Shown here one piece after another: positions 1-64,000 of a DNA stretch of 64,000 nt. The position numbers and the translations under genes were made by a program. Below the pieces are notes generated by a model. The model was given only the letters and a program-made list of their open reading frames with translations. It had not been told where the DNA came from and ran no database searches. Every line of letters begins with the position of its first letter. Within the stretch, counting starts at the first letter, position 1. Location of the stretch: NCBI GenBank assembly GCA_964016885.1, contig OZ024749.1:22320001-22384000 (forward strand). Reading direction: 5' to 3'. Origin of the DNA: Eledone cirrhosa (lineage: Eukaryota).

Positions 1-19
1 TTTATATTATGTATATGTA

Positions 20-298
20 AGTCTTCCAGATTGCTGTAGCTTTTAATATGTTTATTATCCGGGCTATCTTTTCTATGGATTGCATTGTACAGTGTTTTGG
101 CCACTCATCATGCCTCATAGGTAGATCGTACCGCGATGACATCCTTGGACAGCTGCTTATGAGATTGGTGACATCTTCGATGTTAATTCTGCAGAGTCTG
201 CACTTGTTATCACATCTAGGTGTTTTGCCTGCATCCCTATCTTTTGTGAATCAGGTATTTCGTGTTGATTTCTTGTTCTTGGATTGCAAAAGCGTATA
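20..298 (-). mobile_element. Fragment of an RLE-type non-LTR retrotransposon (R4/Dong-like), C-terminal zinc finger region
   Basis: Minus-strand translation (with frameshifts) YAFAIQEQEINTKYL...CRLCRINIEDVTNLISSCPRMSSRYDLPMRHD..AKTLYNAI gives the CRLC..C finger (His position reads N) followed by RHD, typical of restriction-like-endonuclease LINEs. Confidence 0.75.
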
Positions 299-420
299 TG
301 TATATGTATATATATATATATATAATGTATATATATATATATATATATAATATATATAATGTATATATATATATATATAGATTACATAAGTATCAAAGTT
401 AAAATCATTTAAATCATTTA

Positions 421-470
421 ATCGCTGACAACTGTTTCTTCCAAACTTAAGCTTGAGGTCCTCGGAGCAT
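421..470 (-). ncRNA. Degenerate type I hammerhead ribozyme motif
   Basis: GCU-CCGAGGA-stem II-GAAA-CAGUUG-UC-AGC. Stem I GCU/AGC, near-palindromic stem III, GUC triplet; the core has U4 changed to C. Confidence 0.55.
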
Positions 471-563
471 TATCAATGTTTGTACATATAATTAACCTCC
501 TATTCAATTGAAGAATCCTACAGATACATATATATTGATGATGTGGACAACAGTTTCATGTTT

Positions 564-635
<72 letters not shown>

Positions 636-919
636 GCACGCACACACACACACACACACACACATGCCCCCCACACCCATACCCCCCCCCCCCACATATA
701 TTGAAATTAACCGGTGTTGTTCTGCGATGAAGCAGCAGAAATCGGATTAATGACGGTTGTATAGCGATCACTTAATGTGACAGGAAAGTATTCTGGAATC
801 AGAGCGGACTAATCAGATTCAGTGCGGGACAACGATATGTGAAGAAAGCAAACGATATTGATTAATAAACATTAATAATCATTAATAATAATTAATAAAC
901 ATTTATACTTATTAATAAT

Positions 920-1029
920 AATAATTGTTTCTACTTTTGGCACAAGGCCAGCAATTATCCCAGTGAATTACTGGTACTTTATTTTAACGACCTCATAAGG
1001 ATGAAAGGCAAAGTTAACCTCGGCGGGAT
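920..1029 (-). mobile_element. tRNA-derived SINE family A, 3' part
   Basis: Matches the body and tail of the full copies (ctttgcctttcatcc..gtaccagt..ggccttgtgccaaaagtagaaac). Confidence 0.85.
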
Positions 1030-1076
1030 AATCTCTTTCTCCCACTCTCTCACTATCTCTCTGTCTCACCCTCTCT

Positions 1077-1113
<37 letters not shown>

Positions 1114-1117
<4 letters not shown>

Positions 1118-1458
1118 CCAGGGAGTGTAACTTGGAGTTACTGTAGGTTCACCCAGGTGAGCACTCGATCTTTAGGTTCACTTCAGTGTCGCGGTGTAGA
1201 GCTAGACAGAGTGTATTATAGTGAAATAAGATAACAAGGACGATTTGTTACTCCTTCATTACGTTTATTGGTTGGTGACGCGCGTTTCGGCACTGATCAG
1301 CTCAAGGTTCATTCCTTGTTAAGAAGTCTGACGAGCCGCAGATTACAGAGTCGGGTCAGATCGATACAGATCTAACCTTGAGCTGATCAGTCGCGAAACG
1401 CGCGTCACCAACCAATAAACGTAATGAAGGAGTAACAAATCGTCCTTGTTATCTTATT

Positions 1459-1466
<8 letters not shown>
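1114..1466. mobile_element. PLE-type terminal repeat remnant with inverted duplication and hammerhead motif
   Basis: Arms 1217-1309 and 1374-1466 are near-perfect inverted copies. On +: CTGACGA 1328-1334, GAAA 1395-1398, palindrome ACGCGCGT, GTC. Flanked by (TA)n; relative at 36528-36660 (-). Confidence 0.7.
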
Positions 1467-1556
<90 letters not shown>

Positions 1557-1557
1557 G

Positions 1558-1812
1558 GTATTAAATTAACAATGAAAATAAAAACAGCAAAGTCAAGTTA
1601 ATTTACCTATTTATATGAATAGGTAAAATAACTTGACTGCGTTGTTTTTACTTTCATTGTTAATTTAATACGTTATATCTGACTCTGTATCTAAGGAATT
1701 AACGCAGTGGAACACGGAACTTTTCTATGGATTTCAATCGATTCTTCGCCATCAGATTACATTGAGTTCTATCTACGGTTCTGACCCTACCACCAAGGGT
1801 AGACCACACTGA
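1558..1812 (+). repeat. Fold-back hairpin (1558-1671) plus conserved 3' tail related to 35325-35467 and 45590-45730
   Basis: Imperfect inverted arms of about 55 bp; shared gactctgtat...ttacattgagttc...ctacc...ggtaga. Confidence 0.7.
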
Positions 1813-1897
1813 AAAAAATAAATATATATATTATTTATGTAAAGGAACCTTTGTTCCAAACTACAGAACGAAAAAACAGAAACATTACAACTTAACA

Positions 1898-1967
1898 CCT
1901 GTCTGATGTAAACACGTTAAAGGGTTATTATGCAATAACTTAGATGTCTTGAAATGCGCATAACAGG
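1898..1967 (+). ncRNA. Type I hammerhead ribozyme motif
   Basis: CCTGT-CTGATGT-stem II (inner GGTTATT/AATAACT)-GAAA-TGCGCA-TA-ACAGG. Stem I CCTGT/ACAGG, palindromic stem III ATGCGCAT, A9 variant. Confidence 0.7.
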
Positions 1968-2202
1968 ATTATACAATAATACATGAAATAGTCTCTACTG
2001 TTTATAATGTATATATATAATGTGTATATATATATATATATATATATATGTATTATATATATATATAGTTTAATAAATGAACAGAGAACAAAAAACAGAG
2101 AGACAGTACAAATGATATTGTTTTTAGTTTCACGCTTGAGAGTGTGTATATATATATATATACGTTGGCCGGAGTTAAGTCATCGGGGTCCTGACTATTT
2201 TC

Positions 2203-2298
<96 letters not shown>

Positions 2299-3164
2299 AT
2301 ATAGGCTCTAGCTAACACCCTTTTACTTCTTTCTTTATTCTTATATCTTTCTTCTTTATTTAATTCTCCCCCCTCCCTCTTTCTTTCCCTCCGTCTTTCT
2401 CCCTCCACACCTCCCTAACTTCTCTCTTTATCATACTCATGATTCCTATCTCTTTCTGTCTCTTTATCATTATCTACACCCCTTCCCCTCCTCCTCCTAT
2501 CACCCTCTCTCTCCTTCCTCCACAGTCCTGTACACACGAGGTGTTTACATCTCTCGTTCCTATCGTGTATAAACTTAGTTCTTAGTTCAAAACCCTAAAG
2601 CAAGACAACTCACTTAAGTTAATTACAAACAAACGAACAACAGCAACAGCAGCAACAACAACAACAACAACAATAATAATGACAGTAACAGCAACAACAA
2701 CGACTACAACAACAACGAAAAACACCAACTTGAAAAACACCAGCACAAACGATATAAAAAAAACAGTTACAGCAACAACAACAAAAATAACAATATAAAT
2801 TACAAACAAACCACAAAACACCCAAAGCAAATGGCAATGAAAAATAAGGTACAAAAAGAAGAACAACAGTAATAACAGCAATAACAACAACAACAGTAAC
2901 AATAATAACAACAAAAATAATAATAACAGCAATAACAACAACAATAGGAACAGCAACAATAATAAAACAACAACAACTATAACTACAACAATAACATCAA
3001 TAACAGCAACAGCAACAACAACAACACAAATAACAACAACAGCAGCAACATTAACAATAATAACAACAACAACAATCTCAACAGCAATAACAACAATAGC
3101 AACAATACTAGCCAAGAACTGGAAAATGGCGAAACATCAACAAAAACAAGAACAGCACAAACAA

Positions 3165-3676
3165 TAATATCTCCCACTAAAATCATCCCTATATGCAATA
3201 ACTTCCACTAAAAACACCCCCACATGTAATATCTCCAACTAAAATCACCCCACATGCAATATCTCCCACTAAATACACCCCCACATGTAATATCTCCCAC
3301 TAAAACACCCCCACATATAATATCTCCCCCTAGAACCACCCCCGCATGCTATATCTCCCACTAAAAACACCCCCACATGTAATATCTGCCACTAAAACAC
3401 CCCCACATATAATGTATCCCACCAAAAATAACCCCACGTGCAATATCTCTCACTAAAAACACCCCCATATGCAATATCACCCACTAAAATCACCCCCACA
3501 TGTAATATCTCCCACTGAAAGCACCACCACATGTAATATCTCCCACTAAAAGCACCCTCACATGCAATATCTTCCACTAAAAACACTCCCACATGTAATA
3601 TCTCCCACTGAAAGCACCACCACATGTAATATCTCCCAATAAAAGCACCCCCACATGCAATATCTCCCACTAAAAA
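3165..3676. repeat. Minisatellite, about 31 bp unit (taatatctcccactaaaacacccccacatg)
   Basis: About 16 head-to-tail degenerate copies with no spacers. Confidence 0.9.
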
Positions 3677-4890
3677 CATAGACAACAAGTGGAAATAACA
3701 CCAACACTAAATACATCCCCACTAAATAAAACAACATATGCAAGAGGAGGAAAAACACACCCATTAAAACACCCGCATTAAAACTTACCCCTCCACTAAA
3801 AACAATATAGACAAAGGAAGGAAAAAACTACCCACGCTAGATACATCCCACTGAAAGTATTCACATTAACCCCCACCTCCCCTATAAATAACAATATAGA
3901 CAAATGAAGGAAAAACCCACCCAGATTAGGTACATCCCACTACAAACACCTGTATTAACCACCCCGGCACACTGGAAACAACAACATAGACAAAGGAAGG
4001 AAAAAGCCATCCACAATAGGTACACCACTCCTAAAAACACCCGAACTAATACTGCACCTACTCTAAAAACAACAACACAAGCGCGCAGAGGAGGAGATAG
4101 CAAACAAAGTTAGAGATATCCCCACAAGAATACCCACATTAGATACACCCCATTACAGATATCCGCATTAACCACCCCGGCACATACTAAAAACAACAAC
4201 ATAGACAAAGAAAGGAAAAAGCCACTCACACTAGGTACATCCCCGCTAAAAATACCAGCATTACAAACTACCCCTCTAAAAACAACATAGGCACGAGGAG
4301 GAGAAAATAACCCACATTAGATACATCCTCACTAAAAATACCAGCATTAACACATAGCCCCACAAAAAAAACAATATAAACAAAGGAAGGAAAAATCCCC
4401 TCACATTTGATACATCCGCCCTAAGAACTCCCACAATAATCCCCCACCTTTATTAAAAACAACAACATAGGCACGTGGAGGAGTAGAAAGCAACCCACAT
4501 TACATACATTCCTACTAAAAATACCAGCATTAACCCTTAGCCCCACTGAAAACAACATCATAGACAAAGGAAGGAAAAAGCCACTCACATGAGATAGATC
4601 TCACTAAAAACACCAGCACTAATCCCCCACCTCCACTAAAAATACTCATATTAACCCTTAGCCCCACTAATACAACATGGATAAAGGAAGCAAAATTCGA
4701 CACATACTAGATACATTCACCCTAAAAAAAACCGCACTCCATTAAAAATACCACCACTAAACCTTAGCCCCACTAAAAACAACAATATAGACAAAGGAAG
4801 GAAAAAGCCATCCACACTAGATACATCCCACTAAAAACACCACCATTAAACCTTAGCCCCACCAAAAACAACAATATAGACAAAAGAAGG
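3677..4890. repeat. Degenerate tandem repeat, about 85-120 bp unit
   Basis: Recurring aacaacatagacaaaggaaggaaaaa..ccacactagatacatcccactaaaa..gcattaacc. Confidence 0.8.
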
Positions 4891-5360
4891 AGGAGGAGAA
4901 ATCCGTCCGATTAAAGATAGCATCATTAAAAATACAAGACAAAAGAAACAGTGAAACATTTCAAAAGAGGACAAGGAATCTATAGAAACATAAACAAATG
5001 GATTAGAGGAAAACAATACCGGATTAAAAGGAACATATATGAAAGGAATAGTTATTTTCGTGTCTGTATGTCTGGGCCTTCTATGTATATAAACCTGTAG
5101 GTTGAGGAAGACAAACAGAGGGAAGACGGGAACACCTACAAAACGTGCTCCTGGTGTTGAGGATTGTTCTATCGACGGGGTGTAAAACAACCCCGCAGTA
5201 ACGTTTCCCCGCCTATTGGGTATTTCGATTGTTTTATTTTGTATATATTTTATTGTTATCTATTATCATTGTTAAAGATTTTATGTAAAAACCCCGCTGT
5301 CACGTCTTGTAATGTCCCATTTTTGTACACCCTTGTGGCAAATAAAGAAATCTCTCTCTC

Positions 5361-5429
<69 letters not shown>

Positions 5430-5630
5430 GTCAGCTTATCAGTGTATCTCTGTGTGTATTTGTATGCCATCCTTGTGTTTAGTTTAGAAACCATGATGAT
5501 GATCATCATAAGCAGCAGCAGCAGTAGCGTTGTCGAGTTACGGAGTGCTTTGTCTTGGGATTACACTCGATATCACATATAACATTAAATATTATAACGT
5601 ATCACATTTATGCCCCAATAATAATAATAA

Positions 5631-5819
5631 TAATAATTGTTTCTACTTTAGGCACAAGACCAGCAATTACCCAGTGCATTACTGGTACTTTATTTTATCG
5701 ACCCCATAAGGATGAAAGGCAAAGTTAACCTCGGCGGTATTTGAACTCAGATCATAAAGGGCCGTAACTCTTTGCTGCAAAGCATGGCGTCCGACTCTCT
5801 ACCGATACAGCCAATCCAC

Positions 5820-5820
<1 letters not shown>
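5631..5820 (-). mobile_element. tRNA-derived SINE family A, full length
   Basis: A box tggctgtatcggtagag, B box gagttcaaatac, central gcctttcatcc..gggtcgataaaataaagtaccag domain, (ATT)n tail. Confidence 0.9.
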
Positions 5821-5880
<60 letters not shown>

Positions 5881-6140
5881 TTTCTTTATTAACCACAAGG
5901 GTTTACATAAAGTAGACATTAAGGACAGTGCAGGACAATGCAGGACGGTACAAATGGGCATTTCTGCGTGTAAAAAAACAAAAACAGAGGATGTAACAAA
6001 AATAACAATGAAAATAACAATGAAAAATTCCCCAATAGGGGGGAGACTTCGGAGGGACATTTGTGGAGAAAGCCCAGTAAAAAGCCACAATGACCCTGAC
6101 CACCAAGGCAAGTGCCCTCTCCCAGTTTTCCACCTTTAAT

Positions 6141-9100
6141 TTACAGATATATACTCAGAGTAGGCCCATTCACTCGGGCCAGTCTTGCTTCTCTCACCCA
6201 TCTTTCAACAAAATGCCGGGAAGAGAGCACTTCCCTCTCTACTCTGATTTTCCTTTTCAAATGAAATTTGAAAAAGTCAATCAGAGCATCACCGAAGAGG
6301 TAAGTGCTCGTCTTCAGCCCTTTCAAACGTGTCCACCATATTATCTCTTTTGCCATGGCCACCAGACAGATAAAAACTGCCTGCCCTTCCCGGCTAAAGG
6401 AGGAGGGCGGGGCAATCCTCACGATGGACTCAGATGATAGCTGGTTCCGTCCTAAACGCGACAGCAGGTGTTCGACATAAACCCACAAGTCAGCAATTTT
6501 CGGACACTGGACGAGTGCGTGCAGGACGGTTTCGTCGCCCTGCGCGCATCTCGGACATTCCCGGCTGACGGCACCTCCATGCCTGTAGAGTTTATCCCGA
6601 ACTGGCAAGGCACCTCGGTAGCACTGCCAGGCCAGAGATTTCTGGAAGTTGTCCATAGGCCCTGGCCCGAAAGTTCTTCCGAAGAGATTGGCTAGTTGAT
6701 TTTCGTCGACGCCTAGAGTTTCCCCAAGTACGTCGTCGCTCTTCTCCTCCACTAATCCTCTATAGAACGCCGAGGTGGAGTTTCCACCGATCACATTGCC
6801 CGATTGGTCGAGGGCTGTGAGCGCCTGAAGACATTCCAGTCTCCAGGCGCTCCCTCTCGGTCTTCGCTTGACCCAGGACTGCAGCTCCGTCAAGGAAACG
6901 AGCTGGGGAAATACGTGTCTAGCAAACGGCGACCACACCTGATCACCGTCGAGGAAGAGGTGGAGATGTCGTAGCCTGACCGCGTGCCTGCGCATCATCA
7001 GCCACGGCATACCCAGCCCTCCACATAGCGGGTGTTGACAACAGATGGACCGCCTGACCATCGGAGCACGTCCCTTCCACAAAAAGCGAAAGAGCAAACG
7101 CTCCAGCGCAGTCAGGCGAGGCTTAGGACAAGGTACGACGGTCAGGCGGGAGCAGATGACAGACGCGATGTACGCGTTAGCCACCTCCGCTCGACCTTTC
7201 AGGGATAGCTTCCTCTCCGCCCATTTCTGGGTGAGAGAAGCCACCCTGCTCGTCACCTCGTCCCAGTTTTTGCCCGTCTGGAGGTCCGGACCGAACCAGA
7301 CCCCTAGCAATTTAACCGGTCCGTCCGTCCAGCGCCCGACGACGCTGTTGGACGGCATGGACCTGCCTCTCCAGGTGCAGAGCTGCAGGCCCACTGACTT
7401 TTCCTGGTTGATCATTGCTCCTGTCACCACTTCGTATTCTCTTAGTGTAGTGCCATCGCCTCGATGTGTTTGGCGTTCGACACCACGACGGTGACATCGT
7501 CAGCATATGCTGACACGGATCTTCCGCATCCTAGTTCGCGTGGGATGCCCCTCAACGTCTCCAGTTTGTGCAGTAATGGCTCGAGAGTCAATACGTACAA
7601 GAGGGACGAGAGGGGACATCCTTGGCGGACCGAGCGCATGATCTTGAACGGTTCCGACTGGTGACCGTTCACTCTCACCACAGAGCAGATGTCGCTGTGC
7701 ATGGCAGCGATCCAGCCTCTGAAGACGGGCCCAAAGCCAGCCGCCCTCAGGACTGCCGCTAGGTAACGATGGTCGACCCTATCGAAAGCTTTCGACTGAT
7801 CTAATTTGATCAAGGACCCACCCGTGCCAGGTTCCCTAGCTACCCTCTCTACGATGTATCGCATGAGGTGGAGGTTGTCGTGGATGGATCTGTCGGGAAT
7901 GGCGCATGTCTGCGCCTCTCCCACCAGACCACCAACGACAAGCGCCAACCTCTTTGCTAGCACCTTGGCCAAAATCTTGAACTCTGTGTTTAGCAGAGTT
8001 ATGGGCCTAAAATTATCTATGTTATCCCCCTTGTTCGGATCCTTTCTCAGCAGTGCCACCGCTCCTCGGCTCACAGAACTGGGAATTCTCCCGTTCTGTT
8101 GCCAGTTGCAGTGGACGTCCGCCAAGAGGCCTCCGAACAAGTCTGGCATCTGTACGTAAAGTTCATAGGGCAGACCATCCAAACCAGGCGATTTACCCCT
8201 TGTGCAGCCAGTCATTGCCTCCCTTACTTCAGCGGCTGTTATCGGCTTTTCGCAACACTTCGCCTCAGTGGCCGAGAGCCGCGGCAGTCCGTCGAGGTAG
8301 ACACTAAAGTCCATCCCTCTACCCGGCCCACCGCTGCCTCCGAACAGCTGAGCGAAGTGTCGCTGAAAAGCTTCACACATTTTCCCGGGATCGAGTAGCA
8401 TGCGCCCATCGTGGTCCACTAAAGACCGGATCGTGACTTTGTTGCCACGACGCGCCTCCGCCACTCGGGCCCATTGAACGGCTTTCGTCCCCTCGTGTCT
8501 GAGAGCACGCACCCTTGCTCTGACAACGCAGCCTTCGTGCTTTGCATTGAAGAATTGGTCAAGGGCCAATTTCGCCGCAAGCACGTCGGTCGCAATGCTT
8601 TTGTAAGCGCCTCGTCTAATTTTCTAACTAGTTCTCCCTCTGCTCTATTTTTCTCTATTGCTAAAGCCTTACTAAACCTAATGGATTCTATTCTAATCGC
8701 TCTTTTCAGAGCAAACCACCACTTGTTGTTGACGATGGCCCCCGTCAACGCCCGCTTAACTAGTTCGCTAATCCGGTCTCTGTAGGCCTTGCGCGCTGGT
8801 AAGGACGCGTTTAGCTTCCAGTAGCCGGATCCTCGTCTATGAAGCCTATCTAAGTCAAGCACACAGATCACGAATTTGTGGTCCGTGTAGCTGACTATCT
8901 TGAATTGTGGACAGCCTATGCTAGACCTATCTATTTCCCTACAAAATACTCTATCTAGATATGATCTGGATGACCCCATGCGATTTGTCCAAGTCCACAT
9001 TGGCACATTCGGGAAATCCAATCGGTACCTGTCAGACAGTTCAAAACGCCTGAGCAGGTTGGTGAGGCTCTTGCACCCTCCTCCCCTATCCGCTAATCCC

Positions 9101-9559
9101 ACACAGTCCCAGCGTGCATCTAAGATCCCGTTCCAGTCGCCCACTAACACTAAAGAGCCGGACGTTCCAAGAAAGGTCTCCAGACGCTGGAAGAAATCAG
9201 GCCGCCCTGCTCCTGTCGGGGCATAGACGGCCACTAGCCTGAAAGCTTGCCCGTCTCCGCTGGTCACGTCCAGCACCACCAACGTACCCTCTGGGTCCAG
9301 GAAGATGGCCCGTATGGCGAGATGCAAACCTCTCCGAAAAAGCACAGCAACTCCCCCCCCCCGATCCAGGACGGCTGGGAGATGCGTACACATCGTAGCC
9401 GCCGAAGATCGGTGCGAAGGCCCGTGCTTCGGAGATTCTGGTCTCGCTGATGGCCACTACATCTATGTTTAGTGACCTGAGGTCGTTGAGCAGGTGACCC
9501 TGCTTCCATGACGACCCCAAGCCACGCGCATTTATGCTGCCTATTCTGAGTGAGGTCAT
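6141..9559 (-). pseudogene. LINE ORF2: AP endonuclease, reverse transcriptase and C-terminal zinc finger, with three frameshifts
   Basis: SINARG..SETR, VYAP, GDWN, YLDR, TDH (APE); KSPGLDG, RPITLLN, DQSKAFDRVDH, QGCPLS, AYADD (RT); CPRC..ETVLHALVQC. Frameshifts near 9355, 8585 and 7445. Confidence 0.95.
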
Positions 9560-9594
9560 GTTTAAAATAGAGTGGAAAAGATGGGAAAGACCAC

Positions 9595-11708
9595 TTACCG
9601 TACTTTTCGTAGAGGAGGGATGGTTTTTACATCCCTTTTCACTTGATCGTCTGGTGAAGGGACCGTTGAATCGTCCCTTCGGCTGGTCATCGGCTCTTCT
9701 ATCAGTATGTACGAATATACTCTTCGGTTGATAGTTCCTCCTAGGACTCTTAAATCACCAACTGCGTTGGGGAATTTCGTTTTAATGTTTGTGTATTGTT
9801 TCTGTGCTATTTTTAGCAGTCTTATGTTAGTTGGCGTTTTGATTGGTGCTGGTATTATGTAGTCGTGTTGTGAAATGTCTGTGTGTTCAATTATGTAAAT
9901 CATTAGTTTCTTGTTGTGTGTATTTATTGCCGTGCATTTGTTTTTCTGGGGGTGGGGTGTGGTTCTGCAATTTTCTTGTCGTTTTTGCTGGGTGTGTGTG
10001 TTTTGTTGTTGTGTTTGCGATGTTGGTGCTTGTGGTGGTGGTGTTGAAGGTGTTGTTGTTGTTGGCGGTGGGGTTGTCACCGGTGGTGATGGTGGAGCTA
10101 GTGTGGGTGGTGATGGTGTTGGTGGTGTTGCTGCTGTTAGTCTCTTTGCAGTAGACTTTACCCTTTTTTCATTTCTTTCTTCCCTTTTAAAAGGCGACGA
10201 TGCGCTGCTTCTGCGTTTGTGCCTTCTTATGACCTTTTGCCATCCCTCTCCCACCTCACACTCCATGTTAGATTCTGTGAGGTTGGGGAGGGGTACCAGC
10301 TACACTCTTTCACTTGTTGTTGTTGGTGATGTTTGCACTGGAGTCTCTGTTGCAGCTGCATTTGGTATTGCTGTTGTTGTTGTTGTTAATACTTCCACTG
10401 CTGCTGCTCGTTTTGATTTCCGTGGCGAGGGTATGGGTGCCACGGACCTATCGTTCCTGGTTGCCGCTTGTCCTGTTGCTGGTAGCCGTGGAGCCGGTTT
10501 CGGAAGAAGGGGGGTTTTCTCCTTTCTCAGGGTCTTCTCGTTGCAGAAGGCCCTGAGGTGAGTCTTCGATCCACAGCGAAAGCATTTCGGGCGTTTGCCC
10601 TCAACACTTTGGGCAGTTGAGTGCCGTTATCGAAGTCTATCACATCCGGGATAGCATCGATGCACTCCTGGTTGGTTTGGATTAACATCTCAATGGAGGT
10701 GCCGACCCAATCTTCTCTTACTTTTTTCTGTACTTGCAGTACAGTTGTTTTGTCCTCGATTCCGACGAGGACAGACGCGGCCAGCCAAGAAGGGGCCATC
10801 CCCGGAGGGACGTGGGTCAGTTTGACCCTCTCAATTTTTTGCCCGCAGTAGGAGGGCACCAACACCATTTCCTAGCTCTTTAGGGTCACTACGGATTGAG
10901 CCTTTGCCTCCTGGGGTCTGGCAAAAAGTACGTCTACGGTGGCATATTTCTTGCCTCGGGTGATGTGCGTTTTCCGCTGCCACACAGACCCCAAGGCTTT
11001 TCGTATTTGAGCCTCTGTGGCTCTTTTAACCCTATGGGATTTTGTACTTACTGTACAGTACGTGACCGTACAGTGCTGTTGGGTTTCGAAACATTTTTCA
11101 GCTGCCTTGCAGATTGCTCGGTGTCCAGTTTTTGTCACCATCTTCTTCGCTTCCTCTAATTCCTCATTTGTTATGAGGATTGTTTCCAGGTTCTTCGCGA
11201 TACCTGCAAACGAGATTTGTTTTTCGTTGCTGCTGTTGTTGTTGTTGTTGTCGTCAGAGCTGCTGTTACTTTTGTTGTTGCTGCAGGTACTACGACTACT
11301 GCCGCCGCCGCTGTTACTGTGGTTGTTGTTGCTGTTGCTGCTGCTAATGCTGTTGTTGTTTATGCTGCTGCTGATGCTGTTGCGGCTGCTACTGTTGTTT
11401 TCATTGTCACTGTTGCTGTTGTTATTACGGCTGCTACTGTTATTATTCCTGACGTCAGACGAATGAAATGGGATTTCGTATTTCCCGCACACCTTTTTCG
11501 TCGTTGTCGTCGTCGTCGTGGAGAAATATTCCACGGTATGCACGTGATTTTTCTTTTCTGGCGTCGCTTGCGAAAGAGAAGGGAGGGAGAGAGACACATT
11601 TATAGAAGGGAGGGAGATAGACAATCTTCTCTCTGCTGTAGTGACGATTGAGGAAGAAGAAGACGGAATGAGTGGGAGTGACCTATGAAAATTCTTTTTC
11701 GTAGCCAT
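9595..11708 (-). pseudogene. LINE ORF1 (gag-like), disrupted
   Basis: N/S-rich N-terminus, ISFAGIAK, and zinc knuckle CFRCGSKTHLRAFC at about 10543-10585 after a frameshift. Stops at 10872 and about 10300. Confidence 0.85.
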
Positions 11709-11925
11709 GTTGTTTTTTTTTGTTTAAAATAAATATTGGGCACAAAACCCCAATAAGCGGTTATTTAACCTCGAAGGGCCAAATAACGGACAGAAAGACC
11801 CCTCTCACGAGGAGTAGGGTGTTTTTGTCTACAAGTTAGTTAAAGTTTTAAACAATTTACAATTGTTATAGCGGTCAAAATTTACAATACCTCACAGAGC
11901 CGAGCCTCCGTCAACCATAGCATTC

Positions 11926-12006
<81 letters not shown>

Positions 12007-12166
12007 GGTCGTGGTGGTCGTGGTGGTCGTGATAATAATAATAATCAACGCATACAAGACTTCATTTAAATTGTAATTTGAAAACAGCGCAGCACGAACA
12101 CAACGTTATATAGTTATTCCCTTAATGTCAAACTGATAACACGCCCTTTTGCATATTTAAGTGGAG

Positions 12167-12293
<127 letters not shown>

Positions 12294-12311
12294 TGTGTGT
12301 GTGCGTGTATA

Positions 12312-12378
<67 letters not shown>

Positions 12379-12734
12379 ATGTGTGTGTGTGCGTATTTCA
12401 ATCATCTTAACCAGCTATGAAGTATGATAACATCTGGTAAAAACGTAGGAGCATTTACGATAAGGTAGGAGAATTTACGATACATAGATGCTAGGGAAGA
12501 GTAAGATATGGAAGCTATTAGCAAGAGATAAAGAACTCAGTATTTCTAGGCTTTCTGTAATATAATATAATTTTGTGTTAAATGCGGTCCTTATATACGA
12601 ACGATAATGATTTCAACCTTGTTGAGTCTCATCGACCTTCATACAATACAAGTTACATCATCTGTTGGTTTAAATTTAGTTGATTATGTATACCTAAAAT
12701 TATATGACCCCTCAATAACACATAAAATGTGTAT

Positions 12735-12900
12735 GTCCAAAGGGTTAAGGTGTTGGACTGATAATAATAAGGTCGAAGGTTCAATTTCTGGACAGGGTGG
12801 TGCATTGTGCTCTTGGACAAGACGCATTGTTTTACATTGCTCTTTGTGATAGGACTATATATAATTACACACACGCAAACACAAAGAGGTGGCAACATGA
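12735..12900 (+). mobile_element. Degenerate tRNA-derived SINE family B
   Basis: ggttaaggtgttggact..ggttcaatttc..tgtgctcttggacaagac resembles 41088-41345. Confidence 0.6.
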
Positions 12901-12949
12901 ATGGACCAGTTATTTTTCTCTAAGAACATTTTTTCCAATTCCACCCCGC

Positions 12950-13110
12950 CCATTCCTTCAATCTTTCTAATTACTCATTCTTTCTTCCGATGAAGGACTA
13001 GCGTCCGAAACGTTAAGACCCTCTTCCTGCTATTTCAAGCGTTAACCTTATATATTCCTTCCATATACTGTACCGATTGTGTTGTTTTTTCTGTTTACCT
13101 TTTACATACA
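12950..13110 (+). mobile_element. PLE-type terminal repeat with minimal hammerhead (12983-13018)
   Basis: TCTT-CCGATGA-A-GGAC(TAGC)GTCC-GAAA-CG-TT-AAGA, with palindrome AACGTT. Other copies at 24563-24632 and 62897-63042 (-). Confidence 0.75.
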
Positions 13111-13139
13111 TACTTACACACATATATATATATATATGT

Positions 13140-13335
13140 TTATCCCGGTTTCAATCGGGGGTAATCGCAGTAAGTAAGGTACTCAATACATAGCAGAGTA
13201 TAAATATTTAATATGGAAATGGCTTCTTAAAGGACTAGAACTTTAATTTGGAGGAAATCCTCAGGAAAGGGCTTTCTTGCTGATTTCTTCCGAATGAAAC
13301 AGTTCTAGTCTTGTAGAATTTATTTCCATATTCAA
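13140..13335 (-). mobile_element. PLE-type end with inverted duplication, same family as 35108-35282
   Basis: Shares gtattgagtaccttacttactg..ccgatt..ccgg and gaatgaaacagttctagtc; arms at about 13207-13243 and 13300-13335. Confidence 0.7.
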
Positions 13336-13339
13336 TCTC

Positions 13340-13394
<55 letters not shown>

Positions 13395-13396
<2 letters not shown>

Positions 13397-13604
13397 GTGG
13401 ACCCGCGCAGTTGCCGAGTGGTACCCGCGCGAGCGGAAACGACCACTCGGAAGGCCTCCACGAAAGTGGAGTTACGATTTTTGGAATATGATTGGGACTA
13501 CATGGATGAGGAAAGCACGATCCAGAGAGGAATGGACGGCGTGCTGTGACCAGCGGCGCCGAATGGACGCCCGACAGACTGGTCGGTCAAGGTGATCAAG
13601 GTGA
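13395..13604 (+). mobile_element. 3' fragment of an RTE-clade LINE
   Basis: W.PRERKRPLGRPPRKWSYD..W...AR.REEW motif followed by a (caaggtgat)2 tail. Confidence 0.8.
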
Positions 13605-13611
13605 TATATAT

Positions 13612-13792
13612 ACACGGAATCCTTCTGTAATTTGGTGAATGATCCCCTTATATTTCTCCCTCAACACAACCCTCTCCACCCTACTCTAATTTACTCATCC
13701 CTCCCCCAACCCTCACTCATTTCCTCTGCACCGCCCACCGTGAACATGTCATCATTAAAGAGTCTTCCAACTAATTTTTCCCGCCTTTCTAT
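13612..13792. repeat. Dispersed repeat, second copy at 21705-21890
   Basis: Shared acacggaa..ttctgtaatt..atttctccctcaacaca..tcatcattaaagagt..tccaact..cgcctttc. Confidence 0.7.
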
Positions 13793-13864
13793 CAGATATC
13801 ATTATAAAACTGACGAAATCTCCTTTAAGGTGTCATTTTGTAGGCGGCTAGATAAATAAATATA

Positions 13865-14510
13865 TAGATAGACATACAGCCTGCCCCCCCCCTATCATTA
13901 CAATACCCAAAACACCACGTTGGAGGACAGCTAAACCTATGTAGGAATGGGTTGTAACATTGTAACAACAACGATAAGTACTTGATAGACATACAGACTG
14001 TAGCCTCCATCATTAAAATACACAAGTAACCTCGTCGGGGACAGCTAAGCCTATATAGGAATGGTCTATAACAACACCAATATGTAGAGTGTTGATAGAA
14101 CTATGGCTCTTAAGTACCCACGAAACCTCTTTGGAGGACAGCTAAAGTAATGAACTGTAACAACAACAATATGTATAGCGTTCATAGGACTGGAGTCCCT
14201 TATCATTAAAATATACACGAAATATCTTATCATTCTATGAGATTTAACCTCGTAGGAGGTCAGCTAAACCTACATAGGAATGGGTCGTAACAATAACAAT
14301 ATAGAGAGTATTGATAGAACTGGGGCCCTATCATTAAAGTAAATACCCAATAAACATCGTAGGAGATCAGTTGAATCTGTATAGGTGTGGGCCGTAACAA
14401 AAACATTATGTAGAGTGTTGTTAGGACTGGGGCCCCCACCATTAAAACGCCCAATAAACCTCTTATAAGGTGTAACCTCGTAGAAGATCAGCTGAATCTA
14501 TATAGGTGAT
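13865..14510. repeat. Degenerate tandem repeat, about 110 bp unit
   Basis: Recurring cagctaaacctat.taggaatgggt.gtaacaa..ttgatagaact..tcattaaa. Confidence 0.8.
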
Positions 14511-14524
14511 CATCATTATCATCA

Positions 14525-14712
14525 GAGTGGATTAGCAGTATCGGTAGAGGATCGGACACCATGCTTTGTAGCATAGAGTTACGGTCCTTTACGGTCTGAG
14601 TTCAAATCCCGCCGAGTTTAACTTTGCCTTTCCTCCTTACGGGGTCGATACAATAAAGTACCAGTAATGCACTGGGGTAATTGCTGGCCTTGTGCCAAAA
14701 GTGGAAACAATT
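14525..14712 (+). mobile_element. tRNA-derived SINE family A
   Basis: A and B boxes, body and tail as in the other copies. Confidence 0.9.
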
Positions 14713-15019
14713 ACCATCCTTATCATCACGATGATGACGATGATGATGATCATCATCATCGTCACCACCACCACCTCCACCACCACCATCCAAAGCAGCC
14801 AAGAACCATATTCCGAATTCTGTCTAAACTCTAATTCTTCAACTTCCTTCACCCCGCAATCTCCTCTTCCTCTAACTTCTCCTCATATCCCACTCCTTAT
14901 CATATACCTCTTCCACAAACGAAACTAAAACATATCTATTACTGTCCCTCCCCCAGTCATACTGTATATAAGAATATTTATCTCTCTATTTATCTGACAA
15001 TTTATCTATCTGTCTATCT

Positions 15020-15275
15020 AGAGAGAAAAAGGAAGAAAGGGGCACTTGCACAATGCGCTCCTGAAGTTGAGGGTTGTTCTATCGAAGGGGTATTAAACAA
15101 CCCATTTGTGGCGCCTCCCCCCTATTGGAGATTTCGATTGTTAAATTTGTTTGTTGAAAATATTTTTACACGACTGTATGTAAAATCCTCGGCATGTGTC
15201 TTTGTATTGTCCCCTTTTCTTATGCACCCTTTTAGCAAATAAAGAAATATCTATCTATCTGTCTATCTATCTATC

Positions 15276-15338
<63 letters not shown>

Positions 15339-15349
15339 ATATCTATCTA

Positions 15350-15382
<33 letters not shown>

Positions 15383-15697
15383 TTCTGTCTATCTATCTAT
15401 CTATCTATCTATCTCCCTATTTATCTATCTATCTATCTATCTTTCTATCTGAGGAAGACAAACGAAAGGAAGACGGGAACACCTACAAAACGGGTTCCTG
15501 GTTTTGAGGGTTGTTCTATCTACAGGGTGTAAAACAACCCCGCAGTAACGTCCCCCCCCCCATTGGGGATTTCAATTGTTTTATTTTATATATAGTTTAT
15601 TGTTATTCATTATTGTTACAGATTTTATGTAAAACCCCTGGCGTCACATCTTGTAATGTTCCATTTTTGTACGCCCTTGTGGCAAATAAAGAAAGAT
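15020..15697 (+). mobile_element. Two 5'-truncated Tx1-like 3' UTR fragments (15020-15250, 15450-15697) separated by (CTAT)n
   Basis: Both align to 5105-5352 (ttgttctatc..ggggtgtaaaacaaccc..gcaaataaagaaa). Confidence 0.8.
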
Positions 15698-15710
15698 CTC
15701 TCTCTCTCAC

Positions 15711-15759
<49 letters not shown>

Positions 15760-15761
15760 AG

Positions 15762-18700
15762 AAGTGGTGGAGAGGCGGTAAGAGTGTTAAGCTCGCACTC
15801 ATCTCCTCTCACCACCTCATTGAAAGACGTCGAAAATGTCGTCAGTTTTGAAAACACGATGTCGAACGTTGATTGTAACATCAACACTAACACAAACACC
15901 AATAACATGCAAAATATAACCAACACCACCAACAACAACAATAATGACAACAAAAACAACAAGAACAACAGCAACAATGATAACAACAACACCATCAACA
16001 ACAACAGCAACACGAACAACTCCACGAACAAGGAAAATATTTCCTTTGCCCAAACTGCGAAAAAAAACCTTGAATACCTGCCAGTAGACATAATCAACGC
16101 TAAGGAGCTACTGGTAGAAGCCAAAAAATACATAGTACACGGGGAAAATTGATCATTTTCGATACACTCCCCCCCCACCCCACACCCCGGAACTAAAAAG
16201 TCAGAGACTCCTAAACACAGTGATGTTTAGGACAGTGTTAAATAAAACGAAAAGACCAGCTCAACCATCACAGAGTGAGATAGAGCTGGTCTTAAAAGAT
16301 GTATTGAAAGACATTCTGTTCATACAAAAGGATAGACTCTATGGGAGTCTATCCATTCTCATGAAGGACCAGGACACGGCAAAAAAACTTTCGGTAAAAC
16401 CTATTACATCCACCGCATACAACTTCTACCCTACGTACATGAGTAGAAGGTTACAGAAAATAAAAATACACACCATTCTTCCAATTATAGACATATGGTG
16501 GATGTTAACAGGTTTTCTTGACCTGAACGATGACATATTAATATCCATGGGAAAGGCATCGGGTGACGCGTTCAGTGGAACGGGCCTCGAACTTTTAGTT
16601 CAAATGAGGCCCGAAAATATCGCCCAGATCCCTGAACGCGTCATACTGGATGACCAAATTTTATAAACATTACCGTTGAGGGTAGGCGGCCCTCGTGTTA
16701 CCTCTATGGAACCAGAGGTCACCTGAAGGCTGTCTGTCCTCAACTTAAAAATAAAATTCCAATTCTGCCCACACCACCAACAACTACACAACCAACACAA
16801 TCACCACCACCACCATTACAAAAACAACAACCACAAGTTAACACAAAACAAAACACTGTCCACCCCAATCCCCACACTAAAAAAACAATTTCCAAAACAC
16901 CCACACCGCAAACACTACCCGAAAATTTACCCCTCCCCTCCAAGACGGAAGACGACCCCCGTGCGTCGTCAGACGAGGGGGAGCATTTCCAAAAAGTTAA
17001 AAGAAAGAAAAGAAAACACCTCAGACACACAAATAAAAACAACCCCTCCCCAAAACATAACACAGACATCAACACAAAAGAACACACAACAACAGCAAAC
17101 AAAAAGCACCACACAAAAACAAAAATATGCATACACATACATAAACACAAGAAACAAAAAACTGTTACACATTATTTATAATAACAATGCTTTTTAGCAT
17201 AGTTACGTCCCTTTACAGTCTGAGTTCAAATCCCGTCGAGGTTAACTTTGCCTTTCATCCTTGTGGGGTCGATAAAATAAAGTACCAGTAATGTACTGGG
17301 TATTTGCTGGCCTTGTGCTAAAAGTAAAAACAATTATTTATAATAACAATTTGGTAAAATTCGAAGGGCCTAACTTCACCCAGGCAGGGGATTTCCCCCA
17401 CCTCAAAATGATAAAAGTCCCAGGGGACATATACAAAACTTTAAGGACAATTTTAAAGAGGACGTGAGCCCCCTGCTGATAGAACCCATAGACAGAGACC
17501 CGGTTACTGGAAACTGAACTTGTCCTTACCGGCAAGTAAAGTGTACAAAGACCGGATTAGTACTTTAGTTAAGGAGCGGTTGACGGGAGCGATCGTCAAT
17601 AGTTCAATAGTTGGTAGATAGTGTAGGGAGGCAATTAGAAGCGGCGACGGGGCCAAAATGCTAGCGTCGAGAACGGCCTTGGGCCAGTTCTTTGACGCGA
17701 AGCACGAAGGCTGCGTTGTCCGAAGCAAAATACGTGCTCTAGGAAACGAGGGGACCAAAGCTGTTAGCTGGACCCGCGTGACAGAAGCCAAAAGAGGAAT
17801 TAGATCCTCTATCCGGTCTTTGCGAGACCAGGATGGACGGGTGATCCTTGAACCTAAGCAGATGTGTGAGGCCTTTCAAAGGCACTTTACCCGATTGTTC
17901 GGGAGGGGAGGGGGGCCGGATTGGGATGTGGACTTCGGTCCATACCTCAACGGCCTGCCGCGTCTTTCGGACGAGGAGGCGAAGTCCTGCGAGGGGCCGA
18001 TTTCAGCTGCTGAGATAGGGGACGTGCTGAGCCGATGCGGCAAACGCAAATCCCGGGCTTCAATGGTCTTCCATACGAACTATATCTAGCTATGCCGGAC
18101 TTGTTCCCCGATCTCCTCGAGGCGGTCTACTGCAACTGGCTGGCAACATAACGGAAGAATTCCCTGTTCTGTGACCAAGGGCGTAGTCTCGCTAGTGAGG
18201 AAGGACGAGAACAAGGGGGACGAAATAAGTAATTTCTGCTAAATGCAGAGTTAAAATTTTGGAAAAGAGATTGGCGCTTGTCGTGGGCAACCTGGTGGGA
18301 GATGCGCAGACATGTGCTATCCCGTCCAGGTCCATCCACGACAACCTCCACCTTATGCGATACATTATAGAGAGGGTTGGGAACGAACCCGGCTTTGGTG
18401 GGGCCCTGATCAACTTGGATCAATCTAGGGCGTTCGATAGGGTCGACCATGGTTACCTGGATGCGGTGCTAGCGGCGGTAGATTTCGGACCCGTTTTCAG
18501 GGGCTGGATCACAACAGTCGCATCTGCTCTAGAGTCAAGGTGAACGGCTACCACTCGGAGCCGTTCGAAATCACGCGGTCCATCCGACAAGGGCGCCCGC
18601 TCTCCTCCCTTCTGTATGTATTGGCCCTCGAGCCACTGCTGCAGAAGTTGGAGTTGTTGCAGGGCATCCCGTTGGAACCGGGATTGCGGAAAGCGGTGTC

Positions 18701-20300
18701 GGCCTACGCCGATGACGTAACAGTAATGGTGTCGACCGCTTCGCAAATCAGGGCGATCGGCACCTTACTGGAGGAGTATGAAAGGTTTACAGGGGCTAAC
18801 CCGAACCGGTACAAGTCGATCGGGTTGCAACTCGGCACGTGGAGGGGAAAATCGATGCCCTCCTATTGCGTCGTCGTCGGCCGGTGAAGTTGCTCGGGGT
18901 CTGGTTCGGACCAGACCTCCAGGTGGAGAAGAACTGTGGTGGGTAACGAACTGGGTGTTTGCACTAACCCAGAAGTGGGCCGAGTGCAAACTATTCCTGA
19001 AAGGTCGGGCGGAGGTGGCGAACACTTATATAGTGTCCGTCATCTACTACCGCCTGACCGTCGTGCCTTGCCCAAGGGAAACGCTCACTAAAATGGAGCG
19101 CGCACTCTTCCAATTCCTTTGGAAGAAGCGGGCCCCTTTGGTGGGGAGATCCATCTGCTGTCAACACTCTTCGAAAGGAGGGCTGGGGATGCCTTGGCTG
19201 CTGATGTGTAAACACGCATTATGGCTACGGCACCTCCAGGTATTCCTCACCGGTCAACCGCTGTGAGCCCCGTTTGTGAGACGAACCTTTCCGAGACTCG
19301 TCTCACTCACCGAGCTGCAATCCTGGGTCAAGCAAAGACCGAGAAAACTGGGCGCCTGGCACACCGAGTGTGCCCAGGCGCTCACGGCTCTCTGGCAGGC
19401 GGACCCGACTATCAGTGGTGAATCCACCTCGACAATCTATAGAAGGCTGGTACGCAGCAGGTGAGACGACGCTCTCGGCGAAGCCCTAGGCATGGAGGAA
19501 GACGAACTGGCCAGCCTGTTCGGTAGGACATTTATCCCGGGACCCATGGACAACTTCCAGAGGTCCCTGGACTGGCACTGCTACCGAGGGGCTCTGCCCC
19601 TTCGAGAAAAGCTCTACAGACCCGGTTTCCTGGGTAAGGACCCCTCGAAAAAGATTGTCCCAGATGCGTGCGCGACGAGGAAACCGTCGCGCATGCATTG
19701 GTAAACTGCCCGGGCGTCGCCGATCTGTGGGGCTATGTCGAACGACTGCTGTCACGGGTGGGACCTATCCGGTTGACCACCGAGTCCATTATAACGATCA
19801 AGCCGCCTCGCCACTTCAAAAATGAAGGAGAGGAGGTGTTTCTGTGCGTAATAGCCATGGTGAAAGAGGCTGTATGGTGGACGCGTTTGAAAGGACTGAG
19901 GTCAGACACCTTTCTCTCTGGCCAACAACTGGTCCTTTTCTTCCGATATCATTTCGGAAGAAGGATCAGGATGGAGAGAGAGGTGCTCCACCCCAGCCAG
20001 TTTTATGATGATGGGTGAAAGTGGCGAGAATGGCCCGTGTGAATGGGCCTTCTCTCTATATCAGCCTGTAGGTGAAAAAGATGGAAGAACAAGGGAGCAC
20101 CCTCTCTCTGCGCTCCTGAGGAGAAGGGTTGCACACTTTTTCGGGGGGGTGTGCGACCCCAAAAACGCCTCCTCCCTATTGAGGACTTTATTGTTAATTT
20201 TATATTTGTTATTTGTTTTTTTACTCGTTCTTTTGTGTAAACTCCCCCCTTTGTATTTGTCCCCTTCTTTTGCGCCCTCGTGGCAATAAATAGAAACATA
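15762..20300 (+). mobile_element. Decayed Tx1/L1-clade LINE with the APE region deleted
   Basis: ORF1 remnants (N-rich, ISFAQTAKK); RT fragments (DQSRAFDRVDH, AYADD) homologous to the 5880-11925 element; AATAAA at the 3' end; (CTAT)n flanks. Confidence 0.9.
17189..17335 (+). mobile_element. 5'-truncated SINE family A inserted in the LINE, with 18 bp target site duplication
   Basis: attatttataataacaat at both 17171-17188 and 17333-17350. Confidence 0.85.
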
Positions 20301-20359
20301 TCTATATTTCTATGTACCTAACTATCCATCTATCTATCTATTTATTTATCTATATATCG

Positions 20360-20391
<32 letters not shown>

Positions 20392-20393
<2 letters not shown>

Positions 20394-20540
20394 CGAAGGA
20401 GTTGTGGTAAGGAACCAGATGGACCATAACGCACCCGAGTACTCAATACTTAGGGTAGTAGGTGGGTAATAGGAAAATGTATGACCCCGACGGCGGAGCT
20501 CAAACCCCGTTCGACGGCTATTTCTGGACTAGTCCAGATG
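20392..20540 (-). mobile_element. PLE-type end family (also 57470-57664, 60266-60340, 61001-61205)
   Basis: Shared gtattgagtac..tatggtccatctggttccttaccaca..cgtt end abutting (TA)n; carries the 3' half of a hammerhead. Confidence 0.75.
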
Positions 20541-20715
20541 TATGTATGTATGTATGTATGTATGTATGTATGTATGTATGTATGTATGTATGTGTGTGTT
20601 TTTGTATGTGTAAATGACTTCTATAGGAATAGTATTGTTTCATTCATGTGATATGCATATTATAGTTGTGTTGTATTGCAGGATTTTCGCGTTACAGAGT
20701 GCGTATGTACTACTA

Positions 20716-20768
<53 letters not shown>

Positions 20769-20773
<5 letters not shown>

Positions 20774-21687
20774 AAAAGTTATGAAACGAAAGGAGCTGTG
20801 TGGTTACTAAAAACAAGGTTTAGGATGGTGGTTAGGACGGAACAGGAGGAGAGAGGAAGAAAGGAGTTTTCATCGTCAGCTGTAAATGTATCCCGAACCG
20901 ATGTTTCGGCGCTGAATTACAGGACATCGGTGTAGTTTGGGTGCGCCCGAGGCCTTTTATTAATCAAAAGGCCAGGTGGAAAAAGAGAGAGAAAAAGATA
21001 GAACAAAAGGAGAGAGAAAAGGAAAGAGAGGGAAAGGAGGAAAAACAGGGGGAAAAGATGAGGAGAGAGGGAGAGGGGGAAAAATAGGAAAGGAATGGAA
21101 GAAAAAAAGTGTACAGGTCCCATCATGGGAAGACACAGGTGAAAGAAACATGCAAAAAAGTAACCGTGGAAAAATAGGGAAAGTAAGTTGTGGCCAACCT
21201 GGGAGACTTTAGCCTGGTGGTCAGCTACGACTCAGAGCTGGTATAATCGTGCTGCCTCTCGTATAGACAGGAGAAAGTGAGAGAGACACACGGCCAGCCA
21301 AAAGGGAGGAGAAGGGAAAGGGAGATAATCCAGAAGGTTTTTTTTACGACGGTGGTAAAAACGTGCCGTAAAGATTGCGGGTAGAGAGGCCACCACGGCA
21401 CATGTAAACATGTCAACAATCAAAACCGAACGGATGGATAGAGAGAGAGAGGGAGAGAGAATAAAAACAAGAGTGAGGAGAGGGAAGAGAGAGGGGAGGG
21501 TCGATGCGAAAGTGTGGAGGGTACAAAGATCGACCAAAGCAGGTAGGGTCACGGCGGTAAATACAAAAAGTTATGAAACGAAAGGAGCTGTGTGGTTACT
21601 AAAAACAAGGTTTAGGATGGTGGTTAGGACGGAACAGGGGGAGAAAGGAAGAAAGGAGTTTCCATCGTCAGCTGTAAATGTATCCCG
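20769..21687 (-). mobile_element. Non-coding, terminally redundant retrozyme-like element, 792 bp unit
   Basis: About 127 bp direct repeats at 20769-20895 and 21561-21687, microsatellite flanks, no credible ORF. Confidence 0.75.
20868..20941 (-). ncRNA. Non-circularly permuted hammerhead ribozyme candidate
   Basis: ACCGAUGU-C-CUGUAA-UUCAGCGCC-GAA-ACAUCGGU-linker-UUACAG-CUGACGA. Perfect 8 bp stem III and 6 bp stem I, GUC triplet. Confidence 0.7.
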
Positions 21688-22224
21688 TATACATACATAC
21701 ACACACACGGAATTCTGTAATTTTGTGAAAGATGCTCTCGTATTTCTCCCTCAACACATCCCCTCCCATCCTACTCTACCTTTCTACTTCACTCACCATT
21801 GCTTCAACCCTCTCTAATTTCCCCTTTACTCCCACCCTGAAGGTGTCATCATTAAAGAGTTTTCCAACTAACTGTTCGCGCCTTTCCACTCTCCATGTCT
21901 ATTTACAGATAATCCAACATATTTCACATTTCCGTTCCACCGAGTTGTCTCCCTTCACGAAACATTTGCGGAAATCTTCAATTTACCTAACTAACGACAT
22001 ACATAATGTTATACATACATACATACATACATACTTACCAACCTACCTCTCTCCCTACCTTTCTACCTACCTACCTACCTACCTACCTACTCACCTGCCT
22101 AGTCACATGACCAATTCTGCACAATGGCGCAGAGACATTCTGTTTTCTCTGGATGTTATATAAGACATGTATTCACGCAGAGAACATACAAGCATATATA
22201 CATACATACACACACACATATATA

Positions 22225-22340
<116 letters not shown>

Positions 22341-22431
22341 GTATATATATATATAAGTATATATATATATATGTATACATATATATTTTACTGATATTAC
22401 TCATATATATGTATATATATTATATATATTT

Positions 22432-22463
<32 letters not shown>

Positions 22464-22560
22464 ATATATAGATATATATAATATATATATATATATATAT
22501 AGATATATAGATATCAGTAATATATACATATGTATATGTATATATATCAGTAATATATAC

Positions 22561-22619
<59 letters not shown>

Positions 22620-22697
22620 CCCATAAGTATACATACAAACATACATGCATATACATATACACATCCACGTATATATATGTATATATCTTATATATAT

Positions 22698-22775
<78 letters not shown>

Positions 22776-23193
22776 TATACACACATAACTATGGCAACGA
22801 CACGAAATACAATAATAACCCGGATGATGACACGAAATAGATATTCTTGCAAGCAACCAGCCAACCAAAAGATGCATCCTTCTGGTGCAACTGCTTGCAG
22901 CTACCTGCAACTAATCTAAGCTATATTCGACTGCTTAATTAAGTAGATCAGGTGACTGCATATATCCGACAACACTTCACCTACACCACCTCCACTTACA
23001 CGCCACCACGCCCCCTCACCATTAACTCCCCTCTTTTTTCCCTTTTCCCATCAACGCAGTAATTCCATTTCTCACTAACCAGACAAACTTCAACGTGAAT
23101 TATGTCTTCAGCGTTTCAAGTTATCCTCTGTATTTCTCGTTTTCCTTCGTTATCAGAATTTTCGTTTATCCCTTTAATTACATGGTATTATTA

Positions 23194-24062
23194 GTGCAGT
23201 GAATTGGCAGACTCGGTTGAGCGTCAGCATATAGTTACACCCACTTAAGTTCTGAGTTCTGAGTTCAAATCCCGCCGAGGTTAGCTTTGCCTTTCTTCCT
23301 TACGGGATCGATAAAATAAAGTACTAATCACGCACTGGGGTCGATTTAATCGACTTTCCCCTCCTCCAAAATTGCTGGCCTTGTGCCTATATAACAAACC
23401 ATTAATAGTGCGGTGAATTGGCAGACTCGGTTGAGCGTCAGCCAAAATGATTTGCGGCATATAGTTACATCCCTTTCAGTCTGAGTTCAAATCCCGCCGA
23501 GGTTAGCTTTGCCTTTCTTCCTTACGGGGTCCATAAAACAAGGTACCATTGATGCACTGCGATAATTGCTGGCCTTGTGCCAAAAGTAGAAACAATTATT
23601 AGTGTGATAGATTGGCAGACTCGGCAGAGGGTCAGCCGAAATGATTTGCGGCATATAGTTACGTCCATTTCAGTTCTAAGTTCAAATCCCGCCGAGGTTA
23701 GCTTTGCCTTTCTTCCTTACGGGGTCAATAAAATAAAGTACCAGTAACGCACTGGCGTCGATTTAATCACCTTCACCATCTCCCTTTAAATTGCTGGCCT
23801 TGTGCGTAAATCAGAAACAGTTATTATTATTGTTTTTGTTAAGGGTGGTGGACTGGCAGTAATCGGTAGAGCGTCAACTAACATGCTTTGCGGCATATAG
23901 TTACGTCCCTTTACCTTCTGAGTTCAGATCCCGCCGAGATTAGCTGTACCGTACATCCTTACAAAATCGACAACATAAAGTACCAGTAATACACTGGACT
24001 CGATATAATCGACTTTAGCCTCCCCTAAAAATTGCTTGCCTTGTGCCTAAATCAGGAACCAC
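23194..24062 (+). mobile_element. Head-to-tail array of four SINE family A copies
   Basis: Units start near 23194, 23408, 23601 and 23842, each with tggcag..cggt.gag and gagttcaaatcccgccgag. Confidence 0.9.
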
Positions 24063-24999
24063 TAATTACACATAGCTATGGTAACTGTTGGCTGTTAATG
24101 GTTAAATCTTGGGTTTTAGCTTTCTGTTCTTGTATATAAACATGCGTGCGTAATATTCGTTACAATTTGTGCTGAGAAACGGATGTTTATTGCTCAAAAC
24201 AGCCCCAGGTTTAGTCCTATGAGAATAAGTCAGACATATAAATCATCATCGCAGACATCTTGCTCTGCCAAGACAGGCGAAATTCTGTAAGACTAGGCCC
24301 AGCCTAATTCTTCTTCCCTACCAGACAACTTTAGACAGAAATGTACATACATAAAACACATATTTTCTCGAATTCTGTCTTATTTATTGACAGATATATA
24401 TGTATAAATACATACACATATACACATACATAAACAAATACATACATATATACATATGCATATACATACATGCATGTGCATTCATACCCACACCCACAAA
24501 CGCACACGCAAATATATATATATATATTTGGTGACGATGATGATGTTGTATATATATATATATGTAAAAGGTAAACAGAAATAACAACACAATCGGTACA
24601 GTATATGGAAGGGATATATTAGCTTAACGCTTCAACAACACAATCTAACAACAAACTAAAACTCCAACAACACCATGACTCAATCTCACAACAAACTGTC
24701 TTTCCAACAACATAATCCAACAACAAACAATCGCCCCAACAGTACCACGAGATAATGCCACAACTGTTGCTCTAACAGTACGGTAACACAATCCCATCAC
24801 TGACTGTGCCCCACAACACAACAGCAACAGCACAACAGTGGCTCACATCTACCTCAACCCACTACACACCCTCCCACCAAACTTATCACTGACCCAGACA
24901 TGGTTTCAACATCCTTTTCAACAATCTGACATTTCACAAATGGAAAGCTCAACTATGCGAGCTTGCTTCACAATCAACTTAATAATAATCATTGTTATT

Positions 25000-26075
25000 T
25001 TTCATCACCATCACCATCACCATCACCATCACCACCACCACCACCATCATCATCATGATCACCATCATCATCCTCATCGTCACCATCATCACCATCATCA
25101 CCATCACCATCACTATCAGCATCATCATCACCATCACCACCACCACCATCATCATCATGATCACCATCATCATCCTCATCGTCACCATCATCACCATCAT
25201 CACCATCACCATCACTATCAGCATCATCATCACCACCATCATCACCACCACCATCACCACAATAATCACCACCACCACCCCACCATCACCAACACCACCA
25301 TCGTCACAATAATCACCACCACCACCTCCATAATCACCATCACCACCACCACCACCACCGTCGCCACAATAATCACCACCACCACCCAACACCACCACCA
25401 CCACCACCATCACCACAATAATCACCACCACCACCATCACCACCATCATCATCATCATGATCACCATCATCATCATCATCATCACCATCATCACCATCAC
25501 CATCATCATCACCTCACCATCATCATCATCATCACCACCATCACCACAATAATCACCACCACCGCCAACAACAACAACAACAACAACAACCCCACCACCA
25601 CCAACATCGCCATCGCCACAATAATCACTACCGCCACCACCACTACCACCACACTCACCATCGCCACAATAATCACCACCACCATCCAACACCACCACCA
25701 CCACCATCGCCACAATAATCACCACCGCCACCATCGCCACAATAATCACCACCACCACCATCGCCACAATAATCACCACCACCATCCAACACCACCACCG
25801 CCACCATCACCACAATAATCACCACCACCACCACGACCATCGCCACAATAATCACCACCACCAGCACCACCATCGCCACAATAATCACCACCACCATCCA
25901 ACACCACCACCGCCACCATCACCACAATAACCACCACCACCACCACCACCACCACCACAATCATCGCCACAATAATCACCACCACCAGCACCACCATCGC
26001 CACAATAATCACCACCACCACCATCCAACACCACCACCGCCGCCACCACCACCACCACCACCACCACCACCACCG
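25000..26075. repeat. (CAC/CAT)n low-complexity tract and minisatellite
   Basis: Recurring caccatcgccacaataatcaccacc units. Confidence 0.9.
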
Positions 26076-26259
26076 ATATTGTTGTTGTTTCTTTTGTTGT
26101 TAATGTTTTTGGTGTTGTTGTTGTTGTCTTTTATTTACAATGTCTTAAATGTTTTTTTTATTTTTTATTTCAACAGTAAACATCAGAGATCTTGTCTACG
26201 TCTGCCAGATTCTATAACATTGAAACGCTGTGAATGTGAATAATGTCTTATTATACCGG

Positions 26260-26615
26260 ACGATTGGCAGTATCGGTAGAGAGTCGGACACCATGCTCTG
26301 CAGCACAGAGTTACGGCCGTTTACGGTCTGAGTTCAAATCACGCCGAGGTTAACTTAAATAAAGTACCAGTAATGCACTGGTGTCGATTTAATCGACTCT
26401 TCCCTCATCCCAAATTACTGGCCTTGTGCCTGTACTAGAAATCATTATTGTCAGACACCCTTTTTTGCCACATAGAGTAACGGCCCTTTACGGTCTGAGT
26501 TCAAATCCCGCCGAGGTTAGCTTTGCCTTTCCTCCTTCCGGTGTCGATAAAATAAAGCACCAGTAATGCACTGGGGTAATTGCTAGCCTTGTGCCAAAAG
26601 TAGAAACAATTATTA
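26260..26615 (+). mobile_element. Two SINE family A copies (26260-26448, 26465-26615)
   Basis: B box and body motifs present in both. Confidence 0.85.
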
Positions 26616-27149
26616 TTTTGTTTGTTGTCGTTGTTATTGTCCCGTTTTTTCGTTGTTGTTGTTGTTGTTGTAGCAATTGTTGCTGTTGTTGTTGTTGTAG
26701 TAGTAGTTGTTGCTGTTAATGTTATTGCTATTGTTGTTGTTGCTGTTGTTGTTGATGTTGTTGTTGTTTTTGTTGTTGCTGTTGTTGTAGTTGTTGCTGT
26801 TATTGTTGCTGTTGTAGTTGTAGTTGTTGTTGCTATTGTTATTGTTACTACGTTTTGGATGATGTTATTTCAATCGTAAACAGCATGGGTTGTTTACGTC
26901 TGCCAGACTGTAATGCTGACTACTGTATATTATATAATTGTTGGTTGTAACTAATATATAAAGTCTGAACTTAAGTATGTAGCCCTGTCATTAATTTAGT
27001 AAGTTATGTATGTGTTGAAATCCTGTTAGAAATCAACTCTGCCTTTCATTAATATCATACAGACAGTGGGGAAAAAAGTGCGGTGATCCCCAACACTTAT
27101 AAAGGGGCAGGTGAATGGAGGTATCTAGCTAAAGCATCACGCAGTGTTC

Positions 27150-27232
27150 TATTGGGTCGTCAAGTATGAAATTTGTAGAAATTTGTTGAAAAGAAACAAA
27201 TTTCTACAAATTCCATACTTGACAACCCAATA
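27150..27232. repeat. Inverted repeat, 38 bp arms with a 7 nt spacer
   Basis: tattgggtcgtcaagtatgaaatttgtagaaatttgtt / aacaaatttctacaaattccatacttgacaacccaata. Confidence 0.85.
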
Positions 27233-27469
27233 CATACAACATGGCTACTGAGTGCAGCGGTCACTTAGTTTTCTCAAGCGCCTATCCAAAGTCTGTGCCT
27301 AGTTTTGCACTCAGATCAAAAAGCTGAGAAATTTATCAGCTTGACATTCGATAGTTATACTCAGACAAATATATGTAATGACGGGTGTTTGCTCATTTGC
27401 CCTAAGATTACCACAGCATTCGTAGTTATCAAATCGTGGCATTACATATTGTTTTAATGTTCACACTGT

Positions 27470-27632
27470 CTAGATATGCCGCGAATTGTCAGAGTATTGA
27501 GAACGTCAGTAGACAGTAGAATGCTTTATGGTATTCACTCCGGCTCTTTGAGTTCAAATCCCGCCGAGGTCAACTTTGCCTTTCATCCTTTCGAGGTCGA
27601 TAAAAAAGTACCAGTCTAGTACTGGGGTCGGT
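27470..27632 (+). mobile_element. Older SINE family A variant
   Basis: gagttcaaatcccgccgaggtcaactttgcctttcatcctttcgaggtcgataaaa..gtaccagt. Confidence 0.75.
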
Positions 27633-27884
27633 TCTTCATTTATGTCTCTTTCTCATTTCATCTCTTTCACTTTCTATATCTTTCTCTGTAAGAAATCAGC
27701 TGTACCCAAGACTGAAGAGGGATGGGCTCTGCTAGGCTTTAAATGCCCGAGAGACGCCGTATGCCAATACGGCACCCCTACGACTCTATCAGGAGCTACG
27801 GGACCATACATACATGCTGTCCACATATTGTGCTGTGTCTGGTTCACCTTTTCTTGCTCACATTTCTCAATACTAGGTATTTAT

Positions 27885-28190
27885 ACTTGAGCTTACAATC
27901 GTAAGGTTGGGAATTCGATTCCAGGATGCACGTTGTTTCCTTGAGCAAGACCCTTTATTTCACGTTGCTGCAGTCCACTCAGCTATCAAAAATGAGTTGT
28001 ACCTGTAGTTTGAAGAGCCAGCCTTGTTATATTCTTTGTCATGCTGAATCTCCCTGAGAACTACGATAATTGTACGCGTGTCTGTAGAATGCTCAGCCAC
28101 TTGGAAGTTAAATTCACCAGCAAGCTGTTCTGTTGATCAGATAAACTGGAATACTAGTCGTCTTAACCGACGGAGAGCCTCAGTATTTAT
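27885..28190 (+). mobile_element. tRNA-derived SINE family B-like copy
   Basis: B-box-like attcgattcc, then tccttgagcaagaccctttatttcacgttgct. Confidence 0.65.
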
Positions 28191-29274
28191 GTTATCATGT
28201 TATTATGTATTTAAGTTATATGTAAAGCGTGTGTGTATGGCTATAAAAGTAAGCTCTTTATGAAGAATGTGCTTATGTAATTATATGTATATGTAAATAA
28301 TATATGTGTGAGGAATGTGGCTATGTTTTTAATGTGGCTGTGTGTTAATGTGGCTATGTAATTGTCTGTGTGGTTGTGTGTGAATGTATCTATGTAATTA
28401 TATTTTGACATTATACTATGTATGGTGTGAGTGTGTGGTTGTGTGTTTATGTGTTAATGTGTCTATGTAATTATGTAATGTGGTTGTGTAGTTGAGTCTA
28501 GATAATTATGTGTTAACATCATACTATGTATGGTGTGTGTGTGTATGTGTAGTTGTGTGTTAATGTGTCTATGTAATTATATTTTAACATTATACTATAT
28601 ATGGTGTGAGTGTGTGGTTGTGTGTTTATGTGGTTGTGTGTGTGTGTGTAGTTGTGTGTGTGTATGTGTAGTTGTGTCTCTGTGCCAATGTGTTTATGTA
28701 GGTTGACATGTACATCAGACGTCGTAAAAACAATATCAAAATATCCTGGGTGTCAACATTTATACACGCGCTGCGACCACCCATCACACCTCCACCACCC
28801 GCATCTCCACTCCACCACCCCATCTCCCCTCCACCCCCGCATCTCCCCTCCACCATCTCACCTCCACCATCATCTCACCTCCTCCCATCTCACCTCCACC
28901 ACCCCATCTCACCCACCCCCATCTCATCTCCACCCCCCATCTCACCTCCACCACCCCCATCTCACCTCCACCATTGTATATATACACTATATATACACAA
29001 TATATTACACTGTATATATACACTGCACATACGCAATATATACACTATATATATATACAATATATATATACACTATACAAACACAATATATACACTATAT
29101 ATATATACATACACTATATATACACAATATGTACATTTACCAATATGTACATTTTGGGCCCTCGGCCCCCTCAGGGCCACGTAATACGCTCAACGCCCCC
29201 AGCCCTATTTCCAGAGGGATCTGCCTACGAGCAAATTGTAAATAATATATAATAAAGCCGTTAATTTATATATA

Positions 29275-29790
29275 AATAATGTTTCTACTTTTGGCACAAG
29301 GCCAGCAATTATCCCAGCGCATTACTGGTACTTTATTTTATCGACCCCGTAAGTATGAAAGGCAAAGTTAATTCAGAACATAAAGGGCCATAACTCTATG
29401 CTGCGAAGCATGGTGCCTGACGCTCTACCGATAGTGCCAAACCAGCAAATAATATAATATATACTATGTATAAATAAATATTATGTATTTTTTATTTTAT
29501 TATAATTATATATAATAGTTTCTTATATAGGCACAAGGCCAGCAATTTTGGCTGAGGGGAAAGTCGATTAAATCGACCGCAGTGCATTACTGATACTTTA
29601 TTTTATCGACCCCGTAAGGATGAAAGGCAAAGTTAACTCAGAACGTAAAGGGCCATACCTCTATGCTGCAAAGCATGGTGCCTGATGCTCTACTGCCAAA
29701 CAAGCAAATAATATAATATATAATATGTATAAATAAATAATATATATTTGTTTATTTTACTATATTTATATATAATATGTATCATTTGAT
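29275..29790 (-). mobile_element. Two SINE family A copies with duplicated AT-rich flank
   Basis: Copies at 29275-29447 and 29512-29705 share the same B-box deletion and similar flanking sequence. Confidence 0.75.
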
Positions 29791-30355
29791 ATTTAATATA
29801 CTATTATATCATCTCTACCGCCCACTGGACCTTCTCAACGCCCATCCCCCGGGGTGGTAGCGCCCAATTTGACAACCTCTGATCTAATATTATAGAAATA
29901 TGTGTGTACGTGCGTGTACGAATGAGCATGTGTATATGGGTGTGACTGAATATGTATGAGTGTCTGTATATATCCGTACTATTTCTAGCTGGTGTGTACA
30001 GCAACTGTGATAGAAGCTACTTCATATAGACAGGAGGACTGGATGATATGTGGAGTGACATGACAAATATACATACGAATACATGCATTGATATGAAAAA
30101 ACAACGAAACATGAAGAAACTAACGCAGAAAAACAACTCCATCGCCAATAGCGTCAAAGTTAGATTCAATCCTACGGTCACCAAGCAGACACCTTAACCA
30201 CCAAGCCACCAGTAGGTGTTCACTATGTATTAACTAAATATAACTGAATTATCCACAACACTTCAATAGAAACCATTCCGTGGATATATCGTACAAAAGG
30301 AATCGTTACATTTTATGTCTTATATTTATTTTCTGTATATTAATTTTGTCTTATG

Positions 30356-30472
<117 letters not shown>

Positions 30473-30858
30473 CAGACTGTGTGTATATACACACATATAT
30501 ATATATATTTATATAGATTATATGTATATGTATATATATGCGTGTGTATATGTGTGTGTGTGTGTGTGTGTATATAAAACTATACACATACATATATATT
30601 ATATATGTATATATATATACATACATGTATATATATTATATATATTATATATACATACATATATATATTATATATATTATATATACATACATATATATAT
30701 TATATATATATTATATATATATTATATATATATATTATATATATATATATATATATTATATATATTACATATATATATATTATATATAATACATATATAT
30801 ATATATATTATATATATTATATATATATATATACTATATATACATTATATATACATAC

Positions 30859-30927
<69 letters not shown>

Positions 30928-31094
30928 TATATATTCTTAGCGTCTAATTGAAAGTTCTGTTACTCTCATATGGAAGACCATTGTGGTAAAGAACGGGTGA
31001 AAAGAGATATAAAAATAGCGAAAGAATGAAAAAATATGGATAAAGAAAAAAATGAAATGAAATGTCTAATAATAACAACAACAACAACAACAAC

Positions 31095-31129
<35 letters not shown>

Positions 31130-31419
31130 TGATAATAAAAACAATAATAATAATCAACATTGAATGGTAAAAAAAAGTGTAAAAAAATGAAATGATATAT
31201 AAATAAAATAATAATAACAATAATATTTTTAGAAAGCAGCAGAGAAAGAAAGGAAGGATGAAAAGAAGGAAGAAAAGGTAAGGAATTTGAGAGAATTTGG
31301 TAAATGAAAGAGTTTTGGAGGAAGATATTGGAATAACTGAAATAGTTTTGGTATTCTCCTTGCAATTCTTTCTACAGAAGAAAGAATTAATTTTACCCTG
31401 AATGATAATAACAATAGCA

Positions 31420-32045
31420 GTGATGATGGTGATGGTGATGGTGATGGTAATGGTGATGGTGATGGTGATGGTGGTGGTGGTGGTGGTGGTGATGGTGGTG
31501 ATGGTGGTGGTGGGGATGGTGTTGATAATGGTGGTGGTGGTGATGGTGGTAGTGGTGGTGGTGGTGATGATGGTGGTGGTGGTGGTGGGGATGGTGTTGA
31601 TAATGGTGGTGGTGGTGATGGTGGTAGTGGTGGTGGTAATGATGGTGGTGGTGGGGATTGTGTTGATAATGGTGGTGGTGATGGTGGTAGTGGTGGTGGT
31701 GGTGGTGGTGGCAGTGGTGATGGTGGTGGTGGGGATGGTGTTGATAATAGTGGTGGTGGTGATGGTGGTAGTGATGGTGGTGATGGTGATGATGGTGGTG
31801 GTGGGGATGGTGTTGATAATGGTGGTGGTGTTGATGGTGGTAGTGGTGGTGGTGGTGGTGCTGGGGATGGTGATGATAGTGGTGGAGGTGGTGGTGATGG
31901 TGTTGATAATGGTGATGGTGGTGATGGTGGTAGTGATGGTGGTGGTGATGGTGGTGATGGTGGTGGTGGTGGTGGTGGGGATGTTGTTGATAATGGTGGT
32001 GGTGGTCATGGTGGTAGTGGCGATGGTGGTGATGGTGTTGGTGGT
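31420..32045. repeat. (GGT/GAT)n minisatellite
   Basis: Recurring ggggatggtgttgataatggtggtgg unit. Confidence 0.9.
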
Positions 32046-32512
32046 TAAGTTAGTGATGGAGGTGGTGAAGGTGGTGGCGGCGTTTGAGATTGAGCTGATG
32101 ATGATGATGATGATGATGTTGACAATAACAATAATAATAATAGTAATAATAATGATAATAATAATAATAATAATAATAATGGTGGAGATAATAACAATAA
32201 TAATGGCCGCGTTGGTGGCGGCGGCGATAATAATAATAATGTTAACAACGACAGCGATGATGATAAAAATAATAATCGAAGCCTTTTCAATGAAAACAGT
32301 AATATCGATTTCTTAACAATTCTTCTGAACAGACAAAAGAGGTCCATTGGCAGATGTTTATTGGAATGGACGAAGAAAGATGCCTACCACGAACACGTGT
32401 TTTATCAATGAGATGTATATATACTATATATACATATAATTATTTATGTATGTGCAGCTATATCTATATTTGTTTCTCTATCAATCGATCTACCCCCCCT
32501 CTCTCTCTCTCT

Positions 32513-32569
<57 letters not shown>

Positions 32570-32617
32570 GACCTATGCATATACATATACTTGTATATAT
32601 ATTATATATATATATAT

Positions 32618-32668
<51 letters not shown>

Positions 32669-33309
32669 AACACACACATACATAAATCATTAATTCATGT
32701 ATACAAAAATATACACAAACATGCTGACGCACACATATATAAACACATATATATACATAGACATACACGCCAATACATATATACACACATATACATACAC
32801 ACATATACATACACCCACACACACACACATACACTCACATACACACATACATACACACACACCCACACACATATACATACATACATATTTATATATATAT
32901 ATAAATATATATATATATATTTGTATTATATTAGGTGATTAGTGATGTAAAAGGAAACGGCAATTGAAATCATCTTGTAGTAGTTGTTACACTAGCCCTC
33001 TACCAATTGGCCAGTCTGACTCCATCCCACACCAGAGCTCATCATTCTCCATCATCAATATACACTTGACGGATTTTCCCTACATTTCTATCTATTGATT
33101 ACCTTTGACATGATAAAAGGCCAAATGACGTTTGGTTGGCAGCAACCAAAATAGAAATGGACTATAATGGATTTATATTACGATTAATATGAATTGGTTT
33201 ATAAGAACGGCCTGCTCTTAGGACAAGAACCCGGTTTAAAGCTATTAATATACACTTCATCGCCCATCACATCAGCGACAACAACGACAGCCGTAAAACA
33301 ACAGCATTA

Positions 33310-33512
33310 ATAGTTTCTGATTTAGGCACAAGGCCAAAGATTTTGTGGCGGGAGAGAGAGTAATGGTGATTTAATCGATTCCAGTGAATTACTGGTAATT
33401 TATTTTATCGAAAGGCAAAACTAGTGCTAATCTCCGTGGAATTTGAACTCTTAACATAAAGGGGTGTAACTATATTCCAACGCTCTATCGATACTGCCAA
33501 TCCACCGCCCTT
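33310..33512 (-). mobile_element. SINE family A
   Basis: gggcggtggattggcagtatcg..gagttcaaattcc on the minus strand. Confidence 0.8.
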
Positions 33513-33879
33513 AATATCAACAAGAACAACAATAACAATATCAACATAGATTCAAATGATTTCCGTTTTATTCACGTACCAACTCAAGATAGCCAATTTG
33601 TGCTAGAAACAGAGCTCAAAACCGTCTCCAAACCATATCATATCGGTTACAATGGAAAATATAGAAAGCATTGGAGAATGTTGTTTTGTTTTTGGCATGG
33701 ATTATCGGCAGGATGGATCACGAGCCATCTCTAAACTAATCGATCGAATCAAGAAAATAAGTTCCCAGACATGCTTCGTTTATCGAGTAAAGTGGAACTC
33801 GTTAAATCGGACCAAAGAAACAATGTTTCCATTGATCTTTCCATTGATGATACATTCTACCTGTCACAACTCCTGACAG

Positions 33880-34005
33880 AAAGAGCAGCGTGAAATGAAG
33901 TGTCTTGCTCAAGGACATAATGCATCGCCCGGTCACAGTTTCAAACTCGCAACCTCACAACCGGGAATCCAATTCTGTAACTAATAAGCCACACACTTTC
34001 TACGC
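33880..34005 (-). mobile_element. SINE family B fragment
   Basis: gtgtggcttattag..gagtttgaaac..tgtccttgagcaagacacttcatttcacgctgctc. Confidence 0.7.
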
Positions 34006-34468
34006 TAAACAATAATATAAACAACAACAACATCAACAAGAACAACAATGACAAAAACAAGAACAACAACAGCTTATTGTCAATAGCCAGAACACGAGAG
34101 AATATTTTCTGTATTTGCAACCCCAGCAGAAGTAAGGAGCCAGGTTAAACATAAACAGCGGATCTGTCGGAAGTTTATGGAGCATCATTCGGTAGCCAAG
34201 ACTAACCGGAAGTACGAATAAAGCGATGAATACCTGATAAAGACTAAATGCGAAAGTTTATTTTGCAGCTGTCATCCACACATCCTGCCTGGCATTTCCC
34301 CACCAATCCAGCTAACAAGCAGCCAAAATGTCTGCCAGCCTATCTCTCTGTCAGTTGTCCTGTCAGACTGCACCAAGGCAATCATCCATCTAGCGATCTC
34401 TATATGAGGATTGTGCACAGACAAGAAAATGATGCTCCAAATAACGAAACGCGGCAAACTATATATAC

Positions 34469-34603
<135 letters not shown>

Positions 34604-34797
34604 TGTGTGTGTGTGTCTGTCTGTCTGTCTGTGTGTGTGTGTATGTCTGTCTGTGTGTGTGTAAAATTAGAATATTATCTTAATATTCGGCAAGGCCAGC
34701 CGTAACTCGCCCGGTATGCAAATGAGTCTACTCAGCCGATGTGTACTTAAGAAAATACTATATATTTTCAACTTTTCAACAGATTTACAGAAGTATA

Positions 34798-34838
34798 CAG
34801 TCCTGATGAAGGGTAATGACCCAGAAACATGTTGATTG
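34798..34838 (+). ncRNA. Minimal type I hammerhead ribozyme
   Basis: CAGTC-CTGATGA-A-GGGT(AATG)ACCC-A-GAAA-CATG-TT-GATTG, with palindromic stem III AACATGTT. Confidence 0.85.
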
Positions 34839-34900
34839 TTTCTCAAAGCCAGTGTTGAACAGACAAGTGACGATCGGTCACCGGCACGGCACATCTTCAA

Positions 34901-34976
34901 ATCGGACACATTTGGTTCCAAACGAATCGAAGATTATCATTAATGTTCGATATAGCCCATACGTACATATGTGTAC

Positions 34977-35026
<50 letters not shown>

Positions 35027-35102
35027 GTACACATATGTACGTATGGGCTATATCGAACATTAATGATAATCTTCGATTCGTTTGGAACCAAATGTGTCCG
35101 AT
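34901..35102. repeat. Perfect palindrome: 77 bp arms around a (TA)n centre
   Basis: 34901-34977 is the reverse complement of 35026-35102. Confidence 0.95.
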
Positions 35103-35107
35103 ATATA

Positions 35108-35280
35108 GTTTTAATATAGATGAGATTCTACAGGACTAGAACTGTTTCATTCTTTAGAAATCATCAAAGAATGAAACAGTTCTAGTCCTGTAGAATCTCA
35201 TCTATATTAAAACTTTTATACTCTGCAATGTATTGAGTACCTTACTTACTGTGGTTACCTCCGATTCAACCCGGAACAAC

Positions 35281-35282
<2 letters not shown>
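35108..35282 (+). mobile_element. PLE-type end with 48 bp perfect inverted arms
   Basis: Arms 35108-35155 and 35166-35213. The minus strand across the loop reads TTGATGA-TTTC(TAAA)GAAT-GAAAC..GTC. Confidence 0.75.
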
Positions 35283-35321
<39 letters not shown>

Positions 35322-35463
35322 TAATATTTTATCTTGACTCTGTATTCCGTTTATCTTTCACCGAAAGTGATTCTTCATTGCATCTCATCTTTCCATGATA
35401 TCCGGATTACATTGAGTTCTTCATACGGATTGGACACTACCGTAAACTCTTGGTAGATTTATC

Positions 35464-35541
<78 letters not shown>

Positions 35542-35664
35542 AACGGGTGTATACTTCTTCTTTTCGTATCTTCGAAGCAAGTTGTTATATGACAGTTTCC
35601 CATTTCTTTACACAGTCCTTTGCATTATTATTAAATTATTATTAAAATTAAATTCTTATTAAAA

Positions 35665-35860
35665 GGGCGGTAGATTGGCAGTATCGGTAGAGGGTCGGTC
35701 GCCATGCTTTGACGCATATAGTTACGGCCCTTTCCATTCTGAGTTCAAATCCCGCCGAGGTTAACTTTGCCTTTAATCCTTACGGCGTCGATAAAATAAA
35801 GTACCAGTAATGCACTGGGTAATTTACTGGCCTTGTGCCAAAGGTAGAAACAATTATTAT
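35665..35860 (+). mobile_element. SINE family A, full length
   Basis: A and B boxes, body and (ATT)n tail. Confidence 0.9.
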
Positions 35861-35869
35861 TAAATTCTG

Positions 35870-36085
35870 CGAGATCTTTTAAGCTGCACTGGTAGAAAGC
35901 TAGAGAATGACTCCCCTCCTATTGACATGGGAATCCCCCCTTTCTGAAGCCCTCCCTCCTGGCTCAGAAGCACCATGGGTCCAGTGGAAGACACTCAACC
36001 GCCTGAGAACAAGAATGGGGTGTTCAAAAGCTGGTATGGCAAGATGGAGCTACAAGACCAGCCCAACCATCTGCGAATGCGGAGA

Positions 36086-36088
<3 letters not shown>
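35870..36088 (+). mobile_element. LINE C-terminal fragment (RTE-like)
   Basis: W..WKTLNRLRTRMGCSKAGMARWSY...TICECGE. Confidence 0.7.
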
Positions 36089-36123
<35 letters not shown>

Positions 36124-36202
36124 CCAAAAGTTAAACAAGTTAAACTGCCAAGACTGGAATTGAACCATCAGCACAGTTGAGGTATGTCATACATCAATTT
36201 AT

Positions 36203-36270
36203 GTATTTTATCTGATGAGGACGTACTGAGGAAACAACACAGTCCCTCCGAAATATATATACTAAAATAT
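36203..36270 (+). ncRNA. Type I hammerhead ribozyme motif
   Basis: GTATTTTAT-CTGATGA-GGA..ACTG/CAGT..TCC-GAAA-TATATA-TA-CTAAAATAT. Confidence 0.65.
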
Positions 36271-36434
36271 AAGATATATTTGAATGTCTATATTTATTAA
36301 TATTTTGAATTAAAATATATATACTCGTATATATATATCTTAATATATATATATATATATATATCTTGACGTAATAGTCACTTATATGTCTGAATTAGTG
36401 TTGGCTTCTTGATTACATTAATTTCACTATTTTC

Positions 36435-36513
<79 letters not shown>

Positions 36514-36559
36514 TATATATATATATACGATTGATTATTCCTTCATTGCATTTATTGAT

Positions 36560-36646
36560 AGGTGACGCGCGTTTCGCCACTGATCAGCTCAAGGTTCGAT
36601 CTATATCGATCCTACTCGACTCAATAATCGGCAGCTCGACGGACCC
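36560..36646 (-). ncRNA. Degenerate hammerhead, homolog of the 1328-1406 motif
   Basis: GGGT-CCGTCGA-long stem II-GAAA-CGCGCG-TC-ACCT. Confidence 0.55.
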
Positions 36647-37452
36647 TCTTAAAATGCTATAAGAAAATGGAATACATGCTATGTGGTAAAGTCAGAGTTT
36701 CAAGAGTTTGACAAAATGGGTTGTTTTGATTGGTGGGTAGGATCAAGGCGATGTACTGGCCTGTAGTGTATATGGGGGTGGGTGTGATGGTGAGATGTTG
36801 GTGACAGACTGTGGATGAGGTGGGCTGTGGTGTGGTGGTGGTGGTAGGTTGTCCTTGGCGTGTAGAGATTGTGGGGGTGGATGTGATGATATGGTGGTGG
36901 TTAAGGTTATTTAGTGGGATGGGCTGTGGTATGAGGTTAGTGGATTGTCAGTAGACGGGTTGGCGTGTGGGCGGGGGTGTGGTAGTGGTGCCGTTGTCTA
37001 TGGTAGCGGCGTTTGTGGTGGTATGGTGGATATATTGGTGGCGTCAGGTCCTTACATAGATACATATTTAGACGCTCTTCGTCTGACAGATACCTTGCAT
37101 ATACGTATTCGCACACACATATATATGTATATATATGCAGATATATTGTTGTATAAACGCACACAACATAAAACACATACGCACATCCTTGCCCACACAT
37201 ATCGGCGTACGCTCACACACAGCCATATGTATATGTACACACATGTATGTGTATGCGCGCATGCGGACATGAATATGGAGAGTGGGGGAGTATCGGTGGG
37301 GGTGGCGAACGACAGAGATGGGGGGAAGGCGAGAGGCGATGTAGAAGGTGTTTTACATATATACATACACATACATACACATGGGTATGGGCACATGGAC
37401 TCACACTCATGTATGCAAGATATACACATACACACTCGCACACATGTATACT

Positions 37453-37504
<52 letters not shown>

Positions 37505-38544
37505 TGTACCGACAACACACACATACACGCTCATATACACATACATGCACATATATGAGCTCACCTACACATACAGTCAGATTTACCAATATACATATAT
37601 GTAGACGTACACATACACACACATACATACACATACATATATACACACACATACACATAGGCATACACATACACATATATATATATACAGATATATATAT
37701 ACACACACATAGACATATGCATACACATGTGTCCACATACACATACACACACATACACATACATTTGCGTACACGCACGCACACTTAAAACGCCCGTATG
37801 AGTAAAAATACTTACACACAGACACACACACTATTGTTGGTTGGGGAGTGGAGGTATGTGTTGTCGGTGTTGATGAAGTATGGAGTTGTGTTTTGTGGTG
37901 GTGGTGGTGGAGTTGTGAGGGACAAACATATATATACCGGATCGAATACCGGTTAACAGGTGACATAAGGAACGTGGGGTAAAGCGTTTATGGACGTACA
38001 GCGATGTGTGTTGTGGACATGCTGATGGTGGTGGTGTTGGGGTGATATGTTAGACAAGATGATTACATGATCAGAGGTTACGGTGTGTTATATGGTAGGC
38101 AGACGGGGGGGGGGGGGGGTATATAATAATTCGATTTGGGAGCGAGGGATGATATGTGTTGATGATGTTAATGATAATGATTGTTGAAGTATGTGGATGT
38201 ATTTAGTGGTGGCGGTGGTTGTGTGTGCGTGCGACAGTACAGTTACAGGGTCGAATTTAGCGTGGGGTTGTAGGTTAGGGTAGATAGAGGGAACATGGGG
38301 GGATGAGGTTGTAGGCGTGTATGGTAGGCACATGACGATGTGTGGTGTGGTGGTGGTGGCGATGGTGTGATATGATCGACATTGTATTTACAAGGTCCCT
38401 TGTCATTGTGGATTGCAAGGTAGAACGTATCATAGGATTCCGATTTAATACGATGTTGCAACTATGAGGTGTGTATGTTGATGTAAATTTTGGTGGTGGT
38501 GATGGTGATGTGTGCGGCATGATATATATAGATATATATATATT

Positions 38545-38850
38545 TATATTGGTAAAAGGAAAAGAAAATGCTGACAAATTGTTCCCAGTGAAAAATAGTT
38601 TAATTAGGATTAAGTAAAAATTAGTAATAGTATTGTTTGGTATTCAGTTTTGGTTTTAAGTTTTACCGGTTGCGCATTTCTAATGCTTTTCAAAAATAAT
38701 TTTGAGATAGAGCGCTCGTGATGTTTGCTCTAATCTGATTAGTTTGGGAAATTCTACCTGTTTTATGTAAAAAAAGTGGCTCCAGATGTATGAAAAAATT
38801 CTTGTGGTCAAAACAATTTTGATTGGTCGGTAGAGGTCATGTGAATGTTA
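38545..38850. repeat. Dispersed repeat family (also 45135-45236 inverted, and 61855-62165)
   Basis: Shared attggtaaa..gaaaatgctgacaaattgtt..accggttgcgcatttc..gattggtcggtagaggtcatgtgaat. Confidence 0.85.
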
Positions 38851-39789
38851 ACAATTGATTTTGCGCCAAATGTAGGTTTGTCTCGGCTGATTGAGAAGTC
38901 ACTGAAAAATAAGTCTTTCAAGACAAATATGTGTGTGTGTGTGTGTGTAGTAGTAGTAGTAGTAGTAGTAGTAGTATAGAGGTTCGTTGTTGTGATAATG
39001 GTCAGCAGGGATGTGTGTGCGACCCGCAGCCTGTTGACAGTTCAAATGCCTATTAAGACAAGTGTGTGTGTGTGTGTGTGTAGCAGAGTAATTTGGGGTA
39101 GAGGGATGGTCAGTAGGAATGTGTCTGTACGTGTGTGGGGGATATTTTAACATGTTAAAAGATATTTTTCAGCTCTTGTCTTATACGGAGAAGTGTATGT
39201 GTGTGTGTGTGTGTGTATATGTCTCTTCGTATGTTAATGTACGCGTGTGTATGTGTGAGTGTATATATGTGTGTGTGTGTGTGTGTGTATATATATGTGT
39301 GTGTGTGTGTGAGAGAATGTGTGTGTGTGTGTGGGTGGACCAGTATTTGTGTGATACTGGTAAAAATGGTGTACATTATTCGATATTTTCAGTAAAAACG
39401 ATTCTCTCAATAGAACATCAAAAACCTTAATAATAAAAGGAGTGAAATGATATATAGTATTGGCATAATACCAAGGTGTGTTTGAGTGTCCAGATTGTAC
39501 GTACTTCAAAGGGAATCCATTAGGCCTTGCCGTATTGGAATACTTGTGTACAAATATGTATGTGCCCATCAGTGTGCAATGCATGTGTGCGTATAGGTAT
39601 GTGTGTGTGTCGGCACGTTTATATCTATAGACATCAAAAGGTATGCAAATTTGTGTATATTTGTGTTGCACCATAGAACATGTGTGTTTACGTATGTCAT
39701 TGTGTTTATATGTGGATAGAGATGTATGTAGGATGTATGCTGATGTAGGTATGTATGTTGACGTGTGTATGTTGTGGGTTTGTCTTAGG

Positions 39790-40872
39790 GAGAAGTGTTT
39801 AGACGGGATCCGTATTTGTTAATAAAGTGAGATTCCTTGCTGATGCGCTGGGTGTGGGTGAAATCATCTTTAAATTTGTAGAGGGGAAAGATCTGAAGTT
39901 GGGATGATTTTGGGCGGCACAGGTATCAATGTGTTCACTCAGTGGTATTTTCCTGTATTTCCGTATTTTAATTTGGGATCTATGGACAGTCATGCGTTGG
40001 CGGAGGCTGTTTTTGGTCTGGCCTATGTATTGTTCTCGACAACCTGAGCAAGTTAATACATATATTAGATTTTCTGATGCGCATGTGAAATTGTGTTTTA
40101 CTTTTGAAATAGAATTCCGAACCCTCTATTAGTTTGATGCATATGCCACAGTTGGGTCTATCGCATTTTTTTACTGTGGGTTTCGTTGTTGTGGCTGGCA
40201 GTACTTTAGCATGTGTTAGGATGTTTTTCATTGACTTAGATTGTCTTTTTCTGTTTATGATATCGTGTGTTCGTAGGATTTGGTTCATTCTATGGTCCTT
40301 TTTCAACACAGGGATGTTCTGGATGATGGTGTCAAAGGCCTCATTGTTGAGGGGGTTGTGTGTGGAGATGTATGGAGGAGCTTTTAGTTTCGGTTGATTT
40401 ACTTTAGGGTGTCTAAGGTCCTGGGTACTGAGTTTTGGGACACGTTGGATTCCATTGTCAATTAGTGATGCAGGGAAGTCCCTGCCTATGAGTGTGTCCT
40501 TTAGTTCTTGTAGCCGTAAGTAGCAGGTGTTTTTATTGGAGACTATAGTACAGATTCTCTTGGCTAAGTTGTAGGGAATATTAATTTTAACGTGTCTAGG
40601 GTGGCAAGAGTTGAAAGGAAGATATTGCTTGGAGTCTATGGGCTTGTGGTATATGTCTGTTTCTATTTTTTTGTTATGGATCTTAATGAGGATGTCGAGG
40701 AAGGGGAATTGTTGATGGCTGTATTCCGTCGTGAAGTTAATATTCGTGTTGAGCCCATTTATAAGGGTGTGAAATTCTTTAAGTTTCTCGATGTTTTCGT
40801 GCCAAAGAATGAAACAGTCATCTAGATATCGCTTCCAGTTCCTTTCTATGTGTAAGTGGAGAGTGTTTCCAA
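39790..40872 (-). mobile_element. Penelope-like element: RT C-terminus, thumb and GIY-YIG endonuclease, frameshifted
   Basis: WKRYLDDCF, FPFLDILI, YHKP..QYLPFNSCHP, C..PNCGIC; after a shift, IYVLTCSGCREQYIGQT..R...H. 5'-truncated at (TA)n. Confidence 0.9.
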
Positions 40873-40972
<100 letters not shown>

Positions 40973-41087
40973 TATGTGCGATCACGTCATGCGTCTGCCA
41001 GCAACTCGGCATGCAAGGAGAAAGGAAAGCGACACACATGTGCGCCCCGTAGCGCAGTAAGACCTAGGTGTATATATGAATAAATGC

Positions 41088-41362
41088 GTGGAGGCGCGTG
41101 GCCTAGTGGTGAGGGTGTTGGACTTATGATCAAAATGTCGTGGGTTCGACTCCTGAGTTGCTTGTTGTGTTCTTGAGCAAAACACTTCATTTCACGTTGC
41201 TCCGTTATACTGAAAATAAGTACCAGCTAGATAGCTGGGGGTTTAACCCTGCGATGGACAGACGTCCTGTCCAAGGGAGAGTCTTGTACTCTCAGTTGCT
41301 TCATACCATGAAATCGGGATAAGCACCGGCCAAATGAACCTTCTAGCTTAAGATAGACTTTA
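41088..41362 (+). mobile_element. tRNA-derived SINE family B, full length
   Basis: A box tggcctagtgg, B box ggttcgactcc, central tgttcttgagcaaaacactt and ccctgcgatggacagacgtcctgtcca. Confidence 0.85.
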
Positions 41363-41420
41363 GGCTTTAGATATATATATGTATATATATATAAATGTAT
41401 CTATATATATATATATATGA

Positions 41421-41494
<74 letters not shown>

Positions 41495-41498
<4 letters not shown>

Positions 41499-42382
41499 CG
41501 TTTCTGAATTTGTTTATCAAGATTCTTTATCTGAAAACGTGTGTTGAAACCGATATTGTTATACTTTGGGAGGGTCATGTTGCCAATAAGAAACACACGC
41601 ACCAGTTGTATCACTTCAATTTATTATAATAAATTTATAAATTTAGGAATTTATAAATTTCCGGTTGGTTGGTTGGTTCCACAACCAGATGGTTGTTTAT
41701 ATATTGTCAAAGTTTTTCCTCACACATTCTGTGCCCTCTTCAGTGACTGGGGATTCTTTTCTTTGTTTTTGTGCCTCTCCTTTGTTCTGTCCTACGCCAT
41801 CTTGTTTCTGTGTTGTGTGTTGTGTGCTCAGTCTGCGCATGCGCCACATCCGGGTGTCTGTGTGTGTTTATATTCGTTTATTTATTTGTTTATTTACATG
41901 TTACTGGTTGGTTGTTTGTTCTATGTGCGTGTGTGTTTTCATTTTGTCCTTAATTGTAAGTTGTGATGTTGCTGTTCCACTCATGTTTTCTATTTAATTT
42001 TGGTTGTAATTCTTTTATGTTTATTGCCTCTGTGATTTGTCTAAACATTGCGTCTTTTGTGTGTGTAGATTCTATTTTTATTTCTGTTCTCTAATTTACC
42101 CTTATGTTCTATTTTAGCATGTTGGTAGACTACAGATGATTCTTTACTATCTTGAAGGTCTCGCCAGTGTTCATTTATCCGTTCCCCTACACTACGAGCT
42201 GTCTCACCTATGTACACTATATTTTTATCTCTACATTGTCCTTCAGTACATCTTATGCTATATACTACATTTCTAGTTTTACAGTTAATATGGGGGCTTA
42301 ATTTACAGGTTACACATTTCTTATCTGAAGGATAAGAAATGTATAACCTGGCCCTCATGGCCCTCCCAAAGTATAACAATAC
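41495..42382 (-). mobile_element. 5'-truncated Penelope-like element: GIY-YIG fragment, 3' UTR and inverted terminal copy
   Basis: [24 protein letters not shown] (42041-42340); inverted copies at 41554-41579 and 42356-42380; degenerate HHR at 41706-41747 (GTCA-CTGAAGA..GAAA..TGAC). Confidence 0.85.
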
Positions 42383-42397
42383 ATATATATATATATG

Positions 42398-42520
<123 letters not shown>

Positions 42521-42544
42521 ATATATATATATGTATATCTATTC

Positions 42545-45112
42545 TATTCTATTCTAAGGCGTGTAAAATTCCCGAGATCCATGGACGAGTTCTCTCCAGC
42601 GGTCTCAGTCCCCCATTATCGCTGCCATATCCTGTGTCTCAAACAGACCAGTGTCTGTCCTTAGGGCATCAACATATGTTAACCTTGGTCTTCCGCTTCT
42701 AGTGTGTCCATGTAGGGGCTCCCAAATGAGCACTGAATGCAATGTCAACTGTGGATGTCGGTGAGTATGTCCAGCTAACCTCAGTCTCCTCTGTGTCACT
42801 TTTGAGCTGACTTTTGGGACGCTCCCATACAGCTCTGAGTTTTTCATCCTCAGTGTATACTGATTAATGTTCACAGCCATCCTCAGCATTCTCGTGTAGC
42901 ACCCATCCACCATCTGAGTGAGTTTATTGGTCAGTGTTCAAGTCTCAGACCCATACAGCAGCACAGACTCCACTACAGCAATGAAGAGGCGGATTTTCAG
43001 GTCTCTACGAAGGTCCAACTTCCACACCGATCTCAAGCTGTGGCACGCCGCCCAGGCCTTGCTCTTCCCCTCAACCACATCATCTTCCGTATTCCCAATC
43101 TTTGCTCCCAAATACAGGAAGCCCTCAACCAATTCTAGCGGCTTCCCGCCTACATTAGTGATCCCCTCTGGCTTCTCAACATTCTCTACCAGATATTTTG
43201 TTTTAGTCTCATTCATTCTCAGCCCCACACTCATCGACACAGTCTCAACCTCCCGCATCAAATCCTCTGCCTCCCTCACTGTATTTGTCACCAAAACTAT
43301 GTCGTCGGCAAATTCAGCATTCGATACTTTTTTCGCCCTAACTCTCCTGCTCTGAGCCGGTGCTACAGTAAAGCCAGAGTCCTGGTGTTTCTCCAGTGCA
43401 AGGCGCATACAATAGTCCACTACGATGATAAAAAGGTAGGGAGCCAATGTATCTCCCTGGAGCACTCCAGCTAGTATCTCAAAGAACTCTATCATCCCAT
43501 CAGGTGTAATGACTTGGGCTTTGGTGTTGGTGTAGAGCAGTGATATCAGATCCACTCTCTTCTTGGGGATTCCATAAGCCTGTAAGATCTTCATCAGGCA
43601 GTAACGGTCCACAGAATCAAAGGCCTTCCTAAAGTCAATGAAAACCATGACCGCGGGAAGGCACTTTGCTCTAGCTCCCTCTAATATCCTCCTCAGCATC
43701 AGGATGTGACTGGTGGTTGATCTAGCCTCTCTGAAGCCGTTCTGGTTGTCCCTGAGCTTCTTCTCCATCTCAGGCTGGATCCTGTTAAGAATTATCCTGT
43801 TGAGGGTCTTTGCCACAAGTGACGTCAGTGAGATCCCCCTGTAGTTGTTGGTGTTAGAGATCTCTCCCTTCTTTGACACTGGGACGATGTTACTGATCCT
43901 CCACTGATTCGGGGCAACTCCTTTCTCCAGTGCCCGATTACAGAACCCCAGGATGATATAATCAAAATCACACCTCTTCATCACCTCTGATGCCACTCCA
44001 TCTTCTCCATGAACCTTGCCGTCCTTGATCCACTTCTTGGCTCTCTGAAGCTCCTCTCTGGTGAAGGGCTCTGTCTCAACATCCAGTTCCTCAAACAGTC
44101 GCCTGATCTCCCCAGTGCTCTGGGCTGTGGAGGGTGGCCCTCCTAGTAGGGTCCTAAAATGGTCTAGCCATTTCCTCTTCCTATCCTCGGGCCCCGTTAC
44201 CTGGATCTGACTCGAACACCTTCTCTTCCTCCCTGTGATCTCGTTGATGATCATCCAGCTCTCCTTACATCCAGATCTGTCAACCGCTCTCTCCACACAG
44301 GATATTGTGTGCCTGAGTGGTGTTGACAGCTCTACACACCTCCTCATGGAACTCTTCCGCACTCACATCACTGTCCCCCTTGGTTGGACTATAGGCTGAG
44401 ATGACTGTCAGTCTTGGGTTTCCATTGAAGGTCACCATCAACACTCGCGGGGAGATAGGCATTATTTCCCTCACCAATAGATTGGTTTTTGCACTGAACA
44501 CAAAACCCACTCCTCCTACTGCAGCATTTGTTGTGTTCTTCACTGCCGATGTAGTGATGAGCTGGCTGTTCTTCCCGATCATCACACTCCTCACGGGCTC
44601 ATCGTGTAGGATCCTGTATTCTTGGATCGCAAGTTTCTGTATACCCCTCTCCTCGAACAGATGTCCCAACTCCTCTCTCTTCTCCAGCGTCCGAATAGTC
44701 CTCACATTCAAAGTGCCCATTTTGATGGCTCTTCTGTAGGACAAAACTGTATTCTTTATATTTGTCTCTGAGACAGCTGATCCATCATCCACTGGCCCTC
44801 TCTGTGGCTCTACGTCAGCAGAGTCATAACGACCAGGCTGCTCCTTGACAGTGTAATTAGGAGCTCTAACCCTAGTGCTGTTAGATCGACTCTCCATATT
44901 TCTTTTCAATGGCTGACAATACCTTACCGGCGCCACTCGAATAAGGTAGTTATTTAACCCATAAATGGAGCCCTAACAAGTACTACCACCCCGGGCCAGG
45001 GCAGACCTGGGAGTCATGACAACTAAGGGGTAACTCCACATTCCCCACAACTCCTGAACTCCCGAACTGGAGCCTTGCCACTGGTTGTAGTTTAATGTCA
45101 TACTCAGGACAA
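42545..45112 (-). mobile_element. RTE-clade LINE, internally deleted and disrupted
   Basis: APE N-terminal half (GTLNVRT, AIQE, GGVG, SAYSPT); RT (YRGISL, QNGFR, DFRKAFD, GVLQGD, EFADD); RRLRLAGH..GRPR; (AATAG)n tail. Confidence 0.92.
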
Positions 45113-45230
45113 TGTATATATATATTTATATATATATAAAACCAAAACTGAATACTAACCAACACTATTACTAATTTTTACTTATTCCTAATTACTGGGA
45201 ACAATTTGTCAGCATTTTCTTTTCCTTTTA

Positions 45231-45349
<119 letters not shown>

Positions 45350-45380
45350 GTATATATATATATATCTGTAAATATATATA

Positions 45381-45531
45381 CATTATTTCTGAAGACGGCA
45401 TATATGTGTGTTTGGTATGTATATTTAATCTTGATAGTTTGTATCATTTTGTATAATTTTGTACATAGATCTGTTGAATATGCATGCCAATTCTAACACA
45501 TATATATCCTAGAAACGATCGTTAAATAATG
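45381..45531 (+). ncRNA. Type I hammerhead ribozyme with a rod-like stem II of about 115 nt
   Basis: CATTATTT-CTGAAGA-long hairpin-GAAA-CGATCG-TT-AAATAATG. Perfect 8 bp stem I, palindrome AACGATCGTT. Confidence 0.85.
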
Positions 45532-45727
45532 AACTTTTTTTGTTTAATATAAGGAACTGTTTCATTGTTTTATTCATTATTTGTTTAATATTTTATCTTG
45601 ACTCTGTATTCCGTTTATCTTTCACCGAAAGTGATTTTTCATTACATCTCTTCTTTCCATGATATCCGGAATACATTGAGTTCTTCATACGGATTGGACA
45701 CTACCGTAAACTCTTGGTAGATTTATC

Positions 45728-45777
<50 letters not shown>

Positions 45778-45778
<1 letters not shown>

Positions 45779-46420
45779 CGGCGATGAATTAGTTTTTCGA
45801 GGTTTTTTTATATGAAATCGTGTGTCGAAACAAATATTGTTATACTTGGGGAGGGTCATATTTGTGTAATATTGCCAGAATTAATAACAGAATGGAATAA
45901 CAACAACACCCAAACAAACAACACTGACCTAAGAGAAGTATAAATAAGTAAATAAAATAAGATAAATAAATAAATAAATACATACACAAGCACAATAACA
46001 ACAAGCACATAAACACACACTAGTCACCCATCACACAGCAAACATAACACTATACACACACGCAAACGCATGCGCAAAGAAGACGAAATAAAATAAACAA
46101 ACAGGCAAATAAATAAATAAATATATAGACAGACTGAATAAAACTGGCGTAGACATACAATACAACAGGAGGAAAATATAACACCACTGACGATGTTCCA
46201 GATGTGCAACGAAAGATTTATGATAAACTATATATATGTGTTTATGTCTATATTGTATCTGTATTAGTTTTGACCGTCGGTCAGTCAATGGCAACATTGA
46301 GGACCGAGTAAGTTAGATTACCGATATAAAAGACAGCGAGAAGCGAAAACCAACCAAACAGTGAGTGTGTTCTGTTATTAATTCTGGCAATATTACACAA
46401 ATATGACCCTCCCCAAGTAT

Positions 46421-46428
<8 letters not shown>
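45778..46428 (+). mobile_element. PLE 3' end related to 41495-42382, with 59 bp inverted repeats and a degenerate HHR (46183-46224)
   Basis: Arms 45834-45892 and 46370-46428; CTGACGA-T-GTT..AAC-GAAA. Confidence 0.75.
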
Positions 46429-46518
<90 letters not shown>

Positions 46519-46519
<1 letters not shown>

Positions 46520-47340
46520 AAAAATTTACGAAATGGAAATGCGGGTATATAGAATTTATTAGGTAACAATTGTTTCTATAGTGTATGAGTTACCTATACC
46601 TCGCTACTTGAATAATACACAAATATTATCAAAAACCGAAAGTACACTGTAAGCCAACACACCATGTCATCAGACCTTTGTATTAGAATGATATGAAAAT
46701 ATTTTATACACTAGATAAAAGATAAAGAAGGAGGTAGGAAGAGAAGGGGAAGAGGGAAGTGAGTAAGGTGGAGGGAGTCTTAGGGTTTAAGACTGTCAGA
46801 TTTGTAGAGATTGTGAAGAGAGCATGTTTTGGCAGCAGTTAGCTTAATGAGGCATGCTAAGGTTGGCTGGGAAGTAGATTCTTCTAGTGGTGTTGTTCGG
46901 ACAAAATTTAGTTAGAGGGGTCAAAGTAGTACAGTGTCACAGACAAGTTATTAGGGCTATTATAGTAGCAGGTTATTTCTAAATGGGTCCAGAAAAACAG
47001 TGTTTAGTACTATTATTATCTTTTATCTAGTGTATAAAATATTTTCATATCATTCTAATACAAAGGTCTGATGACATGGTGTGTTGGCTTACAGTGTACT
47101 TTCGGTTTTTGATAATATTTGTGTATTATTCAAGTAGCGAGGTATAGATAACTCATACACTATAGAAACAATTGTTACCTAATAAATTCTATATACCCGC
47201 ATTTCCATTTCGTAAATTTTTTCTCCATATTTTCTCCGGATTTTAAAACACACTTTATTATACGTTGAGCAATCTCTGACGTCAGTTGACTCCATCCAAT
47301 GCAACTACTTAGTAACATTGGAATACAAATTAACTAATTC
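46519..47340. mobile_element. PLE-type end with about 207 bp near-perfect inverted arms, each holding a hammerhead
   Basis: Arms 46519-46725 and 47016-47222. HHR AGGT-CTGATGA-long stem II-GAAA-CAATTG-TT-ACCT at 47064-47180 (+) and 46561-46677 (-). Confidence 0.85.
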
Positions 47341-47503
47341 TATATATATATATATATAATAAGGGTTGACGGACCCAGCATATGTATCAATGCCAGTACC
47401 GGTTGTATCTCAGCGCACTCAATGGGCAATGCAAGATACATTAACAGAGTATACACAGTTATTTGGCTCAACACAACACACGTAAAGCGGGTGCCTATAA
47501 GGT

Positions 47504-47604
47504 CCCGGACTCGAGTTTGTGCCGCACTAATGCAGCAGTAAGGTGCACTGCACCATCTGTCTGCATATATTATGCAACAATGCACAATCGGCTTCATCAG
47601 CGGG
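47504..47604 (-). ncRNA. Type I hammerhead motif with G12 mutated
   Basis: CCCG-CTGATGA-A-GCCG..CGGC-A-CAAA-CTCGAG-TC-CGGG, with palindrome ACTCGAGT. Confidence 0.75.
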
Positions 47605-48619
47605 TATCGCCTAATCACTACCATATATATATATATATACACACACATATCTATGATAAACGATCGAGACTATTGGCACCGATACAACTTTCATTGCAGT
47701 AAAAATAACACATCACCACTGCATAACACACCACCACTACACCATTACACCACTACACCACTACACCACTATACCACTACCTACACACATCTGTTGCTGT
47801 TGGTGATGCTGGTAGTGGAGGTGGTGGTGTTGGTAGTGGAGGTTGTGGTGGTGGCATTGGAGGTGGTGGTGGTGGTACTGGAGGTGGTGGTGGTGGTACT
47901 GGAGGTGGTGGTGTCGGTATTGAGTGTGGCGGTGATGGTATTGGAGGTGGCGGTGGTGGTACTGGAGGTGGCGGTGGTGGTGTTGGAGGTGGCGGTGGTG
48001 GTACTGGAGGTGGTGGTCGTGGTGGTACTGGAGGTGGCGGTGTCAGTACTGGAGGTGGTGGTGGTGGTGGTACTGGAGGTGTTGGTGTCAGTACTGGAAG
48101 TGGTGTTGGTGTTTTTGCTACTGGAGGAGGTGGGGGGGCAGTGGTGTTGGTACTGATGGTGGAGGTGGTGGTGTTGTAGGTAAATACAATTTTGTCACTG
48201 ACATCGTTAATACAGATGAATAGAGTGTAATTAGATATAATTACGTTTATTTACATTGATTCCTGTGGTGGGGTGGGGTGGGGTGGAATATTGGTGGTGG
48301 GTGTGGTGGGGTGGGTATGAGGGGGATGTTTGGTGGTGGTGTGATGGTGTTTGGTAGGGGGGGTATTGGTGGTGTGGTGGGGTAGGAGGGAGTATTGGTA
48401 GTGGGGTGTTGGTGGGGCTGTTGTGGCGGTGTGGTGGTGGTGTGGTGGTGTGGTGGTGTAGTGGTGGGGCGGTCGTGTGGTGGTGGGGCGGTGGTGTGGT
48501 GGCGGTAGGGCTGTTAGTGATGGTAGTGATGGTCTAGGTGATGGTGGTGGTGGGGTAAGCAGCGTCTGTAGGGGACACATCATGCTCTATAGTACATATA
48601 ATAGTTATGGTAGTAGTTT

Positions 48620-49243
48620 GTAGGTGGTGGGGTGATGGTGACGGTGTTGGAGATGTTGATGGTCTTATACTAGTAGTGGTGGTGGTGGTGGTGGCGGTGG
48701 CTGTGGTGGTGGTGGTGACGGTGTTGGAGATGTCGATGGTGTTATACTAGTAGTGGTGGTGGTGGTGGTGGCGGTGGCTGTGGTGGTGGTGGTGACGGTG
48801 TTGGAGATGTCGATGGTGTTATACTAGTACTGGTGGTGGTGGTGGTGGCGGTGGCTGTGGTGGTGGTGGTGGCGGTGGTGACGGTGTTGGAGATGTCGAT
48901 GGTGTTATACTAGTAGTGGTGGTGGTGGTGGTGGCGGTGGCTGTGGTGGTGGTGGTGACGGTGTTGGAGATGTCGATGGTGTTATACTAGTACTGGTGGT
49001 GGTGGTGGTGGCGGTGGCTGTGGTGGTGGTGGTGGCGGTGGTGACGGTGTTGGAGATGTCGATGGTGTTATACTAGTAGTGGTGGTGGTGGTGGTGGCGG
49101 TGGCTGTGGTGGTGGTGGTGACGGTGTTGGAGATGTCGATGGTGTTATACTAGTACTGGTGGTGGTAGTGGTGGCGGTGGCTGTGGTGGTGGTGGTGGCG
49201 GTGGTGACGGTGTTGGAGATGTCGATGGTGTTATACTAGTAGT
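48620..49243. repeat. Minisatellite, about 54-66 bp unit
   Basis: Recurring ggtgacggtgttggagatgtcgatggtgttatactagtagtgg. Confidence 0.95.
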
Positions 49244-49437
49244 GGCGGTGGATTGGCAGTATCGGTAGAGGGTCAGACGCCATGTTTTGCAGCAAAGAGT
49301 TACGGCCCTTTATGGTCTGAGTTCAAATCCCGCCGAGGTTAACTTTGCCTTTCATCCTTACGGAGTCGATAAAATAAAGTACCAGTAATACACTGGTTAA
49401 TAATAGCTGGCCTTGTGCCAAAAGTAGAAACAGTTAT
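49243..49437 (+). mobile_element. SINE family A, full length
   Basis: ggcggtggattggcagtatcggtagag..gagttcaaatccc..gccaaaagtagaaac. Confidence 0.9.
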
Positions 49438-49444
49438 ACTCGTA

Positions 49445-50210
49445 GAAGTGGTGGTGGTGTAGCTGGTGGTGGTGTAGCTAGTAGTGGTGGTGTAGCTGGT
49501 GGTGGTGGTGGTGTAGCTAGTAGTGGTGGTGTAGCTGGTGGTGGTGTAGCTAGTAGTGGTGGTGTAGCTGGTGGTAGTGGTGGTGTAGCTAGTAGTGGTG
49601 GTGTAGCTGGTGGTGGTGTCGCTTGTAGTGGTGGTGTAGCTGGTGGTGGTGTAGCTGGTGGTGGTGTAGCTAGTAGTGGTGGTGTAGCTGGTGGTGGTGG
49701 TGGTGTAGCTAGTAGTGGTGGTGTAGCTGGTGGTGGTGTAGCTAGTAGTGGTGGTGTAGCTGGTGGTGGTGGTGGTGTAGCTAGTAGTGGTGGTGTAGCT
49801 GGTGGTAGTGGTGGTGTAGCTAGTAGTGGTGGTGTAGCTGGTGGGGGTGTAGCTAGTAGTGGCGGTGTAGCTGGTGGTGGTGTAGCTGGTGGTGGTGTCG
49901 CTTGTAGTGGTGGTGTAGCTGGTGGTGGTGTAGCTAGTAGTGGTGGTGTAGCTGGTGGTGGTGGGGGTGTAGCTAGTAGTGGTTGTGTAGCTGGTGGTGG
50001 TGTAGCTAGTAGTGGTGGTGTAGCTGGTGGTGGTGGGGGTGTAGCTAGTAGTGGTGGTGGTGTAGCTGGTGGTGGTGGTGTAGCTAGTAGTGGTGGTGTA
50101 GCTAGTAGTGGTGGGGGTGTAGCTAGTAGTGTTGGTGGTGTAGCTGGTGGTGGTGGTGGTATAGCTGGTGGTGGTGGTGGTATAGCTGGTGGTGGTGGTG
50201 GTGGTAGTGA
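49445..50210. repeat. gtagct(ggt/agt)n minisatellite
   Basis: Variable 15-21 bp units. Confidence 0.9.
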
Positions 50211-50500
50211 TGCTAGCTAACACACTCGTGTTTGTCATTGTTACTGTTGTTCTTCCTGTCGTTATGTTTGTTGCTAGAGTAGAATAGTTTGCGTAATTAA
50301 GAATCGACAGTTTTTCTCTCACTTGCCCCCTCTTTCTTTCACAAACACATACACAAACACAAAACAGACATTCGCACACATATATTCAAGCAAATACACA
50401 TATATTCACACAAACACATACATACATTCACACACACACATTCACAGATATACATTCACACTGATACACATACATTCACACAAGCAGACATACACACAAA

Positions 50501-50537
<37 letters not shown>

Positions 50538-50772
50538 ACACACACACACAAAGACACTCATACACACACATTTCGAAAACACTCTATAAAAAAAAAATCA
50601 AGATTTACACTAAACATATAAAAATGTCCGTGCATATTTGTATATACATTTGTGGCGTGTGCGTGTTTGTAAAGGTATATATATATATGTGTGTGTGTGT
50701 GTGTGCACCAAAATAAAAGTACACACATATATATGTTTATATATGCATTTATATATCTCCCTCTCTATATAT

Positions 50773-50826
<54 letters not shown>

Positions 50827-50981
50827 TATATATACACACACATAAAATATACTGTATATGTGTATATACATACTTATAAAACTCTTTCTCTATAACATTA
50901 TATAATATCATAAATAAATAAATCAATATATATATATATATATATTTGTGCTTATATATAGATCTATATTATTATATAACA

Positions 50982-51036
<55 letters not shown>

Positions 51037-51135
51037 CACATATACATTCTGATACACACATGTGAATCTACAGGCCTCACAATATGATCTGACTGTGTAA
51101 ATAGACGAAAGCACTAGTAGTTGTAATAAATAAAT

Positions 51136-51212
<77 letters not shown>

Positions 51213-51979
51213 AACAATATATAAAATATATATATAAACAATATATAATATATATAAACAATATGTAATATATATAATATATATAATATATAATATATAT
51301 ATATATATATAATATATAATATATATATATAAATGATAATATAAATAATATATATAATATATATATATAATATATATATATAAATGAAAGGAAATAAGTT
51401 AATAGCAAGTTGTAGTGTTGTACTATACCCGTCACCCCCACCCCACCCCCACCCCACCCCCACCCCACCCCCACCCACCCCCACCATCACTAGCACCACT
51501 AGCACCACTAGCAGCAGCGCCACCACCACCACCACCACCACCACCACCACAACCACCACCTAACCAACCACAAGCACCACCACCAGCAGCAGCGCCACCA
51601 CCACCACCAGCACCAGCACCACCACCACCAACAGCAATAACACCACTAACCTGCATCACCGCCACCTCCACCACCATGTCTAAACCTCTACCACCACCAC
51701 CACGACTAAACTCCAGCATTACTATCACCAGCACCTCCACCGCCACAACAGTCAACCATCATCACCACTAACATCACCAACACCACCAACAAAACAGTCA
51801 CCGCCATCATTTCAATCACCAACATCACTAAACCTACCACAAACACCACTACCATCACAACCACCATCACAACCACCACCAACACACAGAACCACCACAC
51901 TCACCACCTTTCCCTCCACCATCATCACAATCACCGACAGCACCAACATCACCATACCGACCTCCACAACCACAACCAC

Positions 51980-52940
51980 ACCCACCACAATCACCACCAC
52001 CACTACCACCTTCACCACCATCACCAACACCACAACCACCAACGGCCCCACCATACTATCTTCACCGCCACCATCACCAACACCACAATCACCACCGCCA
52101 CCACCACTACCACCTTCACCACCACCATCACCAACACCACAACCACCAACGGCCCCACCACTACTATCTTCACCGCCACCATCACCAACACTACAATCAC
52201 CACAGCCGCCACCACTACCACCTTCACCACCACCATCACCAACACCACAACCACCAACGGCCCCACCACTACTATCTTCACCGCCACCATCACCAACACC
52301 ACAATCACCACCGCCACCACCACTACCACCTTCACCACCACCATCACCAACACCACAACCACCAACGGCCCCACCACTACTATCTTCACCGCCACCATCA
52401 CCAACACTACAATCACCACAGCCGCCACCACTACCACCTTCACCACCACCATCACCAACACCACAACCACCAACGGCCCCACCACTACTATCTTCACCGC
52501 CACCATCACCAACACCAGAATCACCAACGCCGCCACCACTACCACCTTCACCGCCACCATCACCAACACCACAATCACCAACGCCGCCACGACTATTACC
52601 TTCACCACCACCATCACCAACACCACAACCACCAACGGCCCCACCACTACTAGCTTCACCGCCACCATCACCAACACCACAATCACCACCACCACCACTA
52701 CCACCTTCACCGCCACCATCACCAACACCACAATCACCACCACCACCACCACCACTACCACCTTCACCGCCACCATCACCAACACCACAATCACCACCAC
52801 CACCACCACTACCACCTTCACCGCCACCATCACCAACACCACAACCACCAACGCCGCCACCACTACCAGCTTCACCACCACCTTCACCAACACCACAACC
52901 ACCAACGCCGCCACCACTACCACCTTCACCCCCACCCCCC
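51980..52940. repeat. C/A-rich minisatellite, about 60/120 bp higher-order unit
   Basis: Recurring cttcaccgccaccatcaccaacaccacaa. Confidence 0.9.
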
Positions 52941-53673
52941 ACCAACATTACAATCACAACCACCACCACAGCCACTTAACCCCCCCCCCACCAAAGACAG
53001 CTATCCTCCCACTCCACCGACGTAAAAAAATAAATATGTAGTAAATTAATATAAATGAAGGGTGGAAGGAGGGAAAGTACGAGGGAAGGCAGGCGGGCGG
53101 AAGGAGGGATGATACGGGGAGGTAGGAGGTAGGAGGGAGGAGGAGGGAGGAAGGAGGTACGATGTACCATAGGTAAATGACAATAAGAGTTGTCGGGTAA
53201 ACAGAGGAAAATTTGCAACGTTGATTGCATAGTCAAAGCTACCATTGTAAGCAATATATATATACATAAAAACACACACATTTACATACACACACACACG
53301 CACACATACACACAGACGCACACACACACATATATATATAAATACATATATATATGTGTACATATATATATACATACATAAATACACACATTTATACATA
53401 CACACATACACACACACATATATATATTCATACATACATACATATATACATACATACAAACATATACATATATATGAGTAAATATATACATACATATATA
53501 TGTGTGTACGTGTGTGTGTGTATATATATATTTATATATATTTACATATATATATATATATGTATGTATAAGCATATATATATATGTATACATATATTTA
53601 TATGCTTATACATACATATATATATAAATATATATGTAAATATATATAAATATATATATATATATATACACAC

Positions 53674-53718
<45 letters not shown>

Positions 53719-53719
53719 T

Positions 53720-53761
<42 letters not shown>

Positions 53762-54141
53762 TCGGCTACGTATCTGTGTATTAGTTGAAAACTAATTAGA
53801 TATAACCGCCATAGTGATTGCCAGCATTGAACAGAGAAAAGACACTTTTTGTATTCTAAAGCATATTAGGGAGATACATCACGTGCTGTACACAGTTGTA
53901 CTGCAACATGTATGTGTGTGTGTGTGTATGCAGAGCAACATGTATGTGTATGTATTTGTATGTGTATATGGACGATGTGGTTGTGGTGGTGATGAGAAGA
54001 AGAATCTGAAAGGCGAAAAAAATTAAAATAGACAAAACAAGCTTAAATAAAATAAAATATAACTGACAGCATATACATACATACATACCTACACACACGC
54101 ACGCATACTTACACACTTATATATATACGTATATATATACA

Positions 54142-54290
<149 letters not shown>

Positions 54291-54344
54291 ATCTATATAT
54301 ATGTACACACATTTATATATATATATATGTCTGTTTGAGTGAGC

Positions 54345-54400
<56 letters not shown>

Positions 54401-54815
54401 AGTGAGTAAATAAAATGCAGGAAATAGAAGAAGAACAATAATAGACTGAAACCAAATTAGAAGAGGGGAATTAACTCAGAGGCGAACATGGAACTCTACA
54501 CTATATATGCAGAATATGTGTATCTTTGTGTGTGTGTGTGTGTGTGATAATGTATGTATGCGGATTCATATGTAAGTGCGAGTGTATTTATGTATGTATG
54601 TATGTATCTATATCAGTGTATGCATGTATACATGTATGTGTATATGTATGTCTGTCTGTATCTATGTATATATGTATGTATGTGTATATGTATGCACGTA
54701 TTTATGTATGTATGTATTTATGTATGTATGTATGTATGTATGTATATATGTATGTACGTGTGTGTCTGTGTGCAAATGTATATAGTGCATGTTATATATA
54801 TATATATATATATAT

Positions 54816-54978
54816 ATATGAATAAAGTTAGTCCTTCATCAGTGATCTTCCAACCATCATTGGTATTTCATCGCTTTAAAGCGATGAAATACCAATGATG
54901 GTTGGAAGATCACTGATGAAGGACTAACTTTATTCATATGTAACCCATTAGCAACCACGCAGCACGTTTATTCTCATA
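54816..54978 (+). mobile_element. Fold-back copy of the permuted-hammerhead element end; 124 bp perfect palindrome (54816-54939)
   Basis: Centre ttt|aaa at 54877/54878; the right arm aligns to the minus strand of 55005-55096. Confidence 0.85.
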
Positions 54979-54990
54979 TATATATATATA

Positions 54991-55987
54991 TGTAAATATG
55001 ATAATAAAGGAACTGCGGCGTTGCAAATGGGATACATATGAAAAAGTGAGTCCTTCATCAGTGACTCTCCAACCGTCCTAGGCATTTCATCGCTTTAAGG
55101 GCCATATGCCTCAGGTTGGTGCGAACAACGGCTAACAAAAGTCGTTGGGACACGTAAACACAGGGGACGCCAGGGTAACAACAAAAAAGTTTAAGCAACG
55201 GAAAGTGAGAAGAAATAGACAAGTCCCAGATCTCTATGGATATAAACTCGGTGAAATCTTGAACAAGAGACAAAAGACCATCAAACCTGGTTGAAATGTG
55301 AGCAAGGAAAGAATTTCGCCCAAGTTTGACGGGGGGGGGGGAAAAGAGAGATAGAAAGGAGAGAAGAAGAAGAAGAAGAAGAAGAAGAAGAAGAAGAAGA
55401 AGAAGAAGAAGAAGAAGAAGAAGATAAAGGGGTCTGGTCTACGAATTCGGTAAACGTAAGTTTTGTGAAGTCGCAGACGAAAGAGAGAGAGAAAAAAAAT
55501 TCCATACCAGCTTGGTCAAGACCGCGCGAGAAAAGAATTACACACAGGTCAAACTTGAAGGAGGAGGAGGAAAGAGGAGGAGGAGAGGTAGTGACAGAGA
55601 ATGAGTGAGTGAAAGTTGAGGAGGAGGCTAACAGAGAGAGAGACTGCTAGAAAGGGTAAAGATACAAGGAACGAAACAGACGAGGCAGCATGGAAAAAAT
55701 ATATGTGTAAATATGATAATAATGAAGCTGCGGCGTTGCAAATGGGATACATATGAAAAAGTGAGTCCTTCATCAGTGACCCTCCAACCGTCCTAGGCAT
55801 TTCATCGCTTTAGGGGCCATATGCCTCAGGTTGGTGCGAACAACGGCTAAAAAAAGTCGTTGGGACACGTAGACAAAGGGGACGCCAGGGTAACAACAAA
55901 AAAGTTTAAGCAACGGAAAGTGAGAATAAATAGACAAGTCCCAGATCTCTATGAATATAAACTCGGTAAAATCTTGAACAAGAGACA
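54991..55987 (-). mobile_element. Non-coding, terminally redundant retrozyme-like element, 715 bp unit, with two permuted hammerheads
   Basis: About 282 bp direct repeats at 54991-55272 and 55706-55987; ribozyme motifs at 55050-55119 and 55765-55834. Confidence 0.8.
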
Positions 55988-56027
55988 TATACATATATAT
56001 GTGAAGTTTTGCATACATTATACATAC

Positions 56028-56640
56028 ATATGTGAAAAAATGGGGAGAAGAATACTGCAGGTTGCACATAGATAACATGTAATAAAATGAGTCCCTCATC
56101 AGTCATTTGCCGACGATCATAGATATTTCATTGCATTAAAAATCATATACCTCACGTCGGAGCAATAATAATTAAATTAAGTTATTAGGACAATTAAAAC
56201 GCGTAAAGCGAGTGAGACAAGATAACAACAAAGAGGAGAGCTAACCGTAGAGAGGAAGGGAACAAGCTACATAGTTATACTGTTAGCATAAGCTAGGTGA
56301 ATATATGAGCGCTTAGAAAAAAGACCTTTCGAGTTGAATCCAAATGTGAGAAAGAGAGAAAATGTTTTCGTCGCGAACGGGGTGAAGTGAGAAGGGGAGA
56401 AACAGTTAGTGAGTGAGTGGAAGTGTGAGGAAGAGTTAACTGACATGACAGAGGGGGCGAAGGAAGAGTTAACTGACATGACAGAGGGAGCGAAAGAAAG
56501 TAGGAGAAACAGAGAGAACGAGGGAGCAGTAAGAGAGAGAGTGAGAAAAAAAACAGAATCGCAGTTTAGGTAAATATATGTGAAAAAATGGGGAGAAGAA
56601 TACTGCAGGTTGCACATGGATAACATGTAATAAAATGAGT
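56028..56640 (-). mobile_element. Diverged relative, 548 bp unit, with permuted hammerhead at 56091-56160
   Basis: 65 bp direct repeats at 56028-56092 and 56576-56640. Confidence 0.75.
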
Positions 56641-56647
56641 ATACCTA

Positions 56648-56736
<89 letters not shown>

Positions 56737-56814
56737 TTGTGTGTATGTGTGCTTATATGAGTTTTATGTATATATATGTATATATATATATACATATATA
56801 TATATATGTATATA

Positions 56815-56913
<99 letters not shown>

Positions 56914-56954
56914 CACACACACACATATATATATATGTATATATATATATATGT

Positions 56955-57453
56955 GTGGTACTCAATACATTGGTAGAGTTTAGACATCTATATTACAAAT
57001 ATACGAATTACTTCTACAAGACTAGAATTGCTCGAAATGCTTTTAATTAAGCATACAGTGTATTGCAATATACACTATATTTACATTCATATATATATAT
57101 ATCGCTATTTCAGAGCACCAATTCTAATTTTCAATTTCTGCTTGACCGGCAACTGCTCTGTATAATCAGTTCCTGATTATTACTAGAATTCTATAAGAAT
57201 CAAACATTCATGATTTTCAGCAAACAGGTGGAATACTTAGCTTTGATAAGTACCAAAAAGTACGAAACAGAGCTCTGTCAGCTTTATCTCCCCTGTTAGC
57301 TAAAAATTTAAAGTAAGTGAGACTGTCACATTTGTAAGTGAGACTGTCACTTACAAATATACGAATTACTTCTACAAGACTAGAATTGCTCGAAATGCTT
57401 TTAATTAAGCATACAGTGTATTGCAAAATACACTATATTTACATTCATATATA
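56955..57453 (-). mobile_element. Terminally redundant non-coding element, 358 bp unit
   Basis: About 100 bp direct repeats at 56993-57095 and 57351-57453; shares ttctagtcttgtagaa and gtattgagtac with the 13140/35108 family. Confidence 0.7.
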
Positions 57454-57805
57454 TGTATATATATATATATAACGAAGGAGTTGTGGTAAGGAACTAGATG
57501 GACCATAACGCAACAAAGTACTCAATACTTAGGGTAGTAGAGTGGGTAATAGGAAAAAGTATGACCCCAACAGCAGAACTCAAGCCGTTTCGACGGCTAT
57601 TTCTGTCCAGAAATAGCCGTCGAAATGGCTTGAGCCCTGCCATCGGGGTCATACTTTTTCCTATGTATATATATATAAACGGAAAAAATTAAACGAAATT
57701 TCATTTCCTACTCTTAGTACGGCTGTTACTTAAATATATGTATACAGACGTACAGTAGTATGTATATATATATACATACATGCACACATATATATATATA
57801 TGTAC

Positions 57806-58120
57806 GTATGGATTCACAAAATATTTATTATAATGCTCGGTGTGTTTGTAAACAAACATCCCGTATTAAGCCACTCGATATGCAAATTGGGCTACTCAGC
57901 CGTTAATATGCATGAGGAAAGTATATACTTTCAGACGTTCAAAAATCTGTCAGGAAGGTATACGTTGCTGACGATAGCTAACAAGCTTGAAACTAGTACA
58001 GCATTCCTTTGTCAGTGTTGAACAAACGAGCAACGGCGGTTGCCAGACACTATGGCTCAATACGGGATGTTTGTTTACAAACACATCGAGCATTATAATA
58101 AATGTTCGGTGAATCCATAC

Positions 58121-58125
<5 letters not shown>
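57806..58125 (+). mobile_element. PLE-type end with 68 bp inverted arms and an intact minimal hammerhead (57955-58009)
   Basis: GTTG-CTGACGA-T-AGCT(AACA)AGCT-T-GAAA-CTAG-TA-CAGC; arms 57806-57873 and 58053-58120. Confidence 0.85.
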
Positions 58126-58151
<26 letters not shown>

Positions 58152-58263
58152 CGCGTGTGTGCGTGTGAAATATTTCCGTAGAAAAGGTAAAGGAAATAAA
58201 AATGCTCTATGTATTGTACAGAGCTATTTAATTACATAAAAAAACTATAGAATATGATTCTTC

Positions 58264-58314
<51 letters not shown>

Positions 58315-58536
58315 TATATATAATGTTGCTACAAGCTGCTCCGTCGGTTTCGACGATGAGCATGTAACTTCCTGAACTAAAATCCAAGTGGAGGTGGTGT
58401 ATATTACAATAATATTTGTACCAGGGACCCTCTATGTAATATCTCCAAGCTTAGTTTCTTAAGTAACACAGTGCAGAAGAGACGGCTGTGTAAATATACT
58501 AAATAGATAGAACAGGATATGATAATTGTAGTAGAA

Positions 58537-58648
<112 letters not shown>

Positions 58649-58653
58649 GCATA

Positions 58654-58715
<62 letters not shown>

Positions 58716-58782
58716 CACACACATATATACATATATATATGTATATATATGTATATATATGTATATATACACACACACATAT

Positions 58783-58848
<66 letters not shown>

Positions 58849-58957
58849 ATATATATATATATATTTGTGTATATATATATACGTATATATATGTATGTAT
58901 ATATATATGTATGTAAATATATATGTATGTATATATATATGTATGTATATATATATG

Positions 58958-59004
<47 letters not shown>

Positions 59005-59017
59005 GTACATATATATG

Positions 59018-59053
<36 letters not shown>

Positions 59054-59236
59054 CGTATGTATACGTATATAGATATCTATATATACGTTTGTCTGTGTAT
59101 TTGTACAGGTGTACGTGCGTGCGATTGTGTAGGTGCAGGTTTGTATGGAGCAACGCACTGCAATCCAGTCATATCGACAACTCTAAAAAATACACACAAG
59201 CACATACAAACATGTACACACATACACACATATACA

Positions 59237-59313
<77 letters not shown>

Positions 59314-59790
59314 TAATAAATGAACAGAGAACAAAAAACAGAGAGGCAGTATAAATGATATTAGTATTAGTTTCACGCTTGAGAGTGGGGTTGGGGGCAA
59401 TATATATGTATATATATATATACACACACATATATATATAGCTACGCTATGACATAGTTTAACGATGTAAAAGGAAACCACTAGTAAATATAATCATTTC
59501 TTCAACTTTATAGATGGCGGACGAGTAAATCTCAAAGTAACGTCAGCCATTTCCATTCTATAGAAGCTAACCTTATTAACATACATCCACTTATATATAT
59601 ATATACATATACATACATAGACACACATACACACACACACACATACATATATATGGATATATATATATTTATATATATATGTATTTATATGTATATATTT
59701 ATATATATATACACACACACACATATTTTACACATATATATATATATACATATATGTATATATGCATATATATATGTATATATATATATG

Positions 59791-59894
<104 letters not shown>

Positions 59895-60338
59895 AACACA
59901 CACACACACAGATACACACACGCATATATATAATCGCCCACACATAGCACCTGCCTAGGGAAGATATTTGCTTATTTACTAGGAAACTAATCACGTTGAC
60001 CCAGTTTCTCTGCTCACTTTAGTAATTTAATAAGAGTTTTAGACAGAATGACGTCACACAACAATCCTCCACGATTCCTTCTGAAACGTTTTCTCAATTT
60101 CCAGTCGCCCAACGGCCCTCGCTCTCCCTCTTTCTTTCTCGCCTTACCTTTCTTTAAACTTATTCTTTCACACGCTGTACACACATACTCGCATGCCTAT
60201 ATACTTACGTCTAAAATGCACACCACACGCGCATAAATCCATTCACACACACACACATATATATATACTCTACTACACTAAGTATTGAGTACTATGGTGC
60301 TTTATGGTCCATCTGGTTCCTTGCCACATTTCCTTCGT

Positions 60339-60370
<32 letters not shown>

Positions 60371-60526
60371 CGAAACATAAGTCAATTGCATGAACTCATA
60401 ATCCTTTATTTACTGCTATATATATTTCGATGATAGCCATTGAATGGCTATGACCACATTATGCAGTTTGTCAGTTCTTAGATATGCCAGCTCTGTGTTT
60501 ATGGTGTTGATGGTATCAGAGCCTTG

Positions 60527-60588
<62 letters not shown>

Positions 60589-60596
60589 CTATATAC

Positions 60597-60677
<81 letters not shown>

Positions 60678-60718
60678 CATACATATATATATACATATAT
60701 ATATATATATCTATATAC

Positions 60719-60787
<69 letters not shown>

Positions 60788-60872
60788 CATATATATACAT
60801 ATATATATATAAATACATATATATATATACATATATATATATACATATATATATATACATATATATATATAC

Positions 60873-60911
<39 letters not shown>

Positions 60912-60916
60912 AATAC

Positions 60917-60973
<57 letters not shown>

Positions 60974-61204
60974 CATATATATATATACATATATATATAT
61001 ATAGGAACGAGTAGGACCCCGACGGCTGAGCTCAAGCCGTTTCGACGGCAATTCTGCATTAAAATTAGTCCAGAATTAGCCGTCGAAACGGCTTGAGCTC
61101 AGCCGTCGGGGTCCGACTCGTTCCTATTACCCACTCTACTACCCTAAGTATTGAGTACTTTGGTGCGTTATGGTCCACCTGGTTCCTTACCACATTTCCT
61201 CCGT

Positions 61205-61235
<31 letters not shown>

Positions 61236-61302
61236 ATATTATATGTATAATATATATATATGTATATCTATATATGTAAATGCATATATATGTATTATAA
61301 AA

Positions 61303-61400
<98 letters not shown>

Positions 61401-61630
61401 GTGTGTGTATATGTATGTATATATATGTATATATTTGTACGTATGTATATATATATATATATAGATGCATATATGTATATGTGTATATATATATTATATA
61501 TATATGTTGATAATTTGAAAGTCAGAAAGGGAGAGACCAATACATAGTCGCCAAGATAACGGATCTTATAACATAAATTGTTGGTAGTTATAGCTTCCAA
61601 ATGTATCTACTCACGCACTCGTACACACAC

Positions 61631-61662
<32 letters not shown>

Positions 61663-62261
61663 TGCACACATACACAGACACACATATATACACACACACA
61701 TATATATGTATATAAATATATACACACACATATATATATATGTATGTATATATATATGTACAAAATAATCATTGATATACATAAACATATATATATATAT
61801 GTATATATACATATATAGTTAAAAGAATAGAGGTGTAACACACAAGTTATTATATATTGGTAAACGGAATAGAAAATGCTGACAAATTGTTCACAGTTGA
61901 AAAATAGTTTAATTAGGAATAAAAGAGTATTAGTGATTGTATGGGTTAGTATTCAGTTGTGGTTTTAAGTTTTTAAGTTTTTACCGGTTGCGCATTTCTA
62001 AATGCTTTTCAAAAATAATTTTGAGATAGAGTGTCCGTGCTGTTTGCTCTGATCTGATTAGTTTTGGGAATTCTACCTGTTTTTATGTTAAAAAAGTGGC
62101 TCCAATTTGCAAAAATTCTTGTGGTCAAAACAATTTTGATTGGTCGGTAGAGGTCATGTGAATAAAAAATTGGTTTATGTTGGTTCTATACCAACACCTC
62201 AGTATGCAGGCTGGAGCACTCGACGAAGTGCGCAGGTTGGTTTGGTTACTCCGGAGTAATG

Positions 62262-62853
62262 TATAATAAAGTTAAATAAAAAGTCAAATGTTTAAAATTT
62301 AGCTTCGTTTCTTACTGCTATATATATTTCAGTGACGGCCATCTTTGGCTGTGACCTCTTCAGGCAGTTTGAATTAGTTAACATAGCAAATACAAACACT
62401 ACAGGGAGCCTCACCCCAGAAAGAATTCTATAGACTTCTGACTGAGGAATGCGCTCAGAACTGACCAATGGGAAGTTTGACACCTTTTTGTTATTTTGTT
62501 CCTTTAACACCTTGTCCCCTCTACCATTTTATCAATTTTATCAACAATAACAACACTTAGAATGAGAAATGTTCTAATAACTGACCAATGAGACGAGAAG
62601 AGGCCCTTTGACACTGAAATTCGTTTGTTTGAATTCATATGATTCCAGTTCCTCAGTGAAATAACAACCCAACCAGGAACTGAGCATATCAGAGTATTGA
62701 CAATATTATATACCTAAACAACATATGTACTTGTCTATATCATACTAATTCAATCTGCCTGAAGAGGTCACAGCCAAAGATGGCTGTCACTGAAATATAT
62801 ATAGTAGTAATAAACGAAGCTAAATTTTAAACATTTGACTTTTTATTTAACTT

Positions 62854-62860
<7 letters not shown>
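62262..62860. mobile_element. PLE-type inverted pair of about 117 bp arms, each with an intact hammerhead
   Basis: CTGC-CTGAAGA-GGTCACAGCC(AAAGAT)GGCTGTCACT-GAAA-TATATA-TA-GYAG at 62755-62807 (+) and 62314-62368 (-). Confidence 0.88.
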
Positions 62861-62900
<40 letters not shown>

Positions 62901-63218
62901 AAAGGTAAACAGAAATCACAACACAATCAGTACAGTATATGGAAGGAATATATTAGGTTAACGCTTGAAATAACAGGAAGAGGGTTTTAACGATTCAGAC
63001 GCTAGTCCTTCATCAATAAGATAGATTGAAGGGACGGGCAATATACATATATATATATATATATATATAAACATAAAATTCTGCATCCCTAGGAAGATCT
63101 AATACGATCGAAACATGATCGTTGCTTTCATATGTCTGCTCTGTATATATTTTCCACAACCATTTGTCCTGACTAATGGTATTTCAATCATCCCACTCAT
63201 GTTATTGTTTTTACATTG

Positions 63219-63315
<97 letters not shown>

Positions 63316-63521
63316 ATTCAAAATGATAGGTGCTCTACTAGTATCACTATTCCCTCCTGAAGAGGGCATTGAGCTTAACTTATCTTACCAATGAAAATAG
63401 TGAACTAGTACACTATAGCCTCATATTATATATATCTTTCTATACTATATAATATATAATATATAATATATACACACACACACATATATATATATGTGTA
63501 TAAACAAAAAAAAAATATATA

Positions 63522-63692
63522 TAGGTAAAATCCCGTTATATATAAACCATTATAACGAACTTTTCAATATAACGAAATTTTTTCAATCCCCGGCAACACG
63601 TTCGATGTGTTAGGTGGATCTCGTTATAAAGAATTTTTCGTTACAAAGAAGTTTTTTATACCCCGTGAATTTCGTTATAACGAAATATTATA
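63522..63692. mobile_element. Degenerate pogo/Tigger-like MITE
   Basis: gtaaaatcccgttata start, with repeated cgttataacgaa / ttcgttataacg subterminal motifs and TA flanks. Confidence 0.55.
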
Positions 63693-64000
63693 TATATATA
63701 TGGTGGCTGCCAACTCGTTTTCGAGTACGGCCACTACTTTATATCCATGTAGGAGAACCCCTACCGATGCGCTGAACGAGTGTGACTTTTTAGTCCAGCC
63801 AGCGACTTGAAAACTCTGGTACAAACACTACACTCTTGACAATGCTGTGGATGCTGTCAATGCTTGACAGTGCTGGGCCCATGGTAACATGTGACGACAA
63901 GTGCAGAGAGATCTCCAGATATAAAGCAATGTCTGTGCCGTGAAGCTTTTATAGTGAGCAAAGGCACTGCACAAAGCCAGTACCACTCTCTTAACCAAGA

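What the first reader, a model, noticed from the sequence alone, without database searches (positions are those of the whole stretch)
35219..35418. Shared ACUC / UU-bulge / GAGU hairpin near the 3' end of several unrelated element families
Seen: the stem 5'-ACUC-UR...YA-UU-GAGU-3' recurs with variable, still-paired interiors. Examples: TACTC-TGCA-A-TGTA-TT-GAGTA (35219-35239; 13180-13200 -); GACTC-TGTATTCCG..CGGAATACA-TT-GAGTT (45600-45682; 35336-35418; variant 1681-1768); ACTC-TAC..GTA-TT-GAGT (61133-61156, 60267-60290, 57520-57543 -, 56960-56979 -); TACTC-TG..CA-TT-GAGTG (47416-47451 -). TC-bulge variants occur at 1162-1213 (-) and 62216-62231 (-). Where a hammerhead survives, the motif is on the same strand downstream of it, usually about 40-55 nt before the (TA)n junction. 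Inference: a conserved protein-recognition element, for example for the PLE RT/endonuclease. I do not know of a description of this motif.
Basis: partly seen in the sequence, partly recalled or inferred. Interest (0 to 1): 0.85.

Follow-up and report, generated by a model that had tools for sequence, protein, structure and literature searches.

The report
Twin hairpins set retrotransposon start sites
A group of telomerase-related jumping genes carries, usually in two copies, a short bulged hairpin sequence also found in coral and sea cucumber members, and inserted copies end about five or six bases before one hairpin or the other, so the hairpins likely tell the copying enzyme where to start.

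Summary
The hairpin is real (about 93,700 genome matches against 1,460 for the reversed pattern). The three window families traced to a parent are Hydra-clade Penelope-like elements (PLEs), so they are homologous rather than unrelated. The motif is RCUC-stem-UH bulge-GAGY-ACU and lies between hammerhead and start codon: 28 of 28 metagenome Hydra families have one copy, 23 have two, and the upper pairs covary. Family-1 copies stop at only two sites, 5–8 nt before stem 1 or 3–6 nt before stem 2. All 21 head-to-head pairs had one end of each type. Best reading: an RT recognition element that fixes two internal start sites, each used once per insertion (inferred; no biochemistry). Against: the lead family (35219) lacks an intact second stem, a Neptune-like family has a two-ended tail without the motif, and no RNA data exist. 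Eight literature searches found no description. This scan noted the same twin stems earlier on another piece of this genome (e1-8671399).

The parts
35220..35238 (+). Stem 1 of family 2 (ACUC/UU bulge/GAGU, followed by ACC)
   Evidence: the parent is a Hydra-clade ORF (L375-L377)
35214..35281 (+). Family-2 tail, from the first end site (5-6 nt before stem 1) to the second end site at the (TA)n starting at 35282
35107..35166 (-). Inverted partner copy of family 2, ending at the first end site (no stem)
35337..35417 (+). Stem 1 of family 3 (long interior); the copy ends at (TA)n 50 nt later, 6-7 nt before where stem 2 lies in the parent
   Evidence: parent: Hydra ORF of about 810 aa in 6-7 kb tandem units, L396-L399
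45601..45681 (+). Stem 1 of family 3, second copy
13181..13199 (-). Stem 1 of a family-2 relative; inverted partner at 13274-13338 ends at the first site
61133..61156 (+). Stem 1 of family 1; inverted partner upstream ends at the first site
   Evidence: parent L051 is an intact 717-aa Hydra ORF in tandem units of about 3.54 kb
60267..60290 (+). Stem 1 of family 1, copy 5'-truncated at the stem
57520..57543 (-). Stem 1 of family 1 with inverted partner
1682..1767 (+). Stem with long interior; flanks weakly like family 3; inverted partner ends just before the stem; parent not traced
1163..1212 (-). UC-bulge stem; inverted partner ends 4-8 nt before it; parent not traced
47417..47450 (-). Stem, 58 nt before (TA)n; parent not traced
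56960..56979 (-). Stem with the tail cut short; parent not traced
62218..62257 (-).
58204..58224 (-).

Best explanation
The hairpin is a conserved element of Hydra-clade Penelope-like retrotransposons, usually present twice between hammerhead and start codon, and it likely serves as the RNA landmark that the element's reverse transcriptase binds in order to start copying about 5-6 nt upstream of it. Shown: the twin layout, the covariation, two sharp copy-end sites in register with the two stems, one end of each type per head-to-head insertion, and TA-rich letters just before the stems. Inferred: the GIY-YIG domain nicks both strands of a (TA)n target; one 3' end primes at the site before stem 2 (copying stem 1 and the tail) and the other at the site before stem 1, helped by 1-3 nt of pairing to the UA-rich letters; two RT active sites (a dimer, or two rounds) would then give the inverted structure with a one-sided tail. 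The recognised feature is probably the basal helix, the bulge and the 3' GAGY-ACU together.
For: Register: 92 family-1 copies were picked by an internal pattern upstream of both stems. 49 end before stem 1 (44 match up to exactly 5 nt before it), 42 end before stem 2 (37 up to 3 nt before it), and 1 reads through. Pairing: 21 of 21 head-to-head pairs have one end of each type (p 4e-7 against independence). Among 50 further copies a partner was found for 29: 27 mixed, 1 same-type, 1 unclassified. The same two ends occur in family hy2 (22 and 16 ends, 3 others, 6 read-through) and in the L307 family. Prediction met: a second stem begins 6-7 nt after the tail end of window family 3 (452 matches against 0). 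Outside this genome: 28 of 28 families with intact hammerhead-to-ATG region have at least one stem and 23 have at least two; the strict pattern occurs once in 115 kb of their ORFs; 10 of 13 copy ends away from contig ends lie 0-4 nt (maximal BLAST extension) before a stem. Covariation in stem 1: 96.6% of cells paired, first upper pair U-A 17 / C-G 8 / U-G 1, 0 of 500 shuffles as high. TAT/ATA at -8..-3 in 22 of 27 stem-1 and 12 of 23 stem-2 sites against 18% background. Families 1 and 3 have no canonical hammerhead core in the spacer scanned but keep both stems. Internal initiation at two sites that bound the tail is shown in vitro for a Poseidon PLE (PMC11167929).
Against: In family 2, the finding's lead site, the parent has only the 3' half of stem 2, yet the second end site is sharp; two searches found no intact stem 2. 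A Neptune-like family in this genome has two ends and a tail of about 45 nt with no such stem, so the motif is not needed for tails in general. Microhomology with (TA)n blurs the start to a window (2-5, 3-6, 5-8 nt by family). G-U and A-C counts (12 against 10) give no strand signal. Stem 2 upper pairs are weaker (U2 13 of 25 paired). The basal pairs are nearly invariant, so they show conservation, not covariation. All evidence is from DNA copies; there is no binding or RNA evidence.
Confidence: 0.66

Rival explanations
1. The stem marks an RNA cut (host nuclease or self-cleavage) 5-6 nt upstream, and ordinary 3'-end target-primed reverse transcription then starts at the cut ends.
For: It gives the same end positions. 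Two abundant families have lost the canonical hammerhead core and might need another processing signal.
Against: Independently cut RNAs would not give 21 of 21 mixed pairs without an extra rule. A related PLE initiates internally on uncut RNA (PMC11167929).
Confidence: 0.12
2. The motif acts in DNA (single-stranded cDNA or a cruciform) as a site for the GIY-YIG endonuclease, which trims or resolves the intermediate at fixed distances.
For: PMC11167929 cites earlier work in which the D. virilis Penelope endonuclease needed the tail sequence; PMC8557442 ascribes tails to endonuclease-mediated resolution. The wobble count does not favour an RNA fold.
Against: The stem next to each end is absent from the inserted copy, as expected for a template landmark 3' of the start. 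Interiors of 2 to about 110 nt are tolerated, which fits a folded single strand rather than duplex DNA.
Confidence: 0.11
3. The stems serve translation control or RNP assembly in the 5' leader, and start sites are set only by the TA-rich patches pairing with the target.
For: Stem 2 ends 15-51 nt before the ATG. TA-rich letters are enriched at the sites. Family 2 keeps its second end without a full stem.
Against: TA-rich patches are common in these leaders (18% of windows), yet only those next to stems are used. Family 2's first site has 1 nt of microhomology.
Confidence: 0.08
4. A neutral relic of shared ancestry with no current role.
For: All traced families are homologous.
Against: Flanks and loops are unalignable while the stem is kept with compensatory changes across families only 40-55% identical in protein.
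Confidence: 0.03

Closest known systems
Hydra clade of Penelope-like elements (Craig et al. 2021, PMC8557442)
   Same: C-terminal GIY-YIG, CxCx5C linker, (TA)n targets, pLTRs, tandem and inverted copies, one-sided tail. Three of the six consensi in its File S7 carry the stem (Hydra-2_Amil, Hydra-2_Ajap, and twice in Hydra-1_Ajap; read by eye).
   Different: The passages read describe no such stem ('hairpin' occurs 0 times in the main text). Tails here run about 65-140 nt rather than 30-40. Families 1 and 3 lack a canonical hammerhead core, and units are 3.5 and 6-7 kb rather than under 3 kb.
Poseidon PAc internal initiation (Frangieh et al. 2024, PMC11167929)
   Same: Two RT start sites bound the tail; both target strands are cut and extended; a dimer is predicted; a binding motif is suspected near the start sites.
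   Different: There the sites lie in one AC-rich stem-loop inside the ORF, no conserved motif was defined and no homology to the target was seen. Here a repeated, phylum-spanning motif lies 3' of each site in the leader, with TA-rich letters at the sites.
3'-tail stem-loops recognised by LINE RTs (eel UnaL2, PMC1636434, search listing and start of abstract only; R2 3' UTR, recalled)
   Same: A small conserved stem with an internal loop or bulge that marks the template for the RT.
   Different: Those sit in the copied 3' tail and are single. This one is internal, doubled, and the stem next to a start site is not copied from that start.
L1 twin priming (recalled) and telomerase alignment/boundary elements (passages of PMC12632851)
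   Same: Both target strands prime on element RNA and give an inversion; a stem fixes a template limit and short pairing aligns the primer.
   Different: L1's second priming site is not fixed, as recalled. The telomerase boundary element lies 5' of the template and stops synthesis, whereas this stem lies 3' of the start.

Membership tests
Hydra-clade PLE | Single ORF with RT and C-terminal GIY-YIG endonuclease | tested here: met
   Family 1: 717-aa ORF; family 3: about 810 aa; for family 2 only the N-terminal 470 aa were read
Hydra-clade PLE | RWK and DKT motifs, CxCx5C linker, no CCHH in the endonuclease | tested here: met
   Family 1 reads RWR, DKT and CNCPDRSIC, with no cysteine pair inside the GIY-YIG core (by eye, against the definition)
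Hydra-clade PLE | Groups apart from Neptune and Poseidon in an RT tree | tested here: met
   Quick IQ-TREE only (careful search unfinished): 4 genome families and 27 metagenome rows on one side of a long branch, support 98, against 3 outgroup ORFs from this genome labelled by motif; no named reference proteins in the tree
Hydra-clade PLE | Insertion into (TA)n | tested here: met
Hydra-clade PLE | Canonical hammerhead in the pLTR | tested here: inconclusive
   Present in family 2 and in the 28 metagenome families (selected for it); absent from the spacers scanned in families 1 and 3; CAGAAGA variant in hy2
Hydra-clade PLE | Parent ORF for the sites at 1163, 1682, 47417, 56960, 58204 and 62218 | tested here: inconclusive
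   Upstream stretches fetched for relatives of some of them showed no linked ORF; no read-through search was run for these
RT-recognition stem-loop of a retroelement | Conserved, covarying structure on the sense strand at fixed distance from the cDNA start | tested here: met
RT-recognition stem-loop of a retroelement | Bound by the RT and needed for initiation | not testable with these tools
   Needs biochemistry
Known Rfam family | Match at gathering score | tested here: not met
   None of the 150 listed of 248 matches (E up to 1) reaches its gathering score; all but one are microRNA models, mostly on microsatellites and inverted repeats; 98 lower-scoring rows were not shown

The most novel reading that the evidence does not exclude
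Hydra-clade PLEs use programmed twin priming: an RT dimer docks on two copies of a roughly 20-nt bulged RNA tag kept across animal phyla, each subunit starting from one nicked strand of a (TA)n target. This explains the long-puzzling inverted, one-tailed insertions and would give a portable tag that makes any RNA a template for site-biased insertion.
Probability: 0.42. Interest if true: 0.85.

Novelty: new variant of a known kind. Interest (0 to 1): 0.72.

Why it matters
How Penelope-like elements, the closest retrotransposon relatives of telomerase, choose their template and why their insertions are inverted with a tail on one side is an open question. The only in vitro study read here left the binding motif undefined. 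A doubled, phylum-spanning motif in exact register with both copy ends turns that into a direct experiment (move, delete or swap a stem), and intact young ORFs are at hand. It also gives a simple marker for annotating Hydra-clade elements and their true ends.

Tried and rejected
Rfam gave nothing useful. The viral-contig scan found no relatives. No RNA holder was listed for the family-1 leader, so no reads were laid; this says nothing on expression. The complex-folding tool for an RT dimer was not available, so nothing was folded. One search used a mis-registered structure string and is void; one search is the correct one. A match at 36619-36698(-) to the loose pattern was dropped as chance: it has no RCY flank and is not found by the strict search. 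Three mis-anchored rows (one in stem 1, two in stem 2) are included in its tallies and were dropped. One chimeric family (F26) is counted but left out. One family-1 copy was reclassified from first-site to second-site end. Satellite loci L110-L125 and L161-L176 were left out of the end mapping. A dimerising palindrome (GAGU-ACUC) was considered and rejected because most families have GAGC-ACU, which mispairs. SECIS, Helitron and DNA-transposon readings were dropped once the parents proved to be PLE ORFs. Upstream fetches for several other stem families found no ORF. Not seen: Repbase/Dfam, the supplementary figures of PMC11167929 (pictures), supplements of the 2026 preprint (closed), and the 2004, 2006 and 2017 papers on Penelope tails and hammerheads; a description there cannot be excluded.

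Full report
Observation. All twelve cited hairpins are present; 62216-62231 is the 3' part of a larger stem at 62218-62257. A strict search finds 11 stems in the window against 0.7 in shuffles (pattern tuned after the fact). The window lies in a 3.0-Gb, microsatellite-rich genome (organism not determined), where the A-U form has 93,669 matches against 1,458 for the reversed pattern and the G-C form 14,163 against 25. These counts mostly reflect family copy number. Nine of twelve sites lie 43-55 nt before (TA)n.

What the elements are. A PLE RT fragment next to one hit led to intact tandem units of about 3.54 kb. [quoted passage not shown] This is family 1 (window 61133, 60267, 57520). Read-through searches then found Hydra parents for family 2 (35220, 13181) and family 3 (35337, 45601). 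The families share 46-54% amino-acid identity and group with metagenome relatives, away from Neptune-like and Poseidon-like ORFs of the same genome (quick tree). Their flanks are unalignable, which is why they looked unrelated. Parents of six other window sites were not traced.

The motif outside this genome. Three of six published Hydra consensi carry it, from coral and sea cucumber, one of them twice (File S7 of PMC8557442, read by eye). Across that supplement, 4 of 7 exact hits to five 3'-half words lie in Hydra consensi and the other 3 show no 5' arm in the context given. A metagenome scan returned 78 loci in 60 families. Of 28 families with an intact hammerhead-to-ATG region, all have one stem and 23 have two; of the other five, three have a near-match second stem and one is a chimera. 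The strict pattern occurs once in 115 kb of ORF, the relaxed one 23 times. The consensus is GCUC-Y..R-UH-GAGC-ACU: bulge UU 40, UC 6, UA 6, other 1 of 53 rows, and ACU follows in 46. Stem 1 lies 69-103 nt after the hammerhead core, stems are a median 62 nt apart, and stem 2 ends 15-51 nt before the ATG (three mis-anchored rows included). The upper pairs of stem 1 covary (96.6% paired; U-A 17, C-G 8). The bottom pair is G-C outside this genome and A-U or G-C within it. A model built from those 27 stem-1 sequences alone ranks six window sites first, one of them new.

Register with copy ends. I first saw that inverted copies stop about 5 nt before the stem (note 27). Ninety-two copies picked by a pattern upstream of both stems (the first 92 of 54,335 matches) end at two sites only: 49 before stem 1 (5-8 nt uncopied once TA microhomology is allowed), 42 before stem 2 (3-6 nt), and 1 read-through. 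All 21 head-to-head pairs have one end of each type (p 4e-7), as do 27 of 29 looser pairs. Fully classified pairs in family 2 (9) and hy2 (8) are also mixed, with 15 and 10 further pairs unclassified or read-through (many of these loci were picked by stem 1). In metagenome contigs 10 of 13 informative ends fall just before a stem. The forecast that family 3 would have a stem just after its tail end was met (452 against 0). TAT or ATA stands at -8..-3 before 22 of 27 first stems and 12 of 23 second stems against 18% background.

Mechanism. In a Poseidon PLE, purified protein cuts and extends both target strands and starts at two internal sites that bound the tail, with the binding motif left undefined (PMC11167929, parts 1-2 of 4 read). 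The simplest reading here is that each stem positions an RT active site about 5-6 nt upstream, and that each nicked strand of a (TA)n run primes at one site, giving an inverted pair with a one-sided tail. Positions, pairing and covariation are shown; binding, the dimer and primer alignment are inferred. Against this reading: family 2's parent keeps only the 3' half of stem 2 yet has a sharp second end, which suggests the 3' AGY-ACU letters matter as much as the bulge. A Neptune-like family has two ends and no such stem, so the motif is clade-specific and the one-of-each rule is probably general to PLEs (the one-sided tail is already in print). Wobble pairs give no strand signal. Rivals are an RNA-cutting signal, DNA recognition by the endonuclease, and a leader function with TA-only start choice.

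Literature. Eight full-text searches found no description of the motif. Seen: PMC8557442 (passages, section 11, supplement parts 52-54 and term searches), PMC11167929 (parts 1-2 of 4, supplement term search with no hits), bioRxiv 10.64898/2026.07.22.740005 (parts 1-3 of 5; links retrozymes to pLTRs, no stem described), passages of PMC7229834, PMC4209133 and PMC12632851, and the listing of PMC1636434. L1 twin priming and the R2 3' UTR are recalled. Repbase, subscription papers and picture supplements were not seen.

Verdict. A real, conserved cis element of a known clade: a new variant of a known kind (RT-recognition stem-loops), notable for being doubled and in register with both ends of each insertion. 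Interest 0.72; confidence in the RT-landmark mechanism 0.66.

Noticed in passing
G000:C1:14234975-14252835 (L161-L176) and G000:C1:1721925-1724402 (L110-L125): Long satellites built from stem-bearing units (58-nt and 42-nt periods); the first derives from the family-1 stem and tail start.
   Followed up: no
L378-L381 (G000:C9:23.835 Mb), L364, L354: Short tandem arrays (about 195, 183 and 83 nt) of hammerhead/stem/tail units, like non-autonomous retrozymes derived from Hydra leaders.
   Followed up: partly
L051, L396-L399: Two very abundant, intact Hydra families have no canonical hammerhead core in the spacer scanned, although the hammerhead is reported as universal in the clade; family 3 units are 6-7 kb with a 4-kb spacer.
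   Followed up: partly
L055, L056, L066, L394: A Neptune-like family has two ends about 45 nt apart (one of each in two inverted pairs); its tail is AC-rich with a different small hairpin, like the Poseidon description.
   Followed up: partly
window 38300-40981 (-): Decayed Neptune-like PLE (RT and GIY-YIG, long 3' UTR); a truncated copy of its 3' end abuts the 62218 element.
   Followed up: partly
window 6141-10299 (-), 17500-20055 (+), 42941-44362 (-): Broken LINEs (endonuclease, RT, zf-RVT hits), unrelated to the motif.
   Followed up: no
window 20441-20463 (-): A further family-1 copy whose 5' stem arm has lost a base.
   Followed up: no
window 34803 (+), 46187 (+), 41715-41743 (-), 57968 (+), 36212 (+), 63357 (+): Other hammerhead-core elements ending at (TA)n without the stem; either first-site ends or other PLE clades.
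   Followed up: no
window 884-1029, 5621-5860, 14527-14726, 23183-24066, 35624-35862 and others: An abundant dispersed repeat of about 200 nt, possibly a SINE; not examined.
   Followed up: no

Follow-up and report, generated by a model that had tools for sequence, protein, structure and literature searches.

The window analysed here is a stretch of 64,000 nt from Eledone cirrhosa (GCA_964016885.1, contig OZ024749.1, positions 22,320,001-22,384,000, forward strand) that consists of eukaryotic DNA rich in microsatellites, and all coordinates below refer to it. An exact scan located a palindrome at 54816-54939, with two arms of 62 bp, a spacer of 0 and its centre TTT|AAA at 54877|54878. The arms match at 62/62 bases, in agreement with the perfect, spacerless 124-bp palindrome of the preliminary description, and as RNA they would form one hairpin (-108.2 kcal/mol, z = -25), with 0/200 shuffles equally stable. 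The left, short arm (54816-54877, minus strand), delimited by the exact scan and by comparison with related copies, is the inverted 3' part of an element and runs from position +9, counted from a predicted ribozyme cut, to the first of two CATAT boxes, without a tail. The right arm (54878-54939, plus strand) contains the left-arm sequence again, with GAAA at 54886-54889, CUGAUGA at 54913-54919 and no cleavage site. Only this arm carries a 40-nt tail (54940-54979, plus strand), which lies between the two CATAT boxes and is identified from the sequence and from the tails of Penelope-like elements (PLEs) as described in PMC8557442 and PMC11167929. The sequence on both sides of the insert is a (TA)n target, at 54793-54819 on the left and at 54976-54991 on the right, where it is common to the 3' end of the neighbouring copy A. 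The left arm thus halts at the first CATAT box and is followed by (TA)n, and the right arm continues for another 40 nt before (TA)n is reached; the same 40-nt spacing of the CATAT boxes is found in the palindrome, copy A and copy B. Palindrome tail and copy A meet tail-to-tail within a single short (TA)n tract and together make up an 83%-complementary inverted repeat (54876-55098) that could yield double-stranded RNA.

Several related units lie on the minus strand next to the palindrome. Copy A (54984-55698) is a unit of 715 nt with no Pfam-matching ORF, and copy B (55699-55987) is its upstream partial-tandem partner, 96% identical to it, with an intact motif, H17 at 55820 and a 5' junction at -167. 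Copy C (56028-56575) is a diverged unit of 548 nt with compensatory changes, H17 at 56146 and one G.G mismatch in stem I, and is accompanied by the partial-tandem partner copy D (56576-56640), whose 5' junction is at +54. A second family, which has no sequence match to the A/B/C family, is represented by copy E (20771-21562, minus strand), a unit of 792 nt, and its partial-tandem partner E' (21563-21687, minus strand), with a 5' junction at +28. The S-G-C families, named after the block order described below, thus form three partial tandems in the window: A-B (715 + 289 nt), C-D (548 + 65) and E-E' (792 + 125).

The right arm of the palindrome can be aligned to copy A from 55096, to copy B from 55811 and to copy C from 56137 (minus strand), with identities of 84% (over 101 nt), 84% and 73%, respectively. 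Relative to the predicted H17 of copy A (55105) the arm starts at +9, and eight post-cut bases are absent, which places the turn where it had been put before, about 8 nt 3' of the predicted cut. Neither arm contains the leader, the stem III strand or the cleavage triplet, which confirms that the right arm corresponds to the 3' portion of a permuted hammerhead family and lacks everything upstream of the cut. As the insert has no cleavage site and forms a perfect hairpin, its ribozyme is predicted to be dead. The junction itself falls on a short self-complementary TTTAAA (54875-54880), and since TT|AA is already present at the matching place in copy A (+7 to +10), it can be placed only to within a few bases.

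None of the six ORFs near the A/B/C family has a Pfam match, and among the 14 ORFs (of 100 listed) that were tested against Pfam, none encodes a GIY-YIG domain or a PLE reverse transcriptase (RT). Matches were obtained for 4/14 tested ORFs, all to LINE-type or generic RT domains (RVT_1, zf-RVT, Exo_endo_phos). RT ORFs lie at 6141-9456, 18441-18887 and 42938-44362, and the element at 6.1-9.5 kb has AP-endonuclease, RT and zf-RVT domains, each in a separate one of three frames. We rejected the RT ORFs at 6.1-9.5, 18.4 and 42.9 kb as the parent ORF of the families, their domains being LINE-type or generic RT. The family copies are probably non-autonomous elements or 3' fragments.

A motif scan of the window for all six orders of the core blocks S, G and C identified four intact copies (A, B, C and E) in which the core CUGAnGA, GAAA and UH stand in the order S, G, C; S-G-C matches inside the palindrome are a by-product of its mirrored arms and were left out of this count. 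Core nucleotides (H17, A9, 10.1, 11.1) are numbered here by the conventional hammerhead scheme. In copy A the candidate motif spans 55055-55125 (minus strand), with the leader at 55125-55121, H17 at 55105, GAAA at 55088 and CUGAUGA at 55061, and the corresponding positions in copy E are 20947, 20923, 20907 and, for a CUGACGA core, 20879. In all four copies a leader, situated ~20 nt 5' of the cut, pairs with the 5 nt preceding GAAA, forming 4, 4, 5 and 5 Watson-Crick pairs, and in 4/4 copies the strand right after CUGAnGA forms at most the first pair of stem II and no pair run. Sixty shuffled windows contained a mean of 0.017 S-G-C matches and none with a leader helix, although CUGAnGA cores were also less frequent in them (19.7 vs 43 in the real window). 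Copies A and B have U.U at position 11.1, leaving the first leader pair unformed, and copy E combines a leader helix of 5 bp with fully Watson-Crick stems I and III. Short alternative helices between the free sides of stems I and II were also seen by eye. We infer a model in which the hammerhead chain would have its opening between A9 and position 10.1 and would receive the 10.x strand from the 5' leader. The region of copy E at 20771-21687 (minus strand) offers the best candidate motif for in vitro work.

The block order S-G-C excludes a canonical type I, II or III hammerhead. Among non-circular orders it corresponds to type-SGC (PMC10085705), of which examples come from metatranscriptomes; according to the available part of that study, none was found in the genome of any known organism, save for one bacterial GCS candidate. 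The window families resemble type-SGC, including HRIMA-1, in the full core order S, G, C, in the pseudoknotted stems I and III, for which covariation is also found in copies A-C (three sequences), and in the short linker that joins the stem I strand to the 3' strand of stem II (PMC10085705). In contrast to type-SGC, where the strand that directly follows CUGAnGA completes stem II (PMC10085705), the window families would use the 5' leader for this, and their stem III has a second helix. The published stem II was therefore rejected for them, as the strand after CUGAnGA forms no pair run in 4/4 copies. The family motif is probably a new topological variant of the hammerhead, for which we propose the non-circular order leader-S-G-C and which remains a candidate defined by its sequence.

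In an alignment of copies A, B and C, 94.2% of the cells pair and double-sided changes occur in 7/23 pairs, a comparison of three sequences, two of them 96% identical, with the structure drawn from the same sequences. These changes are spread over all four helices (one in the leader helix, two in the stem III extension, one in the 6 pairs of stem III and three in the 6 pairs of stem I). None of 500 shuffles reached the A/B/C values for pairing and covariation, and slid controls paired at 29-44%. Nested minimum free energy folding, to which pseudoknots are invisible, recovered the stem III extension alone (z = -0.6 to -1.4 for A-C, +0.6 for E) and placed CUGAUGA inside a competing hairpin. This hairpin suits the alternative that the motif is not an active ribozyme in the leader topology, either serving as a conserved RNA signal such as an RT-binding fold, or having a minimal 1-bp stem II with the leader helix as a separate, perhaps inhibitory, pseudoknot. 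The minimal stem would have an A10.1-U11.1 pair available in A and B and a G.U pair in C, and the published three-block scheme allows up to 1-2 nt between CUGAnGA and the stems (PMC10085705). We nevertheless regard this alternative as unlikely: the core nucleotides are all invariant in copies A-C, and in copy E as well as in eight places of Naiad elements read by eye, the base following CUGAnGA does not allow a pair with C11.1, while a G-C pair is available from the leader.

Rfam at gathering gave 0 matches over the whole window, in a scan that was insensitive and also missed type I motifs elsewhere in it. Among 43 sub-threshold matches in 54700-56700 there was no hammerhead; the best were to miRNA models, which score any long hairpin, and a miRNA precursor was rejected. 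The type I hammerhead-like motifs unseen by Rfam at gathering lie at 1328-1406, 36212-36260, 47068-47176, 57968-57998 and 62759-62801, mostly with a short palindromic stem III and some with a long stem II.

A connection to known elements is offered by Naiads, a group of PLEs characterised by an N-terminal GIY-YIG, a CxC linker and a C-terminal RT and reported to be without canonical hammerheads, with some families tagged HHR_core or HHR_half_core and no fold proposed in the available part of PMC8557442. We read the Naiad consensuses (PMC8557442 File S5, n = 54) by eye via motif searches that covered three of four core variants at 60/62, 23/23 and 30/43 places, two GAAA contexts at 30/47 places and one whole part, and the resulting counts are lower bounds, as line breaks in the consensus file hide further cases and two partly fitting places (parts 25 and 26) are uncounted. 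The leader-S-G-C layout was found in at least 8/54 consensuses, each with a G-C pair as the first leader pair: three from Acropora, two from Octopus, Naiad_EuTe, one probably from Morbakka and one probably from Beroe, the last with a stem I of just 2 bp. These eight consensuses represent five independent lineages. At least six places in nematode Naiad 3' UTRs (File S5 parts 13-16) look like type-CSG on inspection by eye, with pairing in each of the three stems; this type was previously known from two sequences, both from metagenomes (PMC10085705). It is fairly likely that Naiads carry non-circularly permuted candidate hammerheads, with type-CSG in nematodes and an undescribed leader topology from ctenophores to octopus.

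The window families share with Naiads (PMC8557442) the lack of a canonical hammerhead, the preference for (TA)n targets, the tail, the combination of inverted and tandem structure, and the leader-S-G-C layout. They differ from Naiads in having no Naiad ORF in the window and no sequence match; four family motifs of 9-10 nt had no match in Naiad 3' UTRs and only unrelated matches in the available Naiad supplement (PMC8557442). Because no PLE ORF is found in the window, it is the RNA layout and the insertion anatomy, and these two only, from which the families would be assigned to Naiad, and their predicted ribozyme is likely the one missing from these elements. By titles and abstract openings, in a search with most subscription journals outside its scope, no report tying permuted hammerheads to Naiads or to animal genomes was found, the available parts of PMC10085705, PMC8557442, PMC13725137 and bioRxiv 10.64898/2026.07.22.740005 included.

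The palindrome is an already described kind of PLE structure. Insertions of PLEs contain an inverted 5'-truncated copy, a 30-40-bp tail that is often present at one end only, and partial tandems (PMC8557442), and palindromes are abundant at their head-to-head junctions, where they were ascribed to self-priming, with no ribozyme invoked in the available text (PMC3846280). Of the features of endonuclease-encoding (EN+) PLEs, the palindrome has the inverted 5'-truncated head-to-head copy and the one-end tail of 30-40 nt (40 nt, 54940-54979), and the window families have the (TA)n target and the partial tandems, while an ORF with PLE RT and GIY-YIG is absent from the six nearby ORFs and the 14/100 listed ORFs tested. 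Head-to-head arms, junction palindrome, one-end tail, AT-rich target and partial tandems are all shared with published EN+ PLE insertions (PMC3846280, PMC8557442, PMC11167929). The differences are that the insert consists of the inverted pair alone (62 + 102 nt) with no attached ORF, and that a predicted ribozyme cut is located 8 nt 5' of the junction. Taken together, this anatomy makes it likely that the palindrome arose by head-to-head insertion of a PLE 3' end, probably of a non-autonomous or truncated Naiad-type element, into (TA)n.

From the observed anatomy, pairings and covariation we infer the enzyme, the priming, the joining and any cleavage as follows. A PLE endonuclease would cut both strands of (TA)n, and reverse transcription would start at the two CATAT boxes, whose spacing is 40 nt, generating one tailed and one tailless arm. 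Both cDNAs may have stopped close to the TTAA site, which lies 8 nt 3' of the ribozyme cut, and their self-complementary TTAA ends may have served to join them; alternatively, fold-back of a single cDNA at this site would give an identical product. The sequence itself fits either route, and we lean towards two joined cDNAs since the short arm ends at the tail boundary, which fits the two RT start sites seen in vitro. In those experiments, a PLE protein cut and extended both target strands and two internal RT start sites defined the tail, insertion did not require ribozyme cleavage, and the main substrate of the anole PLE was unprocessed RNA (PMC11167929). The layout of a short and a long arm recurs twice in another family (57549-57664 and 61003-61215), with arms that are 88% and 96% identical.

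Within this explanation by PLE insertion, the position of the junction may have either of two causes. As a special case, the template could have been the 3' product of ribozyme cleavage, with the cDNA running off its 5' end, losing a few bases and self-priming or annealing at the nearest self-complementary site, so that the junction would mark cleavage in vivo; we consider this a tentative reading, with somewhat less than an even chance. The junction lies at +9, or closer given the microhomology, and the observed position is precisely the one expected if a cleaved template were joined at the closest microhomology. Stem I complementarity predicts the bases +1 to +8 of the donor, and if +8 was a T, as is usual in the family, the donor would have had a native palindrome of 6-8 nt, which would leave only 4-5 post-cut bases unaccounted for. 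The chance of one junction falling in a 10-nt window is ~0.045, but this is a single event chosen post hoc. Among the truncation junctions of the S-G-C families (+9, +28, +54 and -167), 1/4 lies in +1 to +10 (p ~0.17, uniform model), copies A, B, C and E run through intact cut sites, a fold-back stem of 2-3 bp is in our judgement weak, and the preference for unprocessed RNA in vitro also argues against a cleaved template.

A survey within the window comprised, besides these junctions, ten inverted structures, the palindrome included. Four of the ten have kept the cut, as called, in both arms (1217-1466, 46519-47222, 62259-62863 and, provisionally, 61003-61135), which also speaks against the cleaved template, although structures other than the palindrome belong to canonical or unassigned families with the cut near the 3' end and are weak evidence for the palindrome family. 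In one further structure (57775-58151) the spacer contains a complete type I hammerhead, and another four (1558-1671, 27150-27232, 35107-35214 and 57549-57664) were left out as they gave no reliable cut call. The earlier explanation, a cDNA that reached the 5' end of a cleaved RNA and self-primed, therefore holds as far as the origin by reverse transcription is concerned, whereas cleavage and fold-back are unproven in view of the native TTAA site, the p value of ~0.17 and the intact cut sites of copies A, B, C and E.

Microhomology alone could equally have set the position, with a randomly truncated cDNA of uncleaved RNA turning at the native TTAA/TTTAAA in the ribozyme linker, a possibility to which we give a little under half of the weight. 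The centre does lie on a native self-complementary site, and such sites (at least 4 nt) occur at 9/227 positions of copy A; only about one of the nine lies 10 nt or less from the cut, which gives the coincidence that microhomology alone demands odds of ~1 in 9. A family at 57.6 and 61.0 kb turns in an apparent native hairpin 5' of its putative cut, and three of its insertions share roughly one end point, in line with a junction set by microhomology, with the limit that the cut assignment in this family is provisional, as no CUGAnGA was seen. The three insertions (20385-20531, 57465-57665 and 61003-61215), two of which are inverted with a short and a long arm, have their 5' ends at this apparent hairpin, and the family contains GAAA, a stem III-like hairpin and GUC, without CUGAnGA. 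An assembly or library artefact (fold-back chimera) is very improbable: the palindrome is known here from assembled sequence alone, its arms are identical at 62/62 positions and PLE inverted structures are known to trouble assemblies (PMC8557442), but the mirroring ends exactly at the internal tail boundary of the element, the flanks are unrelated, and the same layout occurs elsewhere in the window with diverged arms (88% and 96%).

By itself the palindrome adds little, such junctions being a described PLE feature, and the greater weight falls on the ribozyme. Were it active, animal genomes would be shown to contain non-circularly permuted hammerheads, the known topologies would be extended beyond the three-block scheme in print, and there would be an explanation for the failure of descriptor searches to find hammerheads in Naiads, a clade that reaches tens of thousands of copies in certain genomes. 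The predicted cut lies ~105 nt from the 3' end of the family and 5' of both core halves, and a cleaved template would thus give a cDNA of recognisable length. Genome-wide junction positions could serve to test if cleaved RNA is a template of PLE reverse transcriptases in vivo, going beyond the in vitro work of PMC11167929. That Naiads carry the permuted hammerheads and that the palindrome is also a genomic record of in vivo cleavage is, as a joint statement, rather doubtful.

The units in the window also resemble animal non-LTR retrozymes (bioRxiv 10.64898/2026.07.22.740005), being non-coding, ribozyme-bearing and tandem-like and related to PLE ends. Non-LTR retrozymes are described as non-coding tandem units, at least two of them with a complete ribozyme, that have a type I hammerhead in each repeat and a circular RNA intermediate. 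The type I hammerhead is absent from the window families, whose units of 548-792 nt carry the rearranged motif in S-G-C order and are present in 1.1-1.4 copies. Tandem A-B has two complete motifs in 1.4 units, and C-D and E-E' have one each.

Other structures in the window include a perfect palindrome of 202 bp (34901-35102), centred on (TA)n, apparently tail-to-tail and located downstream of a CUGAUGA at 34803, with an adjoining inverted repeat of 49 bp with a 10-nt spacer (35107-35214). Large G-rich and C-rich tandem arrays are found at 47798-49216 and 51429-52975, in inverted orientation and ~65% alike.
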